Assembly (NCBI GenBank): GCA_030601865.1
Contig: JAUWAW010000001.1
Location: 46,433-110,432 of the forward strand
Direction: 5' to 3'
Source of the DNA: Candidatus Nealsonbacteria bacterium
Lineage (GTDB): Bacteria; Patescibacteriota; Minisyncoccia; Minisyncoccales; JAUWAW01
Length of the DNA: 64,000 nt
A program made the translations under genes and the position numbers. The notes beneath the pieces were generated by a model that was not told the origin of the DNA, searched no databases, and saw only the letters and a program-made list of their open reading frames with translations. This document shows positions 1-64,000 of the stretch, piece by piece (the stretch's first letter is position 1; the number at the start of each line of letters is the position of its first letter).

Positions 1-302
1 GCCTCCAAGATATTAATCCTGTCAATAACCTTATGCCCGACTCTACCTATCCCCCACTCTATATCTGGATGCTGTTTCAAAAATTTGTAAACCTCCTCTC
101 TTTTTTTAGGTGATAATTTTTTACTATCTTTAAGGGTTGTCATCCTGAGCGAAGCCCGCCCAACTTTCTTCGAAAGTTGGGCGGGCGAAGCGAAGGATCC
201 CGTCGTTTTTACTACTACCGCCGCAGCCACCACTGGGCCTGAAAGCGGTCCGCGGCCTGCTTCATCAATTCCCACCATACGTTTATATCTCTTTTTCGCC
301 AT
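1..302 (-). CDS. rnhB: Ribonuclease HII, N-terminal ~100 aa (gene continues beyond window start)
   Basis: Own minus-strand translation from ATG at 302-300: MAKKRYKRMVGIDEAGRGPLSGPVVAAAVVV...LKDSKKLSPKKREEVYKFL...IDRINILEA. GIDEAGRGP and DSKKL are RNase HII motifs. Not in the ORF track because no stop lies inside the window. Carries a 63-bp palindromic element in frame. Confidence 0.85.
   Translation of the reverse strand, partial: MAKKRYKRMVGIDEAGRGPLSGPVVAAAVVVKTTGSFASPAQLSKKVGRASLRMTTLKDSKKLSPKKREEVYKFLKQHPDIEWGIGRVGHKVIDRINILE
139..201. repeat. Family-1 palindromic element (GTCATCCTGAG..GAAGGATCC) with nested 14-bp hairpin, in frame inside rnhB
   Basis: gtcatcctgagcgaagc-cccgcccaactttc/ttc/gaaagttgggcggg-cgaagcgaaggatccc; 63 bp = 21 codons; related copies at 7966, 8476, 49828. 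Confidence 0.85.
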
Positions 303-330
303 TGACTTATTATATCATATTTGCTAAATT
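302..330 (+). promoter_or_regulatory. Sigma70-like promoter facing the ORF-free region 331-935
   Basis: TTGACT (302-307), 17-nt spacer, TGc-TAAATT (322-330). Confidence 0.45.
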
Positions 331-887
331 CAAAGCGATGGAGGGATAGATCTTTGAAAACAAGGTTGTCCCGTTTGATTGTGTTTCAATGTTTTATTCT
401 CTATGAAGGGAGAGAGTGCAATGAAAAGATTAATTGAAGCAGACGAAGTGTCATTGTAGCCTGTGTGGAGTTTACCAACGGCAACAGAAAATATTAGAAT
501 GTACACCAATGGAATGTTTAATCCGAAGGATTAAACACATTGCTGACTGAAATTTTAGGAAAGGATGAGAAATCTTTGCAGAATAAAGGGAAAAGGAGGT
601 TTATTTCTTATTTCGAATATGGTAAAGGTCGACATTATCATCTTTTTTTACGTTCTCTTAAATTTAAGATAAGATGTTACGTTTTAAAGCTTATTGCCAA
701 AATCCTTAATCTTGGCAAACCGTATTGTCGTATATGCTATCATACTGGAATGTATTGGTGTAAATGTAAACCATGGCAAGTTTCGGGCAATGGACCCAAA
801 CTCTGGAGAAGGCATTGTTATATGAAAGGATTTGAAAAGAAATACTAATTTTAGTTTTTTTGAAGAGGAAAAATAGAACCTTTCACC

Positions 888-937
888 AAGCGCTAGGAAT
901 AGAAAAGAGGAAAAATTCTTTGGCGCTTTTTTATTTT
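888..937 (+). terminator. Possible intrinsic terminator closing the ORF-free unit
   Basis: Imperfect hairpin aagcgctaggaat...attctttggcgctt followed by ttttttatttt. Confidence 0.4.
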
Positions 938-964
938 GGCAAAAAAATCTATATATGATACAAT
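936..964 (+). promoter_or_regulatory. dnaE promoter
   Basis: TTGGCA (936-941), 17-nt spacer, TACAAT (959-964); ATG at 976 lies 11 nt after the -10 box, implying a very short leader. Confidence 0.55.
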
Positions 965-3900
965 ACAACAATTGTATGAAATTCACTCATCTTCACGTCC
1001 ATAGCCACTACTCCCTACTTGATGGACTTCCCAAAATAGACCAACTTTTGGATTATGTTAAGGAACTGGGAATGGATTCTGTGGCTTTAACTGACCACGG
1101 TGTTTTGTATGGGGCGGTTGAATTTTACAAAAAAGCAAAAGGAAAAGGCATCAAGCCCATTATTGGCTGCGAGGTCTATGTGGCCTACGAAAGAATGCAG
1201 CAAAAACGGCCTAATATTGATGACAAAAGATACCACTTGGTTCTTTTGGCCAAAAACGAACAGGGTTATAAAAACTTGGTTAAACTTGTTACCAAAGCCC
1301 ATTTAGAAGGTTTTTATTACAAACCAAGAATTGACCATCAGCTTCTTGAAAAACACGCCTCAGGTCTAATTGGCCTATCGGGCTGCCTGCAAGGCAGAAT
1401 TCCAAAGTTGGTCATAGCTGGCAAAACTGAAGAAGCAGAAAAACTGGCTCTTTACTATCAAAAAATCTTTGGCCAAGATAGTTTTTATTTGGAAATTCAA
1501 GACCATCCCAATCTCAAAGAGCAGCAAAAAGTAAACAATGCCTTAATTGATTTTTCCAAAAAACTTAATATCCCTTTAGTGGCTACCAACGACTGCCATT
1601 ATTTGAAATCAGAAGATGCCGAAGCCCAGGATATTTTAATGTTAATCAACACCGGCTCCAAGCAGGACGACCCGGAACGGCTCACAATGAAGGCGGACGA
1701 TTTTTCAATGCGCACGCCCCAGCAGATGAGTGAATTCTGCGCAAAACAAGGCGCGGCTGAAGCAGTAGAAAATACAGAAAAGATTAGCCAGATGTGCAAT
1801 TTTGAGTTTAAACTAGGTGAAACAAAATTGCCCTTTTTTGAAACACCCAATGACAAAACCCCAGATGAATATCTAAAAGAACTCTGCTATAAGGGGCTCG
1901 GAGAAAAGAAAAAACAAATTGAAAAGAAAAAACAAGCAATTGAGCGATTGGAATATGAACTGTCGGTAATAAAAGAAACTGGCTTTGCCCCCTACTTTTT
2001 GATTGTCCAGGATTTTGTTAACTGGGCAAAAGGGGAAAGAATTGTAGTTGGTCCCGGCAGAGGGAGTGATGCAAGCTCTCTGGTTTGCTACCTCTTGAAT
2101 ATTACCGAAGTTGACCCTTTGAAGCACGGTTTACTGTTCGAGCGCTTCCTTAATAAAGATCGTATCTCAATGCCCGATTTTGATCTTGATTTTACTGACA
2201 GAAGAAGGGACGAAGTCATTGACTATGTGGCTCAAAAATACGGCCGAGACAGGGTAGCTCAAATCATTACTTTTGGCACCATGGCCGCCAGAGCTGTCAT
2301 CCGAGATGTGGGCCGAGCCATGGGCGTAAGTTATGCCTTCTGCGACCAAACTGCTAAGATGATTCCCTTTGGCTCCACATTAGATGAGTGTTTAGAAAAA
2401 GTTTCAGAATTCCGCCAACTTTACGATACTGACGAGCAAGCCAGAAAACTGATTGACTCGGCTAAAAAATTAGAAGGAGTGGCTCGCCACGCCTCAACTC
2501 ATGCCTGCGGAGTAGTCATTTCCAAAGAACCCTTAACAGAACTTGTTCCTCTGCAGCACCCTACTCAAAACGACGAGAATATTGTGACTCAGTATGAGAT
2601 GCACGCCATAGAGGACTTAGGTCTTTTAAAAATAGACCTCTTGGGTTTAAAAAACCTAGCCATTATTGAAGACACTTTAGCCAAGATTTATGTTATTCAT
2701 AAGAAAAATATTGATATTTCTAAAATCCCTTTTGATGACAAAAAAACTTTCAGAATTTTCCAACAAGCCCAGACCACCGGCGTATTCCAATGTGAAAGTT
2801 CGGGCTTTAAAAGATACTTAAAACAATTAAAGCCCACTGTTTTTGACGATATAGTGGTCATGATTTCCCTTTATCGGCCAGGGCCCATAGAACTTATTCC
2901 TGAATATATTGCCAGAAAACATAAAAGAAAGAAAATAGAATATATCCATCCGTCTTTAAAGCCAGTCTTGGAAGCAACCTACGGATTACCGGTCTTTCAG
3001 GAACAGATTATGCAGATTGCCCGCACTTTGGCTGGCTTCTCCCTTTCTGAAGCCGATGTTTTAAGAAAAGCAATCGGTAAAAAAATTAAAGATTTATTAG
3101 AAGCCCAAAGAGAAAAGTTTATCCAGGGATGCATTAAAAAGAATATTTCTCAAGGAATTGCTGAAAAAGTTTTCCAATGGATTGAGCCGCATGCTCGTTA
3201 CTCATTCAATAAGGCCCATGGTACAGCCTACGGCATGATCGCCTATCAAACCGCCTATCTCAAAGCCCATTATCCATTGGAACTGATGGCTTCGGTTTTA
3301 ACCTCAGAAAAAACAGATGTGGAAAGAGTTGCTTTCTTAATTGAAGAATGCAAAGATATGGGCGTTGAAGTGCTGCCTCCCGATATTAATGAAAGTTATC
3401 GCCATTTCTCAGTGGTCCCCGAAGAAAATAAAATAAGATTCGGGCTTTTGGCCATAAAAAATGTTGGCTCTAATGTGGTGGAAGCCATAGTTAAAGAAAG
3501 AAAAGAAAGAGGAATTTTTAAATCTGTGGAAGATTTTATAAGCCGTATTAGTGCCCGAGATTTAAATAAAAGATCTTTGGAGAGTTTAATTAAAGCCGGT
3601 GCTTTTGATAAGTTAGCAGAAAGAAAACAACTTTTATTCAATTTGGAAAAACTTTTAGAATGGGGCAGGGAAACCCAGAAAACCAAGACCAATGGCCAAA
3701 AAGGACTTTTTGATAATACCACCTACACCGCTACCTTAGTCCTTGAAGAGACTGCACCTGCTTCCAAAAAAGAAAAATTAGAATGGGAAAAAGAATTATT
3801 AGGACTTTTTGTTACCAGCCATCCCCTGGAAGAGTTCAAGCATATCTTTGCCCAAAAAGCCATTTCCTTGCAAAAAATCAGCGATGGATTTATAAATAAA

Positions 3901-4149
3901 AGAGTAAGGGTGGGCGGCATTATTTCTGGCATTAAAAGGATTATCACTAAAAATGGCAAGCCAATGCTTTTTGTCAACTTGGAAGACCAGACCACTAAAG
4001 TTGAAGTCATTGCTTTTCCGGGGGTTCTGGAGAAAAACCCGAGTGTTTTCCAGGAAAATAAAATTGTTTTTGTTTCGGGCAGAGTAGACAGCCGAGACGG
4101 CGTGCCCAAAATAATTGCGGACGAAGTAGAAGAAATCGTGGAGAAATAA
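955..4149 (+). CDS. dnaE: DNA polymerase III alpha subunit
   Basis: 1064-aa ORF; PHP motif HLHVHSHYSLLDG at the N-terminus, pol III alpha core, C-terminal OB region. The real start is probably the ATG at 976 (MKFTHLHVHS). Confidence 0.95.
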   Translation: MIQYNNCMKFTHLHVHSHYSLLDGLPKIDQLLDYVKELGMDSVALTDHGVLYGAVEFYKKAKGKGIKPIIGCEVYVAYERMQQKRPNIDDKRYHLVLLAKNEQGYKNLVKLVTKAHLEGFYYKPRIDHQLLEKHASGLIGLSGCLQGRIPKLVIAGKTEEAEKLALYYQKIFGQDSFYLEIQDHPNLKEQQKVNNALIDFSKKLNIPLVATNDCHYLKSEDAEAQDILMLINTGSKQDDPERLTMKADDFSMRTPQQMSEFCAKQGAAEAVENTEKISQMCNFEFKLGETKLPFFETPNDKTPDEYLKELCYKGLGEKKKQIEKKKQAIERLEYELSVIKETGFAPYFLIVQDFVNWAKGERIVVGPGRGSDASSLVCYLLNITEVDPLKHGLLFERFLNKDRISMPDFDLDFTDRRRDEVIDYVAQKYGRDRVAQIITFGTMAARAVIRDVGRAMGVSYAFCDQTAKMIPFGSTLDECLEKVSEFRQLYDTDEQARKLIDSAKKLEGVARHASTHACGVVISKEPLTELVPLQHPTQNDENIVTQYEMHAIEDLGLLKIDLLGLKNLAIIEDTLAKIYVIHKKNIDISKIPFDDKKTFRIFQQAQTTGVFQCESSGFKRYLKQLKPTVFDDIVVMISLYRPGPIELIPEYIARKHKRKKIEYIHPSLKPVLEATYGLPVFQEQIMQIARTLAGFSLSEADVLRKAIGKKIKDLLEAQREKFIQGCIKKNISQGIAEKVFQWIEPHARYSFNKAHGTAYGMIAYQTAYLKAHYPLELMASVLTSEKTDVERVAFLIEECKDMGVEVLPPDINESYRHFSVVPEENKIRFGLLAIKNVGSNVVEAIVKERKERGIFKSVEDFISRISARDLNKRSLESLIKAGAFDKLAERKQLLFNLEKLLEWGRETQKTKTNGQKGLFDNTTYTATLVLEETAPASKKEKLEWEKELLGLFVTSHPLEEFKHIFAQKAISLQKISDGFINKRVRVGGIISGIKRIITKNGKPMLFVNLEDQTTKVEVIAFPGVLEKNPSVFQENKIVFVSGRVDSRDGVPKIIADEVEEIVEK

Positions 4150-4167
4150 CCCTACGAATTACGAATT
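4150..4167. repeat. TACGAAT-array element (family 5), short copy between dnaE stop and thrS start
   Basis: ccc-tacgaat-tacgaat-t immediately after the dnaE stop codon. Confidence 0.7.
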
Positions 4168-4174
4168 TACAAAT

Positions 4175-5914
4175 ATGTCAAACAAAAAAATAGAAAAAAT
4201 TCGGCATTCGCTGGCGCATATTATGGCTGCAACGGTTAAGGAGCTTTATCCAAGAGTCAAATTCGGTATTGGCCCGGCCATTGAAAATGGTTTTTATTAT
4301 GATTTTGATTTAACCTCTCCTCTGTTCCCTGAAAATCTGCCAAAAATTGAAAAGAAAATACGGGAATTGATTAGAAAAGATTTAAAGTTTGAGAAAGAAA
4401 GTATTTCAAGAACAGAAGCCAAAAAAATATTTAAAAACCAACCATATAAATTCGAATTAATTAAAGAACTAAAAGGGCTACAAGTTTCATGTTTCAAGTT
4501 TCATGATTTCGTTGACTTGTGCAAGGGGCCTCATATTAAATCAACCAAAGAAATAAATCCCAAGGCGTTCAAATTAACTAAAATCGCCGGGGCTTACTGG
4601 CGGGGTGATGAGAAAAACCCCATGCTCACCCGCATTTATGGCGTGGCCTTTGAAACAGAAAAAGAATTAAAAGATTATTTAAAACAAGTTGAAGAAGCAG
4701 AACAAAGAGACCATCGTGTTTTGGGTGAAAAATTGGACTTATTTCATATTGATAAAGCCATCGGCCCAGGCCTTATCCTTTGGCATCCCAAAGGCGCACT
4801 CCTCAAAAAAATCATTGAGGATTATGTGCTTTCAGAATACCTAAAAGCCGGCTATCAACTGGTTAACACTCCCCATATTGCTAAAATTTCCATTTGGGAT
4901 ACCTCGGGCCACACCAAATTCTACAAAGACAGTATGTTCCCAGTCATGCAACTCAAGGAAATGGGCAAGGTAATCCCTTATCAGCTCAAACCAATGAATT
5001 GCCCTTTTCATATCTTGATTTATCAAAAAGAAATTAGAAGTTATCGCCAATTACCTATCCGATACACTGAATTAGGCACGGTTTATAGATACGAGAAATC
5101 AGGCACCTTGCACGGGCTGACGCGAGTGCGTGGTTTTACTCAAGATGATGCTCATATTTTCTGCACTCCTGAACAACTTGGTAAAGAGTTAGTGTCTGTT
5201 TTAAAACTAACTTTAAAAATATTTAAAACTTTTGGTTTTAAAGAATTTGAGATATGTCTTTCCACCCGGCCAAAAAAATATGTTGGCACTTTAAAAAGTT
5301 GGCAGAAAGCCACCAATGCTTTAAAATATGCCTTGGAAAAAGTAAAACTTGCCTATCAAATTGACCCTGGCGAGGGCGTTTTCTATGGACCCAAGATTGA
5401 CATTAAAATCAAAGATTCTTTGGGAAGGGCTTGGCAGTGTACCACCATCCAAGTTGATTTCAATTTACCTGAGGGATTTAATTTAAGCTATATTGATAAA
5501 AAAGGCAAAAAGAAACAGCCCATTATGATTCACCGAGCGCTTCTGGGTTCTTTGGAAAGATTTATTGGCGTTTTGATTGAGCATTATGCAGGCGCTTTCC
5601 CTTTGTGGCTGGCTCCAGAACAGACTTGGATTATTCCCGTAGGTACCCGTCACAAAAAATACGCCCGTGAAACATGCAAACAACTCTACGAGAACAGTTC
5701 TCGTAGTATTGTAAAAGACGCCAATGAAACCGTTTCCAAAAAAATAAGGGAAGGGGAAATCCAAAAAATTCCCTATCTCTTGGTTGTCGGCGACAAAGAA
5801 ATAAAAAGAAAATCAGTTAGGGTCCGCCAGCGAGGCAAGGGCGATATTGGAAAAATGAAACTGAATAAATTTATAGAAAAATGCCAGAATTGTCTTTGCA
5901 AACGCAAAAATTAA
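4175..5914 (+). CDS. thrS: Threonine--tRNA ligase (no N-terminal TGS domain)
   Basis: 579 aa; HSLAHIMA editing-domain motif, class II core (YRYEKSGTLHGLTRVRGFTQDDAHIF), C-terminal anticodon-binding domain. Confidence 0.93.
   Translation: MSNKKIEKIRHSLAHIMAATVKELYPRVKFGIGPAIENGFYYDFDLTSPLFPENLPKIEKKIRELIRKDLKFEKESISRTEAKKIFKNQPYKFELIKELKGLQVSCFKFHDFVDLCKGPHIKSTKEINPKAFKLTKIAGAYWRGDEKNPMLTRIYGVAFETEKELKDYLKQVEEAEQRDHRVLGEKLDLFHIDKAIGPGLILWHPKGALLKKIIEDYVLSEYLKAGYQLVNTPHIAKISIWDTSGHTKFYKDSMFPVMQLKEMGKVIPYQLKPMNCPFHILIYQKEIRSYRQLPIRYTELGTVYRYEKSGTLHGLTRVRGFTQDDAHIFCTPEQLGKELVSVLKLTLKIFKTFGFKEFEICLSTRPKKYVGTLKSWQKATNALKYALEKVKLAYQIDPGEGVFYGPKIDIKIKDSLGRAWQCTTIQVDFNLPEGFNLSYIDKKGKKKQPIMIHRALLGSLERFIGVLIEHYAGAFPLWLAPEQTWIIPVGTRHKKYARETCKQLYENSSRSIVKDANETVSKKIREGEIQKIPYLLVVGDKEIKRKSVRVRQRGKGDIGKMKLNKFIEKCQNCLCKRKN
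5687..5705. repeat. Family-4 palindrome TACGAGAACAGTTCTCGTA inside thrS
   Basis: Perfect 9+1+9 palindrome. The 25-nt string ctacgagaacagttctcgtagtatt is identical to the one in mnmA at 40876-40900. Confidence 0.85.
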
Positions 5915-7455
5915 TCTCCCGCTATCAAGAGTGGTATCAATCTAAACAACCTCAAGAAGGTGTGCCGACCATCCATGTTGATGAAGTGGCCTCTAAGGTG
6001 GCTGCTTTTTATGAGAGAATCAGAGAGGTAGTGGATTGGAAAGAAGAACATCTGATGAGAAGAGCGGCCATAAGCAGGATGGTCAAAAGAAGGTTGCTTT
6101 TGGGCGAAAACCACCAGGATATGGCTGAATCCTTAATAATGGAATTAATCAGAGGAGGACACTTTCCTAACGATAAAATTGAAGAAAACAAGATTGAAGA
6201 GGTGCAAAAAATAATTGATAAGTATAGATTTATTCTTAAAAAGAGTCCTAAACCGCCCAAGGAAAAATTAAAAATCCAACTTTACAACTGGATTTTGGGA
6301 ATTGCTGCTTGTGAGGTTGAAGAAGCCTTGTCACCTCCCCTGAGAGAAAGAGCCCTGATGAATTATATGACTAAATTGATGCAGGAAAGAATTAGAATCA
6401 GCCAAGGAATTCTTGTCATCGGAGGGATGACAGAAGAAGAAAAAAATATCCAAACATATATCGCAGTGCAGCGGGCTTTATTTAAATTAGACGCGCCCCT
6501 TATCAGTTATAATCTTTTTAAAAAAAGATACCCTAACTACTATAGTGAGAACATTTACTCTGTTTGGGAAAGTGTAGAAAATGACTTAAACCATCCTCTG
6601 GCTGACAAGTTCTATAGAATCTGCGAAAAATATGACACGGCTTATCTACTTTTAGGTGATGTTCTATCTAAAGACCCCATGGGAGTCCAAGAAAAAATCT
6701 CACAACCGGCGGTTTTAGAAAGCGCTATCAAAAATGCCTATAATCAACGACTCAGCACACTCAAATCTCGGCTCTCTCGAGCAGCTGTTTATGCCACTTT
6801 ATCTATATTTCTGACCAATATTGTCTCCCTTTTAGCAGTGGAGATTCCATTTACTTGTTATGTTACCGGCCATTTTAATTTTTGGGCCATTGGCGTAGAT
6901 ATCCTAGGCCCCACTTTTTTAATGGCCTTTTTAGTAGTAACCATTAGGCCTCCTAAAAAAGAAAATTTGACTCATGTAATAATGGAAACGATGAAAATTG
7001 CCTATCAAAAAGAGAGAAAAGACATTTATGAGATTAAAATTAGAAAAAAACGAGGAATTATTCTCAATTTTATTATCAGTCTTTTTTACTTTTTCAGTTT
7101 CTGTCTATCGGTTGGTTTAGTAATTTGGGGGCTTTATAAAGTGCATTTTCCCATACTTTCTTATCCTATTTTTGTTATCTTTATTTCCTTAATTGCCTTT
7201 GCTGGAGCTAAAATCAGAGAAAGAGCCAAAGAATTACATATTATAGAAAAGAAAGAAAGTATGCTCAATATCGTGCTTGATTTATTTTCTGTACCCATTG
7301 TCCATTTGGGAAAATGGTTGTCAATCCGCTGGAAAAAGTATAATGTTATCTCGGTTTTTTTCAGCGCCTTAATAGATATGCCCTTTTTGCTTTTTGTAGA
7401 ATTCTTAGAACAATGGAGATACTTTCTCAAAGAAAAGAAAGAAGAAATCCACTAA
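5881..7455 (+). CDS. Hypothetical protein, helical N-terminal half plus multi-pass membrane C-terminal half
   Basis: 524-aa ORF overlapping the thrS end by 34 nt; several hydrophobic helices after residue ~300; no family recognised. Confidence 0.6.
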   Translation: MPELSLQTQKLISRYQEWYQSKQPQEGVPTIHVDEVASKVAAFYERIREVVDWKEEHLMRRAAISRMVKRRLLLGENHQDMAESLIMELIRGGHFPNDKIEENKIEEVQKIIDKYRFILKKSPKPPKEKLKIQLYNWILGIAACEVEEALSPPLRERALMNYMTKLMQERIRISQGILVIGGMTEEEKNIQTYIAVQRALFKLDAPLISYNLFKKRYPNYYSENIYSVWESVENDLNHPLADKFYRICEKYDTAYLLLGDVLSKDPMGVQEKISQPAVLESAIKNAYNQRLSTLKSRLSRAAVYATLSIFLTNIVSLLAVEIPFTCYVTGHFNFWAIGVDILGPTFLMAFLVVTIRPPKKENLTHVIMETMKIAYQKERKDIYEIKIRKKRGIILNFIISLFYFFSFCLSVGLVIWGLYKVHFPILSYPIFVIFISLIAFAGAKIRERAKELHIIEKKESMLNIVLDLFSVPIVHLGKWLSIRWKKYNVISVFFSALIDMPFLLFVEFLEQWRYFLKEKKEEIH

Positions 7456-7460
7456 CCTAA

Positions 7461-9419
7461 ATGAAATATCATATTGTTACTTACGGCTGTCAAATGAATA
7501 AAAGCGACAGTGAGAGGATTGCTACACTATTAGAGAATAAAGGATATCAGCCCGCGAAAGATATTTCTCGGGCTGATTTGGTAGTAATTAATATGTGTTC
7601 TGTTCGCCAAAAACCGGTAGACAAAGCCAAAAACCAGATTGCTCGTCTCCGCAATAAAAAAATTATTTTAATAGGTTGTATTTTAGATGCTGACAAAAAA
7701 GAATTTGCAAAAATGGGAGTTAAAATCTGGAGAGGTCTGACCTCTGCAAAACTTGCAGAGGTCAGACCTCTAACTGGTTTTGTGCCCATTATGAGAGGGT
7801 GTAATAATTTTTGTTCATACTGTGTTGTGCCTTACACTCGAGGGCCGGAAAAATATCGCAGTCAAAAAGAAATTATTGGCGAAGTTAAACATCTTCTTAA
7901 AAAAGGAATTAAAGAAATTACTTTGCTGGGTCAAAATGTCGATAGTTATAAATATAAACCACCACGGGATCCTTCGGCTTCGCCTCAGGATGATAACTCC
8001 GTTGTCAATTTTGTAAAATTACTTCAGAAAATTACTGTCTTGCCCGGCGATTTTAAGATTAAATTTATTACCAATCATCCCAAAGATTTTTCTGATGAAC
8101 TAATCGATGAGATTGCTCGGAATGACAAAATAATCAAATATGTTCACTTGCCAGTGCAGTCAGGTGATAATAAAATCTTAAAAAAGATGAACCGCAATTA
8201 TACTGGTGAGCAGTATTTGGCTTTGATTAAAAAAATTAAAAAGAAAATACCTAATGTTGACCTAACAACTGATATTATTGTTGGCTTTCCCGGTGAAACC
8301 GAAAAACAATTCCAAAAGACAGTTAACTTGTTTAAAAAGATTAAATTTGCTACCGCCTACATTGCCAAATACAGCCCCCGCCCCGGCACCGTTGCCTATA
8401 AACTAAAAGACAACGTCCCCCTCGCAGAAAAAAAGCGCCGAGAACAAACCCTGAGAAAATTAATACCTCCTACCCGTCATTCTGAGGCGAAGCCGAAGAA
8501 TCTCAACCAACGAGATCCTTCGGCTCGCTATCACTCGCCTCAGGATGACAATAACAAACTTATTGTTATTTTGGGGCCGACGGCTGTAGGGAAAACAGAG
8601 TTTTCAATAAAGCTGGCCAAAAAATTTAACGGCCAGGTGATTTCGGCTGACTCCCGTCAGGTCTATAAAGGAATGAACATCGGAACAGGTAAAATAAGCA
8701 AAAAAGAAAGGCAAGGTATCCCCCACTATCTTTTAGATATTGCCTCCCCCAGAAGAAGGTTTTCGGTTGCCCAATATCAAAAAAAGGCGATTGAAGTCAT
8801 AAACAAAATTTTAAAAAAGAAAAAAATCCCGTTTTTAGTAGGCGGAAGTCCTTTTTATATTTACTCTATTGTTGAGGGTTGGGTTTTTCCCAAAATGAAA
8901 GCCGACTTAAAACTGAGAAAAGAATTGGAAAAAAAATCAATTGAAGAACTTTTCAACATATTAAAAAAACTCTCTCCGCAGAGAGCCAAAACAATTGAAA
9001 AGAAAAACAAAAGACGGCTTATCAGGGCAATTGAGATTGCCAAGGCTTTAGGCAAAGTTTTGCCTCTGAAAAAAAATCCCCAATTTGATTGTTTGTTAAT
9101 AGGGATTAAACTAACAAAAGAAAAATTACAAAAAAAAGTTTCCCAAAGAGTTGATAAAATGATTGAATTAGGTCTTGAAAAAGAAGTAAAAAAATTATCT
9201 GAAAAATACGGCTTCAATTCTGTGTTGGGAGAAAGTATTGGCTACCAAGAATGGGAAAAAAGCGGCAGCCGGGCTGCCGCTGAAATAGCAGAGGAAATAA
9301 AATTTAATACTTATCATCTTGCCAAGCGGCAAATGACCTGGTTCAAAAAAGATAAAAGAATCCTTTGGGTTGAGAATTATAAACAAGCGGAAAATTTGAT
9401 CAAAAATTTCTTGGTATAA
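7461..9419 (+). CDS. miaB-miaA: Fusion protein: MiaB-like methylthiotransferase (UPF0004 + radical SAM, no TRAM domain) fused to tRNA dimethylallyltransferase MiaA
   Basis: N-terminus MKYHIVTYGCQMNKSDSE and CNNFCSYCVVPYTRG (MiaB). From about residue 375, LIVILGPTAVGKTEFSIKLAKKFNGQVISADSRQVYKGMNIGTGK (MiaA P-loop). One uninterrupted 652-aa ORF. Confidence 0.85.
   Translation: MKYHIVTYGCQMNKSDSERIATLLENKGYQPAKDISRADLVVINMCSVRQKPVDKAKNQIARLRNKKIILIGCILDADKKEFAKMGVKIWRGLTSAKLAEVRPLTGFVPIMRGCNNFCSYCVVPYTRGPEKYRSQKEIIGEVKHLLKKGIKEITLLGQNVDSYKYKPPRDPSASPQDDNSVVNFVKLLQKITVLPGDFKIKFITNHPKDFSDELIDEIARNDKIIKYVHLPVQSGDNKILKKMNRNYTGEQYLALIKKIKKKIPNVDLTTDIIVGFPGETEKQFQKTVNLFKKIKFATAYIAKYSPRPGTVAYKLKDNVPLAEKKRREQTLRKLIPPTRHSEAKPKNLNQRDPSARYHSPQDDNNKLIVILGPTAVGKTEFSIKLAKKFNGQVISADSRQVYKGMNIGTGKISKKERQGIPHYLLDIASPRRRFSVAQYQKKAIEVINKILKKKKIPFLVGGSPFYIYSIVEGWVFPKMKADLKLRKELEKKSIEELFNILKKLSPQRAKTIEKKNKRRLIRAIEIAKALGKVLPLKKNPQFDCLLIGIKLTKEKLQKKVSQRVDKMIELGLEKEVKKLSEKYGFNSVLGESIGYQEWEKSGSRAAAEIAEEIKFNTYHLAKRQMTWFKKDKRILWVENYKQAENLIKNFLV
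7732..7770. repeat. Perfect 18-bp-arm palindrome in frame inside the miaB part
   Basis: gaggtctgacctctgcaa-aac-ttgcagaggtcagacctc; encodes RGLTSAKLAEVRPL. The antisense frame reads the near-identical RGLTSASFAEVRPL. Confidence 0.9.
7966..7994. repeat. Family-1 element copy in frame inside the miaB radical-SAM part
   Basis: gggatccttcggcttcgcctcaggatgat; encodes RDPSASPQDD. Confidence 0.85.
8476..8549. repeat. Inverted pair of family-1 elements forming the MiaB-MiaA linker
   Basis: gtcattctgaggcgaagccgaagaatctc ... gagatccttcggctcgctatcactcgcctcaggatgac; encodes RHSEAKPKNLNQRDPSARYHSPQDD. Confidence 0.85.
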
Positions 9420-9429
9420 CTTTATGTAA

Positions 9430-9451
9430 ATAACTCACGATCGTGAGTTAT
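9430..9451. terminator. 22-bp perfect palindrome between convergent miaB-miaA and gatB (bidirectional terminator candidate)
   Basis: ataactcacga|tcgtgagttat with CGATCG core. Confidence 0.5.
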
Positions 9452-9456
9452 AAACA

Positions 9457-10914
9457 TTAAAGAAGTTGCTTTAATATTTGATTAACCAGTCCCGGGCTGG
9501 CTTTTCCTTTTGTTTGAGCCATAACTTTGCCCACCAGGAATTGTAAGGCGTTTTCTTTTCCCTTTTTATAATCCTCAACTGGTTTTGGGTTTTTATTAAT
9601 AACTTCTTTTATTATTTTTTCAATTTTTTTCTCATCAGTCATTTGTTGCCAGCCCTTTTCTTCAATAATATGGGAAGGGTCTCCTCCAGTGCCAAACATC
9701 TCTTTGAGAACGGTCTTAGCGATTTTGCTTGAAATCTCACCTTTGTAAATCAAAATAATAAACTCAGCAAAATTCTCGGGAGTGATGAGAAAATCCTCGC
9801 CGACAATAGAGGCCCCCTTCAAAAGACCTTGTAGGTCAGTAACAATATAGTTGACAGCCAATTGGGTGAACTTTTTAGTTTGCTTAATCTTTTCAATCTT
9901 TGCCCAGTTGTCCAGTTCAGACATAACTTTCTCAAGATATTCGCCCAAATTTTTATTAAAAACAAAAATTTCAATTTCCTCATCTTTGAGCGCGTATTCT
10001 CTTTTGAAACGTTCTCTACGGGACTGAGGCAATTCAGGAATTTCTGCTTTAATTTCATTGATAAAATCTTCTTCAAGATGAAGCGGAGGAAGGTTAGGTT
10101 CTGGAGCATGCAGGTCTTCCGTGGAAAACATACCACCTCCTTTTTTTCTCTGAGAAAAAGTCATTCCTTTTTCATCGTCCCATCCTCTTGTTTCGGGAAG
10201 CACTTTTTTACCCTTTTTCAAGAGTTCTCTTTGTCTTTCAATCTCAAATTCTGTTGCTTTTTCTGCTGCCCGGAAAGAATTTAAATTTTTAATCTCTACC
10301 TTTGTTCCTAATTTTTTACTGCCTTTCAGCGCCATTGAGATATTTACCTCCACCCTCATCTGACCTTTTTCCATATTAGCTTCAGAGACATTTAAGTATC
10401 TTAAGAGTATTTGCAATTCTTGGGCGAATTTCCTTGCTTCTCTTGCTGAACTAATATCGGGCTCTGTCACTAATTCTATAAGGGGTATCCCAGCTCGATT
10501 AAAATTAACTAAAGAATAATCTTCTTTATGGATTAACGTCCCCACATCTTCTTCTAAATGGAGTTCATGGATTCGTATTTTCTTAGCATCAATTTTTAAA
10601 AAACCATTCTTGCCCAAAGGAGAAATATCTTTACTTATTTGGTATCCTTTAGGTAAATCTGGATAGAAATAAAGCTTGCGAAAGAATTCGGACTTTCTAA
10701 CAATCTCACAATTCAGAGCTAGAGCAGTTTTAACTATCTTTTTCACCGTTTCTTTATTGAGAACCGGAAGCACTCCTGGGTGACCCATACAAATCGGACA
10801 AATATTGACATTGGCATGACTTTCGTTAACGTTATTCAGGCAAGAACAAAACATTTTGCTCTTGGTATTAAGTTCTATATGTATTTCTAAGCCAATTGTT
10901 GGTTGATAGTTCAT
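9457..10914 (-). CDS. gatB: Asp/Glu-tRNA(Asn/Gln) amidotransferase subunit B
   Basis: 485 aa; MNYQPTIGLEIHIELNTKSKMFCSC start and a C-terminal GatB/YqeY domain. Confidence 0.93.
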   Translation of the reverse strand: MNYQPTIGLEIHIELNTKSKMFCSCLNNVNESHANVNICPICMGHPGVLPVLNKETVKKIVKTALALNCEIVRKSEFFRKLYFYPDLPKGYQISKDISPLGKNGFLKIDAKKIRIHELHLEEDVGTLIHKEDYSLVNFNRAGIPLIELVTEPDISSAREARKFAQELQILLRYLNVSEANMEKGQMRVEVNISMALKGSKKLGTKVEIKNLNSFRAAEKATEFEIERQRELLKKGKKVLPETRGWDDEKGMTFSQRKKGGGMFSTEDLHAPEPNLPPLHLEEDFINEIKAEIPELPQSRRERFKREYALKDEEIEIFVFNKNLGEYLEKVMSELDNWAKIEKIKQTKKFTQLAVNYIVTDLQGLLKGASIVGEDFLITPENFAEFIILIYKGEISSKIAKTVLKEMFGTGGDPSHIIEEKGWQQMTDEKKIEKIIKEVINKNPKPVEDYKKGKENALQFLVGKVMAQTKGKASPGLVNQILKQLL

Positions 10915-11561
10915 GTTTCCTTTATTATTTCAACACCGGAGCTAGTCCCGATAATATCAGCGCCGGCTTTGACCATGGCTTTGAGGTCTTTTAAGCTTTT
11001 AATTTTTCCTGCTGCTTTGATTAAAAGCCCTGGCACTGCTTTTTTCATAATGGCTAAGTGTCTGGCTTTTTCTTTTAGTTCTCTGTGTTCTAAAGGGTCT
11101 TTAAAGGTGGCTGTTTTAACGCAAATAGCGCCTGCTTTTTTAACAATTTGTGAGGCCTTTTTTATTTCTTCTTCAGTTAAATAGCCCGAACCAATAATCA
11201 CTTTAGTGGACAGAATTTTACAAAGCCCTTTTAGATCTTTCAAAACTTTGTCGTATCTTTCGTACTTCAAGTCAACAATATTCATCACCACATCTAATTC
11301 ATCAGCCCCGTCATTCTTTGCTTTTTGGCACATTTTTACTCTCTTTTGATGCGCGCTTTGACCCATTGGCGGGTCAATTAAAACAACAATTTTAATATCG
11401 GTATCTTTCAACTCCTTCTTCACCAACCCCACCCTTTCTGGATTAATACAAACACTCCGAAAACCGTATTTTTTAGCTTCCTGGCAAGTTTTTTTTATTG
11501 CTTTAGCCGTCGCCAACCGTTTTATATTCGTATGGTCAATAAGTTTTGCTATGTTTCTCAT
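10911..11561 (-). CDS. deoC: Deoxyribose-phosphate aldolase
   Basis: 216 aa; IDHTNIK, VCINP and GADELDVVMNI motifs, Schiff-base lysine context ICVKTATF; 4-nt overlaps with both neighbours. Confidence 0.85.
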   Translation of the reverse strand: MRNIAKLIDHTNIKRLATAKAIKKTCQEAKKYGFRSVCINPERVGLVKKELKDTDIKIVVLIDPPMGQSAHQKRVKMCQKAKNDGADELDVVMNIVDLKYERYDKVLKDLKGLCKILSTKVIIGSGYLTEEEIKKASQIVKKAGAICVKTATFKDPLEHRELKEKARHLAIMKKAVPGLLIKAAGKIKSLKDLKAMVKAGADIIGTSSGVEIIKET

Positions 11562-12340
11562 GTTAAATTAAACTTGCTTTTCGCCTCTTCATACATATCT
11601 TTATAGATATGCATACTCACAGAAAAATGAGTATATGTTCCCACTGCCACGTCGAGCTCGTCTGCCATATGTTTTTGCAAAGCAGTAAAGGCGTAAGCGT
11701 TCTCAGGCCAGGCATTGTATAAATCATTGGTCTTCATCACCACAAACATATGCAGTTTTCCGTCCACCAATTGAGGATAGGCCAAAAGCAGACAGGGAGA
11801 AGATGTATCCTCTCTTTTGGGACCAAACTTCATTAAATCTCTAAAAGGAATCCAGGTGTGCATCACCACTGTTCGACGAGTTGGATCTTTTTTTAAGATT
11901 TGAATTGCTTTATCTACCTGGTCAATACGTTGAACCACGCACTTGCCATCAGGAGAAATCTTCTTTACTGCTGTCGCCAATTCCTCATCAGAATCTGTAA
12001 CACTCGGCAACCAAGCCCTTACTTTACAGTCTGGATAACAACGAAGCCGAGAATAATAAGTGTAATCAAAACTGTTTTCTTGCTCTTTTCCTGAACCGTG
12101 TATTAATTTCTTGGCATACTCATCAGCTTGTTCCCGGTTGGCATTAGCCTTTGAAGAAAGCCTGGGCTCGGAAAAAGGTTCTGAAACCTTTATCATTAAA
12201 GGTAGGTCTTTTGTTTCTATTTTGTATTCCGGGGCCTGGACGTACCTATCATGACCTTGCTTCATTACTAAGACACAGGCCTTTTCCCAGGCCTCGCCTA
12301 ACGTTTTTGCTTCAATTATTGTTGTATTGTACATAAGCAC
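11558..12340 (-). CDS. Thymidylate synthase ThyA-like, archaeal-type divergent form
   Basis: 260 aa. TRRTVVMHTW matches the RR motif; SPCLLLAY holds the catalytic Cys; KTNDLYNAWPENAYAF matches RSxD...PFN with Asn retained; MHIYKDMY matches HxY. Confidence 0.75.
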   Translation of the reverse strand: MLMYNTTIIEAKTLGEAWEKACVLVMKQGHDRYVQAPEYKIETKDLPLMIKVSEPFSEPRLSSKANANREQADEYAKKLIHGSGKEQENSFDYTYYSRLRCYPDCKVRAWLPSVTDSDEELATAVKKISPDGKCVVQRIDQVDKAIQILKKDPTRRTVVMHTWIPFRDLMKFGPKREDTSSPCLLLAYPQLVDGKLHMFVVMKTNDLYNAWPENAYAFTALQKHMADELDVAVGTYTHFSVSMHIYKDMYEEAKSKFNLT

Positions 12341-12365
12341 TTTGCTAAGCTTTTAATTTTTTACT

Positions 12366-13250
12366 TTAGTCGTGCCAGCCGTATTCGTCGGCTGACTCGT
12401 ATTCGTCGGCTGACTCTTGGTTTTCTTTCTCGACCTTTTTGATGAACAGCTTCTGGTCCTGTTCATAATCTAAGCCATTCTTGAGAGCTATTTCAGCCTT
12501 CTGAAGCTCCCGGCCCAAATACATAGCATGTTCCTTGGTCTGTTGGAAATCACCGATTAAGTCAAGATTGACTATTGTTTTACAAATACGTTCTGCTGAA
12601 TCTCCTGTTATTTTACATTTTAATTTATTGTCTTGGAAATGTTCAACGATTATCTTATTCCTTTCTTTATTAATTAAAACAACAAAGAATCCTTTTGGGT
12701 CAGGTATCCAGTCAGGGCAGGAATGAGCTTCTATTTCTGCTACTTTCTCAATTTTCAAAACCTTTGGAGAAAACTCGCTGGGTTTGGTTTGCAAAAGCTT
12801 ATCAATCACTTCTTCAATTTTCTTACCGTCCCTCTCACCTACCATATTGACAGGTGAAATCTGTTTTCTGAATTGTTCAATCAGTTCTTTATCAATACCT
12901 TTTAGATAGGACATATTGCCTTTGGCTCCGATAATCATTTTATCATTGTCTATACCGCTTTTTACAAGACATTCTATTGCTTGAGAGACAAAATGACCTT
13001 TGGAAATTTTCCCGCAAAGAATCAAATACCTGATATTGGGATTGGAAACTATGTTTTGGATTATTTTTTCTATGCCGATGTTCTCTGTAACACATTTACC
13101 CCAGATTGCTACTTTCTGAGGACTGATTTTTATTTCATCAATACTAGCATTAGTGCAAACAGCCACTGGCGAAATTTTATTGCCCACCTCGTATCTTCCC
13201 TGAACTGGCGGCCAATTTTGCAGCTTGCTTTCCATATTGATAAGTCGCAC
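12366..13250 (-). CDS. MtrA-like (tetrahydromethanopterin S-methyltransferase subunit A-like, corrinoid-type) domain fused to a DUF4346-like C-terminal domain
   Basis: NWPPVQGRYEVGN..SPVAVCT...TENIGIEKIIQNIVSNPNIRYLILCGKISKGHFVSQA...IIGAKG aligns closely with archaeal MtrA as I recall it, including the GH histidine. C-terminal DPKGFFVV...HAMYLGRELQKAE resembles DUF4346. Likely start is the ATG at 13235 (MESKLQNW). Confidence 0.8.
   Translation of the reverse strand: MRLINMESKLQNWPPVQGRYEVGNKISPVAVCTNASIDEIKISPQKVAIWGKCVTENIGIEKIIQNIVSNPNIRYLILCGKISKGHFVSQAIECLVKSGIDNDKMIIGAKGNMSYLKGIDKELIEQFRKQISPVNMVGERDGKKIEEVIDKLLQTKPSEFSPKVLKIEKVAEIEAHSCPDWIPDPKGFFVVLINKERNKIIVEHFQDNKLKCKITGDSAERICKTIVNLDLIGDFQQTKEHAMYLGRELQKAEIALKNGLDYEQDQKLFIKKVEKENQESADEYESADEYGWHD
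12381..12416. repeat. Perfect 18-bp tandem duplication at the 3' end of the MtrA-like gene
   Basis: gtattcgtcggctgactc x2, encoding ESADEY-ESADEY. Confidence 0.9.
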
Positions 13251-13287
13251 TAACAGTGCGACGGGTCTGTCGCACTGTTAGTGCGAC
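13244..13287. repeat. Double hairpin / 19-bp-arm palindrome at the dcd stop / MtrA-like start junction
   Basis: gtcgcactaacagtgcgac-gggtct-gtcgcactgttagtgcgac; each arm is itself an 8-bp hairpin; supplies the last ~13 codons of dcd. Confidence 0.85.
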
Positions 13288-13864
13288 AATTAGGCCTAAA
13301 TTCTTGGTTTATTTTGCTGGCTTGAGGAGATTCCTGTTTATCGTATTTCTGAGCTTTTTTTTCTGAATAGGAAACCTCGCAAGGACCAGAAAGCGTCTCA
13401 AAAGTCAAGGCGCAAACCCGCATCCCGGCATATAAAATAATGGGCATAATTCCCAAATTCCCCAATTCCATCACTGCTTTTCCCTGCCAACCAGGGTCAA
13501 AGCGAGCGGCGGTTGAATGAACTATCATTCCCAACCTACCCAAAGAACTTCTACCATCCAGTCTTGCCATTATATCATTGGGTAAAATTATTTCTTCTTT
13601 TGTTATAGCAATCACAAATTCTTTTGATTGCAAGATAAAAGGAGCTCCATCTTCTATTTTTACTTCCTCCATTAATTTTTCGAAATTGATATCTCTTTTA
13701 AGGTCTAAATAGGGATATTGAGAGGGCTTAAAAGTTTTAAAAATATTGCCTAAATGTAAATCTAAGGAACAAGGTCCTAATTGCTTTTCAAAATCGGGCT
13801 CAGGCTTGATTGTGATTTTTCCTTCCCTAATATATTTTTTTATGTCTTTGTCTGAGAGAATCAT
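13250..13864 (-). CDS. dcd: dCTP deaminase
   Basis: 204 aa; MILSDKDIKKYI, GPCSLDLHLGN, RLDGRSSLGRLG and FDPGWQG motifs of the dUTPase-fold Dcd family. The C-terminal tail RPNCRTNSATDPSHC is encoded by the palindrome. Confidence 0.9.
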   Translation of the reverse strand: MILSDKDIKKYIREGKITIKPEPDFEKQLGPCSLDLHLGNIFKTFKPSQYPYLDLKRDINFEKLMEEVKIEDGAPFILQSKEFVIAITKEEIILPNDIMARLDGRSSLGRLGMIVHSTAARFDPGWQGKAVMELGNLGIMPIILYAGMRVCALTFETLSGPCEVSYSEKKAQKYDKQESPQASKINQEFRPNCRTNSATDPSHC

Positions 13865-13920
13865 TGATGTTTAAGACAGAAAAATTAGTCGTTGTTTTAT
13901 CATAGCACATTTTTGGAAAT

Positions 13921-13959
13921 AAAAAAAATGGAAGGGGCCTTGTTAGACAAGACACCTTC
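13921..13959 (-). terminator. Intrinsic terminator after the MazG-like gene
   Basis: Minus strand gaaggtgtcttg-tctaa-caaggccccttc followed by a T8 run. Confidence 0.5.
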
Positions 13960-14012
13960 TTGTGAATTGTGGATATTCTCAGATCATTCCTCCTTTTCAC
14001 TACCTCCTCTCA

Positions 14013-14690
14013 TTAGATAACCGGGCATTGGCATTTCTCTTTGAGACAGGTCCGGCATTTTCCAGGATAGGTTTGCCAAGTGACTTCGGAAAGAGATATC
14101 TGCAGTTTATTGCAAGCAGCAACAAGCCAGGCAAAAGCATCAGCCAATTCGGCCTCCAATTCTGCTCTCGGGCCTAATCTAAAGGCTCGGCTTATTTCCC
14201 CTATCTCTTCAAAAAGATGAAACCATATTTGGACTTGGAATTTTATTTTATTCACTCGTCCATAAATCCTTTCAAACATCTGCTGCCAACCGTCAAGGAT
14301 AAAGGGCTTTTGTTTCATTCTGTTCCTGTATTTCTCCAATAGTTCTCTATCGTCTTTGTATTTCAGTTCTTGAGAAATACAAGTACAGTTCTTTTCCTGT
14401 AAACAGTAAGGGCAGACACTCGGATATTTGTGCCAGACGGCATTCTCCAAATCAATCCCTGTTGGCTCGCAAGTATTGCAAAAGGCCAATAGCCAACCGA
14501 AAACATCCGGGATATTCTTTACCACACTTTCTCTGTCTTCCTTGCGCAGATGTTCAGCCAGTTCAGCCATCTCCTCAATAACATGAAGCAAGATATCAGA
14601 GGGACTGTAAATTTCGTCATTCCTTGCTCCATAAATTGAAAAAAATAACCCTTGCCATTGTCTAATACTTTGCGGTTTTTCCATCTCCAC
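14013..14690 (-). CDS. Tandem (internally duplicated) MazG-like nucleoside triphosphate pyrophosphohydrolase with two Cys4 knuckles
   Basis: 225 aa. Both halves share WQxxFxxIYG, EExxE (EEMAELAE / EEIGEISR), xxDxFxWL and W..YP..C..C....C.C (YPSVCPYCLQEKNCTC / YPGKCRTCLKEKCQC). Confidence 0.7.
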   Translation of the reverse strand: MEMEKPQSIRQWQGLFFSIYGARNDEIYSPSDILLHVIEEMAELAEHLRKEDRESVVKNIPDVFGWLLAFCNTCEPTGIDLENAVWHKYPSVCPYCLQEKNCTCISQELKYKDDRELLEKYRNRMKQKPFILDGWQQMFERIYGRVNKIKFQVQIWFHLFEEIGEISRAFRLGPRAELEAELADAFAWLVAACNKLQISLSEVTWQTYPGKCRTCLKEKCQCPVI

Positions 14691-14799
14691 ACTCCTTTCG
14701 TTTAAGTTAAAGAACTATGTTACAATCCTTTCGCACTGCGACCAAAGAGTACAAATTGCTACATTACTTTTAAGATTCCCCAGAACCAGCAAGTTCTTT

Positions 14800-15159
14800 T
14801 TATAAATTGGCCACTTCATTTTTTACCTCTAATTGTCGCCGAACAAGAAACGCAAAAAGCAGAAAATAACGTTCAAGGTCTTTAAGGGAACTCTGATAAT
14901 TCTTTCCCCCAAAAACAGCGTCGCAGAACACTTCCCGCACTCTTGCAATCTCCCGAAGACGACCACGCCAGCGAGAATCCGCAAGAGTCAGATCGAAGAG
15001 TTCAAGAGCTCTGTCAACTGCGCCCCAAAAAATATTTTTGTCTTTTCCTTGCCATTTACGCGCTCGTGTTACTTCACTACCAATATTTGCCAATTGCTCT
15101 GCCAAAGAAAGCTGAAACCATCTATTTTTAGCTAACTCTTTGTGAAAAAGTTTCTTCAT
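14800..15159 (-). CDS. Hypothetical helical protein
   Basis: 119-aa ORF, 4-nt overlap with the upstream DUF5674-like gene; no family recognised. Confidence 0.55.
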   Translation of the reverse strand: MKKLFHKELAKNRWFQLSLAEQLANIGSEVTRARKWQGKDKNIFWGAVDRALELFDLTLADSRWRGRLREIARVREVFCDAVFGGKNYQSSLKDLERYFLLFAFLVRRQLEVKNEVANL

Positions 15160-15521
15160 CTTGATACGAGTTTTTCTACAATTTTTCTAATTTTTTCTTG
15201 AATCACGGGATTATCCACCTCTCGGGAGCGATTCCCAAAAGAGGGCTTCAGATTAATCACAGAATCAATCTCAATCCAGTCATTACCCGTTTTCTCAGGA
15301 TATAGGTTAATACCCCAGGTATGCTCTCTCTTTGAGTTTTCTTGCTCCATAAGAGAGACCTCTTCATCAGAGTGAAGTTCTCCTCCAACTGCCATAATTC
15401 CTTGCTCTACATCTACCACTGCCTTTACTAAATCACCGAACTGCTCTTTGGCAATACGTTTCAATTCTTCTCGTTTTATTGAATCTTTAATAATTATTAT
15501 TGGCATATATAATTTTCCCAA
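15156..15521 (-). CDS. DUF5674-like protein
   Basis: 121 aa; VDVEQGIMAVGGELHSDEE...WGINLYPE pattern recalled for DUF5674 family proteins. Confidence 0.6.
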   Translation of the reverse strand: MGKLYMPIIIIKDSIKREELKRIAKEQFGDLVKAVVDVEQGIMAVGGELHSDEEVSLMEQENSKREHTWGINLYPEKTGNDWIEIDSVINLKPSFGNRSREVDNPVIQEKIRKIVEKLVSR

Positions 15522-15525
15522 TAGC

Positions 15526-15948
15526 CTACTCTACTTCAATACCCATATTCTTGGCAGTGCCTTGTACAATGCGCATGGCCGCTTCAATGTCTTGGGTGTT
15601 GAAGTCAGGCATTTTCTTTTGGGCGATTTCTTTTAACTGGGCTTTGGTGATTTTGGCCACTTTTTTACGATTGGGTTCGCCCGAGCCTTTTTCAATGGCC
15701 GCTGCTTTTTTCAAAAGCTCGGAGGTTAAGGGCTGCTTTAATTTAAAAGTATAGGAGCCGTCTTCATAAACAGTCAGGTCAACCGGAATCTTAAAACCAG
15801 CCATATTTTTTGTTTGGTCATTAAACTTTTGGCAAAATTCAGCAATGTTTATGCCGTGTGGAGCCAAAGCCGGCCCAACCGGAGGAGCAGGGGTCGCTTT
15901 CCCTGCTGGAATCTGTAATTTTACTACTGTCTTGATTGATTTTGACAT
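15526..15948 (-). CDS. rplK: 50S ribosomal protein L11
   Basis: [35 protein letters not shown]... The ORF-track start at 15987 lies inside the hairpin repeat, so the ATG at 15948 is preferred. No rplA follows. Confidence 0.93.
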
Positions 15949-15954
15949 AATGAA

Positions 15955-16090
15955 ATAACCAATAACCAAGATACAATAACCAAACAAATCTCAATAACCA
16001 ATAATCAATAACCAATTATATAATGTTTGGTTATTGGTGTTTGAAGATTGGTTATTGTTTGGTTATTGTTTCTTGTATCTTGGTGATTGA
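15955..16090. repeat. ~130-bp long-hairpin repeat (AATAACCAA arm / TTGGTTATT arm), copy 1
   Basis: About 90 percent identical by eye to 56757-56883 and in the same orientation; lies between the nusG stop and the rplK start. Confidence 0.85.
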
Positions 16091-16093
16091 ACA

Positions 16094-16639
16094 TTATATC
16101 TTCTTAATTTGCAGCGAATCCAACTCAACCGGGGTGTCTCGGCCAAACATATTGACTAATACTTTCACTTTGCCTTTCTCGGCGTCAATTTCTGAGACCT
16201 TGCCATCAAAGTCTTTAAAGGGACCGTCAGTAATCTTGACCGGGTCGCCAATTTCAAATTCAATTTTATACTGCGGTTCTTCCACACCCATTCTTTTTTT
16301 CAAAATGTCAATTTCTTCTTTTGACACGGGGACCGGGGTTGTACCAGCCCCCACGAATCCAGTTACATTGGGCGTATTTCTGACCACATACCAGGAATCA
16401 TCAGTGACAATCATTTCCACTAAGACATAACCAGGGTAAATCTTTTCCTCCACTACCTTTCTTTTACCATCTTTAATCTTAATCTTTTTTTCTTTGGGCA
16501 CTAAAACATTAAAAATTTTATCGTCCATATCCAAGGATTCAATCCTTTGTTTTAGATTTTTGGCCACTGCATCCTCATATCCAGAATAAGTGTGAATAAC
16601 ATACCAGTTTTTCTCTTGCGGTAGTCTTTGTTTAGGCAT
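16094..16639 (-). CDS. nusG: Transcription termination/antitermination factor NusG
   Basis: 181 aa; NGN start WYVIHTYSGYE and C-terminal KOW domain (GDPVKITDGPFKDFDGKV). Confidence 0.93.
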   Translation of the reverse strand: MPKQRLPQEKNWYVIHTYSGYEDAVAKNLKQRIESLDMDDKIFNVLVPKEKKIKIKDGKRKVVEEKIYPGYVLVEMIVTDDSWYVVRNTPNVTGFVGAGTTPVPVSKEEIDILKKRMGVEEPQYKIEFEIGDPVKITDGPFKDFDGKVSEIDAEKGKVKVLVNMFGRDTPVELDSLQIKKI

Positions 16640-16652
16640 ATTTGAGCTCTAA

Positions 16653-16710
16653 TTCAAGATTATATATTTATACATTAGCGAATCAAGGTTCTAGCGGAGC
16701 GTTAGCGAGG
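16653..16710 (-). promoter_or_regulatory. Repeated promoter-like cassette, copy upstream of nusG
   Basis: Minus strand AGAACC..AGAACC-TTGATT(16686-16681)-N16-TATAAT(16664-16659)-CTTGAATT, 13 nt before the nusG ATG. Confidence 0.6.
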
Positions 16711-16717
16711 CAGGTTC

Positions 16718-16918
16718 TTATAATACAAACTTGTTCAGTAAAGTGCTAAATAAAAAGTCCACGCTCCCCAAAAAAATGGCCACAGCAATTGAGGCGCCAA
16801 TAACAATCAAAGTGTATCTCAAAGTCTCCTGACGAGTAGGCCAGTTAACTTTTTTAATCTCTAGTCGCACTTCTTTCAAAAAAGTGACAATTTTTTTAGG
16901 AAAGGCGCTAATAGCCAT
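16718..16918 (-). CDS. secE: Preprotein translocase subunit SecE
   Basis: 66 aa; EVRLEIKKVNWPTRQET followed by a single TM helix; canonical position upstream of nusG. Confidence 0.88.
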   Translation of the reverse strand: MAISAFPKKIVTFLKEVRLEIKKVNWPTRQETLRYTLIVIGASIAVAIFLGSVDFLFSTLLNKFVL

Positions 16919-16923
16919 GTTCT

Positions 16924-16992
16924 TAATTCAAGATTATATATTTATATATTAGCGAATCAAGGTTCTGACGAGCGTTAGCGAGGCAGGTTCTT
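16924..16992 (-). promoter_or_regulatory. Repeated promoter-like cassette, copy upstream of secE
   Basis: TTGATT(16960-16955)-N16-TATAAT(16938-16933)-CTTGAATT; near-identical to 16653-16710 and related to 62704-62829. Confidence 0.6.
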
Positions 16993-17052
16993 AAAAACGG
17001 CCTTGCCGGCCATTTTTTATGGTAGCAAGCTAAAAGCAGGATGTCAACCCAG

Positions 17053-17499
17053 CTATCCAGCTATCTCCACTGACTCAATATAATATTGGTTGAGGATTTT
17101 GGTTAAGATGATGGCCTCAATTGTATAACCTATTTCGTCTTTCTCGTATATCTTGACTATGAAGCGGAATTTATCGTCCGTTAACTTTTCACTCTTTAAA
17201 ATCTCGTAACTTGTAAAATCATTAATTAAAGTAAATTGCTCTTTAAGTTTCTGCTCCATTGCTTGTTCAGTAAGATAAAGATTGGCCTGGGCTTCGTTTT
17301 TCTCAACCCGCGCTAAAATAAATCTATCCAGAATATCTTGAGCCGAGCCCTGTTCCATCTCTTGCTGCTGTTTTTCTAATTTTTCTTCAATCAGAGGAAT
17401 TCTTTTCTTTTCCAGCCGATGATACTGCCAAGCCAAAACCACCTCACCCAAAACAACAATCAAAAGAGCAATAACAAATGCTTTGATAACGTCTTTCAT
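17053..17499 (-). CDS. Hypothetical N-terminally membrane-anchored protein
   Basis: 148-aa ORF with one N-terminal TM helix, directly downstream of gyrB. Confidence 0.55.
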   Translation of the reverse strand: MKDVIKAFVIALLIVVLGEVVLAWQYHRLEKKRIPLIEEKLEKQQQEMEQGSAQDILDRFILARVEKNEAQANLYLTEQAMEQKLKEQFTLINDFTSYEILKSEKLTDDKFRFIVKIYEKDEIGYTIEAIILTKILNQYYIESVEIAG

Positions 17500-17500
17500 A

Positions 17501-19480
17501 TTAAATATCTAAATTTTTGACCTTTTTAGCATGGGTTTGAATAAATTTTTTGCGCGGTAAAACCTCCTCGCCCATCAAAATGTCAAAAATTTGGTCGGCT
17601 TCTTTAACGTTCTCAATGGTCACTTGCAGTAAAATTCGGTTTTCTGGATCCATAGTCGTGGACCATAATTCTTCTGGATTCATTTCTCCCAAACCTTTAT
17701 AACGTTGAATTGAGGGAGTTATCTTTTTTCCCAAAGAACTTAAAATCTCAGTTTTATCTCCTTCAGTATAGGCATATTCAATTTGCTTGCCTGACTGAAT
17801 TTTGTAGAGCGGCGGCTGGGCAATGTAGAGATAACCTTCTTCAATAAGCGGTCTAAAGTATCTGTAAAAAAGAGTTAAAAGTAAAGTCCGAATATGATTT
17901 CCGTCAGAATCCGCGTCGCACATTAGGATTATGCGATGGTATCTCAATTTATCAAGATTAAAATCTTCGGCAATGGCGGTACCCAAGGCAATAATTAAGG
18001 CCTTAATTTCTTTGGAGGTTAAAATTCTATCTAAGCGGGTACGTTCAACATTCAAAATTTTGCCTCGCAAAGGTAAAATAGCTTGAAAATGTCTATCGCG
18101 AGCTTGGCGTCCCGACCCGCCGGCTGATTCTCCTTCCACCAAATAAAGCTCAGATTCTTCTGGTTTGCGAGAAATACAATCAGCTAATTTGCCGGGCAGG
18201 GCCAAGCCCTCCAATATTCCTTTTCTTAAAACTGTCTGACGAGCCGCCTTAGCTGCCTCTCTGGCTTTGGCTGATAAAATACAGTTTTCAATAATGGCTC
18301 TGGCATCTTGAGGATTATGTTCTAAGAAGTCGCTCAGGGTTTCAGAAATCACGCTCTCGACGGCCGGCTTAGCCTCCGGATTGCCCAGTTTTCGTTTGGT
18401 CTGACCCTCAAATTGCGGGTCTTTTATTTTAACTGAGATGACAGTAGTCAGGCCTTCTCGAATATCCTCACCTGATAAATTTGACTCTTTTTCTTTAAGT
18501 AAACCATTCTTACGAGCATAATCATTGAGGGTTCTGGTTAAAGCGGCCCGAAAGCCGGTTAGATGGCTGCCCCCATCTGAAGTACAAATATTATTGGCAA
18601 AGCTTTCTTCAAAGCACTCGTATTCCTTGGTATACTGAAAAGCACTCTCAACAATCATGCCATTTCTTTCACCCTGGCCATAGAAAATATTGGTATGACG
18701 AGGGATATTGCCCCGGATTAAATATTTAATGTAAGAAACAAGGCCCCCCTCAAAATAAAAAGTGGAGGATTTGGGAAGAAGGGCCGAGTGCGTGACCCCC
18801 TCTCTTTGGTCTGAAAAAATTATCTTCACTCCTTTCATCAGATAGGCCTGCTGACGAAGATGATTCAAGATTTTTCTCAGATTGAGTTTTATTTCTTTGA
18901 AAATTTCTGGATCTGGTTCAAAAATAATGCTCGTGCCCGACTTTTTACAGCGGCCTAATTTTTTAAGCTTGGTCTTTGCCTTACCTCGAGAGTATTCTTG
19001 AACATATCTAAACCCCTTTCGACAAACCTCCGCCTTTAAATAATTAGACAAAGCACAAACTGCTGAGACTCCCACTCCGTGTAGGCCTCCAGTGGACGCA
19101 TAAACCTTGCCGCCGAATTTAGCTCCTGCATGCAAGGTGGTCATTACTGTTTCCAGGCCCGATTTTTTAGTTTGAGGATGTTTTTCCACAGGAATACCCC
19201 GACCATTATCTTCAACCTTAACCCGGTTTTTGGGCAAGAGTGTGACCTTAATCTCATTACAATAGCCCATCAGCGCCTCGTCGATCGAATTCCCGATAAC
19301 CTCTACGAGTAAATGATGCAGACCTTCGGGTCCGGTTGAACCAATATACATTCCCGGTCTTTTGCGAACCGGCTCCACTCCTTTCAAAACATAAATTTCC
19401 TCAACGCCGTAGTCATCGCGACGTTTCTTCTTCGCTCGGCTACTTGTCTTTTTAGTTTTGGATGTTTTTTTGGGTGGCAT
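17501..19480 (-). CDS. gyrB: DNA gyrase subunit B
   Basis: 659 aa; GLHHLLVEVIGNSIDEA, GGLHGVG, EGESAGGSG and PLRGKILNVE motifs. Confidence 0.95.
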   Translation of the reverse strand: MPPKKTSKTKKTSSRAKKKRRDDYGVEEIYVLKGVEPVRKRPGMYIGSTGPEGLHHLLVEVIGNSIDEALMGYCNEIKVTLLPKNRVKVEDNGRGIPVEKHPQTKKSGLETVMTTLHAGAKFGGKVYASTGGLHGVGVSAVCALSNYLKAEVCRKGFRYVQEYSRGKAKTKLKKLGRCKKSGTSIIFEPDPEIFKEIKLNLRKILNHLRQQAYLMKGVKIIFSDQREGVTHSALLPKSSTFYFEGGLVSYIKYLIRGNIPRHTNIFYGQGERNGMIVESAFQYTKEYECFEESFANNICTSDGGSHLTGFRAALTRTLNDYARKNGLLKEKESNLSGEDIREGLTTVISVKIKDPQFEGQTKRKLGNPEAKPAVESVISETLSDFLEHNPQDARAIIENCILSAKAREAAKAARQTVLRKGILEGLALPGKLADCISRKPEESELYLVEGESAGGSGRQARDRHFQAILPLRGKILNVERTRLDRILTSKEIKALIIALGTAIAEDFNLDKLRYHRIILMCDADSDGNHIRTLLLTLFYRYFRPLIEEGYLYIAQPPLYKIQSGKQIEYAYTEGDKTEILSSLGKKITPSIQRYKGLGEMNPEELWSTTMDPENRILLQVTIENVKEADQIFDILMGEEVLPRKKFIQTHAKKVKNLDI

Positions 19481-19489
19481 AGTTAAAAA

Positions 19490-21181
19490 TTATTTTCTCA
19501 CTTCCCACGATGGCTCCTTTTCCAAGGCTTTAACTATCTTGGCCATCAGTTTATCAATCTCCTCGGCAGTCAAAGTGTGGTCTTCTGCCTGGAAAATAAT
19601 ATGAAAGGCCAAATTTTTCTTTCCAGCTGGAATCTCTTCTCCTCCATACATATCAAAAAGGTCAACGTCTCGAATTAAAGGGCCGCCAGCCGCATTAATT
19701 TTATTTAAAACCTCTTCCACTAAAACTCCTTGGACAATTATAACCGCTAAATCTCGAACAGCAGCAGGGAATTTAGAAATTGGCTGATATTCATGTTCTT
19801 CTGAAGCCAACTTAATCAGTTTTTCAAAATCAAAATCAAAAGCAACTACCTCTTCAGAAGAAATCTTGCCCAGAAAACCAATCTCTTGATTATCTACCTT
19901 TATCTCAGCGCATTCTCCTTTCTGCCATATGTCAATCTTGCTCTGTTCCGGGGTCGGCTGATAACTATCATACCAGATATTACTTAGGCCAAGTTTTTTT
20001 AACATCAAATCAACCACTCCTTTAACTTGGTAAAAGATATCTATTGTCTTATTCTCGGCTGTCATCAATCCGGCAAGCATTTTTTTCTCCTGTCCGCCAA
20101 GAAATATCTTGCCCAATTCAAAGATTTTGATTTTTTTAAAATTATTTAAATTGTCTTTTACATTTTTGAGCAAATTAGGAATTAAGCTGGGCCGTAAATA
20201 TTTTTGTTTTCTGCTAATTGGGTTGGCTACTTCAATCTCTCCGCCTTGTTCAACAAAAGAATAGTTGTAAACTTCAGAAAAACCAAGTTCTTTCAGAATA
20301 TCTTTTATTCTGTCCTCCCAGAAGATATCAATGTTTCTTTGAGGCGGGATTAAAGAAGCTCTTGGAAAGACCGACTTAATCTTTCCGTAGCCATAAATCC
20401 TGCCAATCTCTTCAATTAAATCCTCCGGTAAAGAAACATCCAATCTCCTGGTTGGCACCTCTACCTGAAACATGAAACCCAAACTTCTTAAAATCTTGGA
20501 TATTTCTCTTTTGGGGATTTTAATTCCTAATAATCTTTCAACATAATCTAAATTTAATTGAATCTTTTTCACTAAAACTTTTTTAGGATAGAAATCTACC
20601 ATTCCCCTAAGCACTTTCCCTCCAGCTATCTCCTGAATCAAAGCGCAAACCCTTTCTTGAGCCAAGTCAATTAAATTTGGGTCTATACCATTTTCAAAAC
20701 GCCAGGAAGCATCTGTTTTTAATTTTAATTTTTGACAAGCGCGCCTTGTTAGCAAACGGTTAAAATTAGCTGCCTCAATAACTATATTTTTGGTTTTTTT
20801 ATCAACACCTGTTGTGTCCCCTCCTTTAATTCCGGCAATAGCAATCGGTTTGTTTGAATCAGCAATAACCAAAATATCTTTGTCTAATTTGTAGGTCTTA
20901 TCATCTAAGGTTTTAATTTTTTCTCCTTTTTTGGCTCTCCTGACAATGATTTTTTTACCCACTTTGTCCAAATCAAAAGCGTGAATGGGCTGGCCCATCT
21001 CCAGCATCACATAGTTGGCCGCATCAACAATATTGTTAATCGGCTGAAGGCCACAGGCCTTTAATCTCTGCTGAATCCATTTTGGCGAAGATTTTACTTT
21101 GACTCCAGTAATTACTTTGGCAGTATATCGCGGACAATCTTCTTGATTTTCAATTTGTAATTTAATAAAATCTTTTTTCAT
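19490..21181 (-). CDS. pheT: Phenylalanine--tRNA ligase beta subunit, large C-terminal segment (B3/4, B5, catalytic-like and anticodon-binding domains)
   Basis: 563 aa; CPRYTAKVITGVKVKSSPKWIQQRL...GQPIHAFD. Starts with the ATG of an ATGA overlap with the 79-aa N-terminal segment. Confidence 0.88.
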   Translation of the reverse strand: MKKDFIKLQIENQEDCPRYTAKVITGVKVKSSPKWIQQRLKACGLQPINNIVDAANYVMLEMGQPIHAFDLDKVGKKIIVRRAKKGEKIKTLDDKTYKLDKDILVIADSNKPIAIAGIKGGDTTGVDKKTKNIVIEAANFNRLLTRRACQKLKLKTDASWRFENGIDPNLIDLAQERVCALIQEIAGGKVLRGMVDFYPKKVLVKKIQLNLDYVERLLGIKIPKREISKILRSLGFMFQVEVPTRRLDVSLPEDLIEEIGRIYGYGKIKSVFPRASLIPPQRNIDIFWEDRIKDILKELGFSEVYNYSFVEQGGEIEVANPISRKQKYLRPSLIPNLLKNVKDNLNNFKKIKIFELGKIFLGGQEKKMLAGLMTAENKTIDIFYQVKGVVDLMLKKLGLSNIWYDSYQPTPEQSKIDIWQKGECAEIKVDNQEIGFLGKISSEEVVAFDFDFEKLIKLASEEHEYQPISKFPAAVRDLAVIIVQGVLVEEVLNKINAAGGPLIRDVDLFDMYGGEEIPAGKKNLAFHIIFQAEDHTLTAEEIDKLMAKIVKALEKEPSWEVRK

Positions 21182-21417
21182 TTTGCATTTTGTATTTTTA
21201 ATTTAGTTATAGCAGCTATCTCTCTGGCAATGCCCAGATGACAAAAACAATCATGCGCTCTATTGGGCAGAACATCAATATCCAAAATCCAATCTTTGCC
21301 TTTTTTCTCAACGCTCTCCACCTCAAAACTATGCATGGTCAAAAGCTGAGCCAAGTCCTTTGGTTTAGGCAGTTTCTTATTAAAAAAAGATTGTAGCCAA
21401 TTGTAAGAGAAAATCAT
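21178..21417 (-). CDS. pheT: Phenylalanine--tRNA ligase beta subunit, separate N-terminal segment (B1-like)
   Basis: 79 aa; MIFSYNWLQSFF...DIDVLPNRAHDCFCHLGIAREIAA matches the PheT N-terminus; no OB tRNA-binding domain. Confidence 0.8.
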   Translation of the reverse strand: MIFSYNWLQSFFNKKLPKPKDLAQLLTMHSFEVESVEKKGKDWILDIDVLPNRAHDCFCHLGIAREIAAITKLKIQNAK

Positions 21418-21419
21418 AA

Positions 21420-21457
21420 CCCTACGAATTACGAATTATTACGAATATACGAATAAT
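21420..21457. repeat. TACGAAT-array element (family 5), 4 heptamers, directly upstream of the pheT N segment
   Basis: ccc-tacgaat-tacgaat-tat-tacgaat-a-tacgaat-aat. Confidence 0.8.
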
Positions 21458-21460
21458 TAA

Positions 21461-22303
21461 TTATTTAATTGCTAAATTTTTGTGTCTTTCCAATCCTTCT
21501 GCATAAAGCTTCTGGATTTGGGCAGCGCTCAGGGCTTGGGAATAGATGCGGACGTCGTCGATGAGGCCGTGAAACTTATCACTATCTGTAAGGCTATAAG
21601 CCCCTATTAAACACTTCTTATCTGGCGTCGCTGTTGGCAAAGAAGACTGACCACCCAAGGCTATCTGTTTACCGTCTACATATATCTTTAAATTCGTTCC
21701 ATCAGCGACGCCAACCACATAATGCCAAGTGTTTAACTCCAAAAAACCACTACCAGAATCAAGGGCACCAAAAGTCCCTTTCAATCTAATACTACCATTC
21801 AACTCAATGCTTAGGATATAGTTGTGAACACTGAAAACCGGAGACTGCCCTTTGCTCAAAATAGTTCTCCAATTATTACGTGAAATTTGCTTTATCCACG
21901 CTCCTACTGTTAATCCGTCAGTAATATCTAAAGTTGAATCAGTCCCGCAATCCACATAATTATCTATTCCGTCAAAACTCAAAGCCATGCCACCAGTGCC
22001 TCCGCCAGGAACTTCTACTCCTTGAGCCTGAACAGCTCCATAAATAGTGCCATCATTACCATAGCCAGACCTGTCAGGAGTTTTATTGCCTTCTATTGTC
22101 TCAAAGCTCCAAATACCAACTGCTTCTGCTCCTAAAGCATTCTGAATTGACTGACTGAATTGTAAGGATTTAACAAGTTCGGCTGCTCTTCTTTTTCCCG
22201 GTAAGTCCAAGGCGACCAAAACAATACTGGCCAATAACCCGATAATCGCAATGGCTACTAATAGTTCAATAACAGTAAAAGAATTTTGTGTCTGGAATTT
22301 CAT
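21461..22303 (-). CDS. Type IV pilin-like (prepilin N-terminal helix) protein with LamG / concanavalin-A-like lectin domain
   Basis: 280 aa; FTVIELLVAIAIIGLLASIVL hydrophobic helix; C-terminal LamG hallmarks (LSFDG..NYVDCG, WHYVVGV, IDDVRIYSQALSAAQI). Confidence 0.8.
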   Translation of the reverse strand: MKFQTQNSFTVIELLVAIAIIGLLASIVLVALDLPGKRRAAELVKSLQFSQSIQNALGAEAVGIWSFETIEGNKTPDRSGYGNDGTIYGAVQAQGVEVPGGGTGGMALSFDGIDNYVDCGTDSTLDITDGLTVGAWIKQISRNNWRTILSKGQSPVFSVHNYILSIELNGSIRLKGTFGALDSGSGFLELNTWHYVVGVADGTNLKIYVDGKQIALGGQSSLPTATPDKKCLIGAYSLTDSDKFHGLIDDVRIYSQALSAAQIQKLYAEGLERHKNLAIK

Positions 22304-22305
22304 TT

Positions 22306-23319
22306 TTAAAATTGTTGCAGAAATCTTAAATCGCCGTTGTAAAACAAACGGATGTCGTTAATTTTGTATTTCATCATAGCTAATCTATCCATGCCTATAC
22401 CAAAGGCAAACCCTTGCCAGTTCTTAGGATTTAGGCCAACAGCTTTAAATACAGCTGGATGAACCATGCCCGCTCCCATTATTTCTACCCAGCCAGTACG
22501 TGAGCAAGTGGAGCAACCCTTTCCTCCGCAGACCAAGCAACTGATATCTATCTCAAAACTGGGTTCAGTAAAAGGAAAAAAGCTTGGTCTGAGACGAATT
22601 TGAACCGGCTTGCCAAAGAATCTTTTGAAAAACTCTTCAATAATGGCTTTAAAATTACTAGCTGAAACATTTTTATCCACCATTAACCCTTCAACTTGAT
22701 AAAAGTTAATCTCATGAGAAGCATCAGTTGCTTCATGCCGGAAAATTCTTCCCGGAACAATAATCCTCAGGGGTGGCTGATTCTTTTCCATATATCTAAT
22801 CTGCACCGGCGAAGTATGAGTACGGAGTAAACGTCCGTTCTTTAAATAAAACGTATCCCACATATCTCTGGCAGGGTGTTCTTTGGGGATATTCAAGGCA
22901 TCAAAATTATACCATTCTGTTTCAATTTCCGGACCCTCAACCACTGAAAAACCCATCTGTTGGAAAATCTCCTCTGTTTTTCTTTTTACCTGGGTTAACG
23001 GATGGAGATGGCCGACAATCGGTTTTTTACCGGGCGCTGTCACATCAATCCATTCTTTCTCTTCCATTTCTTTGACCGCTTTTTGCTTAAGTTGCCGAGC
23101 TTTCTTATCAAACAAGATGGTTAAAGAATTCTTAACCTCATTTGCCTTTTTACCCAAGAGCTGTCTTTTTTTGGCTGGTAAATTTTTTAAAGAACGCAAA
23201 ACCTGGGTAACTTCTCCCTTTTTACCTAAATATTTTTTGTAAAGAGTATTGAGGGCTTTCAAATCTTGAGCCCTTTTTATTTCTCCTGAGGCGGTTTTTT
23301 TGAGACGAAAAATGTCCAT
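22306..23319 (-). CDS. pheS: Phenylalanine--tRNA ligase alpha subunit
   Basis: 337 aa; HPLTQV, FRHEATDASHEINFYQVEGL and GAGMVHP class II motifs. Confidence 0.95.
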   Translation of the reverse strand: MDIFRLKKTASGEIKRAQDLKALNTLYKKYLGKKGEVTQVLRSLKNLPAKKRQLLGKKANEVKNSLTILFDKKARQLKQKAVKEMEEKEWIDVTAPGKKPIVGHLHPLTQVKRKTEEIFQQMGFSVVEGPEIETEWYNFDALNIPKEHPARDMWDTFYLKNGRLLRTHTSPVQIRYMEKNQPPLRIIVPGRIFRHEATDASHEINFYQVEGLMVDKNVSASNFKAIIEEFFKRFFGKPVQIRLRPSFFPFTEPSFEIDISCLVCGGKGCSTCSRTGWVEIMGAGMVHPAVFKAVGLNPKNWQGFAFGIGMDRLAMMKYKINDIRLFYNGDLRFLQQF

Positions 23320-23415
23320 ACATCTGTTCTCATTTTACCCTATTCCTAATGCAAAATCAACCAAAAAGTGTGGATAAAAAAATAGAGCGAATGGCTCAAT
23401 ATATACAAGAAACAT

Positions 23416-23453
23416 GTCAAGCGCTTGACCTTGTTTTAGGTTTTTGTTATCAT
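23416..23453 (+). promoter_or_regulatory. Promoter with overlapping 14-bp palindrome (operator candidate)
   Basis: Palindrome GTCAAGCGCTTGAC (23416-23429) overlaps TTGACC (23425-23430); N17; TATCAT (23448-23453); ATG at 23460 gives a leaderless-type spacing. Confidence 0.5.
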
Positions 23454-23459
23454 TAATAA

Positions 23460-23834
23460 ATGTCGTTGCGGAAGTTAGTTTTGCAATTAGGAGTTGGGGT
23501 TTTAGGGCTTTATTTAGCGGTCAGGTTTGTCCCTGAAATTGAGCTTACGAAAGGAATAAAAACTCTAATCTTGGCTGGCCTTGTTTTGGGCTTTCTTAAC
23601 TATTTTATCAAACCTGTCCTCAAAACAATCAGCCTGCCTCTAAGAATTTTAACTCTTGGTCTTTTTAGTTTTGTCATTAATATGGGCTTGATCTGGGCAG
23701 TAGACATTATTTTCCCTGACTTAATAATTAAGGGACTTTTGCCTCTTTTCTGGACCGCGCTCATTATCTGGGGACTGGGACTTCTTTTACCTCTTCTCAT
23801 TCCCAAAAAGAAGACAGTCCCTGTTAACGAATAA
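23460..23834 (+). CDS. Four-TM membrane protein, phage holin family IV / DUF360-like
   Basis: 124 aa; FLNYFIKPVLKTISLPLRILTLGLFSFVINMGLIW pattern. Confidence 0.6.
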   Translation: MSLRKLVLQLGVGVLGLYLAVRFVPEIELTKGIKTLILAGLVLGFLNYFIKPVLKTISLPLRILTLGLFSFVINMGLIWAVDIIFPDLIIKGLLPLFWTALIIWGLGLLLPLLIPKKKTVPVNE

Positions 23835-24049
23835 TGAAACAATATCTTCCTTTGGCACAAATTATCACTGCTATCTTACTTATCGTCTCTATTCTCCTCC
23901 AGCAGCGGGGTACTGCTCTGGGTAGTGCCTTTGGAGGTGGAGGAGGATTTTATGCTACCCGTCGTGGCATCCAAAAAAAACTTCTCTTCGCCAGCGTAGT
24001 TTTGGGCAGCCTTTTTATTCTTCTGGCTTTGTTAAACTTATTAATCTAA
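23834..24049 (+). CDS. secG: Preprotein translocase subunit SecG
   Basis: 71 aa; two TM helices with an LLQQRGTALGSAFGGGGGF loop. Confidence 0.8.
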   Translation: MKQYLPLAQIITAILLIVSILLQQRGTALGSAFGGGGGFYATRRGIQKKLLFASVVLGSLFILLALLNLLI

Positions 24050-24050
24050 A

Positions 24051-26042
24051 ATGACCTCAAAAATTAAGGATTCCTTAAAGTTATTTTCCCTTGAACGAGG
24101 TAAACAGTTTTTTAAAATCCTGAGTAAAAAAGAGAGAGTAATTTTTTTGGCTCTCGTGGTTTTATTCTTCGGTTCATCTATTTTTCTTTGTTTCAATTTT
24201 TATTTTAAACATAGCGAATTTCGCCCCACGTTTGGAGGAACTTACACCGAAGGTGTAATTGGCCAACCCCGCTGGATTAACCCCATCTACTCGCCCACCA
24301 ATGATGTTGACCGCGACCTGGTAGAACTTATTTTTTCGGGCTTGGTAAAATATAATGGGCAGGGCGAAATTATTCCTGACTTAGCCCGTGAATACAAAAT
24401 TAAAGAAGAAGGAAGGGTGTTTGAGTTTTATTTAAAAGAGAATTTGGTCTGGCAGGATGGCCAACCCTTAACCACCGACGATATAATTTTTACTGTCAAA
24501 ACGGTCCAGAATTCAGATTATAAAAGTCCTCTGCGAGCCAGCTGGTTGGGCGTTCAAACAGAAAAAATTTCCGACCTTGAAATTCGCTTTACATTAAAAG
24601 ACCCTTATCCTCCTTTCCTTGAAACGCTCAGCTTGAAAATCTTGCCCCAACATATCTGGGAGGATGTACCCCCGCAAAGATTTCCTTTGGCTCTCTACAA
24701 TCTTCAGCCTGTTGGCTCAGGCTCCTATAAATTAACAGAAATCAAGCAAGATAAATTGGGCTATATAAAATCTTTAGCTCTTCAAACCAATCAAAAATAT
24801 TTCGGCCAAAAACCATTTATTCCAAAAATCAATTTTTTATTTTTTGACAATGAAGAAAACCTAATTAAAGCTGCTAATCAAGAAGAAATTAATGGCTTCA
24901 GTGTATTTCTTAAAGATCCTTTCTTATTTGAAAACCGTTTCGTCCCTCATAATATAGTTTTGCCCAGGTATTTTGCTATCTTTTTCAATTCCAAACAATC
25001 AAAAATTTTAGCAGACGAAAAAATAAGGCAGGCCTTAAACTACGGCACAGACAAAAAAGCTATCTTAGACAATGTTTTTAGCTCTTTGGGAAAAATCGTC
25101 CACTCCCCTATCCTGCCTGATGTTTACGGCTATTCAAAACCTGAAAAAATTTACGTATTTGACTCCAGAAAAGCCAAAGAACTTTTGGAAAAAGCCGGCT
25201 TTCGGGACCAAGATGGGGATGGCAAAAGAGAAAAAATTCTTACAAAACAAAAAGCATCTGCTTTCAAAAACCAGCTTAAATCCGGAAGTCAGAGTGCTGA
25301 AGTGACGGAATTACAAAGATGTTTGGCTCAAGACCCCCAAGTTTATCCAGAAGGTGAAGTTATTGGCTATTTTGGACCAGCCACTAAAAGAGCGGTTATT
25401 AGATTTCAGGAAAAATACGCTCAGGAGATCTTAGAGCCCTCGGGACTGAAAAAAGGTACGGGAATTGTCGGCCCAAGCACAAGAAGCAAATTAAATGAAA
25501 TTTGCGGAAAAACTTCAGAGGAAATCTTGCCCCTTAAATTCTCTTTAGTCACAGTAGACCAACCGCCTTTAGTCCAAACAGCCCAACTTTTAAAAGAACA
25601 ATGGGGGGCTTTAGGAGTTGAAATTGAAATTAGAACGGTTGGGCTCTCGCAGCTTGAAAAAGATTTTATCAAAAAAAGAAATTACGAAAGTTTGTTGTTT
25701 GGCGAGGTCTTAGGTAGTATGCCCGACCCTTTTCCCTTCTGGCATTCATCTCAAAAAAACGACCCGGGTTTAAATTTAGCTCTCTATGAAAATAAAAAGG
25801 TGGATAAATTACTTGAAGAGGCGCGCCAATCCCTAAATCCAGAGGTAAGGGCGCAAAAATATGAGCAGTTTCAGGAAATCTTGATTGAAGACGCTCCCTG
25901 TGTCTTTTTATACAGCCCTGATTATCTTTATTTGGTTTCCAAAACAATCAAGGGAATAGATATGGAGATGATTGTTGACCCTTCAAAAAGGTTCAGTACC
26001 ATAGAAAATTGGTATATTAAAACAAAAAGAAAATGGAAATAA
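24051..26042 (+). CDS. ABC-transporter family-5 (peptide/nickel type) substrate-binding protein with inserted peptidoglycan-binding domain
   Basis: 663 aa; N-terminal TM anchor and SBP_5 pattern (DLVELIFSGLVKYN..IIPDLA..WQDGQPLTTDD). Inserted PG_binding_1-like segment VTELQRCLAQ...GYFGPATKRAVIRFQ. No permease or ATPase genes adjacent. Confidence 0.75.
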   Translation: MTSKIKDSLKLFSLERGKQFFKILSKKERVIFLALVVLFFGSSIFLCFNFYFKHSEFRPTFGGTYTEGVIGQPRWINPIYSPTNDVDRDLVELIFSGLVKYNGQGEIIPDLAREYKIKEEGRVFEFYLKENLVWQDGQPLTTDDIIFTVKTVQNSDYKSPLRASWLGVQTEKISDLEIRFTLKDPYPPFLETLSLKILPQHIWEDVPPQRFPLALYNLQPVGSGSYKLTEIKQDKLGYIKSLALQTNQKYFGQKPFIPKINFLFFDNEENLIKAANQEEINGFSVFLKDPFLFENRFVPHNIVLPRYFAIFFNSKQSKILADEKIRQALNYGTDKKAILDNVFSSLGKIVHSPILPDVYGYSKPEKIYVFDSRKAKELLEKAGFRDQDGDGKREKILTKQKASAFKNQLKSGSQSAEVTELQRCLAQDPQVYPEGEVIGYFGPATKRAVIRFQEKYAQEILEPSGLKKGTGIVGPSTRSKLNEICGKTSEEILPLKFSLVTVDQPPLVQTAQLLKEQWGALGVEIEIRTVGLSQLEKDFIKKRNYESLLFGEVLGSMPDPFPFWHSSQKNDPGLNLALYENKKVDKLLEEARQSLNPEVRAQKYEQFQEILIEDAPCVFLYSPDYLYLVSKTIKGIDMEMIVDPSKRFSTIENWYIKTKRKWK

Positions 26043-26078
26043 ACTTTCCAAAACAATTTAATTATCCACAGTCCCCCC

Positions 26079-26106
26079 TTGACAAAGATTTTGCTTCTGC
26101 TATACT
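26079..26106 (+). promoter_or_regulatory. Near-consensus promoter of the NYN gene
   Basis: TTGACA (26079-26084), N16, TGc-TATACT (26098-26106). Confidence 0.6.
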
Positions 26107-26112
26107 TAAAAT

Positions 26113-26158
26113 AGTTAACCCCCCCTGCGACATCTTTTTGATCTCGCAGGGTTTAACT
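26113..26158 (+). promoter_or_regulatory. Structured 5' leader hairpin upstream of the NYN gene
   Basis: agttaaccccccctgcga-catctttttgatc-tcgcagggtttaact; shares the cctgcga/tcgcagg core with family 2. Confidence 0.5.
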
Positions 26159-26168
26159 TTTATGCTTT

Positions 26169-26711
26169 ATGTCTAAAGTAAAGGTTTTTATTCAAGTTGA
26201 CGGGAGTAATTTTTATCACCGCCTTAAAGAATTAGAGTTAAGAAATCTTTTGGACTTTGATTATCAAAAATTTACACAATTTATTATAAACGAAGAGAAA
26301 GAAGAAATATCTCTGGCAAATTATTATATCGGCTCGATTCGAACAGAAGCAGATAACCCCAAAAGTCAAGAATTATGGAGAAATCAGAGAATTTTATTGG
26401 GCCGACTTCAAAAACAAGGTTTTAAAATCGGCTTTGGCCATATGTTAAAGACAGACACATATCACGAAAAAGGCGTTGATGTTTTAATTGCTGTTGATAT
26501 GTTAATTGCTGCTTATGAAAACTTGTATGATAAGATAATTTTAGTAAGTTCTGATACTGACTTGTTGCCCGCCATTCTCAAGACCAAGGAGTTAGGCAAA
26601 ACTGTTGAATACATTGGCTTCTCTCACAAAGCCAGTCATGCAATGATTGCCAATTGTTCTTCAAGTTATTTACTAAGAAAAGGTGATGTAGAGAAATTTC
26701 TAAAATTATGA
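26169..26711 (+). CDS. NYN-domain (LabA-like) putative ribonuclease
   Basis: 180 aa; VFIQVDGSNFYH, EKGVDVLIAVDM and ILVSSDTDLLP acidic motifs. Confidence 0.8.
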   Translation: MSKVKVFIQVDGSNFYHRLKELELRNLLDFDYQKFTQFIINEEKEEISLANYYIGSIRTEADNPKSQELWRNQRILLGRLQKQGFKIGFGHMLKTDTYHEKGVDVLIAVDMLIAAYENLYDKIILVSSDTDLLPAILKTKELGKTVEYIGFSHKASHAMIANCSSSYLLRKGDVEKFLKL

Positions 26712-26770
26712 CCAAAAACAAAAAAATATTTTATGGGGTTTTATGAAACAATTTGTGAGAATATTATACT

Positions 26771-27403
26771 ATGGAACTCAAAAAACCTGACATCCGTTAT
26801 CTTAATAATATGAAAGAGGTACTTTGTGACCAGGAGTGGGCAAAAGATGCTCCTAATCTTGAGCTTTATTATATGTATCGCTACACAAAACGCGACGGCG
26901 CTTTGAGATATGACATTACTGAAATCCCATTTCAAATGTTAGGCAAAGAATATGTTAAAACAAAAGGCCACAGTCACGCAGGCGCCGAAACCTACGAGGT
27001 TTTACAAGGCAAAGCTATCTTCCTTCTCCAAAAATGTAACGAGAAAAAACCTGACGAGAAGACTTCTCGTCAGGTTGAGGATGTTTATGCGGTTGAGGTA
27101 AAAAGTGGTGATAAGGTATTTATTCCTGCTCATTACGGACATGTAACCATTAATCCCGGACCCGAAGACCTCAAAATGGCAAATTGGGTTTCCGACGCAT
27201 TCAAGTCAGATTATTCCCTTTATCTTGAAAAACAAGGCGCTTGCTATTACTGTATTAAAGGAAATCGGCCCCCATCACTCTGCAAGAGTGAGGGGGTAAA
27301 CTGGATTAAAAACGAAAATTATGGTAAAGTGCCAGAACTAAGATTTGAAAAGCCAAACAAAAATATTCCTGAAGATTTAAAGAAAGCTTTGATGGGAGAA
27401 TAA
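26771..27403 (+). CDS. pgi: Cupin-type (archaeal-type) glucose-6-phosphate isomerase
   Basis: 210 aa; TKGHSHAGAETYEVLQGKAIFLLQ and SGDKVFIPAHYGHVTINPG match Pyrococcus-type PGI as recalled. Confidence 0.8.
   Translation: MELKKPDIRYLNNMKEVLCDQEWAKDAPNLELYYMYRYTKRDGALRYDITEIPFQMLGKEYVKTKGHSHAGAETYEVLQGKAIFLLQKCNEKKPDEKTSRQVEDVYAVEVKSGDKVFIPAHYGHVTINPGPEDLKMANWVSDAFKSDYSLYLEKQGACYYCIKGNRPPSLCKSEGVNWIKNENYGKVPELRFEKPNKNIPEDLKKALMGE
27048..27076. repeat. 14-bp-arm palindrome in frame inside cupin PGI
   Basis: aacctgacgagaag-a-cttctcgtcaggtt; encodes KPDEKTSRQV in a loop about 12 aa longer than in Pyrococcus PGI. Confidence 0.85.
27269..27296. repeat. Family-8 palindrome (CCCCC..CAC..CTGCAA..GTG..GGGGG) in frame inside cupin PGI
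   Basis: cccccatcactc-tgcaa-gagtgaggggg; encodes RPPSLCKSEG; related to the yraN copy at 54282. Confidence 0.8.
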
Positions 27404-27409
27404 AATCTT

Positions 27410-27493
27410 GCCGCGGTGGTGAAACTGGTAAACACGTTAGCTTCAGGAGCTAATGCTTGCAAAAGCTTGAGAGTTCGAATCTCTCCCGCGGCA
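27410..27493 (+). tRNA. tRNA-Leu (anticodon CAG), class II with long variable arm; CCA not encoded
   Basis: Hand fold: acceptor GCCGCGG/CCGCGGC, D stem GTG/CAC, anticodon stem TTAGC/GCTAA with loop TTCAGGA, variable arm TGCTTGCAAAAGCTT, T arm GAGAG-TTCGAAT-CTCTC, discriminator A. Confidence 0.92.
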
Positions 27494-27501
27494 CAAATTA
27501 G

Positions 27502-27545
27502 GCGGGTGGGAGAAATCCCGTGGGGGTGCAAATCCTCCTGCCCGT
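27502..27545 (+). other. tRNA-like mini-structure between tRNA-Leu and the rnj start
   Basis: Outer stem GCGGG/CCCGT, hairpin GGGA-GAAA-TCCC, T-arm-like hairpin GGGGG-TGCAAAT-CCTCC; no anticodon arm. Confidence 0.35.
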
Positions 27546-27551
27546 ACAACT

Positions 27552-29231
27552 ATGCAAAAAGCAAAACAACCCTATTTGCGGATTATTCCGCTGGGCGGCT
27601 TAGGGGAAGTGGGTCGCAATATGATGCTCTTAGAATACAAAAGAGCGATTTTGATTATTGATGTGGGTCTTCGTATGCCGGAAGAAGATATGCCCGGCAT
27701 TGACTATATTATTCCCAACATAAACTATCTCAAGGGAAGAAGCAAAGATGTGTTAGGTGTTGTTTTCACTCATGGACATTATGACCATATTGGCGCTGTC
27801 CCCTATTTGATAGAAAAGATTGGCAATCCTCCAATCTTTGCTTCACGACTGACCAAGGGAATTATTCTAAGAAGGCAAGAGGAATTTCCTCTCCAGCCCA
27901 AATTAGAAATTGAGGAAGTAAAAGACGGCTCTAAAATTCAGTTAGGTCCTTTTAAGATTGAGTTTTTCAAACAAAACCATAATATCCCGGATAATTTAGG
28001 TCTTTTTATTGAAACGCCAGTGGGAAATATTCTGCACACTTCTGATTTTAAGTTTGACCCGCATCCCATTTATGACAGGCCAACTGATTTTAGAAAACTC
28101 AATGACTTAGCCAGACGAAGAATTCTGCTCTTAATGTCTGATTCAACCGGAGCAGAAAACGAAGGTCATTCTTTTTCTGAAAAAACCATTATGGAGAACT
28201 TGGAAGAAATCTTTAAGCAGGCAAAGGGCAGAATAATTGCCGCTACTTTTGCTTCCCTGATTAACAGAATTCAGCAGATTATTACTTTGTCTGAAAAATA
28301 TAAAAGAAAAGTGGTGCTTGAGGGCTATAGTATGAAAAACTATGTAGAACTCGCCAAGACGCTTGGTTATCTCAAAATGGAAAAAAACACTCTTATTAAG
28401 GCAAAAGAAGCAAGAAATTTTCCTGATTCAAGAATCACTATTTTATGCACCGGAGCCCAGGGCGAAGGTTCGGCCGCCCTGATGAAAATCGCCAACAAAG
28501 AGCATAAATATATTCGGCTAAGAAGGGACGACTCGGTTATTCTTTCTTCTTCGGTAATCCCTGGCAATGAAAGAACAGTACAAATTGTCAAGGATGAAAT
28601 TTTGCGGCAAAAAGCCAAGGTCTTTCACTACAAGATGATGGATATTCATGCCGGGGGCCACGGCCAGCAGGAAGAATTATTAGAAATGCTCAAGATTATG
28701 CGGCCGAAATGTTTTCTGCCCATCCATGGCCAAATTTCAATGTTAGTGGCTCATAATGAACTTGCCAAAGCCGCGGGTCTAAGCGAAAAAAATGTGCTTC
28801 TAATAGAAAACGGTCAGATAATTCGGCTTTTCGCTAACGGGATTTCTGTTGAAAAAAAACGAGCGGCTCATTACTATGTCATGGTTGATGGCTTGGGCAT
28901 AGGAGATATTGGCGAGGTTGTTTTGCGCGATCGCCAGATGTTAGCCAAAGATGGTATGTTTGTCATTGTGGCGGTGGTTGATAGGCAAACAGGCAAAGTC
29001 AAAAGTTCTCCCGACATTATCTCCAGGGGCTTTGTTTATTTACGGGAGTCAAAACAACTTTTGGCTGAAACTCGCAAAAAAGTTATTGCCATTGTTAATA
29101 AAGCAGCTGGCAAAGGGGGAGCAGTCAACTGGGCTTATATTAAAGATGAAATCCGCAACAAAATCGGCCAGTTTCTGTATAAGAAAACACAACGTCGACC
29201 CATAATTTTACCCGTTGTTATAGAAGTGTAA
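27552..29231 (+). CDS. rnj: Ribonuclease J
   Basis: 559 aa; metallo-beta-lactamase HGHYDHIG motif, beta-CASP region, C-terminal domain. Confidence 0.9.
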   Translation: MQKAKQPYLRIIPLGGLGEVGRNMMLLEYKRAILIIDVGLRMPEEDMPGIDYIIPNINYLKGRSKDVLGVVFTHGHYDHIGAVPYLIEKIGNPPIFASRLTKGIILRRQEEFPLQPKLEIEEVKDGSKIQLGPFKIEFFKQNHNIPDNLGLFIETPVGNILHTSDFKFDPHPIYDRPTDFRKLNDLARRRILLLMSDSTGAENEGHSFSEKTIMENLEEIFKQAKGRIIAATFASLINRIQQIITLSEKYKRKVVLEGYSMKNYVELAKTLGYLKMEKNTLIKAKEARNFPDSRITILCTGAQGEGSAALMKIANKEHKYIRLRRDDSVILSSSVIPGNERTVQIVKDEILRQKAKVFHYKMMDIHAGGHGQQEELLEMLKIMRPKCFLPIHGQISMLVAHNELAKAAGLSEKNVLLIENGQIIRLFANGISVEKKRAAHYYVMVDGLGIGDIGEVVLRDRQMLAKDGMFVIVAVVDRQTGKVKSSPDIISRGFVYLRESKQLLAETRKKVIAIVNKAAGKGGAVNWAYIKDEIRNKIGQFLYKKTQRRPIILPVVIEV

Positions 29232-29254
29232 AAAAGTTAAGATATATAAAATAT

Positions 29255-30232
29255 ATGCGTGTTTTTTCGGGCATTCGGCCCACCGGCGATATTCATATAG
29301 GCAATTATTTGGGAGCCATAAAAAATTGGGTCAATTTGCAAGATAAAGCAGATTGTATTTTTTGTATTGTTGATTTACATGCTTTGACTACCCCTTACAA
29401 AGCAAAAAAGCTGCAAAAAAACATTTTTGACTTAGCTGTCACTTATTTGGCAGCTGGTCTTAACCCCAAAAGATGTATCTTTTTTGTCCAGTCACAAGTC
29501 AAAGCACACGTTGAATTAGCTTGGCTTCTGTCAACCATTACTCCGCTCGGCGAACTGCAACGAATGACCCAATTCAAAGAAAAATCAACCAAACACCCAG
29601 AAAGCATCAATGCCGGACTTTTAAATTACCCGGTTTTGATGGCCGCTGACATTTTGCTTTACCAAACCGATATTGTGCCAGTAGGCCAAGACCAAAAACA
29701 ACATGTAGAATTAGCCCGAACCATTGCCCGAAAGTTCAACCAACGATTTGGCAAGGTTTTCAAAGAGCCAAAGGTCCAGCTGCAAAAAATCGGAGCTAAA
29801 ATAATGTCTCTGCAAAATCCAAATAAAAAAATGTCCAAAACCGACTCCCCTGCTTCTTATATCGGCCTGTTTGAAAATCCCAGAGAAATCAAACAAAAAA
29901 TAATGGCAGCAATGACTGACTCGGGCAAAGAAATAATATATAATCCCAGCAGAAAACCAGGTATTTCTAATCTCTTAAGTATTTATTCTCTTTTCAGCGG
30001 CAAAACAATTAAACAAATAGAAAAAGAGTTTAAAGGTAAGGGTTATGCTCAATTCAAAAAATCTTTGGCTCAAGTTCTAATAAAATCTCTTGCGCTATTT
30101 CGTGAAAAAAGAAAAGAACTTTTGAAAAACAGAACAAAAGTTCAAAAAATCCTTGAAAACGGCGCCAAAAAAGCCCAGACAATCGCTAATAGCACAATGG
30201 AACAAGCCAAGAAAAGAATGGGCCTTAATTAA
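29255..30232 (+). CDS. trpS: Tryptophan--tRNA ligase
   Basis: 325 aa; SGIRPTGDIHIGNYLGA (HIGH) and KMSKT motifs. Confidence 0.95.
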   Translation: MRVFSGIRPTGDIHIGNYLGAIKNWVNLQDKADCIFCIVDLHALTTPYKAKKLQKNIFDLAVTYLAAGLNPKRCIFFVQSQVKAHVELAWLLSTITPLGELQRMTQFKEKSTKHPESINAGLLNYPVLMAADILLYQTDIVPVGQDQKQHVELARTIARKFNQRFGKVFKEPKVQLQKIGAKIMSLQNPNKKMSKTDSPASYIGLFENPREIKQKIMAAMTDSGKEIIYNPSRKPGISNLLSIYSLFSGKTIKQIEKEFKGKGYAQFKKSLAQVLIKSLALFREKRKELLKNRTKVQKILENGAKKAQTIANSTMEQAKKRMGLN

Positions 30233-30246
30233 TCCATAACTTGGTG

Positions 30247-30297
30247 AATGGTCTAAAACCCGAGGTTGTTTGGTCTAACCTCGGGTTTTAGACCATT
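30247..30297 (+). terminator. 21-bp perfect inverted repeat after trpS (terminator or element)
   Basis: aatggtctaaaacccgaggtt-gtttggtct-aacctcgggttttagaccatt; no T-run follows. Confidence 0.5.
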
Positions 30298-30350
30298 GCT
30301 TTGCTTGCCTTGTTTTTTCATCACTGAATAATCTCTAAGTATGTGCGGCA

Positions 30351-30842
30351 ATGAAAGGAGAAGGTATAATGGCTGATTGGACTGATTTTATCAAAGAACA
30401 AGAAAAAGCAATACAAGAATTCGTTGGCGAAGAGAAAGTCATCGTGGCTCTCTCTGGGTGTATGGACAGCTCACTAACTACTATGTTAGTCCATCATGCT
30501 CTAAAGAAAGACCAAGTTTCGATGATCACCATCGACGACGGACTCAGAAGGAAAGGCGAACCTCAATGGGTAGTCAACACCTTTGCCAGCTTAGGCATTA
30601 AAGTAGGAACTCTAATAGTGAATCCTAAGTGGCTATTTTCTTCCTTGGGTCAAGCCAGGAATCCAGAAGTGAAAAGAGCAAGGTTTCGCTCTTTCTTTTA
30701 CAAAACCCTTGCTAGTCACGCTGAAAAAACAGGAGCTAAGGTTCTCTTTCAGGGAACCAATAGGGCCGATGTCCAGGAGACGGTTGGTGGTGTTAAACTC
30801 CAACATAAAAAAGTAAATCATTCCCAATCCTCCTTAGGGTAA
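30351..30842 (+). CDS. GMP synthase ATP-pyrophosphatase-domain-like protein, truncated (possible gene remnant)
   Basis: PP-loop VALSGCMDSS, DDGLRRKGE and NPEVKRARFRSFF..FQGTNRADVQET resemble the GuaA C-terminal half. No GATase domain or dimerisation domain. Likely start is the ATG at 30370 after AAAGGAG. Confidence 0.55.
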   Translation: MKGEGIMADWTDFIKEQEKAIQEFVGEEKVIVALSGCMDSSLTTMLVHHALKKDQVSMITIDDGLRRKGEPQWVVNTFASLGIKVGTLIVNPKWLFSSLGQARNPEVKRARFRSFFYKTLASHAEKTGAKVLFQGTNRADVQETVGGVKLQHKKVNHSQSSLG

Positions 30843-30903
30843 TATGATAAATTTCTCCATTGACAAATTCGTATCTTCGTTGAGGCATAAAGTTAGTTAA
30901 CAG

Positions 30904-30950
30904 CGTTCCGATCCCTGTAAAATTTACGGGGATCGGAACGTTGTTTTTTT
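30904..30950 (+). terminator. Intrinsic terminator
   Basis: 13-bp stem cgttccgatccct/ggggatcggaacg followed by ttgttttttt. Confidence 0.75.
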
Positions 30951-30992
30951 GATTAGCCACTGGTCCAGTTTTCACCGATTTCGGGGACGCTA

Positions 30993-31784
30993 CTATTTAC
31001 TATTTAATAATTTCAGAAATTCATTGTGGATTTTGCCGTTTGTTATAATAAGATGGCTTACGTTCTGGCCATGAAATTTCCCATCCAAGCCAGTAATTGT
31101 AGCGCCGGCTTCTTTGGCAATGACTATGCCTGCCGCTACATCCAGCACTTCCTCTTTCCCGCTTAGGTCAAAATATGCCTCATAGCCGCCCTGCGCAATA
31201 AAGCAACAAGCAAAACCTCCTAAGCCCAGAGCGCGAAAACGATAAGCATGCTTAGAAATTAATTCTAATCTTTTTGAAAACAGTTTATGTTCTTCTACTC
31301 TTAACTTATCACTGGAAGCCATATCCAAATAAATTATTGCTTCTTTGAGATTATCAATATCTGAAACTCTAATTCTTTTGTTGTTACAGAAAGCCCCTTT
31401 GTCTTTCTCTGCCCAATATAAATCGCCTATTGTGAGCAGGTAAATAACGCCAATAATCGGTTCATCTCCCTTCCATAAAGCGATTGAGACATTAAAAAGT
31501 TTGATTCCCTTGGCATAATATTTAGTGCCGCATAAAGCATCAAGTATCCAAAGATAGTCGCTATCGCCTTTAATCCTTCCGTATTCCTCACCGTCAATTT
31601 GGTGGCTAGGATACTTCTGTTTAATTTTTTCTATAATTATTTTTTCGGCCTCTAAATCCATATTAGTCAGAATATCTCGTTTGTCGGCTTTAGTTTTTTC
31701 TACCCTGACTCTATCAAATCCATTCATTAAAATCTCTCCTGCCTCTTTAGCGAGTTCTATAGCAAATTTTAATTCTTCACTCAT
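30993..31784 (-). CDS. Inositol monophosphatase / FBPase family protein (SuhB-like), divergent metal motif
   Basis: 263 aa; DLEAEKIIIEKI..GEE, WILDALCGTKYY (in place of WxxDPIDGT), GGYEAYFD. Confidence 0.7.
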   Translation of the reverse strand: MSEELKFAIELAKEAGEILMNGFDRVRVEKTKADKRDILTNMDLEAEKIIIEKIKQKYPSHQIDGEEYGRIKGDSDYLWILDALCGTKYYAKGIKLFNVSIALWKGDEPIIGVIYLLTIGDLYWAEKDKGAFCNNKRIRVSDIDNLKEAIIYLDMASSDKLRVEEHKLFSKRLELISKHAYRFRALGLGGFACCFIAQGGYEAYFDLSGKEEVLDVAAGIVIAKEAGATITGLDGKFHGQNVSHLIITNGKIHNEFLKLLNSK

Positions 31785-33204
31785 AAATTTGGCTCACGCC
31801 TGTGTCGTTTACATATTGACATTCTTCGGCTTTTAATAAATTAATTAGTTCTTTTAATTTCGCTTCAAGTAGTCCCCTATCATTTGCCTCAACGCAAAGC
31901 CGAATCAGCGGGTCATTTGCCGATGGCCGAATATTGAAATTCCAGTCAGGATAGCGCACAGTTAAAGTATCAAAATCAGAAATCTCTCCATCAGAATACT
32001 TTTCTCTAACTTTGTCTAAAACCTTATTCATTACCTCCAGCGCCTCGGGAGTCAAATCATCAGTGATAGCAAAACCGGGCAAAGAAAAATTATATTCGCC
32101 GCTCACTGGATATTGAATACGCGCCTCTCTTGTTAATTGACCTAAACTTTTGCCAGATTCTGAAATTATTTGAAAAATCTGACAAAGGGCTATTAAACTA
32201 TTTTCCACCATATAATTGTCGAAATTATAATATATATGACCGGAACATTCAGCGCCAAATAAAGCGTTTTCTTTTCTCATCCGGTTCTTAAAAAAGGCGT
32301 GGCCTACTAACTCTATTTTAGGAATTCCTCCGCTTTCAATAATCTTCTTTTTGATATAACGAGTGGCTCGTATGTCATACAGAATTACTCGTCCTGGCTC
32401 CTTTCTGCACATCATTTCAGTAATTAAAGTATTGAGATAAACTCCGAAAATAAAATCGCCATTTTCGTCAATAAAAAATATTCTATCGGCATCGCCGTCA
32501 AAAGCCACGCCTAAGTCCGCCTTAACTTCTTGCACTTTCTTTACTAATTGTTCTCTATTCTCTTTCAAAAAAGGATTAGGGGGATGGCCAGGGTAATGAC
32601 CATCTAACTGCCAATTAAGTTTGATAAATTCTATTTGCGGCAGGTATTTTTCTAAATGGTCTATTTCTAAACTGCCAACCGCATTTGAAGCGTCCACTAC
32701 AACCTTCAAAAGTTTTATCTTGTTAACATCAACAAACGATAGAACCCTGGCAATAAAATCCTGCCAGATATTTTTTTGAGTTAATTTCCCTTTTTTTTCA
32801 GCTCCTACCTCTTGATAATTTAGATAATTTTCTTTTAATTTCTCCATGCCAAAGCCCTGGCCAAAAGGAGTTGCCCCGGGCCCAATAATCTTTATGCCGC
32901 TTAAATGGCCGGCGGAATGAGAAGCAGTAATCTCCAGACCAATATCAAATTTATAATGACCAGCGGCAAAATAGACCACATCAGTTCCTGCCAGCCCAAT
33001 ATCAGTAACGTCAGACCCCTGGTCAAGCACTCCTTTAATTAATGCTTTGTGGATTTTGGGCGTAACCAAACTTACATCGCGTCCAACCACTACATTTTTA
33101 GCATTAAAAGTACGCACCAAAATCCTGGCAATAGTATAGACAATATTGTCATTAATATCTTTGGGATACTCCCCTCGGATATCATAAGCGCGAAAAATCT
33201 CCAT
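31777..33204 (-). CDS. Phosphomannomutase / phosphoglucomutase family protein
   Basis: 475 aa; TASHSAGHLSGIKI (phosphoserine loop), GVAFDGDADRIFFIDENG, GAECSGHIYY. Confidence 0.85.
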   Translation of the reverse strand: MEIFRAYDIRGEYPKDINDNIVYTIARILVRTFNAKNVVVGRDVSLVTPKIHKALIKGVLDQGSDVTDIGLAGTDVVYFAAGHYKFDIGLEITASHSAGHLSGIKIIGPGATPFGQGFGMEKLKENYLNYQEVGAEKKGKLTQKNIWQDFIARVLSFVDVNKIKLLKVVVDASNAVGSLEIDHLEKYLPQIEFIKLNWQLDGHYPGHPPNPFLKENREQLVKKVQEVKADLGVAFDGDADRIFFIDENGDFIFGVYLNTLITEMMCRKEPGRVILYDIRATRYIKKKIIESGGIPKIELVGHAFFKNRMRKENALFGAECSGHIYYNFDNYMVENSLIALCQIFQIISESGKSLGQLTREARIQYPVSGEYNFSLPGFAITDDLTPEALEVMNKVLDKVREKYSDGEISDFDTLTVRYPDWNFNIRPSANDPLIRLCVEANDRGLLEAKLKELINLLKAEECQYVNDTGVSQIYE

Positions 33205-33254
33205 AATTCAAAATGGGGTTGATTTTAAGACCATTTTCATTATATACTTAAAAT

Positions 33255-34229
33255 ATGTCGTTTTCAATAGGCATTATTGGTCTGCCCAATGCGGGCAAGT
33301 CCACCCTATTTAAGGCCTTAACCAAAAAAGAGGTTGAAATCGCTCCCTATGCTTTTACCACTCGAGACCCCAATATTGGTATTGTTTCTGTTCCCGATAT
33401 AAGGTTAAAAAAAATTGCTGAAAAGATAAAGCCCCAAAAAATAACCCCCACTTTTATTAAATTTGTAGATATCGCTGGGTTGGTAAAAGGTGCCCATAAG
33501 GGAGAGGGTCTAGGCAACCAATTTTTGGCACATATTAGAAACTGCGATGCTGTGGTGGAGGTGGTGCGAGCTTTTGAAAACGCTGAAATAGAACATGTTG
33601 AGGGCTCTGTTGAGCCAAAAAGAGACATTGACATAATTAAAACAGAACTCTTGATGAAAGATTTGGAAATTTTGGAAAAATGCGGTCTTTTTCCAAAAAT
33701 TAAAGAGCAAGTATCTCAAGACAAACTAATTTCAGAAATGAATCTGTCGGAAGAAGAAAAACTTGCCATCAAAGAGTATCAATTTTTAACTGAAAAGCCC
33801 AGAGTTTTTGTTTTTAATGTATCGGGAGGCCATCCCGATAGGAGCGACGAAACGCTTTCTCTGGATCTCAAGTTAGAAGAAGAACTTTCTGAACTCTCAG
33901 AAGCAGAAGCAGAAGAATTAGGCATGGACTCCCAACTTGATAAATTAATCACCGCCTGCTACAATATCCTTGACCTGATTACTTTTTTTACTGTCACCGG
34001 GGGGAAAGAGACCAGGGCCTGGACTCTAAAAAAAGATTCAAAAGTGTTTGAAGCAGCTGGCTACGTCCATTCTGATTTTGCGGAAAAATTTATCAAAGCC
34101 GAAGTCATTCCCTGGCAACAATTAGTAGAAGCTCAATCCTGGACAGGGGCCCGTGAAAAAGGCTGGCTCAGAACAGAAGGAAAAGAGTATATAGTCAAGG
34201 ACGGAGATGTAATTGAATTCAAAATATAA
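33255..34229 (+). CDS. ychF: Ribosome-binding ATPase YchF (short form)
   Basis: 324 aa; GIIGLPNAGKSTLFKALT P-loop and C-terminal TGS-like domain (EGKEYIVKDGDVIEFK). Confidence 0.9.
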   Translation: MSFSIGIIGLPNAGKSTLFKALTKKEVEIAPYAFTTRDPNIGIVSVPDIRLKKIAEKIKPQKITPTFIKFVDIAGLVKGAHKGEGLGNQFLAHIRNCDAVVEVVRAFENAEIEHVEGSVEPKRDIDIIKTELLMKDLEILEKCGLFPKIKEQVSQDKLISEMNLSEEEKLAIKEYQFLTEKPRVFVFNVSGGHPDRSDETLSLDLKLEEELSELSEAEAEELGMDSQLDKLITACYNILDLITFFTVTGGKETRAWTLKKDSKVFEAAGYVHSDFAEKFIKAEVIPWQQLVEAQSWTGAREKGWLRTEGKEYIVKDGDVIEFKI

Positions 34230-34316
34230 CCCTACGAATTACGAATTCATACGAATATACCAATAATTATCCCTTATTAAAAATTCGTATATTCGTAAGT
34301 ATTCGTAATTCGTAGG
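34230..34316. repeat. Inverted pair of TACGAAT arrays (family 5) forming a ~27-bp-stem hairpin in the rpsF leader
   Basis: ccctacgaattacgaattcatacgaatata ... tatattcgtaagtattcgtaattcgtagg; the right end supplies the GGAG 5 nt before the rpsF ATG. Confidence 0.85.
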
Positions 34317-34321
34317 AGAAT

Positions 34322-35273
<952 letters not shown>

Positions 35274-35274
<1 letters not shown>

Positions 35275-35471
35275 TGGAATGTTACTTTTGCCAACGTAAT
35301 ATTAAGGAAATCGATTTTAAGGAGACAATGTTGCTCCGAAATTTTATCTCGGGCTTGGGGAAAATCAGGCCGAGAAAAAAAACCGGCCTCTGCGCTAAAC
35401 ATCAGAGGCAATTGGCAAAGGCCATAAAGAGGGCCAGGCATTTGGGATTGCTTTCATATATCTCTAAATGA
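35274..35471 (+). CDS. rpsR: 30S ribosomal protein S18
   Basis: 65 aa; CYFC...[35 protein letters not shown]. Confidence 0.92.
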
Positions 35472-36464
35472 ACCTTTATCTCTAAATAAACCTTCTTTTA
35501 TCTTCTTGGCTATTTTCGGATTCTCTTTCAAAAATGTCCTGGCGCCTTCCATGCCTTGGCCCAGTTTTGTATTCTCATATTGGAACCAAGACCCGGCTTT
35601 TTTTATGATTCCCTGTTTTAAGCCGGTATTTAAAATATCGCCTAAATAAGAAATGCCTTCGTTGTAATAAATGTCAAATTCAGTGGTCTTAAAGGGAGCG
35701 GCCACTTTATTTTTAACAATCTTAGCTTTGATACGACTGCCAATAATTTCATCTTTATATTTTATCTGGGCAATTCTCCTCAAATTAATCCTAACCGAAG
35801 AATAAAATTTCAAAGCCATCCCTCCAGGGGTTGTCTCAGGATTGCCGAAACGGATTCCGATTTTCATTCTAGTTTGATTCAAAAAGACAACTATGGTTTT
35901 GGTTTTAGACACAATTCCGGCCAGCTTTCTCAACGCTTGGCTCATTAACCTAGCTTGAAGTCCTATATGCTGGTCTCCCATCTCTCCAGCAATCTCTGCT
36001 TTGGGAGTTAAAGCAGCTACTGAATCAATAACAATGACATCAACCGTGCCTGACCTGACCAAGGACTCAACAATCTGCAAGGCCTGTTCTCCAGAGTCGG
36101 GTTGAGAAATAAGCAAATCGTCAGTATTTACTCCAAGACGTTTGGCATAATCAGGGTCTAAAGCATGTTCTGCATCAATAAAGGCGGCCACCCCTCCCTT
36201 TTTCTGAGCTTCAGCAGAGATATGTAACGCCAAGGTACTCTTTCCGGTGGACTCAGGCCCAAATATCTCAATAACCCGACCTCTGGGAATGCCTCCCACA
36301 CCCAAAGCCAAATCAAGAGAAATAGAGCCGGTCGGAATAGCATCTACATCTACTGCTCTGATCTCTTTTAGCTTGACAATCGCCCCTTCTCCAAACCGTT
36401 GTTTTATCTCATCTAAAGTTTCTTGAAGGTTGCCTTTTTCATCTTCTTTTTTTTGTTTTGCCAT
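35454..36464 (-). CDS. recA: Recombinase A
   Basis: 336 aa; [19 protein letters not shown] Walker [11 protein letters not shown]1/L2 loops. Confidence 0.96.
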
Positions 36465-36470
36465 AATGTC

Positions 36471-38984
36471 TCATAATAGCACTTTAAAGGTCTCGGGGTC
36501 AAGCTCTACTCTATCTCCTTTTTTTAGCTCGCCTGATAAGATGGCTTTAGCTAAAACGTTTTCTACTTTATCTTGGATAACCCTTCTCATTTCTCTTGCT
36601 CCAAAAGTAGGAGAATAGCCAAGCTTCACTATTTTCTCTTTGAGGGCATCGGTAATAATAAAGTCAATGTCTTTTCCTTTGAGGTTTTTCTTTAAGTCCT
36701 GAAACATCAGCTGGGCAATATCTAAAAGGTTATCTTTAGTTAAGGGCCTAAAAACAACCACCGCATCAAACCGATTAATAAATTCCGGTCGGAAGATTTC
36801 CTTCTCAAAAAGTTCATCTAAAAGTTTCTGTTTAACTTGAGACCACTCGGTTTTCTCTCGGAGAGCTTTTAAGATAATTTTATAACCAGCATTAGAAGTA
36901 GCAATAATGATTGAGTTCTGAAAACTTACTTTTCTGCCCTGGCCATCGGTTAAATACCCTTCGTCTAAAACCTGTAAAAACAAATTTAAGATGTTGGGAT
37001 GGGCTTTTTCAATTTCATCCAACAGTATTAGGGAAAAGGGATTTTCCCTAACCGGGGTAGTCAAAAGCCCTTCTTGGCCCAATTCTCCAATCAAACGAGG
37101 TATATCTTTTATGGCTTGGAACTCTGACATATCCAGTCGAATCATCCGTTTCTCTGACCTAAAATAAATTTCAGCTAAAACCTTAGAGGTTTCAGTTTTG
37201 CCCACACCAGTGGGGCCTAAGAATAAAAAGCTACCCATGGGACCCTTTCTAATGGTAATCTTAGCCCTGGCTCTTCTCAACGCCTCAGAAATTTCTCTAA
37301 CCGCTTCATCCTGATTAATGATTCTTTTGTGAATTAATTCTTCTAAATTAAGCAAAAGTTTTTTCTCTTTACCCGCTAATTCTCCTACCGGCACCTCTAC
37401 TTTTTCAGCAATAACTTTGGCCACATGACTGGGCAAAACAACAGGGTCTTTGGTTGAGGTGGCCACAAATGCTGCCACCTCATCTAAAAGGTCTATTGCT
37501 TTTTTAGGAAAAGGAAGGTTGGGCAAGTACTGGGCAGCTAAAGAAATTATCTCGCGGAGGGCAGGCTGTGAAATTAATACTTTATGGGTTTTTTCAAGGC
37601 GGAGACATAAACTTTCTAAAAGTTGGAGGGTTTCTTCTTGAGGAATCTCGGAGACCTCTACTTTTTCAAAAAGATTCAAAATAGAAGGATTCTGCTCAAT
37701 TTTTTGGTGCAGACCAGTATAAGTAGTAATGGCCATGATTTGGAATTGAGGAAGATGTAAATAAGAACCTAAAATCCCAGAAATATCAACCACGCCTGGC
37801 CGAGCTTCCCCACCAACATAATTGTGGAATTCATCAATGACCAAAATAATGTTGCCGGCAGAAACCGTTTCCTGGAAAATCTTCTCTAAATTCTCTTCTA
37901 CTTGCTCTGGGTCTGGCAAACGGGCTAAAAAAGAAGGCATATCTAATTCTACTATCCTTTTATAATTTATCGGCTCTGAACTCTCACCCAAAAAACTCTT
38001 TAAAGCGAGGGCCTGAACAATACTTCTTCTGCCGGTGCCTGCTTCCCCCACCAATAAAACATTATTGATTTTTGTGCGAGACAAAATTGTCTCCACCATC
38101 TTTATTTCTTCTTGATGGCCAACAACCTCGGGCAATCTCTTTTTGACAACATCGGTTAAATCCAGGGAATATTTATCTAAGGTTAAGGTATAACCGGCGG
38201 CCCATTCTTTAGCCAAGGTTCCCATTCTGGCTAAATTTTTGGCAGACCAGAATTTTTTTCTTTCTTTTACCTTCCACTCCAGGTTCTCCAACCACCAAGC
38301 CAAATTTTCAATATCTTCTACCTTAAGATTATTTTCAATTAAAATCTTTTGGAAAATAGAATTGTGTTGAGCCAGAGCAACTATTAAATCGGTTATCTCC
38401 ACTCTCACTCCTCCTCTTTCTTGAGCTCTTTTTAAGGCCCCCAGAATTGTCTTCTGGAAACACTCCGAGAAAGTTGCTCTGTCGGGGATGTTAGCCCCGA
38501 CATTTTTTAAGTGTCCTTCTAATGTTTTTTTAATTTTTTCTAAACTTAAAAGGGCCCTTTGAAAGACAAAATTTAATTTTTGGTTATCTATTAAAAGAAA
38601 ATAGAAAAGAAAGTTGGAATTAGTTTCACACTTTTTTCTTCTGGCCCATTTTATTGATTTTTGAACCGCCTTGGCTGTTTCAAAATTTAAAAACTCTGCC
38701 AAATTCTCTTTGTTTTTAATGGCCGGCTTCTTCAGCTTAAACTTGAAAAACGCCTCAATAAGCACGATTAAACCAGCCAAACAAAAGACAAAAATAGATA
38801 CACCCAAAAAACTGCTAAAAGCGAAATTAAAAAAATTGCCCAGGATACACAAGGAAAGAAATATGACAAAAAATACACTCAAAATCTTGCGCAGTTTTCT
38901 AAGGGTGCCCAAACAGAGAATTCTTTGCCATCTTAACGCCTTATAAATACCTGTTTGTTTTAGATTAAAATTAAACCCAGGCAT
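36471..38984 (-). CDS. Membrane-anchored two-ring Clp/Hsp100-family AAA+ ATPase (no M-domain or ClpP-docking loop seen; D1 Walker A Lys replaced by Arg)
   Basis: 837 aa; N-terminal TM helices; D1 GEAGTGRRS plus ILVIDEFH; D2 GPTGVGKTE plus LILLDEIEKAH; no IGF/IGL tripeptide seen. Confidence 0.8.
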   Translation of the reverse strand: MPGFNFNLKQTGIYKALRWQRILCLGTLRKLRKILSVFFVIFLSLCILGNFFNFAFSSFLGVSIFVFCLAGLIVLIEAFFKFKLKKPAIKNKENLAEFLNFETAKAVQKSIKWARRKKCETNSNFLFYFLLIDNQKLNFVFQRALLSLEKIKKTLEGHLKNVGANIPDRATFSECFQKTILGALKRAQERGGVRVEITDLIVALAQHNSIFQKILIENNLKVEDIENLAWWLENLEWKVKERKKFWSAKNLARMGTLAKEWAAGYTLTLDKYSLDLTDVVKKRLPEVVGHQEEIKMVETILSRTKINNVLLVGEAGTGRRSIVQALALKSFLGESSEPINYKRIVELDMPSFLARLPDPEQVEENLEKIFQETVSAGNIILVIDEFHNYVGGEARPGVVDISGILGSYLHLPQFQIMAITTYTGLHQKIEQNPSILNLFEKVEVSEIPQEETLQLLESLCLRLEKTHKVLISQPALREIISLAAQYLPNLPFPKKAIDLLDEVAAFVATSTKDPVVLPSHVAKVIAEKVEVPVGELAGKEKKLLLNLEELIHKRIINQDEAVREISEALRRARAKITIRKGPMGSFLFLGPTGVGKTETSKVLAEIYFRSEKRMIRLDMSEFQAIKDIPRLIGELGQEGLLTTPVRENPFSLILLDEIEKAHPNILNLFLQVLDEGYLTDGQGRKVSFQNSIIIATSNAGYKIILKALREKTEWSQVKQKLLDELFEKEIFRPEFINRFDAVVVFRPLTKDNLLDIAQLMFQDLKKNLKGKDIDFIITDALKEKIVKLGYSPTFGAREMRRVIQDKVENVLAKAILSGELKKGDRVELDPETFKVLL

Positions 38985-39328
38985 AAGCCAACTATTAATA
39001 AAGCTGGCAAGGCAAGCCAGCCAATTAAAATTACTATTCCTGCCAAAAAGAATAAAACTTCTATTAAAAGACCAATGACGATTAAAAAGCTTCTCATCAC
39101 CGCGCCGATAAGACGGGTAATCATATTAAAAGTGAAGGTCTCGAAATATCTCTTCAAATCTAATCCTCGGCCATAAGAGGAGCGGTATCTTCGCCAAGGA
39201 GAAAAAAGAGTTCTCAAAAGCAAGCCCATAGAAAAATATTTCAAATTAAAAGCAAGGAAATTCTTCCAAGCTTTTAAAATTGCCCTGGGCACATCAAAAA
39301 AATGCCATTCTAAATATTTAATCAACAT
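38960..39328 (-). CDS. Small integral membrane protein
   Basis: 122 aa; 2-3 TM helices; overlaps both thiI and the Clp-like gene. Confidence 0.55.
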   Translation of the reverse strand: MLIKYLEWHFFDVPRAILKAWKNFLAFNLKYFSMGLLLRTLFSPWRRYRSSYGRGLDLKRYFETFTFNMITRLIGAVMRSFLIVIGLLIEVLFFLAGIVILIGWLALPALLIVGLCLGLILI

Positions 39329-40485
39329 AATTGCTTAGTTATTTTATTGTAGCACATTTGAATTAATTTCTTAATATCTATATTTTTCTCTGCTCTTTCT
39401 ACTTCTTTTAGATTGGCTTTGGTTGTTGGATGCTTTGGTAAGAATCTAACGCAGCAGTCCTGGTCCGGCAAAATGGAAATTTCAAAAGTATTGATTTGTC
39501 TTGCCATTTTAATTATCTCTTGTTTGTCCTGACCAAGCAAAGGCCTTAAAATTGGCAGGTCTGTTACTTGCTCAATAACTTTTATATTCTCTAAAGTTTG
39601 CGAAGCCACTTGGCCAATACTCTCTCCGGTAACAACGGCCAGACATTTTTCTTTTTTGGCGACTTCTTGAGCAATTCTGAACATCATCCGACGATACAAA
39701 ATCACTCTTAATTTGGCCGGGGTTTTAAGTAGAATTTCCTTCTGGATACCGGCAAAAGGCGCTAAATAAAGTTTTGAACCCTGCTGAAATTTGTCTAAAA
39801 CCTTGACTATTTTCTGGACTTTTTCAATTGATGCCTTGTTTGTGTAAGGATAGGCGTGAAAGTGCAGGAAAATTATGGCCACTCCCCTTTTGAGCATTAA
39901 AAAAGCAGCCACTGGAGAGTCAATGCCACCTGATAAAAGAGTCACTGCTTTTCCGCTGACGTTGACGGGCAAGCCACCCTGCCCCTTTATTCTTTCTGTA
40001 TATAAAAAGGCAAACTTCTCTACTATTTCAATAAATAAAGTAATATCCGGGTTCTCCAAATCAACTTTTTTCTTTAATTTCTTTAAAATTTCTGCCCCCA
40101 CTTGTTCATTAATCTCTGTTGAGGTTAATAGAAACTCTTTTTTTGACCGTTGCGTGGCAATTTTAAAAGTTTTAAATTTTTGAGTTTTCAAAACTTCAAG
40201 CGCTTTCTTTTTTATTTCGCCAATTTTTTGTGGGCAGTCTACGGCAAAAGCAAAATAAGCAATGCCAAAGACATTTTTTAATACCCCGGCAATTTTTTTT
40301 CCCTCTCCACTGCCCTTCTCACTTATTTTAACCAAAAGCCGTCCTGAAATCCTTTTAACAAATTCAAAAAACTCTGGCCTTAGCGCCTTTTTAATGTTCT
40401 CCACCAACTTTTCCTCAAAAAACCGCCGATTTTTCCCTTTCAACCCAATCTCTGCGTAGTGACAAATAATATACTCCATTAGCAT
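39322..40485 (-). CDS. thiI: tRNA 4-thiouridine synthase ThiI (THUMP + PP-loop, no rhodanese domain)
   Basis: 387 aa; LLSGGIDSPVAAFLM PP-loop and N-terminal ferredoxin-like/THUMP part. Confidence 0.88.
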   Translation of the reverse strand: MLMEYIICHYAEIGLKGKNRRFFEEKLVENIKKALRPEFFEFVKRISGRLLVKISEKGSGEGKKIAGVLKNVFGIAYFAFAVDCPQKIGEIKKKALEVLKTQKFKTFKIATQRSKKEFLLTSTEINEQVGAEILKKLKKKVDLENPDITLFIEIVEKFAFLYTERIKGQGGLPVNVSGKAVTLLSGGIDSPVAAFLMLKRGVAIIFLHFHAYPYTNKASIEKVQKIVKVLDKFQQGSKLYLAPFAGIQKEILLKTPAKLRVILYRRMMFRIAQEVAKKEKCLAVVTGESIGQVASQTLENIKVIEQVTDLPILRPLLGQDKQEIIKMARQINTFEISILPDQDCCVRFLPKHPTTKANLKEVERAEKNIDIKKLIQMCYNKITKQLC

Positions 40486-40488
40486 ATT

Positions 40489-41640
40489 TTAACATATAAT
40501 TATTCCGCCGCCTAAAAGTTTTTCTCCTTTATAGAAAACCACTGATTGACCCGGGGTGACGGCGCGTTGGGGCTTGGCAAAAATTACTTTACAGCGCCTG
40601 CCCGCTATTTTTTTTATTGCTTCAACTTCAATTACTGGCGAACGATACCTTATTTTCGCTTTTATCCCAACTATTGGAGTTGAACTCCAATAGTTTGAAA
40701 TCCAGTTAACATCTTTGACAATCAATTCTTTTTTTTCCAAATGTTTTTCGTTCTTGGTGACAATTAAAGCATTATTTTTGACATCCTTGTCTAAAACATA
40801 GTATGGACCTCCGGCAAGCCCTATCCCCTTTCGCTGACCAATAGTATAAAACCACAACCCCTGATGCTCGCCAATACTACGAGAACAGTTCTCGTAGTAT
40901 TCTAAGATGGGGCCAGGATTTGTTTTAAGATGTTTTCTCAAAAATTCCTCTGTTGTTTTTTTAATAAAGCAAACTTCTTGAGATTCTCTGGCTTCAAGTA
41001 CCGGCAAGTCAAACTCCTTGGCCATCTGTCTTACTTGTCTTTTGGTGTAATCCCCAATGGGAAACAAAATGTGTTTTAATTGTTTCTGGCCCAACTGCCA
41101 TAAAAAATATGATTGATCTTTTTCTTTATCTTTTGCTCTTACCAATGTGTAATTTTGTATTTTTGTGTCAGAATTCTGCGACCTGCCCGTAATGCTTCGC
41201 ATAGCGATACAGGCGGGTCGCAGGATTTTGACACAGTTTAGATCTTTATTTGTATTTTCACATTTACGCGCATAGTGGCCAGTGGCAATAAAATCTGCGT
41301 CCAAGCCCAAGGCTTTTTTCAATAAAAGTCCAAATTTTATTTCTTTGTTGCAGACCACACAAGGGTTGGGGGTTCTGCCTCTTTTATATTCTTTCAAAAA
41401 ATAATTAATGATTTTTCTCTTAAACTCTTTTCTTAAATCCAAAACCAAAAATGGAATGCCTAATTTTTTAGCAATTTTTCTGACTCTTCTCTCACTTTCT
41501 CTGAAATGAGACGACTCATAAAGTTTCATAAAAACTCCTGTTACATTAAAATTAGCCCTTTTAAGAAGGGCTGCTGCTACCGAACTATCCACGCCACCGG
41601 ACATCGCCACTATTACCTTATTTTTTCTTTTTGCTTTCAT
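40489..41640 (-). CDS. mnmA: tRNA-specific 2-thiouridylase MnmA
   Basis: 383 aa; VAMSGGVDSSVAA, NPCVVCN, ATGHYAR, KDQSYFLW, CFI; carries two palindromic elements in frame. Confidence 0.92.
   Translation of the reverse strand: MKAKRKNKVIVAMSGGVDSSVAAALLKRANFNVTGVFMKLYESSHFRESERRVRKIAKKLGIPFLVLDLRKEFKRKIINYFLKEYKRGRTPNPCVVCNKEIKFGLLLKKALGLDADFIATGHYARKCENTNKDLNCVKILRPACIAMRSITGRSQNSDTKIQNYTLVRAKDKEKDQSYFLWQLGQKQLKHILFPIGDYTKRQVRQMAKEFDLPVLEARESQEVCFIKKTTEEFLRKHLKTNPGPILEYYENCSRSIGEHQGLWFYTIGQRKGIGLAGGPYYVLDKDVKNNALIVTKNEKHLEKKELIVKDVNWISNYWSSTPIVGIKAKIRYRSPVIEVEAIKKIAGRRCKVIFAKPQRAVTPGQSVVFYKGEKLLGGGIIIC
40874..40900. repeat. Family-4 palindrome inside mnmA
   Basis: atactacgagaac-a-gttctcgtagtat; encodes YYENCSRSI (thrS copy encodes YENSSRSI). 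Confidence 0.85.
41164..41235. repeat. Family-2 element (TGTGTCAAAATCCTGCGA/TCGCAGGATTTTGACACA), expanded copy in frame inside mnmA
   Basis: tgtgtcagaattctgcgac-[34-nt insert]-gtcgcaggattttgacaca; 72 bp = 24 codons (CVKILRPACIAMRSITGRSQNSDT). Confidence 0.85.
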
Positions 41641-42007
41641 GGTCCTTGATGGCTGATTTAAGGGCTGTTTCGGCTAATCGGATACAATGAAGTTTTGGTT
41701 TGGGAACTTCGCCCACTTGTTCAGCAATATCGTCAAAAGTAATCTTCTTTGCCTGTTTCAACGTCTTGCCTTCTGCCAAAGCGCAAATCATATCTGAAAT
41801 GGCTATGGCGTGTCCGCATCCGAGCGTTTCAAATTTTGCCTCTTTAATACGTTCTTTTCCATCCTTTTTTTCTACTTTGATATAAATTTTCATCACGTCG
41901 CCACACCTCAAATTTTGGGTATCCCCTACTCCATTTGCATCTTTAATCTTGCCCAAGTGTCTGGGGTGTAAAAAATGCTCCATTATTTTTTTTGAGTAAT
42001 AAACCAT
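41618..42007 (-). CDS. iscU: Fe-S cluster scaffold protein IscU/NifU-like
   Basis: 129 aa; three conserved Cys contexts RCGDVM, LGCGHAIA, KLHCIRLA. Confidence 0.9.
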   Translation of the reverse strand: MVYYSKKIMEHFLHPRHLGKIKDANGVGDTQNLRCGDVMKIYIKVEKKDGKERIKEAKFETLGCGHAIAISDMICALAEGKTLKQAKKITFDDIAEQVGEVPKPKLHCIRLAETALKSAIKDHESKKKK

Positions 42008-42011
42008 AAAA

Positions 42012-43142
42012 TTAATATCTTCCCGAAATCTTTCTCAGCCGTTTTATAACCTCGGGTAAGATTTTTAAAACATAGTCAATTTCCTGTTTTGTCGTATACC
42101 TCCCCAAGGTTAATCTCAAAGAACCATGGGCTTGTTCTGGAGTAAGCCCCAAAGCTAAAAGCACATGAGAGGGCTCTAAGCTTCTTGTAGAACAAGCCGA
42201 GCCAGTGGAGGCGGCAATTCCCTCCTGGTCCAAAGCAATCACCATACTTTCTCCTTCTGCGCCTTCAAAAGTAACATTAACATTGTTGGCAAGGCGATAT
42301 TCTCTTGAGCCATTTAATTTTGAGTTGGGAATTTTTTCTAAGATGCTGTCAATGAGTTTGTCGCGCAGTTCTTGGGTTTTGGGGATGTTGGGGATGTTAG
42401 GGATTTGGCTAATGGCAGTGCCCAAACCAACAATTCCAGCTACGTTCTCGGTGCCAGAGCGCATTCCGTGTTCTTGATTTCCACCATAGATTAAAGGTCT
42501 AATTGAAGTGCCCTTTTTAATATACAAAGCGCCGATTCCTTTGGGTCCGTAAATCTTGTGGGCAGACAAAGTCAAAAGGTCAACACCTAATTTTTGCACA
42601 TCACAATCTAAATAATTTACTGCCTGCACTGCATCAGTATGAAATAGAATTTTTGAGTTTTTTAATAACTTACCAATTTCAGCAATTGGCTGGATACTGC
42701 CGATTTCATTGTTGGCATACATTACAGAAACTAAAACTGTGTTTTCTTTAATGGCTTTCTCAACATCAGAAACTTTAACTATCCCTTCTTTACCTACCGG
42801 CAAATAAGTAACTTCTACTCCTTCCTTTTCTAATGCTTCACAAGGTTCAAAAACTGCGTGATGCTCAATTTTGGTTGTAATGATATGTGAAGGACTTATT
42901 CCAAAAATGGCTAAGTTGTTTGCCTCGGTGGCTGAGCCGGTAAAAACAATTTCTGAAGGAGAACAACTCAAAAAACCGGCCACTCTTTCTCTGGCTTTAT
43001 CAACTGCCATTTGAGCTTTTTGACCGAAATTATGAATTGAAGAAGGATTGCCGCATTCCTCTTTCAAATACGGCAACATCTCCTTCAAAACCTTAGGGTC
43101 AACCGGTGTGGTCGCCGCGTAATCAAGATAAATTGGCTTCAT
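42012..43142 (-). CDS. iscS: Cysteine desulfurase (IscS/NifS family)
   Basis: 376 aa; PLP lysine SAHKIYGPKG and active-site loop STGSACS. Confidence 0.92.
   Translation of the reverse strand: MKPIYLDYAATTPVDPKVLKEMLPYLKEECGNPSSIHNFGQKAQMAVDKARERVAGFLSCSPSEIVFTGSATEANNLAIFGISPSHIITTKIEHHAVFEPCEALEKEGVEVTYLPVGKEGIVKVSDVEKAIKENTVLVSVMYANNEIGSIQPIAEIGKLLKNSKILFHTDAVQAVNYLDCDVQKLGVDLLTLSAHKIYGPKGIGALYIKKGTSIRPLIYGGNQEHGMRSGTENVAGIVGLGTAISQIPNIPNIPKTQELRDKLIDSILEKIPNSKLNGSREYRLANNVNVTFEGAEGESMVIALDQEGIAASTGSACSTRSLEPSHVLLALGLTPEQAHGSLRLTLGRYTTKQEIDYVLKILPEVIKRLRKISGRY
42381..42407. repeat. 9-bp tandem repeat x3 inside iscS
   Basis: ggggatgtt-ggggatgtt-agggatttg; encodes IPN-IPN-IPK. Confidence 0.8.
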
Positions 43143-43234
43143 ATTATTTCTCTAATTTAACACATTTTCTTGTATTATATTACTTTAACAAAAAAGTTTG
43201 TTTTGGTCAATTTAGGCTTTTTGTTATACTAAAT

Positions 43235-45313
43235 ATGATGACTAAGAAAGCATTAATTTTTTCTTTCTTTGTTTTAGGGCTAACCTCGCTTCTCAGTCAA
43301 GTTATGATTCTGCGGGAATTAACCGTGAGTTTTTACGGTAATGAATTTTTTATTGGTTTGGTTTTAGCTTCCTGGTTGGCCTGGGTGGCGGTGGGCAGCG
43401 GGCTGGGAGGAAAACTCTTAAACAAAATTAAGGAAACCTCGGGTCTTTTAATCAGCCTTTACTTCTTAGTTGGACTTTTCTTTTTTTTGGAAATATTTTT
43501 AATTAGGTTTTTAAAGGGATGGATCGGGATGCCCGGAGAAATTCCCAATTTAATCATAGCCGGTCTAACTGCTTTATTAACTCCTGCCCCGCTCTGTTTA
43601 CTTTTGGGTTTGTGGTGGACCTGTGCCACCAGAATGTTTTCCCAGGGAAAAGCTCAACTTGTTAATCGCGCCTATTTCATAGAAACCCTGGGCTTTATTT
43701 TAGGTGGCATTTTGTTTAGCCTTTTTTTGGTCAATCTCCAGTTTCCCTGGATGGCTAACTTTCAATTCAAAGGACAAAACTTATTAGAATCAGTCAATTC
43801 TCCTTACGGCAATATTGCTGTAACTAAAATTGGGGAACAATATAATTTTTATGAAAGTGGATTGCTTTTGGGCTCTGAAGAAGAAATTCAATTTTCAGAA
43901 GATTTAATCCACCTTTCCCTTTTACAACATCCTTCTCCTCAAAAAGTTCTTTTAATTGGCAATGGTTTTAATGGGGCTGTAAATGAGATATTGAAACACC
44001 AGCCAGAAAAAATTTATTATTTAGAACTTGACCCAAAATTAATTGAACTTTCCCAAAAATATATCTCTCAAGAATTTAAAGAAGTATTGACTCATCCAGC
44101 TGTAAAAATTATCAATACTGATGGCCGTTATTTTCTTCAAGGAACTAAAGAAAAATTTGATGCCATTTTGCTTAATTTACCAGACCCCTCAACCGCTTTA
44201 ATTAATCGCTTTTACACACAAGAGTTTTTTGAAAAAGCAAAAGAGAAATTAGCCCCAAACGGGATTTTTGCTACCTATCTTACCTTCTCCCCCAGCACTC
44301 CGGGTAAAAATTTAGAAAACCTTAATGCTTCCATATTTAGAACCTTAAAAAAAGTTTTCAATCAAGTAATTGTTTTGCCGGAAGAAACCAATTTCTTTTT
44401 GGCTTCCCAGAACGAAAATTTGACTTACAATTTTGAAATCTTGATTCAAAGATTTGAACAAAGGAATATTGAAACTAAATTTCTTACTAAAGAATATATA
44501 ACTTATCGTCTGTCTAATGATAGGATTGAAAAGACACTGGCTTTGTTTGAAAAAAATGAAAAAGCTAAAGAAAATAAAGATTTCAAACCCATTGCTTATT
44601 TTTACCAGACCCTATTTTGGTTAGACCGTTTTTACCCTCAATTTTCTAATTTTTTTAAACAGTTGGTTTCTGCTTTTTGGTTAGTATTTGCTGGCGCTTT
44701 AATATTTTTAACCCTGCTTTTGCTTAAAAGAAGAAAAGGTTGGAGAAAAAACTTTTCTCTATTATCTGTAGCTATAGCTGGATTTTCTTTAATGGCCTTG
44801 GAAATAATAATTATTTTCAGTTATCAAATAACCATTGGTTATCTTTATTACCGAATCGCTTTGTTGATTGCTGCCTTAATGGCAGGCATGGCCCTTGGTG
44901 TTTGGTATGGAAATAAGAAAGGGCGACCACACAAGGTCGCCCCTACATTCCATTTATTATTAATAATGTTCTGTGTAATCTTATTTTTAGCATTTCCTTT
45001 TCTTTCAAAAATTCCTTCTGGTCTGACAGCAGAAATTATCTTTTTAATTTGTGCAGGTGTGGCTGGATTTTTAGGAGCGGCTATTTTTTCCTTTGCCAAC
45101 CAACTATATCTTTCTTCTCAATCGGACCCTCATAAAAAAACCGGCACCATCTACGCAGTAGATTTAGCCGGTTCTTGTTTTGGAGCCCTATTGCCCGGTT
45201 TAATTCTTATCCCGGTTTTCGGCGTTTTCCAAACCTTAATTGTTATTGCCTTGGCCAACCTCTGGATAGTATTAATTTTCTTGGGGTTTAATACGGGCGA
45301 TTTTTCTTTTTAG
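43235..45313 (+). CDS. Polytopic membrane protein with central spermidine-synthase-like (class I methyltransferase fold) domain
   Basis: ORF track starts at 43106, inside the iscS antisense; ATG-ATG at 43235 (MMTKKALIFSFF) preferred. VLLIGNGFNGAVNEILKH..YLELDP..DAILLNLPDP; TM helices on both sides. Confidence 0.75.
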   Translation: MMTKKALIFSFFVLGLTSLLSQVMILRELTVSFYGNEFFIGLVLASWLAWVAVGSGLGGKLLNKIKETSGLLISLYFLVGLFFFLEIFLIRFLKGWIGMPGEIPNLIIAGLTALLTPAPLCLLLGLWWTCATRMFSQGKAQLVNRAYFIETLGFILGGILFSLFLVNLQFPWMANFQFKGQNLLESVNSPYGNIAVTKIGEQYNFYESGLLLGSEEEIQFSEDLIHLSLLQHPSPQKVLLIGNGFNGAVNEILKHQPEKIYYLELDPKLIELSQKYISQEFKEVLTHPAVKIINTDGRYFLQGTKEKFDAILLNLPDPSTALINRFYTQEFFEKAKEKLAPNGIFATYLTFSPSTPGKNLENLNASIFRTLKKVFNQVIVLPEETNFFLASQNENLTYNFEILIQRFEQRNIETKFLTKEYITYRLSNDRIEKTLALFEKNEKAKENKDFKPIAYFYQTLFWLDRFYPQFSNFFKQLVSAFWLVFAGALIFLTLLLLKRRKGWRKNFSLLSVAIAGFSLMALEIIIIFSYQITIGYLYYRIALLIAALMAGMALGVWYGNKKGRPHKVAPTFHLLLIMFCVILFLAFPFLSKIPSGLTAEIIFLICAGVAGFLGAAIFSFANQLYLSSQSDPHKKTGTIYAVDLAGSCFGALLPGLILIPVFGVFQTLIVIALANLWIVLIFLGFNTGDFSF
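44921..44942. repeat. 8-bp-stem GC-rich hairpin in frame in a loop of the membrane protein
   Basis: gggcgacc-acacaa-ggtcgccc; encodes GRPHKVA. Confidence 0.7.
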
Positions 45314-46321
45314 TTTTTTGTTGGCTCGATACTCCCCTATCTTTCTCTTTCTTGCCTCGGTCCATCTATCCAAGCCAAGCAGTTTTGACTTGAAAATCCA
45401 AATGGCTGAGAAAGCTATGGCCAAAGGCAGCAAAACAGAATCTAAAATTGTGTTACCTATGCCGGTACTAACTTCAGTAGGAAGTCCGGCTGCTTGAGCA
45501 ACAGGCACACCAACGAACCTTCCCTGCACCATAACTTTACAACTATTGCTGCGAGAGAGGTAATTTGTATAAACTAAGGCAACGGTGATTAAATTATTTG
45601 TGCCATAACCTAAATTCTCTATTGAGGCAACTTTTGCTTCAAAAGTGATTGTTTTCGTCTGCTCAGATAATAAATTGCCTACATTAATGGCTCGAGAACT
45701 AATATTGCGAGTATTAGAAACACCGTCTATCCTCAAATTGTCTTGATAGCTTATATTTGGTGGTAAATTTGCTTTGACCTTTATATTTTGAGCTTTAATA
45801 TTACTGGTTGATTCAAGCCTTATCTTAAAAAGTAATTGGTCAAAAGGCTCGGCTTTCAAAGAGTCATACCAAACTGTATCTCCTCTGGAGAGATTCTTGA
45901 CAGATGTTTTAACACTAAAAGAGGGGCATTTGGTGGTAAATGTCTTGTCTTCCCCATAACCATTCTTTTTAGTGTTATTTTGAGCTACAGCCCGAAAATG
46001 ATATTGGGTGCAGGGAGATAAACCAGAAAGATTCACTGAGAAAGCGCCGATATGCCTTCTTTCTTCCACTGGTGTTGTGCGGCCGTAAGAGGTGTTTTTG
46101 CCATATTGAAACCAAAGTTTTAAGTCCACGCACCCGCCATCGTCAGTCACATCACCTCTCAAAAGAACCGAAGATAAAGTAATATTAGTGGCTGAGCGCG
46201 TGACTACCGTAGCGCGCACCACCATAGCAAAAACACAGATTGGGACAAGTAATCCCAAAATGAGTAAAAAGACAAATTGAGTTTTCGAGTTTCTTTGTTT
46301 TTTAACCAGATATTTATTCAT
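45272..46321 (-). CDS. Cell-surface protein with Fn3-like and repeat domains and C-terminal sorting-signal-like region
   Basis: 349 aa; N-terminal TM/signal; C-terminal GLPTEVSTG followed by a hydrophobic helix and a long basic tail; next to a sortase. Confidence 0.6.
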   Translation of the reverse strand: MNKYLVKKQRNSKTQFVFLLILGLLVPICVFAMVVRATVVTRSATNITLSSVLLRGDVTDDGGCVDLKLWFQYGKNTSYGRTTPVEERRHIGAFSVNLSGLSPCTQYHFRAVAQNNTKKNGYGEDKTFTTKCPSFSVKTSVKNLSRGDTVWYDSLKAEPFDQLLFKIRLESTSNIKAQNIKVKANLPPNISYQDNLRIDGVSNTRNISSRAINVGNLLSEQTKTITFEAKVASIENLGYGTNNLITVALVYTNYLSRSNSCKVMVQGRFVGVPVAQAAGLPTEVSTGIGNTILDSVLLPLAIAFSAIWIFKSKLLGLDRWTEARKRKIGEYRANKKLKRKIARIKPQEN

Positions 46322-46350
46322 TGTTTTTAGGTTTTTAAGTTTTTAGGTTT

Positions 46351-46950
46351 TTAGTCTAACACTGCCTCCACGGCAATTCTGTAAAGGTCTTTACCCGGAG
46401 GCCAGCAACTTAATAAGATTAACACGGACTTAGAGTTTGTCAACCCGGAAGGAAGCTCCTCTCCTCGGTCAAGGAAAAACTTGTTGGTCACCCGGTAAAC
46501 ATATTGACGGTTATTAAAACAAACATAAATTTCATCTCCTTCAGCTAACTTATTCAAATCAGTAAAAATTCTATCATAATTGATATCAGGCCAGCCCTCA
46601 GGTGCGCTGTGGCCTAAAATTATTGCTCTACCCTGCTCTCCGGGCAAAGCGGAATCCGGGTAATGCAGAACTCCTTCTTTTAGATATTTTTGAAAATCTT
46701 TGTTGTCAGTGCTTTCGGTAAAAACAATGGGGGCTTCCTCCTCAATTTTAGGGATTGAAATAGTATTTTCTAAAACAGTGCTCTCATTTTCAAAGCTATC
46801 AGGTTCTTGTGTTTGCAGCTTGCCATAAATAACTTTGTAATTAAAAAACAAGGAAATCTCCTGCCAATTTATAATCAAAAAAACCACCAGAAATATAAAA
46901 ACAAAGGGTTTCCAGAACTTTTTAATTGCCTCTGTAAAATTCATTAGCAT
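46351..46950 (-). CDS. Sortase family transpeptidase
   Basis: 199 aa; N-terminal TM, AIILGHS (His), LILLSCWPPG (Cys), YRIAVEA (Arg). Confidence 0.75.
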   Translation of the reverse strand: MLMNFTEAIKKFWKPFVFIFLVVFLIINWQEISLFFNYKVIYGKLQTQEPDSFENESTVLENTISIPKIEEEAPIVFTESTDNKDFQKYLKEGVLHYPDSALPGEQGRAIILGHSAPEGWPDINYDRIFTDLNKLAEGDEIYVCFNNRQYVYRVTNKFFLDRGEELPSGLTNSKSVLILLSCWPPGKDLYRIAVEAVLD

Positions 46951-46965
46951 AATTCAAGATGATAT

Positions 46966-46994
46966 ATAATAACAAAATTCACCCGTTTTGTCAA
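46966..46994 (-). promoter_or_regulatory. Sortase promoter
   Basis: Minus strand TTGACA (46994-46989), N17, TATTAT (46971-46966), then atatcaTCTTGAATT-ATG. Confidence 0.6.
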
Positions 46995-46997
46995 ACC

Positions 46998-47028
46998 AAA
47001 ACTATCGAGAACTGTTCTCGATAGTTTT
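46998..47028 (-). terminator. Family-4 variant palindrome acting as the lepA terminator
   Basis: aaaactatcgagaa-ctg-ttctcgatagtttt; 14-bp stem; on the minus strand it is followed by ttttggttt. Confidence 0.6.
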
Positions 47029-48833
47029 TAACTTCTAAGGAGTTTCAGGTATATTTCCTCGGGAATAGGGGTGCGGCCGTGTTTTTGGAGAATTTTTTTG
47101 CCTTTGCGTTGTTTGACTAAGAGTTTCTTTTTGCGGGTAAAGTCGCCGCCGTACAGGGGCGCGGTCACATCCTTGCGCAGGGCGCGGATATCCTCACGCG
47201 CGATTATTTTGCCGCCAATTTGGGCTTGAAGCGATTGGGTAAAGTTTTTTGGAGGCAGGACATCCTTTAATCTTTTGAGAAACTGACGCGCCTGCTTGCG
47301 CGCCGCGTCTTTATAAACAATGCGCGAGAAACAGGGCTTCAGTTCGCGCGAAACCAAAAACTCAAGTTTAATAAGGTCGCTTTTTTTATACTCGTCAAAT
47401 TCGTAACTAAAGGAAGCGAACCCCTTGCTAATGCTTTTCAGTTTGTCTAAAAAATCCTCAATAATCTCAGCAAGCGGCGCATAAAACTCTAAAAGCAAGG
47501 TATCTTTATCTAAAACTTGCGAGGAAATAAACTTGCCTCGTTTCTGCTCAACTAATTCATGGATTTTGCTGTTGTGTCTGGTCGGGCTGACAATGTTTAA
47601 TTTAACCCAGGACTCCGCTATATAGTCAATCTCGCCCTGGTCCGGCAGTTCTGCGGCCGAATGGACTAAAATCGGCTCTTTTTGCTTTTTTGTCTTTACC
47701 TTGAAAACAACCGAAGGAGAAGTAAGAACCACTTGGGTGCCATACTCCCGCTTTAACCTTTCCATGGTGATTTCCAGATGAAGCATACCTAAAAAGCCGA
47801 TGCGCAGTCCCCTGCCTAAATAAGGATTGCTCATAGGTTTGGCTGTGAGAGAAGTGTCGTTGAGCCGCAGTTTGTCAAAATTGGCTTTCAGGGTTTCAAA
47901 GTTTTGGCCTTGCCCTTGCCCCTGCCCCGGAAAAACATTGGCAAAAACCAATGGCTTGGGCTCTTTATAGCCAGGCAGGCGAGGACAGTCCTCGCCTGAT
48001 TTGGTTGTTATTGTCTCGCCGATTCTGACGTCTGAAACGTTTTTTATGCCCGTGGCGATGTAGCCGATTTGGCCGGCTATTAGTTTTGGCACAGGACTAC
48101 GTTGCGGTATGAAAATGCCGACTTCTCTTGTTTCGGCGCGGACTTTTTGATTGACAAAATAAATTTGGTCGCCTTTTTTGATTTCGTTGCCAAACAGCCG
48201 CACATAGGCAATTACTCCCTGAAAATTGTCGTAAATTGAATCAAAAACCAGGGCTTTTAATACTCCTCCGCCCTCTGTTTTTGGCTGCGGCGCCTGCTTT
48301 ATCAACGCTTCAAGAACTTTCTCTATATTCTCGCCTGTTTTGGCGGAAATAGTTAAAATTTCCCCTGAATCAATACCTAAAAGATTGGCTAATTCCTGCT
48401 TAACTTTTTCTAATTGCTCCTCGCTCGGACAAACATCTATTTTATTGATAACCGGTATTATTTTCAAACTCTGCGCCTGCGCCAGGCGCAGATTAGCCAG
48501 GGTCTGTGCCTGAATGCCTGAAACCACGTCAACCAATAAAATAACACATTCAACAGCGGCCAAAGACCGTTCTACTTCATAGGAAAAATCCATATGGCCA
48601 GGCGTGTCAATCAAGTTTAATTGGTACTTGCGGCCGGCCAGACCATACTCCATTGCACAGGGCTGCATCTTGATAGTGATGCCGCGCTCTCTTTCCAAAT
48701 CCATCTGGTCCAAAACCTGTTCGCGCATCTGCTCTTTCTTCAAGGTGTTGGTAATTTCCAAAAACCGGTCAGCCAGAGTTGATTTGCCGTGGTTTATATG
48801 CGCGATTATAGAGAAATTTCGTATATTTCCCAT
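47028..48833 (-). CDS. lepA: Elongation factor 4
   Basis: 601 aa; IRNFSIIAHINHGKSTLADR G1 motif, DTPGH, NKID, LepA C-terminal domain; visibly more GC-rich than its neighbours. Confidence 0.95.
   Translation of the reverse strand: MGNIRNFSIIAHINHGKSTLADRFLEITNTLKKEQMREQVLDQMDLERERGITIKMQPCAMEYGLAGRKYQLNLIDTPGHMDFSYEVERSLAAVECVILLVDVVSGIQAQTLANLRLAQAQSLKIIPVINKIDVCPSEEQLEKVKQELANLLGIDSGEILTISAKTGENIEKVLEALIKQAPQPKTEGGGVLKALVFDSIYDNFQGVIAYVRLFGNEIKKGDQIYFVNQKVRAETREVGIFIPQRSPVPKLIAGQIGYIATGIKNVSDVRIGETITTKSGEDCPRLPGYKEPKPLVFANVFPGQGQGQGQNFETLKANFDKLRLNDTSLTAKPMSNPYLGRGLRIGFLGMLHLEITMERLKREYGTQVVLTSPSVVFKVKTKKQKEPILVHSAAELPDQGEIDYIAESWVKLNIVSPTRHNSKIHELVEQKRGKFISSQVLDKDTLLLEFYAPLAEIIEDFLDKLKSISKGFASFSYEFDEYKKSDLIKLEFLVSRELKPCFSRIVYKDAARKQARQFLKRLKDVLPPKNFTQSLQAQIGGKIIAREDIRALRKDVTAPLYGGDFTRKKKLLVKQRKGKKILQKHGRTPIPEEIYLKLLRS
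47906..47930. repeat. Hexanucleotide-type repeat encoding (GQ)4 inside lepA
   Basis: ggccttgcccttgcccctgccccgg; encodes PGQGQGQGQ. Confidence 0.8.
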
Positions 48834-50434
48834 TAATATTCTTCTTCAAAGATTTGGGCGGTGAAAGTGTAGAGGTCAATATCTTCTTCTTTCCAGCAGT
48901 CCCAGGGCAGACCGACTTTTTGAAAGCAAAGTTCTCCCATAAATTTTTCTAAATCCCAATTATTGTCAGTAGCTACTTGGGGCAGAAAAACACCATTTCT
49001 CAAGCCCTTTCTAATTTGCACGCCGTGTTTGCCAATCTCAATTCCCTGCCAATTATCAATTTTCTCTAAGGGACTCAAAACCGAAATTTCATAGTCAAGC
49101 TCACCAAGTTCATCCTCTCCCACAGGATAAAATCTTTTATCCTGGGTGGCAGCCGCAATGGCCATTTGAGAAACAACTTGATACAGAGGTATGTCAGTGG
49201 GTGAAAAACGGCCAATGCAGCCCCGTAGCTGGCTCTGCTTCTTTAAAGTAACAAAAGCACCCAAGTTTTGATTTAATATGGATTCTTCAACTTGAAATTC
49301 TGGAATTTTACCTTCTTTGACAAAAGTTTCAACTGAATTCTTAGCGATTTCCAAAAGTTTTTCTTGCTCTGTTTTCTTTAATAAATGACTCTGTCTTGGT
49401 CCAAAAAAGCCAATGGCTGCATAGCCAACCACTTGCGATTTATCACCTATGGGCACGTCTCCGGAATTGGCATATTTTAATAATTTAATTTCTTCAGCAG
49501 CCAATTCTTTGGCTACTAACATGATTGTTTTGATAGCATCTTCTGCGCAAACAAAAGTTACTGCTCCAGGAATATTCTCTTTTTCCAAGTCCTGAATTGT
49601 TTTTTCTAACTCCCCTACCCTACCGGTTAAAATGGCTTCAATGGTTTTGCTATCTGCCTGTTGAGCATCACCATAGCTAGGATAATGCGACAAATCAGAA
49701 CTGGCAATCAGTAAAATATTCTTACCTCTGATATTTTTAACAATGGCTTGAGCTAAAATTTTGTAATCTTCTTCTGGGCTGTTGCCCAAAATAATGGGTA
49801 CAATCCGTGGTACGTGCACGGACAAAGGAGATCCTTCGGCCTTCGGCCTCAGGATGACTTGCAAAAAAGGTAATTCCACCTCAAGGGAATGCTCTCTTTG
49901 ATGAACACTCTCTCTGAAAAAAATTCTTTCGTTTTCTGCAATAATTTTTTCAGCTAATTGAGAATCTATTTCTACTTCTCCTAAGGGAGTTTTATAAAAA
50001 CCTCGTGGGAAAATAGAAATACCTTCAAATCTCTCATAATGGCTGTTGCCAATAAGAATCACCGTAGCAAATTGGTTCAAATCGTGACGATCGTCATAAC
50101 TTGAACCACCCATCAGTTGCTTAAAGCCGTAGGCGGCCACGGGGCCAGAAAATGGATAGCCAGCATGGGGCAGAACTAAAGCAAAAATCTCGCCTTCGGT
50201 TTCTGGCGGACTTGCCTTTTCCAAAAATTGGTCAATCATTTTCTCTAACTCCTCAGGGTCTCCAGGATAAAATTGTCCAGCCACTGCCGGCTGCCGAATT
50301 ATTTTTTCTTCTTTTTCAAAAACGTCTGAAACCATAGCTTTTTGAGAAATATCTTCCCCTCCCTTAAATATTAAAAGTATACTAATCGCACCAACAACAA
50401 AAATTAATAAAGCTATTATTAGAACTTTCTTCAT
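48833..50434 (-). CDS. AmmeMemoRadiSam system fusion: protein B (Memo-like) + protein A (AMMECR1), with N-terminal membrane anchor
   Basis: 533 aa. TM helix at residues ~3-23. Memo motifs PAVAGQFYPG, LPHAGYPFSGPVAA, SSDLSHYP. AMMECR1 motifs GAFVTLKK..LRGCIGRF, DKRFYPV, ISVLSP, GVFLPQVA. Confidence 0.85.
   Translation of the reverse strand: MKKVLIIALLIFVVGAISILLIFKGGEDISQKAMVSDVFEKEEKIIRQPAVAGQFYPGDPEELEKMIDQFLEKASPPETEGEIFALVLPHAGYPFSGPVAAYGFKQLMGGSSYDDRHDLNQFATVILIGNSHYERFEGISIFPRGFYKTPLGEVEIDSQLAEKIIAENERIFFRESVHQREHSLEVELPFLQVILRPKAEGSPLSVHVPRIVPIILGNSPEEDYKILAQAIVKNIRGKNILLIASSDLSHYPSYGDAQQADSKTIEAILTGRVGELEKTIQDLEKENIPGAVTFVCAEDAIKTIMLVAKELAAEEIKLLKYANSGDVPIGDKSQVVGYAAIGFFGPRQSHLLKKTEQEKLLEIAKNSVETFVKEGKIPEFQVEESILNQNLGAFVTLKKQSQLRGCIGRFSPTDIPLYQVVSQMAIAAATQDKRFYPVGEDELGELDYEISVLSPLEKIDNWQGIEIGKHGVQIRKGLRNGVFLPQVATDNNWDLEKFMGELCFQKVGLPWDCWKEEDIDLYTFTAQIFEEEY
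49828..49858. repeat. Family-1 element copy in frame inside the Memo domain
   Basis: gagatccttcggccttcggcctcaggatgac; encodes (minus strand) VILRPKAEGSP. Confidence 0.85.
50074..50107. repeat. Family-3 element (TTCAAATCGTnnCGATCGTCATAA..TGAA) in frame inside the Memo domain
   Basis: ggttcaaatcgtgacgatcgtcataacttgaacc; encodes SSYDDRHDLNQ. Confidence 0.8.
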
Positions 50435-50482
50435 CTTGGTTTTGTATTATACCTTCTTAAAGGGGATTAGCCAATACCTCTT

Positions 50483-51595
50483 TTATTCCCAAACACCAGG
50501 GATTTTTTCGCCATCGGAGCATTGGCCGTTTTGGAGGTTGTTTTGGGTGACAAAAAAGCCTTGCCTGACAATGGCCGGCTCTCCTGATTCAGGGCAAAAG
50601 GTGGTGCTGCCTTCGGGGTCGTAAATGTTGCCGGTGTAAACATATTTCAGGCCATACTCCTGAGCCATTTGCCGGGCTTTCTGCAAGGTCTCAATAGGAG
50701 TGGGAGGCAGATTAAGTAACTTGTAATCAGGATGAAAACGGGTAAAATGCAAAGGGATATCTGTGCCCAGATTTTCTTTAATCCATAAAATTAAATTTCT
50801 GAAATCTTCTTCCCGGTCGTTTTCTGTGGGAATAACCAAATTGACAATTTCCAGCCAGACACCTTGTTCCTTGATAATCTTCATTGCTTCCAAAACAGGC
50901 CCCACATGGCCAGCTGTCATTTCCTGATAAAATTTGTCATCAAAGCCCTTAAAGTCAATTTTGTAAGCATCAATGTAGGGCAAAAGGTCTCTTAAGGGTT
51001 CGGGGTTAATGTAGCCAGCGCTAATAACCACATTTTTCAAACCGTTTTCATGCGCCAATAGAGCAATGTCTAACATATATTCGTAAAAAGCAGTTGGTTC
51101 AGTATAAGTAAAAGCAATTGATTGGGCGCCTGATTTTAAGGCCTTTTCCACCACTTGTTGGGGCGTCATTTTTATTGATGACACCTCCCAAGGGAAAACC
51201 TGGGCAATCTGCCAGTTTTGGCAAAATTTACACTGCAAATTGCAGCCGGTAGTGGCAATAGAATAAGTTTTAGTGCCGGGCAGAAAATGATAAAGCGGTT
51301 TTTTCTCAATGGGGTCAAGGTGTGAGGCAACAATTTGCCCGTAAACTATGGAGTAAAGTTCTCCCTCTATATTCTTTTTGGCTCGGCAAATCCCAATTTG
51401 ACCCTCAGATAAAATACATCTATTGGGACAAAGATTACATCTCACCATTTTACTGCCCAATTTCTCATAGTACTTGGCTAAATGTAAATCTTGGGGAGTA
51501 ACCCCTCCCCCGCGCTCTCTACCCCAAATAAGAAACACAGCCAAACCAACAATGATGATTAAAAATATAATGGCGCCTATCTTTGCTTTAAGCAT
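50483..51595 (-). CDS. AmmeMemoRadiSam system radical SAM enzyme, with N-terminal TM helix
   Basis: 370 aa; TGCNLQCKFCQNW radical-SAM cluster and N-terminal CNLCPNRC...ICRAK cluster; PFL-activase-like. Confidence 0.85.
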   Translation of the reverse strand: MLKAKIGAIIFLIIIVGLAVFLIWGRERGGGVTPQDLHLAKYYEKLGSKMVRCNLCPNRCILSEGQIGICRAKKNIEGELYSIVYGQIVASHLDPIEKKPLYHFLPGTKTYSIATTGCNLQCKFCQNWQIAQVFPWEVSSIKMTPQQVVEKALKSGAQSIAFTYTEPTAFYEYMLDIALLAHENGLKNVVISAGYINPEPLRDLLPYIDAYKIDFKGFDDKFYQEMTAGHVGPVLEAMKIIKEQGVWLEIVNLVIPTENDREEDFRNLILWIKENLGTDIPLHFTRFHPDYKLLNLPPTPIETLQKARQMAQEYGLKYVYTGNIYDPEGSTTFCPESGEPAIVRQGFFVTQNNLQNGQCSDGEKIPGVWE

Positions 51596-51609
51596 AAAAC
51601 CCTTTTATT

Positions 51610-51645
51610 TGTGTCAAAATCCTGCGATCGCAGGATTTTGACACA
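51610..51645. repeat. Family-2 element, perfect 36-bp palindrome, intergenic
   Basis: tgtgtcaaaatcctgcga|tcgcaggattttgacaca; contains GCGATCGC; identical to 56120-56155. Confidence 0.95.
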
Positions 51646-51651
51646 GTTTTA

Positions 51652-51966
51652 CTACAAAAAATAGAGATAAAATAAGAATATCAGAATAACTAAACTCAAG
51701 ATAATAACATAAATATTTGTCCATTTTTCGTCCTTGAGCCATCTTCTCAGGGTGAATTTAAGATAAATAAAAACATGCAAAATAAAGAATATAATGAAAG
51801 GAATGGGCAGCCATTTATCGTGCAGTTTCTCTGCTAAAACCGGGTCCATAATGCCTTTGGTCATACCATAACCAGAAATAAAATACAACATCATCAGTAA
51901 AGCCAAAACATAGCCAGAAAACCTGGCTGTTTTAATGAGAATTCTATTGATTTGAGTCTTGTCCAT
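51652..51966 (-). CDS. Small 3-TM membrane protein
   Basis: 104-aa ORF co-oriented with the radical SAM gene; His residues within TM segments; no family recognised. Confidence 0.5.
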   Translation of the reverse strand: MDKTQINRILIKTARFSGYVLALLMMLYFISGYGMTKGIMDPVLAEKLHDKWLPIPFIIFFILHVFIYLKFTLRRWLKDEKWTNIYVIILSLVILIFLFYLYFL

Positions 51967-51983
51967 AAATTTAATGCAAATGT

Positions 51984-52610
51984 TTAACTTACGATGTTAA
52001 ACATATTATAAATAGCGTAGGCGAAAAATAGAGTTCCGACAATCAAAGCGGCAATTCGGCCTACCAACTGGAATTCTTTCATTTTATTCAAATAGCCCAA
52101 AAAAACAAGGGGCAGGAAATACAGGGTTGTGCCCAAAAAAAACATTAAAAAATAAACTATACCTTTCAAGGCGCTGTGGAGCGTAAAGACATAGGTTAAA
52201 GACATTAAAAAGGGCGGGCAGATATTGACTCCCATTAAAAAACCCATCAAAAGCGGTATTTTAGCATTGTATTTTTTGATTTTGTGACAAAAACTAAACC
52301 TCTTCCATTTCATCAAGCCCAAAGCATGCAGAATTAAAATAAGAGAAAGCAACATTAAAGCGACCATTAAAATAAGATTGAGGACTTGGTTATTAATCCT
52401 CTGCCCCAAATAGCCAAAGACAGCTCCAAAAGTTACGTAGCCGAGCAATCTGCCAAAAATGAATTTAAGAATAACGAAAAGGTTCTCCCTCCTTCCCCGC
52501 GCCTCGGCAATCATCATTGGAGCAACAAAGGGGATACAGAAAGTTAGACAATATATGCCTGCTGACAGCCCTAAAAGAAATGGTGAAATAAAAATCTCTG
52601 ACATAAGCAA
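51984..52610 (-). CDS. Multi-pass membrane protein, DsbD_2 / TauE-like (tentative)
   Basis: 208 aa; about 6 TM helices; Cys pair in TM1 (GIYCLTFCIPF). Confidence 0.5.
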   Translation of the reverse strand: MLMSEIFISPFLLGLSAGIYCLTFCIPFVAPMMIAEARGRRENLFVILKFIFGRLLGYVTFGAVFGYLGQRINNQVLNLILMVALMLLSLILILHALGLMKWKRFSFCHKIKKYNAKIPLLMGFLMGVNICPPFLMSLTYVFTLHSALKGIVYFLMFFLGTTLYFLPLVFLGYLNKMKEFQLVGRIAALIVGTLFFAYAIYNMFNIVS

Positions 52611-52666
52611 TATCTACTTTCATTTTAAGCAATTTTTTGCTAAAATCAAAGGGAGAGGGCCCGTAG

Positions 52667-52732
52667 CCCCTCACCCAGATTGCTCTGCGCTTTGCGCAAA
52701 TTTGTTGAAAACAGGGCAATCTGGGTGAGGGG
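52667..52732. repeat. 17-bp perfect-stem hairpin whose 3' arm overlaps the first 3 nt of tRNA-Ala
   Basis: cccctcacccagattgc-[32 nt containing tgcgc/gcgca]-gcaatctgggtgagggg. Confidence 0.8.
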
Positions 52733-52803
52733 CCTATAGTATAATGGCATTACACCGCATTCGCATTGCGGAAATGTGAGTTCGATTCTCGCTGGGTCCA
52801 CCA
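52730..52803 (+). tRNA. tRNA-Ala (anticodon CGC), CCA encoded
   Basis: Hand fold: acceptor GGGCCTA/TGGGTCC with a G3:U70 pair, anticodon stem CCGCA/TGCGG with loop TTCGCAT, T arm GTGAG-TTCGATT-CTCGC, discriminator A, CCA. Confidence 0.88.
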
Positions 52804-52856
52804 TAGCCGATTTTCGGGCGGCTGAATTATAGAAAAATTTAAGGATTGAAATTTAT

Positions 52857-53357
52857 ATGAGAGAATACAAATCAAACTTCGCAAAATATTCTTCTTTTTG
52901 GTATTCTTTAATTGTTTGTTCGGTAATAATCCTAATTATTGCCTCAAGGTTTGATTCGTGGTCTGTTATTTCTTCATGTTTAGTAATGGGGCCGTTGATA
53001 TTTTTCTGTGTTTGGGTTGTGCTTATTGTTAAGTTTACTTTTTTTAGGATCACTAACGAGGGTAGATTAGAATGCTTTTTGCCCGGAACTTCTTTTAGAA
53101 AGAAAAGTATAGATATTAAGAGTATTACTTCCATAAGGCGAGAACATGTGAGTAAGGGTTTACGCCTTTTACGTAGATTTTCTGTTCCTGTCTTACGTTT
53201 AAGTTGGCTTAATAGATACAATCAAGAAGAGTTTATAGATGTTTCTTACGCTATTTTTAACAGAAAAACACTGACTCAATTTTTAAGGGACCTAAGGCAG
53301 TTAAACCCGAGCATAGAATTAGATTCATATTATAAAAAAATAACAAAAGATTACTAA
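52857..53357 (+). CDS. Two-TM membrane protein with bacterial PH-like C-terminal domain (tentative)
   Basis: 166 aa; two clear hydrophobic helices then a basic soluble domain; preferred over the overlapping antisense ORF 52853-53221. Confidence 0.5.
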   Translation: MREYKSNFAKYSSFWYSLIVCSVIILIIASRFDSWSVISSCLVMGPLIFFCVWVVLIVKFTFFRITNEGRLECFLPGTSFRKKSIDIKSITSIRREHVSKGLRLLRRFSVPVLRLSWLNRYNQEEFIDVSYAIFNRKTLTQFLRDLRQLNPSIELDSYYKKITKDY

Positions 53358-53480
53358 ATTAACAGAGAGACAATTTTTACAAAACCAAAATAATCCCTGC
53401 TGTTTCACGCGGTAAAAGTTGTTTTAGTAGAATTTATAAACCTGAAAGATATTTATATAAAAGCGGCTCGGAGGCTTTTA

Positions 53481-53990
53481 TTGTGTGAGAGAACCGCAAA
53501 GATTATTTTGGGTAGTAAAAGAGACATGATTTCTGGTGACTCATTTCAAGATTTTAGGGAATTCACTTATCATCTTGAGAACTTTTGGTTACGTGCTTTT
53601 GCATATAGGGAAAAGATATGTCAACTCATAAACTTAATGCTGGATTTAAGATTTTCCGAAAAAGAACCTCTGTTTTTTACACTATTGAAAGATTCAAGAG
53701 TAAGAGAAAGTGGGCTGAAAGTGGAGTTAGAAAAATTCAACAAAAACAAGATTTTCCGAGAGGTATTAATGAAACGAAAATTGATTACGCACAGGATATA
53801 TTATGATTCCTTAATTTCCGGCTATGATAGGCAGTTTAAGCCTTTTCAGAAAAAGAATATTGGCTCAATACAAAAAACATGGTTGTCAAATATGAGAGAA
53901 GAGGTGAGTTTTGCCAAAAAGTTTACAGAGAAGGTAATGGATTTTAATGACATTATAATGCGGAAGTTGATAGATTATAAAAAAAGATGA
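53481..53990 (+). CDS. Hypothetical helical protein with a possible HEPN-type Rx4H motif
   Basis: 169-aa ORF (TTG start; ATG at 53526 more likely); motif RKLITH within LMKRKLITHRIYY; AT-rich. Confidence 0.45.
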   Translation: MCERTAKIILGSKRDMISGDSFQDFREFTYHLENFWLRAFAYREKICQLINLMLDLRFSEKEPLFFTLLKDSRVRESGLKVELEKFNKNKIFREVLMKRKLITHRIYYDSLISGYDRQFKPFQKKNIGSIQKTWLSNMREEVSFAKKFTEKVMDFNDIIMRKLIDYKKR

Positions 53991-54152
53991 TTTTCTGAAA
54001 CCATGGCAAGATTTGAATAGCTAAAAAGGGGTGGGGAAGCGAGGAAAACTAAAAATTGCGTTGGCAATTTTTGCCAAAGGCAGAAAAATTTGGTTTTTCC
54101 GTGCCCGGATTTTGTTTGTAGAAAGTTCTAACTTTCTCTAAAAAACACCACT

Positions 54153-54566
54153 ATGCTAAGTCGCAAACAACTGGGGAAATTTGGTGAAGATATTGCTGTT
54201 AAATATCTCAAAAAGCGCGGCTATAAGATTTTGGCAAGGAATTGGCAAAACAAATGGGGAGAGATTGATATTGTGGCCTCGCCCCCCACCACTTTTCTGC
54301 AAAAAGTGGTGGGGGGTAAAAAGAAAAAAATAATTGTTTTCTGCGAAGTTAAAACAATAGAAAAAAAGCCGGGGTTTAGCCCGGAAGATGAAATTGATTG
54401 GAAAAAAGAAAGGCAGCTTTCAAAAATGGCTCAAATTTATTTATCCAGTAATAAAATTCCTCTGGAAAGCCCTTGGCGGATTGATGTTTTAGCCATAGAA
54501 ATTGACCCTTTCTCTGAAAATCCTTCCATCCGCCACTTTGAAAACGTTATCGAGGATAGTTATTAA
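54153..54566 (+). CDS. yraN: YraN-family (UPF0102) endonuclease-like protein
   Basis: 137 aa; GEDIAVKYLKKRGYKILARNW..GEIDIVA ... VFCEVKT; interrupted in frame by a 35-bp palindrome. Confidence 0.85.
   Translation: MLSRKQLGKFGEDIAVKYLKKRGYKILARNWQNKWGEIDIVASPPTTFLQKVVGGKKKKIIVFCEVKTIEKKPGFSPEDEIDWKKERQLSKMAQIYLSSNKIPLESPWRIDVLAIEIDPFSENPSIRHFENVIEDSY
54282..54316. repeat. Family-8 palindrome, 15-bp perfect stem, in frame inside yraN
   Basis: ccccccaccactttt-ctgca-aaaagtggtgggggg; encodes PPTTFLQKVVGG between GEIDIVA and the VFCEVKT strand. Confidence 0.9.
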
Positions 54567-54639
54567 TTTTTTTAAATATATTTTTTATTTCTTCTTTCGC
54601 TTTCAAATCCGTTTCCATTATCGACGTTAAATTGGCAAT

Positions 54640-54668
54640 TGCCGAAGTTCAACTTCGGCAGTTTTTTC
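54640..54668 (+). terminator. Intrinsic terminator after yraN
   Basis: tgccgaagtt-c-aacttcggca followed by gttttttc. Confidence 0.75.
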
Positions 54669-54715
54669 AATTTAAAACAATATTATCACACTACAAAATA
54701 AAAAGCTTGTCAAGA

Positions 54716-54744
54716 TTGTCAAAGTTTTTGAAATGGATTACTAT
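54716..54744 (+). promoter_or_regulatory. dnaB promoter
   Basis: TTGTCA (54716-54721), N17, TACTAT (54739-54744); ATG at 54753 lies 8 nt after the -10 box. Confidence 0.55.
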
Positions 54745-54749
54745 TAAAA

Positions 54750-56117
54750 TTGATGAACGGAAATTCCTCAAATGAATTGCCAGACAAGATGCCCCCGCAG
54801 AGCGTGGAGGCGGAGCAATGCCTTTTGGGCTGTTTAATGCTGGACAAAAACGCTGTTATCAAGGTGGCTGATTTTTTAGAGCCACGGGATTTTTATAAAA
54901 GAACGCATCAGCAAATCTATCAAGCTGCTATTGACCTCTTTGAAAAAAGAGAGCCGATTGATGTCTTAAGTTTATCCACTCGCTTAAAAGAAAAAGGAGG
55001 ATTAGATGAAATTGGCGGTAATACTTATTTAACCCAGTTGGTTAATTCTGTGCCTACGGCCAGCAATATTTTAAATTATGCTAAAATTGTGCAGCGCAAA
55101 AGAATTTTGCGTGACCTCATTTCTGCTTCTCAGGAAATAGGCGGGATGGGCTATAAAGAAGCGGATGACGTGGATGAGCTTCTTGACCAGGCGGAAAGAA
55201 GAATTTTCAGTATTGCTCAAAAAAGCTTAAGTCAAAGATTTGTGCTAGTCAAAGATACTTTAGAAGAAGCTTTTGAGAGATTTGATACGCTTTCCAAAGA
55301 AGGAGCCAAGCTGCGAGGCATTCCCACCGGCTTTTCTGACCTTGATAATATTTTAGCCGGCTTGCAAAAATCAGACCTCATAATTTTGGCCTCACGCCCC
55401 AGTTTGGGTAAATCAAGCATGGCCGTGGACATTGCCCGGTATGTGGCCGTGCATGAAAAAATCCCGGTGGGTATATTTAGTTTGGAAATGTCCAACGACC
55501 AGATTGTGGATAGGTTAATTGCAGCTCAAGCCAATGTTGACCTTTGGAGATTGAGAACGGGTCGGCTTTCAAGTGAGGGAGAAAATAATGATTTTGTCAG
55601 AATTCGCAAAGCACTTGATGTTCTTTCCTTAGCCCCTATTTTTATTGACGATGCAGCCACTTCTAATATTTTGCAAATGAGGGCCATGGCCAGAAGATTG
55701 CAGGCAGACCAGGGCTTAGGTTTAATCATTGTTGATTATTTGCAGCTTATGGAACCGAGAAATCCCAATGTCAACATGGTGCAGCAAGTAACTGAAATCT
55801 CTAAGTCCTTGAAAGGGCTGGCCCGAGAACTCCAGATACCGGTTTTAGCCCTCTCGCAATTATCACGTGCTGTTGAACAAAGAACACCCCAGATTCCAAG
55901 ATTATCCGACCTTCGTGAAAGCGGCTCGCTGGAGCAGGATAGCGACGTGGTTTTGTTTATACATCGTGAGGATCGCTACAAGCCCGACACGCCTAGGAAA
56001 AATATCGCTGATATACTTATTGCCAAACACAGGAATGGACCCATCGGCAAAATAGAATTATATTTTGATGAACAAAGGGTCACTTTCCGCAACCTGGAGA
56101 AAAAACAACAAGAGTAA
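54750..56117 (+). CDS. dnaB: Replicative DNA helicase DnaB
   Basis: 455 aa; PPQSVEAEQCLLGCLM N-terminal domain, Walker A SRPSLGKSS, IIVDYLQLM, SQLSR. No intein. Likely start is the ATG at 54753. Confidence 0.95.
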   Translation: MMNGNSSNELPDKMPPQSVEAEQCLLGCLMLDKNAVIKVADFLEPRDFYKRTHQQIYQAAIDLFEKREPIDVLSLSTRLKEKGGLDEIGGNTYLTQLVNSVPTASNILNYAKIVQRKRILRDLISASQEIGGMGYKEADDVDELLDQAERRIFSIAQKSLSQRFVLVKDTLEEAFERFDTLSKEGAKLRGIPTGFSDLDNILAGLQKSDLIILASRPSLGKSSMAVDIARYVAVHEKIPVGIFSLEMSNDQIVDRLIAAQANVDLWRLRTGRLSSEGENNDFVRIRKALDVLSLAPIFIDDAATSNILQMRAMARRLQADQGLGLIIVDYLQLMEPRNPNVNMVQQVTEISKSLKGLARELQIPVLALSQLSRAVEQRTPQIPRLSDLRESGSLEQDSDVVLFIHREDRYKPDTPRKNIADILIAKHRNGPIGKIELYFDEQRVTFRNLEKKQQE

Positions 56118-56119
56118 AC

Positions 56120-56155
56120 TGTGTCAAAATCCTGCGATCGCAGGATTTTGACACA
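56120..56155. repeat. Family-2 element, perfect 36-bp palindrome between dnaB and recR
   Basis: Identical to 51610-51645. Confidence 0.95.
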
Positions 56156-56160
56156 AAATT

Positions 56161-56754
56161 ATGTATCCAAATTCTATTCAAAAACTTATAGATTTGTTCT
56201 CCAAATTTCCCACGGTGGGTCCTCGGACGGCCTCGCGTTTTGTTTTTTATTTAATGTATCTTCCCAAAGAAAAAATTGAAGAACTCGTTCAAGCCATCTC
56301 TAATTTTAAAAACAAGATTAAACTTTGTCAGCTTTGTTTCAATCCCTTGGAAGGCGAAGGAGGCCTTTGCAAAATTTGTTCTGACCCTACCAGAGACAAA
56401 ACCTTGCTCTGTATTGTTGAAAAAGAAACTGATTTGCAAGCCATAGAAAAAATTAAAAAATATAAGGGTCTTTATTTTATTTTGGGAGGCACGGTTTCTA
56501 ATCTGAAACCAGAAGCCCTAAAAAAACTACGGCTCAAAGAATTAGAAGAACGGGTTAAAAGTCCTGAAATCCAGGAAGTTATCCTGGCAACCAATTCTAC
56601 TACCGAGGGTCAAGCCACGGCTTTATATTTACAAAGATTATTAAAACCCTTCAATAAAAAAATCGTCCAACTCGGACGAGGATTACCTATGGGCGGCGAA
56701 TTAGAGTATGCTGATGAAGAAACACTCTCTTCGGCTCTGGAGAGCAGAAGGTAA
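56161..56754 (+). CDS. recR: Recombination protein RecR
   Basis: 197 aa; HhH start, Cys4 zinc finger CQLCFNP...CKICSD, Toprim domain. Confidence 0.93.
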   Translation: MYPNSIQKLIDLFSKFPTVGPRTASRFVFYLMYLPKEKIEELVQAISNFKNKIKLCQLCFNPLEGEGGLCKICSDPTRDKTLLCIVEKETDLQAIEKIKKYKGLYFILGGTVSNLKPEALKKLRLKELEERVKSPEIQEVILATNSTTEGQATALYLQRLLKPFNKKIVQLGRGLPMGGELEYADEETLSSALESRR

Positions 56755-56756
56755 AA

Positions 56757-56883
56757 CACCAATAACCAAGAAACAATAACCAAACAAATTTCAATAACCA
56801 ATAACCAATTTCCAAACTGTTTGGTTATTGATGTTTGAAGATTGGTTATTGTTTGGTGATTGTATCTTGTATCTTGGTTATTT
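56757..56883. repeat. ~130-bp long-hairpin repeat, copy 2
   Basis: Between convergent recR and rplU; overlaps the last codons of rplU; same orientation as copy 1. Confidence 0.85.
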
Positions 56884-57172
56884 CTACTTCTGTAAAGGGC
56901 TGTCTATGCCCTGTTTTTTTCTTATACCGTGTTTTAGGTTTGTACTTAAAAACAATTACTTTTTTGCCTTTGCCCTGTTTCAAAACTTTGCCCATAACTT
57001 TGGCTCCTTTAACCAAAGGAGTGCCAATCTCCACTTTTTTATTCTTCTCCACTAATAAAACCTGGTCAAAGATTACTTCTTTGCCCTCTTTCTCCTCTAT
57101 TTTCTCTATTTTGATTTTATCCCCGGGAGCAACAAGATATTGTTTGCCTCCGGTTTTAATGACAGCTAACAT
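56846..57172 (-). CDS. rplU: 50S ribosomal protein L21
   Basis: 108 aa; MLAVIKTGGKQYLVAPGD...GHRQPFTEVEI; no rpmA follows. Confidence 0.92.
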   Translation of the reverse strand: MLAVIKTGGKQYLVAPGDKIKIEKIEEKEGKEVIFDQVLLVEKNKKVEIGTPLVKGAKVMGKVLKQGKGKKVIVFKYKPKTRYKKKTGHRQPFTEVEITKIQDTITKQ

Positions 57173-57174
57173 AA

Positions 57175-58212
57175 TTATTCTAAACTGGCAGGTCTTTCTA
57201 TTTGTTTAACTTCCATTTTGGACTGGCCGCCAGTTACCTTGAGCACATCTTTATCAATCTTGCCAAATTCTTTGTAAGCATTATTATAGCTGTTTATCGT
57301 GGTACCAAGATGAGTGCCCAGTTTCTCCATATAATTATTGTAGTTTGCCAAGTGGCGGCCGAGCATCTCTACTCTTTTGCGGATTTCCTTGGCCGACTTC
57401 TCAATTTGAAACGCTCTCAAGCCCTGCAAAATTGTCTGTAAATAAGCGTAAAAAGAAGTGGGAGAAACAATATGAACGTGCTTTTCTCGCACTGCATACT
57501 CAATCAAATCCCGGGTGTTGCTTTTAATCGCTCCAATCTTATTAACCAATAAATCATAATAAACTGCTTCAGCTGGAATAAACATAAAAGCAAATCCCAA
57601 AGTGCCTTCCCGGGGTCTGATATACTTGGCTGTTTCTTCAATGCGGTTTTTCAAATCCTGTCTGAAGGTTTTTTCTAATTGTTCTCGTCGGCCCGGGTCT
57701 TTTTCTTCAATAATTCTATTATAATTTTCTAAGGAAAACTTAGAGTCAATGGGAATAATTTTATCTTCTCTAACAAATATGACCGCATCAACAATTTGAC
57801 CGTCTTTAAATTGATACTGCATTTGATACTGACTGGGGCTGAAAACATTTTTTAATAACTCTTCCAAATAATATTCTCCTAAAATGCCACGCTGCTTAGG
57901 ATTTTTTAAGATATTTTCCAAGGACTGCAGCTGCTCAGCAAAACCAACCACTTGCTTGTTGGTTTCATCAAGCTTGGTCAACTTTTCTGTTACATCGCGG
58001 ATAATTTTAGCGCTCTGACTAAATTGCTCTTGGATGGCTTTACCGGATTCAGACAATCTATTATCCAGAACTTGATTAAGATTATTAAGTTGCTGCTGCA
58101 GCATTAACAATGACTGAGTTTCCTTTTCTGGCCTTCTTTTTAATAGCAAAAAAATAACCATGCCCAATCCTATCAAAAGAACCAAAAAAAATATCAAAAA
58201 AAAGTAATCCAT
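57175..58212 (-). CDS. rmuC: DNA recombination protein RmuC
   Basis: 345 aa; N-terminal TM, coiled coil, RmuC nuclease-like domain (RGILGEYYLEELL, PIDSKF). Confidence 0.85.
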   Translation of the reverse strand: MDYFFLIFFLVLLIGLGMVIFLLLKRRPEKETQSLLMLQQQLNNLNQVLDNRLSESGKAIQEQFSQSAKIIRDVTEKLTKLDETNKQVVGFAEQLQSLENILKNPKQRGILGEYYLEELLKNVFSPSQYQMQYQFKDGQIVDAVIFVREDKIIPIDSKFSLENYNRIIEEKDPGRREQLEKTFRQDLKNRIEETAKYIRPREGTLGFAFMFIPAEAVYYDLLVNKIGAIKSNTRDLIEYAVREKHVHIVSPTSFYAYLQTILQGLRAFQIEKSAKEIRKRVEMLGRHLANYNNYMEKLGTHLGTTINSYNNAYKEFGKIDKDVLKVTGGQSKMEVKQIERPASLE

Positions 58213-58280
58213 TAGATTACTTTAGCATGAGAAATAAAATGAAGCAAGGAGGGGTGTCAACTCAATACTCCAAGCAAAAT

Positions 58281-58311
58281 CTTCAAATCGTTGCGATCGT
58301 CATAATCTGAA
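58281..58311. repeat. Family-3 element, copy downstream of the PaaX/Cas2-like gene
   Basis: cttcaaatcgttgcgatcgtcataatctgaag; 24-nt core identical to 58953-58976 and in the same orientation. Confidence 0.85.
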
Positions 58312-58316
58312 GTATG

Positions 58317-58931
58317 TTATTTTTCCTCCTTTAGTAAGTTAAGTATTTCTTCTGGTCGGTCAACTTTATCAACAGTGAAAATGAAAATATACTTCCTTAG
58401 TCCAGCATCATCTATTTCTTTTATGAAACTGGCAGGAATTGGATATTTACCGACATAGACACTTTTTTGAAGTTGTTGGAACTGCATCAAAAGAAGTTCT
58501 TGACGAATAATCCTTCTCCAATGTTTTCTTTTTTCAGGAATATCAAAAATCACTATTCTTAGTTTTCCGTCCCAAGGTTTTTTTAGAATTAAATATCTGT
58601 TTTCAACATAACTCACAACTTTCTTGCCTTTGTCAGTTAAATGATAAATTTTTTGTTTTGGGTCTTTGCTGATTAAACCATCCTCTATTAAACGATAGAG
58701 GTTTGTCTCTATTGTCTTTTTCTTAAAAGTCAGTTCTTTGTAAGATTTGACACCAAACATCTGCTTCATCAATCCAAAGGCAGGATAAGAGTCGGGCAAT
58801 CCTCTTAAAAAGTCCTTTCCTCCTTCTTTGAGGGAAAACAAAATATAGGAGGCAGCATTCAATCCCTGATTAAATAATCTTTGGGCAAAGTTTCTTTTTT
58901 TAAGTTGAAAAAAATATCTTTTTGTCGGCAT
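58317..58931 (-). CDS. PaaX-like regulator: winged-helix domain + Cas2-like (ferredoxin-fold) domain
   Basis: 204 aa; LYRLIEDGLISKD...YHLTDKGKK (wHTH); WDGKLRIVIFDIPEKRKHWRRIIRQELLLMQFQQLQKSVYV (Cas2/PaaX-C-like). Confidence 0.65.
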   Translation of the reverse strand: MPTKRYFFQLKKRNFAQRLFNQGLNAASYILFSLKEGGKDFLRGLPDSYPAFGLMKQMFGVKSYKELTFKKKTIETNLYRLIEDGLISKDPKQKIYHLTDKGKKVVSYVENRYLILKKPWDGKLRIVIFDIPEKRKHWRRIIRQELLLMQFQQLQKSVYVGKYPIPASFIKEIDDAGLRKYIFIFTVDKVDRPEEILNLLKEEK

Positions 58932-58947
58932 AATAGGTTATTATTAC

Positions 58948-58985
58948 TTCTTCAAATCGTTGCGATCGTCATAAGTTGAAGGAAG
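58948..58985. repeat. Family-3 element, copy upstream of the PaaX/Cas2-like gene
   Basis: cttcttcaaatcgttgcgatcgtcataagttgaagga. Confidence 0.85.
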
Positions 58986-59004
58986 GAAAAATTCATTTTA
59001 ATAA

Positions 59005-59052
59005 AATTTCAACGGCATAAAATCTCAACGGCATAGAATTTCAACGGCAACG
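59005..59052. repeat. Three tandem 16-bp direct repeats with core TCAACGGCA
   Basis: Cores at 59009, 59025 and 59041 (exact 16-bp phase); they span the stop codon of the antiporter gene and lie upstream of the PaaX-like gene. Confidence 0.85.
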
Positions 59053-59984
59053 AAAATGATGTAAAGGAAAAGTAAAACCAAGGCTTCTTTTTTGGTGATT
59101 TTTTGGCCGGTGCGAACGATAATTAAGAAAAATATGGCGGCTATGACCAGGAAAATCCGGGCGATAGCAAAAGGAGAAAAGTCCGTAATCTCAATGGGAC
59201 AAATCAAACAAACCACGCCCAAGACCAAGGTGGCAGGCACAATAATAGAACCCATTAGATTTCCCAGGACCATCCAATTCTGACCTCTCTTAGCAGAAAC
59301 AATGGCAAAATAGATTTCGGGTAAGGCATTAACCAAGCCGATGATTAAAATTCCCATTATGGGAATTGATAAGTTAAAGCTCTCAAAAAAATAAATACTG
59401 CTATTAACCAAACCTTCAGCTGCTAAAAACAGAAGGGCTAAAGCTAAAACCATTTTCCCTAAGTCCTTGACAAAGGTCTTAAACTCTCTGATAATTCCTT
59501 CGTCCGCATCTTCATAAACTTTTTTGAATCTTTCTTTTTTAGAAAAAAGCCAAAAAATATAAAGAGTAAAAGCTGAAAGCAAAACTAAGCCATCTCCCCT
59601 GCCCAATTTTCCATCTAAGATTAAAATTAAGGGCAAGATGGCCACCCCGGCGGTAAAAAGAGTGCTGGTCTGAACCATGCGACTGGGGGCAGGGAGAGTG
59701 GCTCCGGCAACCAAAACTGCCAAAGCCACAGCTAAAGTCAAATCAACCACATTCCCTCCCATTATGTCGCCCAAAGAAAGCTGAGGAATCTTATGCAAGG
59801 CAGCATTTATGCCAACAAAAAGATTGGGCAGAGAACCAACCACCGCCATAACAAAGAAAGCCAGCACAAACTCCCGCCAACCCAAATATTTAGCCATTCT
59901 TATTAAAGCGCTGACCAACCACGAGCCCGCACAAAAAAGCATCAGACACGAACCTATGAAAATAAAGATATAAAGCCAAATCAT
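59025..59984 (-). CDS. Ca2+/Na+ (CaCA family) antiporter
   Basis: 319 aa; about 10 TM helices; alpha-repeat motifs GSLPNLFVG and VNALPEIYFA. Confidence 0.8.
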   Translation of the reverse strand: MIWLYIFIFIGSCLMLFCAGSWLVSALIRMAKYLGWREFVLAFFVMAVVGSLPNLFVGINAALHKIPQLSLGDIMGGNVVDLTLAVALAVLVAGATLPAPSRMVQTSTLFTAGVAILPLILILDGKLGRGDGLVLLSAFTLYIFWLFSKKERFKKVYEDADEGIIREFKTFVKDLGKMVLALALLFLAAEGLVNSSIYFFESFNLSIPIMGILIIGLVNALPEIYFAIVSAKRGQNWMVLGNLMGSIIVPATLVLGVVCLICPIEITDFSPFAIARIFLVIAAIFFLIIVRTGQKITKKEALVLLFLYIIFVAVEILCR

Positions 59985-62602
59985 ACTGTTTTTTTAGTGA
60001 TGAAAAACCATTTAGTGATTTCAATCAGTAATATATTGAACAATCCCAAGCCGAGAACCAATTGCCAATCAAAAAAGTTCAGGGGCACAGTTTTTAAGAG
60101 TGTTTGTAAAACCGGCAGATAGAGGGCGGCAATGAGGGCAATTACTCCAAAAGTCCAGGCAAAGATTAAAAATTTATTAGAAAAAGGATTTATATGCCAA
60201 AGATTTCTTCTTAAACTTTTGCAAGAGAAAATATAAAACATTGAGTCAATGGTTAAACCAGCAAAGATTATGGATCTAATATGGGGAATTTCATAACCAG
60301 AATACTTTATTAACCAAAAAAATAATCCCAAAAGCAAAATATCAGTTATCAGTCCAATAATAAAAATCAAGGTCTTCATTTCTTTGGTTAAAAGAGGGGT
60401 ATTGTGACCCTGGGGTTTTTGCTTCATTATGTCTTTTTCCTTTGGTTCAAATGCCAAACAAAGACTAAGTGGACCATCTTCAATCAGATTGACCCACAAA
60501 ATTTGGACAGCTAAAATCGGTAAGGGCCAACCTAAAACAAGACTCACCCCAATCAAAATTACCTCGGTAAAACTATCCGAAAGTAAATAGGTAATAACCT
60601 TGCGGATGTTGTCAATAATCACTCTCCCCTCCTCAACTGCCGCCACAATAATATTAAAATTATCAGTCAGCAGAACCAAATCAGAAACCTCTTTGGCCAC
60701 ATCTGTGCCTGAGCCCAGGGCCACGCCAATGTCGGCTTTCTTTAAAGCCGGAGCATCATTGATGCCGTCTCCGGTCATAGCCACCACCTCTCCTCTCGCC
60801 TGCCAGGCCTCAATAATCCTCATTTTGTGCTGAGGTTCAGCTCGAGCGTAAATCTCAATATGTTTTACTTTCTTTTGGAACTCCTCGTCTGACATTGCAT
60901 CCAGGTCCTTGCCCTCAATAATGTTTTCTTTTTTTGTTCTCAAGCCAATTTCTTTAGCCACGGCTTTAGCCGTAAGCAGATGGTCGCCAGTAACTAAAAT
61001 AGGTCTCATGCCTGCTTTTCGGCAAAGATTGATTGCTTCTTTGGCTTCTTTTCGCAAAGGGTCTCTCAATCCAATAAAACCAACAAAGGTTAAATTGTTA
61101 ACTGCCAATTTTTTTGTTTTTTTGTAAGCCACGGCTATCACCCTTAATCCTTGGCTGGTTAAATCCTCCAATTTTTTAAATAATTCTGTCTCCTTTTTTT
61201 TAGTTAATTTGGAAAGGGAAAGAATTTTTTCTGGAGCTCCACAAATATAAAGAATATTGCCTTGCTTTCCTTGGTACAAGGTAGCGATAAATTTATTCTG
61301 AGGATTAAAAGGAATTTCATCAATTTTGGGAAATTCTTCTTCCAAATCTGGTTTTCTTATTCCTATCTCTGCCCCGGCCAAAATCAAGGCTCTGTCAGTT
61401 GGTCTACCCCTAACCTTCCATAAGGGATAGGGTTTTTGAGGATTCTCAATAAAGGCTTCGTTACAAAGAACGGCAATGGTTACGGCTAAAACTTGGTCTG
61501 GGTCTTTTTTAGTTTTAAAAACTTCCGGCCATTTCTTTTTTTCCTCCTCCGCAATCTCTTTTCTTAGAGTTGAGGTTTTAGCCACAACCATTTTGCCTTC
61601 TGTTAAGGTTAAGGTTTTGTCGGTGCAAATTGTTGAAGTGCTGCCCAGGGTTTCCGCGGCCACCAATTTTCTGACCAGACCCTTCTTCTTTAAAATCCTT
61701 TCCATGCCCAAGGCTAAAATAACGGTCATGGCCACGGGCAGGCCTTCGGGGATGGCCGCTACTGCCACGGCCACCGCGGTTTCAAACATTTCCAAGAATT
61801 TCCTTTCCCTTAAGAGCCCTCCTAAAAAAATTAAAATACAAACCAAGGCAATGACCACCCCAATTATTTTACTGAGCCGAGCTAATCTCTTTTGAAGAGG
61901 AGTTTTTTCTTCTTTGGTCTCTTTAACTAAAATGGCGACTTTACCTATTTCGGTACCACACCCAATAGCCGTCACCACTGCCTTGGCTTTCCCATCTTGC
62001 ACCAAACATCCCATATAGACCATATTATCCCGGTCAGCTACGGGAGTGTTCTTTGGTAAAATTTTGAGCGTTTTTTGTGCTGCCAGCCACTCTCCGGTCA
62101 AAGGGGCCTCGTTTATTTTTAAATCACGACTCTCAAGCAATCTTGCATCAGCCGGAACCTTGTTTCCGGCAGAGAGCATGATAATATCGCCTTTAACCAG
62201 CGCCTTGGAACCAATTTCTTTCTGATGGCCATCTCTAATGACTTGGGCTTCAATCTTAACTACTTTCTTCAGTTTTCTTAAAGCACCAGTGGCTTTATTT
62301 TCCTGCCAAAAACCAACCACAGTGTTTAAAACCACAGCCCCAAAAATAACAATGGCATCGGTAAATTTTTGAAAAAGTAAAACTATTATTCCTGCCACCA
62401 CCAAAATATAAATCAAAGGACTCTTGAACTGGGTCAAAAATATTCTTAGTTTTGACAAGGGTTTTTCTTCAGGAAGAACATTGGAACCTGACTTTTTTCT
62501 TCTCTCCCTTACTTCGTCCTCAGTTAAACCCTGCTCAATGTCTGAGTTTAATAACTTTAATACTTTTTGCCTTGAAAGACTGTGCCAACTATTGTTAGCC
62601 AT
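59981..62602 (-). CDS. P-type (type II, Ca2+-transporting-like) cation ATPase
   Basis: 873 aa; N-terminal cation-ATPase domain, TGE-type actuator region, phosphorylation site ICTDKTLTLT (canonical DKTGT has Gly), TGDHLLTA, MTGDGINDAPALKKADIG. Confidence 0.9.
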   Translation of the reverse strand: MANNSWHSLSRQKVLKLLNSDIEQGLTEDEVRERRKKSGSNVLPEEKPLSKLRIFLTQFKSPLIYILVVAGIIVLLFQKFTDAIVIFGAVVLNTVVGFWQENKATGALRKLKKVVKIEAQVIRDGHQKEIGSKALVKGDIIMLSAGNKVPADARLLESRDLKINEAPLTGEWLAAQKTLKILPKNTPVADRDNMVYMGCLVQDGKAKAVVTAIGCGTEIGKVAILVKETKEEKTPLQKRLARLSKIIGVVIALVCILIFLGGLLRERKFLEMFETAVAVAVAAIPEGLPVAMTVILALGMERILKKKGLVRKLVAAETLGSTSTICTDKTLTLTEGKMVVAKTSTLRKEIAEEEKKKWPEVFKTKKDPDQVLAVTIAVLCNEAFIENPQKPYPLWKVRGRPTDRALILAGAEIGIRKPDLEEEFPKIDEIPFNPQNKFIATLYQGKQGNILYICGAPEKILSLSKLTKKKETELFKKLEDLTSQGLRVIAVAYKKTKKLAVNNLTFVGFIGLRDPLRKEAKEAINLCRKAGMRPILVTGDHLLTAKAVAKEIGLRTKKENIIEGKDLDAMSDEEFQKKVKHIEIYARAEPQHKMRIIEAWQARGEVVAMTGDGINDAPALKKADIGVALGSGTDVAKEVSDLVLLTDNFNIIVAAVEEGRVIIDNIRKVITYLLSDSFTEVILIGVSLVLGWPLPILAVQILWVNLIEDGPLSLCLAFEPKEKDIMKQKPQGHNTPLLTKEMKTLIFIIGLITDILLLGLFFWLIKYSGYEIPHIRSIIFAGLTIDSMFYIFSCKSLRRNLWHINPFSNKFLIFAWTFGVIALIAALYLPVLQTLLKTVPLNFFDWQLVLGLGLFNILLIEITKWFFITKKTV

Positions 62603-62611
62603 ATTACTTTT

Positions 62612-62639
62612 ATTTTAACATTTTAACAAAAATTAACAA
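62612..62639 (-). promoter_or_regulatory. ATPase proximal promoter
   Basis: Minus strand TTGTTA (62639-62634), N16, TAAAAT (62617-62612), 9 nt, ATG (62602). Confidence 0.5.
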
Positions 62640-62664
62640 AAAAATTGGCTATCTCCAAGCCAAT
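62638..62664 (-). terminator. Intrinsic terminator between the promoter-like cassettes and the ATPase gene
   Basis: Minus strand attggct-tggagat-agccaat followed by ttttttt. Confidence 0.55.
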
Positions 62665-62703
62665 CAAAAAAAACAAACTGTAACAAAATCAAATTTCTTT
62701 TAT

Positions 62704-62829
62704 TTCAAGAATATATGTTTATACATTAGCGAATCAAGGTTCTTGAGCGAAGCGAGAGGTTCTTAATTCAAGAATATGTGATTATTCCTTAGCGAATCAA
62801 GGTTCTCGAGCGAAGCGAGAGGTTCTTAA
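62704..62829 (-). promoter_or_regulatory. Two tandem 63-bp copies of the promoter-like cassette
   Basis: 62704-62766 and 62767-62829. Each reads on the minus strand AGAACC-N14-AGAACC-TTGATT-N16-TATATT/CATATT-CTTGAA. Copy B supplies the last 9 codons of the murF-like ORF. Confidence 0.6.
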
Positions 62830-63873
62830 TTCTTCCACTATCTTGGACATCTCCATTTCTTGGGAGCCGTCGATGAGGATGAGGTCGCCTTGCCTAAGTT
62901 CTTTTTGCAGGGCCAGGCCGGCCTCTTCCGGCTGCATAAACTGGAAAACTTTTCCTTGGCTCATCCCCTGTATGATAGCTCCTTGAGTAATAAACTTGGC
63001 GCGCGCGCCTACTGTAAAAAGCAAATCGCAAGACCCGGCTACTTTCTCACCAATGGCCTCATGTGACTGAGTGGTATATTTGCCAATGCCCAAAACATCG
63101 CCCAAAACAGCAATTTTTCTGCCAGAAGCAGGGATTTTTCCTAAAATTCCCAGAGCCTCAACCATAGAAAAAGGGTTGGCATTGGCACTATCATCTAAAA
63201 TTTGGGAATTTTTTATCCCCTTAATTAGTCGCATCTTGCCGGGAAGGGATTGATAAAACCTGAGGGTCTGAGAGAGTTTCACTAAATTAATATCTAAGAC
63301 CATTCCCACAGCAGTAGCTGCCAGCACGCTATACATCTGTTTTTTGCCAAAAAGATTCTCCAGCCAAATCGGAACAATATTTCCTTTATAATTGAGTTTA
63401 AAATTTGTTCCCTTTTCACTTATATGAATATCACTTGCTTGAAAATCTGTTGCTTCAGAAAGGCCAAAAGTTAAAGCAGGGGTTTTGCTCTCATCCTTTA
63501 TCTCCCTGACCGTCTCATCATCAGCATTCAAAACCAAATGTGCTCGCCTCGCCGAAAACGGCGAGGCGAGGCGGGCCTGCTTTGGCAAAACTTTAGCCAA
63601 CTCTATTACCCTGACCACATCTTTTTTCTCCCCAGCAAACAAAACCTCATCAGCAGGTATCTCGCCTACGGCAGTAATCACTAAAATAGTTTTTCTTGCT
63701 TTTTTCACAAAAAAAAGGTCAGGAATGCCTTCTAAAATTAAAAATTTTGTTTTGCCAAAGTGCTTTTTTAGAACTTGAAAAATCGCCTCAGCCGCACAAG
63801 CCCGACCCTTGCCAGTGACAACGATTAGTATGGGACGTTTAATAAGAAATAAAAGTTTGGTGAGAAAACTCAT
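62797..63873 (-). CDS. Mur ligase family protein, MurF-like, short form with degenerate P-loop
   Basis: 358 aa; C-terminal MurF pattern VLGDVLGIGKY...HEAIG...GDLILIDGSQEMEM; N-terminal nucleotide loop reads VVTGKGRACAAE rather than TGSNGKTT. Confidence 0.65.
   Translation of the reverse strand: MSFLTKLLFLIKRPILIVVTGKGRACAAEAIFQVLKKHFGKTKFLILEGIPDLFFVKKARKTILVITAVGEIPADEVLFAGEKKDVVRVIELAKVLPKQARLASPFSARRAHLVLNADDETVREIKDESKTPALTFGLSEATDFQASDIHISEKGTNFKLNYKGNIVPIWLENLFGKKQMYSVLAATAVGMVLDINLVKLSQTLRFYQSLPGKMRLIKGIKNSQILDDSANANPFSMVEALGILGKIPASGRKIAVLGDVLGIGKYTTQSHEAIGEKVAGSCDLLFTVGARAKFITQGAIIQGMSQGKVFQFMQPEEAGLALQKELRQGDLILIDGSQEMEMSKIVEELRTSRFAREP
63543..63570. repeat. 12-bp perfect-stem GC-rich hairpin in frame inside the murF-like gene
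   Basis: ctcgcctcgccg-aaaa-cggcgaggcgag; encodes LASPFSARRA just before the LVLNADD motif. Confidence 0.85.
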
Positions 63874-63882
63874 ATGTATATT

Positions 63883-64000
63883 TTATTCATAATCCGGTGG
63901 AATTTGCCAATAATCAATGATATATTTGGCTAATTGTTGAAAAATAGGCACAGCCGAGTATTCAGCTGTTCTTGTTTTTGGATTGTTTAGTTTTATTAAG
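63883..64000 (-). CDS. C-terminal 38 codons of an upstream gene (possibly a penicillin-binding/transpeptidase protein given the mur context)
   Basis: Own translation ...KLNNPKTRTAEYSAVPIFQQLAKYIIDYWQIPPDYE-stop; identity not established. Confidence 0.3.
   Translation of the reverse strand, partial: LIKLNNPKTRTAEYSAVPIFQQLAKYIIDYWQIPPDYE

Follow-up and report, generated by a model that had tools for sequence, protein, structure and literature searches.

Genes for a family of small PaaX-like proteins, here termed mini-PaaX, lie between two copies of a palindrome centered on CGATCG, and this palindrome-gene-palindrome bracket is conserved in nearly every mini-PaaX locus that was examined. The arrangement was studied in a stretch of 64,000 nucleotides of DNA (the window) and across the protein family, and the observations are the family-wide bracket, the covariation of the palindrome arms, insertion polymorphisms and the fold of the protein. 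The palindromes are probably the cognate sites of the enclosed protein, with which they would form a relocatable, REP/RAYT-like module in bacteria of the candidate phyla radiation (CPR). No description of a palindrome/mini-PaaX module was found in the searchable literature, and these data suggest that a protein and a mobile palindromic repeat are partners in a way not described before.

A first-pass annotation of the window had reported two same-orientation copies of a repeat with an identical 24-nucleotide core flanking one gene, as well as a third copy with two substitutions that lies in frame in a Memo-AMMECR1 fusion. These reports were confirmed. The core, TTCAAATCGTTGCGATCGTCATAA, matched the plus strand of the window exactly at 58282-58305 and 58951-58974, and with two mismatches at 50076-50099, while the number of matches expected by chance was 0 (100 dinucleotide-preserving shuffles). 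With flanks included, these family A copies occupy 58280-58312, 58949-58981 and 50074-50106, or about 33 nucleotides each. The repeats are imperfect palindromes of approximately 34 to 38 nucleotides with CGATCG at their center; on the minus strand, the 58949-58981 copy reads CTTCAACTTATGA-CGATCG-CAACGATTTGAAG. The palindromes, the gene and its neighbors, all of which are on the same strand as the mini-PaaX gene, are arranged as follows.

59981-62602, minus strand: P-type ATPase
59025-59984, minus strand: Na/Ca exchanger
58949-58981, no strand assigned: upstream family A palindrome, 17 nucleotides short of the ATG of the mini-PaaX gene
58317-58931, minus strand: mini-PaaX gene, 204 amino acids, the sole open reading frame between both exact copies
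58280-58312, no strand assigned: downstream family A palindrome, starting 5 nucleotides past the mini-PaaX stop codon, with the same orientation and 24-nucleotide core as the upstream copy
57175-58212, minus strand: RmuC
56846-57172, minus strand: L21

As RNA, the two flanking copies folded no better than shuffled sequences (z of about -1). Rfam gave no match at the repeats and two tRNAs only in the whole window, and a scan for consensus promoters and terminators was uninformative at the repeats, with no terminator called there.

Orthologues with 70, 68 and 62% identity to the window protein were found in other contexts (ligA/ftsW, a lactamase-like gene/gyrA and a T4SS-like cluster), and each of the three had CGATCG palindromes of 34 to 45 nucleotides on both sides, with different arms. 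A profile-based scan of metagenome contigs added 80 loci (34 to 74% identity), and de-replication resulted in 63 distinct loci (35 to 74% identity) that represent about 58 species-level groups and varied gene contexts. The bracket was judged in the 44 of these 63 loci that had at least 150 nucleotides on each side. A CGATCG palindrome was present within 330 nucleotides on both sides in 39 of the 44, and the other five had flanking palindromes with the cores CATATG, CGGCCG or a mutated CGATAG; in L068, the arms of the downstream palindrome had decayed. Distant members of the family obeyed the bracket as well, including P0187, which is 43% identical across half of its length, and a protein from Daviesbacteria (31%). 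The cargo between the palindromes belonged to the same gene family in every locus, and the genes downstream of the bracket varied by locus (rmuC, ftsW, a giant open reading frame, SpoU).

The density of CGATCG was 3.2 per kb within 330 nucleotides of the gene versus 0.10 per kb elsewhere. At least 10 of 16 arm positions were complementary at 104 of 116 near-gene CGATCG sites, as compared with 0.5% of random centers, and the background density of palindromes was one per approximately 22 kb. In L004 and L007, the two flanking sites were the only CGATCG sites in 11.4 and 8.2 kb, respectively. The distance from the upstream palindrome to the start codon, 17 nucleotides in the window, was 5 to 35 nucleotides in many loci. 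Tandem upstream copies in L008 were 101-nucleotide duplications with 99% identity. A scan for the exact family A core returned a single chance match in genome contigs (on an Acidobacteriota contig) and none in metagenome contigs; because arm sequence is lineage specific, a scan of this kind cannot find relatives. Since the bracket is kept throughout the family, the repeats are best regarded as partner sites of the mini-PaaX gene rather than as generic cassette boundaries. No relative was found that carries the regulator without the repeats, and the repeats proved to be associated with gene boundaries.

Covariation was measured in an alignment of all 104 distinct near-gene CGATCG sites, with no selection for symmetry. 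Opposite arm positions paired in 85% of cells, as compared with 51.8% in shuffles (0 of 500 reached 85%) and 36 to 47% with a slid partner, and 16 of 16 arm pairs had changes on both sides. Arm sequences are genome specific yet stay complementary, and conservation is seen in the core and in the outer ACAAA box. The half-site profile consists of T at -13, ACAAA at -11 to -7, TT at -6 and -5 and free positions at -4 to -1, followed by CGATCG, so that the conserved stretch from -13 to -5 is T.ACAAATT and the variable stretch is -4 to -1. The outer ACAAA-type boxes are about 27 bp apart, center to center. Mismatches were concentrated at -8 to -1 and were rare in the outer box. On the sense strand there were 47 G.T and 50 A.C mismatches, with no G-U bias, and because these two classes are equal, they give no sign that a sense-strand RNA hairpin is under selection. 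At least five T residues in the next 8 nucleotides followed 23% of the downstream copies. Variant cores were still palindromic; in L044, CGGCCG and CGATCG cores were found in palindromes that are otherwise identical. The palindromic variant cores, the scarcity of T-tracts and the balance of G.T and A.C mismatches fit a hairpin loop less well than the two-fold symmetry of duplex DNA.

Mini-PaaX matched Pfam PaaX_M (PF20803, the Cas2-like central domain of PaaX) at 2.8e-15, and its CRISPR_Cas2 score of 22.8 was under the Pfam cut-off of 23.8. An AlphaFold2 model (pLDDT 78) contained a winged helix and, after it, a ferredoxin-like domain; the top Foldseek match of this model was E. coli PaaX (8a39, E 5.5e-6), with Rv0674 and then many Cas2 structures as further matches. 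Mini-PaaX is predicted by this model to be a winged helix-turn-helix joined to a Cas2-like (PaaX_M) dimerization domain. The chain stops about 12 residues past the Cas2-like fold and is without the C-terminal effector-binding helical domain of PaaX. Assignment as a PaaX equivalog was rejected: NCBIfam TIGR02277 scored 35.5 bits versus a cut-off of 264.55, and residues 65 to 169 were the only ones that matched. No paa genes were found near mini-PaaX, the neighbors being rmuC, the Na/Ca exchanger and other housekeeping genes.

Searches of defense-system and phage libraries gave generic winged-helix and Cas2 matches only. No recombinase or transposase domain was recognized in mini-PaaX, nor were HUH/Y1 (IS200-like) motifs, and Pfam, NCBIfam and fold searches returned winged-helix, PaaX_M and Cas2 matches only. 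Residues W120-D121, F129-D130, R139, Q155, S157-V158 and G161-K162 were invariant in 45 orthologues. Comparison of the recognition helix with the outer box revealed no clear pattern of covariation. By profile search, the family comprises 2,485 clusters (50% identity) at an E value of 1e-10 or lower, and no mini-PaaX relative was found in viral contigs. The gene was assembled within contigs of 20 to 120 kb, apparently as a single copy, and the 64-kb window holds no paralogue.

Three relatives of the window (L091, L093 and L095), found through their RmuC proteins (80 to 82% identity), have the same gene order, with the ATPase, the Na/Ca exchanger, RmuC and L21 on one strand and RecR and DnaB on the opposite strand. 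In all three, the exchanger gene lies directly next to rmuC, and the spacer of 63 to 181 nucleotides between them contains neither the mini-PaaX gene nor a palindrome. Alignment to these relatives delimited the extra DNA in the window.

58262-58976, minus strand: about 715 bp of extra DNA relative to the syntenic relatives L095, L091 and L093, containing both palindromes and the gene

These boundaries are approximate, as the relatives are about 20% diverged. The insert sits between the stop codon of the Na/Ca exchanger and a conserved GTTGAC, the putative -35 box of rmuC. Because the syntenic relatives are without both the gene and the palindromes, the unit is an insertion in the lineage of the window. 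The suggestion that the repeats delimit a mobile cassette is upheld to this extent, in that the unit is inserted relative to three relatives, but the repeats are partner sites of the gene and not generic boundaries. It had also been asked whether one copy of the repeat is left at an empty site; none was. With no leftover repeat at the empty sites, simple excision between repeats is not what separates these genomes, and a unit that entered at an older solo site would have required two steps. At the window junctions, the divergence of about 20% from the closest empty sites prevented a target-site duplication from being defined.

Other loci differ in the placement of the unit relative to a block of a pilin-like gene and ligA, with the unit on the right side in L004 and L021 versus the left side in L032 and L051. 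Two Logan contigs (L002 and L003) carry an identical protein and cassette from the same strain, with no informative variation. The genes ligA, ftsW and gyrA, which are neighbors in the orthologues, are not in the 64-kb window; the empty-site comparison for the unit was made at the exchanger-rmuC spacer.

The window contains eight CGATCG sites, as compared with 3.65 expected, and six of them are the centers of long palindromes with three families of arms. Restriction avoidance of CGATCG was rejected, there being two non-palindromic sites versus 3.65 expected in total. The palindrome load of the window is 6 to 7 per 64 kb.

50088, 58294 and 58963: centers of family A
51625 and 56135: centers of family B
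9438: center of family C
50074-50107, minus strand: solo family A palindrome, GGTTCAAGTTATGACGATCGTCACGATTTGAACC, lying in frame within the Memo domain and adding a net 10 codons
51608-51649, no strand assigned: solo family B perfect palindrome, TGTGTCAAAATCCTG-CGATCG-CAGGATTTTGACACA, between a 104-amino-acid gene and the AmmeMemoRadiSam radical-SAM gene
56116-56157, no strand assigned: second solo family B palindrome, in the dnaB-recR spacer, and not in that spacer in L095 and L091
41164-41240, minus strand: split family B palindrome (..CTGCGA / 36 nucleotides / TCGCAG..), broken at the center of the core
9422-9459, no strand assigned: solo family C palindrome, TTATGTAAATAACTCA-CGATCG-TGAGTTATAAACATTA, occupying the gap between two convergent stop codons

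The last four of these elements were not listed in the first-pass annotation. Several further families of intergenic palindromes are also present in the window.

The Memo-AMMECR1 fusion is encoded at 48833-50434 on the minus strand, and its in-frame family A copy is translated as GGSSYDDRHDLNQ. This palindrome constitutes a 10-residue insertion that was missing in 29 of 29 homologues (54 to 69% identity) and in human MEMO1; in the DNA, 14 codons of the window correspond to 4 in the relative L102. Hairpin quality differed among the family A copies, the Memo copy being a nearly perfect palindrome and the best of the three (-18.2 kcal/mol, z -3.75), in contrast to the two intergenic ones. The copy at 51608-51649 is considered an insertion because the same two genes, which lie upstream of the Memo operon, overlap in L102. 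The split element is in frame within mnmA (40489-41640), which encodes about 30 residues more than solved MnmA structures. No CGATCG palindrome was found in L091, L093, L095 and L102, which amount to about 51 kb in all. The solo palindromes, among them the in-frame copies in Memo and mnmA, are likewise insertions. Over all loci, 14 of 15 solo copies were intergenic, in a tally that leaves out the split element in mnmA, and solo copies often had the same arms as the flanking copies (L059, L061).

The two flanking copies were compared in 47 loci in which both were present. By best relation, 5 pairs were both perfect palindromes, 17 were direct repeats, 11 were inverted repeats and 14 were ties. 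In L057, both copies are perfect palindromes but differ in their arms, a|a' and b|b'. In L014 and L021 the copies are a|b' and b|a', each the exact or near-exact reverse complement of its partner, and the flanks form exact 38-nucleotide terminal inverted repeats; this pattern would be expected from a crossover at the center, or from terminal inverted repeats. In the window and L061 the same hybrid is present twice, a|b' and a|b', as would be expected after inversion between two different palindromes. Together with the palindrome that is split and the L044 core, which changed symmetrically, the arm swaps suggest that DNA is broken and rejoined at the center of the palindrome.

The palindromes are taken to be binding sites because the logic of their boxes is like that of the E. 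coli PaaX operator and because the upstream copy abuts the start codon. From the association of gene and palindrome and the analogy with PaaX, a truncated PaaX-type dimer would bind each palindrome through its two outer ACAAA-type boxes and the central CGATCG, and binding at the upstream copy could mediate autoregulation of the mini-PaaX gene. Breakage and rejoining at the center, whether by mini-PaaX or by a host enzyme, would yield hybrid arms, relocations and solo copies. The palindrome-gene-palindrome unit appears to be a conserved, single-copy element of mainly vertical descent that is able to relocate. Its palindromes would also disperse singly, mostly to intergenic spacers and in rare cases to in-frame positions within genes. 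In the window, the unit was inserted between the Na/Ca-exchanger gene and rmuC.

A more conventional reading is that mini-PaaX is a repressor that regulates itself and a small regulon; the palindromes would then be operators only, with the downstream and solo ones serving neighboring genes and with no mobility beyond normal genome rearrangement. The PaaX-like fold, the match of the wide-spaced inverted boxes to the E. coli PaaX operator, the placement of the upstream palindrome within 5 to 35 nucleotides of the start codon in many loci and the intergenic location of 14 of 15 solo copies are in keeping with this reading, as is the autoregulation of PaaX itself (PMC9493321). However, the downstream copy is found as universally as the upstream one, though the downstream genes vary by locus; the variable inner arms remain complementary; the sites are insertions of 30 to 40 nucleotides, two of them within coding sequences; and arm swaps between the flanking copies are reciprocal. 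Plain regulation does not account for three features: the insertions, the universal downstream site, which a plain regulator would not need, and inner arms that are unconserved yet complementary, as binding alone would not preserve complementarity at positions that the protein does not contact. A plain repressor of this kind is considered unlikely. For the preferred reading, it is a difficulty that the window has three arm families, A, B and C, versus one mini-PaaX gene, and specificity of one protein for one family is putative.

Mini-PaaX could itself be the mobilizing enzyme, with winged helices on the outer boxes and Cas2-like domains that cut CGATCG, as a new type of transposase or recombinase. 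An aspartate at the Cas2 catalytic position (D130 of the FDIP motif) and other residues of the Cas2 domain are invariant in the 45 orthologues, the signatures of exchange map to the core, the cargo is always a mini-PaaX gene, and the exact terminal inverted repeats of L014 and L021 resemble those of insertion sequences. Against this, mini-PaaX is without homology to any known recombinase, its gene is apparently single-copy in long contigs, unlike active insertion sequences, and D130 may be structural; we regard this proposal as rather improbable. It is likewise unlikely, though conceivable, that mini-PaaX is a new kind of site-specific DNA-rearranging enzyme that clamps the outer boxes of the 38-bp palindrome, breaks and rejoins DNA at CGATCG, moves the cassette and seeds solo copies across CPR genomes, including in frame in essential genes. 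Such an enzyme would make the module a REP/RAYT-like replicator based on the Cas2 fold. The palindromes might also work at the RNA level, as hairpins (terminators, processing sites or stabilizers) that insulate the transcript, as had been raised in the first-pass annotation. Perfect copies would form hairpins of 16 to 17 bp, and the family C copy fills the gap between convergent genes. Yet the local flanking copies fold as weakly as shuffled sequences, G.T and A.C mismatches are equal, T-tracts follow 23% of downstream copies only, the variant cores are palindromic, which a loop would not need, Rfam gave no match, and such hairpins are about 30-fold rarer away from the mini-PaaX gene. Insulation by hairpins is accordingly given very little weight. 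Finally, two copies of a common intergenic repeat might lie beside a short gene by chance, the window having several other families of intergenic palindromes, but the recurrence of the bracket in about 58 species-level groups, against a background of one palindrome per approximately 22 kb, and the enrichment of CGATCG near the gene refute this explanation and leave it a negligible probability.

The preferred reading, a protein with its own relocatable sites, concerns a large family (approximately 2,500 clusters at 50% identity) that is locked to a specific palindrome in almost all of the loci examined. In CPR bacteria (Patescibacteria), whose genomes are small and streamlined, repetitive and mobile DNA is believed to be scarce, and here a palindromic element has entered the spacers of essential genes as well as coding sequences. 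If mini-PaaX only binds its sites, an uncharacterized family gains a testable operator and a regulator that travels with its own sites. If mini-PaaX or a partner moves the palindromes, they would be a second, independent long-lived intragenomic replicator of the REP/RAYT type; this might reveal an enzymatic Cas2 fold outside CRISPR and would bear on the recruitment of Cas2 into adaptation modules. The bracket also provides a simple signature with which to annotate mini-PaaX genes and to spot in-frame palindrome insertions that inflate CPR proteins.

Several known systems share features with this module. Two candidates were rejected. A CRISPR adaptation module was dismissed on the sub-threshold Cas2 score, the absence of cas Pfam domains in the called neighbor genes and the tandem copies in L008, which are not spacers; an intrinsic terminator was dismissed because none was called at the repeats, the fold z is about -1 and T-tracts follow 23% of downstream copies. 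The CGATCG core is over-represented in a specific setting in cyanobacteria, as HIP1 (GCGATCGC) and in connection with CGATCG methyltransferases (PMC4390886). HIP1 shares the palindromic CGATCG core with the mini-PaaX palindromes, but it is an 8-mer that is hyper-abundant genome-wide, whereas here CGATCG matters only as the center of palindromes of about 38 bp. Rickettsia palindromic elements are similar in that palindromic repeats lie in frame in conserved genes and leave the gene intact, as in Memo and mnmA here. Those elements are about 100 to 150 bp long and are not known to have an associated gene; the mini-PaaX palindromes, in contrast, are 34 to 77 nucleotides long and are tied to one protein family.

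Like an integron cassette, the mini-PaaX unit has a single promoter-proximal open reading frame between imperfect palindromic sites and is present or absent between conserved neighbors. An integron cassette was rejected, as there is no integrase, attI or array and the cargo is always of the same gene family; no integrase, recombinase or transposase Pfam domains were found among the called genes of loci with gene lists. In addition, attC sites are bottom-strand hairpins, whereas the mini-PaaX sites are dyad-symmetric palindromes of the double-stranded-DNA type. As regards insertion sequences and MITEs, exact 38-nucleotide inverted ends were observed in L014 and L021 and direct ends in 17 loci; no transposase domain is present, and assemblies contain the gene as a single copy.

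E. coli PaaX binds TGATTC(N27)GAATCA, a pair of inverted hexamers far apart, and represses its own promoter, and its Cas2-like fold is annotated only as a dimerization motif (PMC9493321). Mini-PaaX resembles it in the order of an N-terminal winged helix and a Cas2-like dimerization domain and in an operator made of distant inverted boxes. The two differ in length (204 amino acids versus 305 in the 8a39 chain) and in the spacing of the boxes (about 27 bp for the mini-PaaX palindromes versus 33 bp for PaaX, center to center), and for mini-PaaX the spacer, too, is a palindrome and has a conserved core, and the sites are mobile and lie on both sides of the gene.

The REP/REPIN-RAYT systems (REPtrons) of Proteobacteria are built around a short, single-copy gene that is inherited vertically and typically has palindromic repeats on its flanks; these repeats are lineage specific, dispersed and mostly intergenic (PMC3337134). 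Mini-PaaX is likewise flanked in all evaluable loci, with genome-specific arms, and solo copies exist. The proteins differ, RAYT being an HUH/Y1 transposase related to IS200 and mini-PaaX having a winged helix and a Cas2-like fold. One end of a REP reportedly bears a GTAG or CGTC tag, whereas the mini-PaaX palindromes have a central CGATCG and outer ACAAA boxes. REPs also number hundreds per genome, as compared with 6 to 7 palindromes per 64 kb here, and the host here belongs to the CPR. The REP/RAYT pair is the closest functional analogue of the mini-PaaX/palindrome module.

Hairpin repeats are abundant in the small genome of the source organism. Besides the CGATCG-centred palindromes that bracket the mini-PaaX gene, the window contains the following elements:

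41164-41240: split palindrome of arm family B, within the minus-strand gene mnmA (40489-41640)
56754-56884 and 15952-16089: inverted-repeat element of ~130 nt, rich in AATAACCAA and present twice
4141-4189, 21411-21461 and 34221-34323: intergenic repeat/palindrome family CCTACGAATTACGAATT...
5681-5714 and 40872-40905: intergenic repeat/palindrome family CTACGAGAACAGTTCTCGTAG
142-198, 16649-16711, 16923-16985 and 62700-62825: motifs related to the G+C-rich GAGGCGAAGCCGAAG type

In the mnmA element, the CGATCG core is broken at its centre by a unique 36-nt segment, and the full 77 nt fold into a single extended hairpin (-25.9 kcal/mol as DNA, z -8.6). The element is translated in frame and lengthens MnmA by ~30 residues as compared with solved structures. 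The Memo-AMMECR1 fusion, which bears an in-frame family-A palindrome, was found to contain a second lineage-specific in-frame insertion, AEGSPLSVHVP (~49805-49845), which is present in 0 of 29 homologues. The DNA of this insertion, CTGAGGCCGAAGGCCGAAGGATC..., is similar to the G+C-rich repeat CTGAGGCGAAGCCGAAGGATC at 7968-7988 and 8482-8502. These sites lie within an open reading frame of 652 aa (7461-9419) that contains a G+C-rich, 26-nt inverted repeat pair of the GAGGCGAAGCCGAAG type (7968-7993 / 8477-8502), with 483 nt between the copies.

Comparison with L095, a syntenic relative that lacks both the mini-PaaX gene and the palindromes, revealed differences at further sites. The gap between the convergent genes recR and rplU is 91 nt in the window, where it is filled by the AATAACCAA-rich copy at 56754-56884, but only 27 nt in L095; this copy appears to be a further hairpin insertion that belongs to a separate family. 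The Na/Ca-exchanger gene carries at its 3' end, adjoining the cassette junction, three tandem copies of a 16-nt unit (59005-59052; ATGCCGTTGARATTYT on the minus strand), as compared with a single copy in L095, and this triplication alters the exchanger C-terminus (AVEILCR* versus AVEIFLK*). The DnaB of L095 (881 aa; L095:3052-5697) contains an intein with a LAGLIDADG domain, whereas the window DnaB is 455 aa long and has no intein.

Other loci carrying mini-PaaX family members displayed further palindrome and repeat arrangements. In several of these (L008, L016 and L039), palindromes are present in two to three tandem copies upstream of the gene. At L051:4821-5751, two distinct palindromes lie on each side in the order P1 P2 gene P1 P2, such that a two-palindrome unit of ~110 nt occurs as a direct repeat around the gene. 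Upstream of the orthologue's upstream palindrome in L007, ATTCAAATTTATTTT occurs seven times (L007:1060-1445), mostly at a spacing of 25 nt, a pattern that is iteron-like; a run of N is also present near these copies.

The module of L008 is bracketed by GGTTCGTTTTGGGA-type palindromes, and a solo palindrome in the same genome (L008:1934) is of the GTATCGTTTTAGGA type. Palindromes of the GTATCGTTTTAGGA type bracket another member of the family, with 62% identity, on a separate contig (L016:4726-5660), and both modules are present among the records of one JGI metagenome (Ga0265594). Individual genomes may harbour two mini-PaaX paralogues, with a separate arm family for each.

Many palindrome copies start with GTTTCAAA, end with TTTGAAAC and are 36-38 nt long (e.g., L004:5943-5980), a size and termini reminiscent of some CRISPR repeats. 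Since no CRISPR arrays and no cas1 were seen, this resemblance may be coincidental; here, the likeness to CRISPR repeats is found beside a protein with a Cas2 fold.
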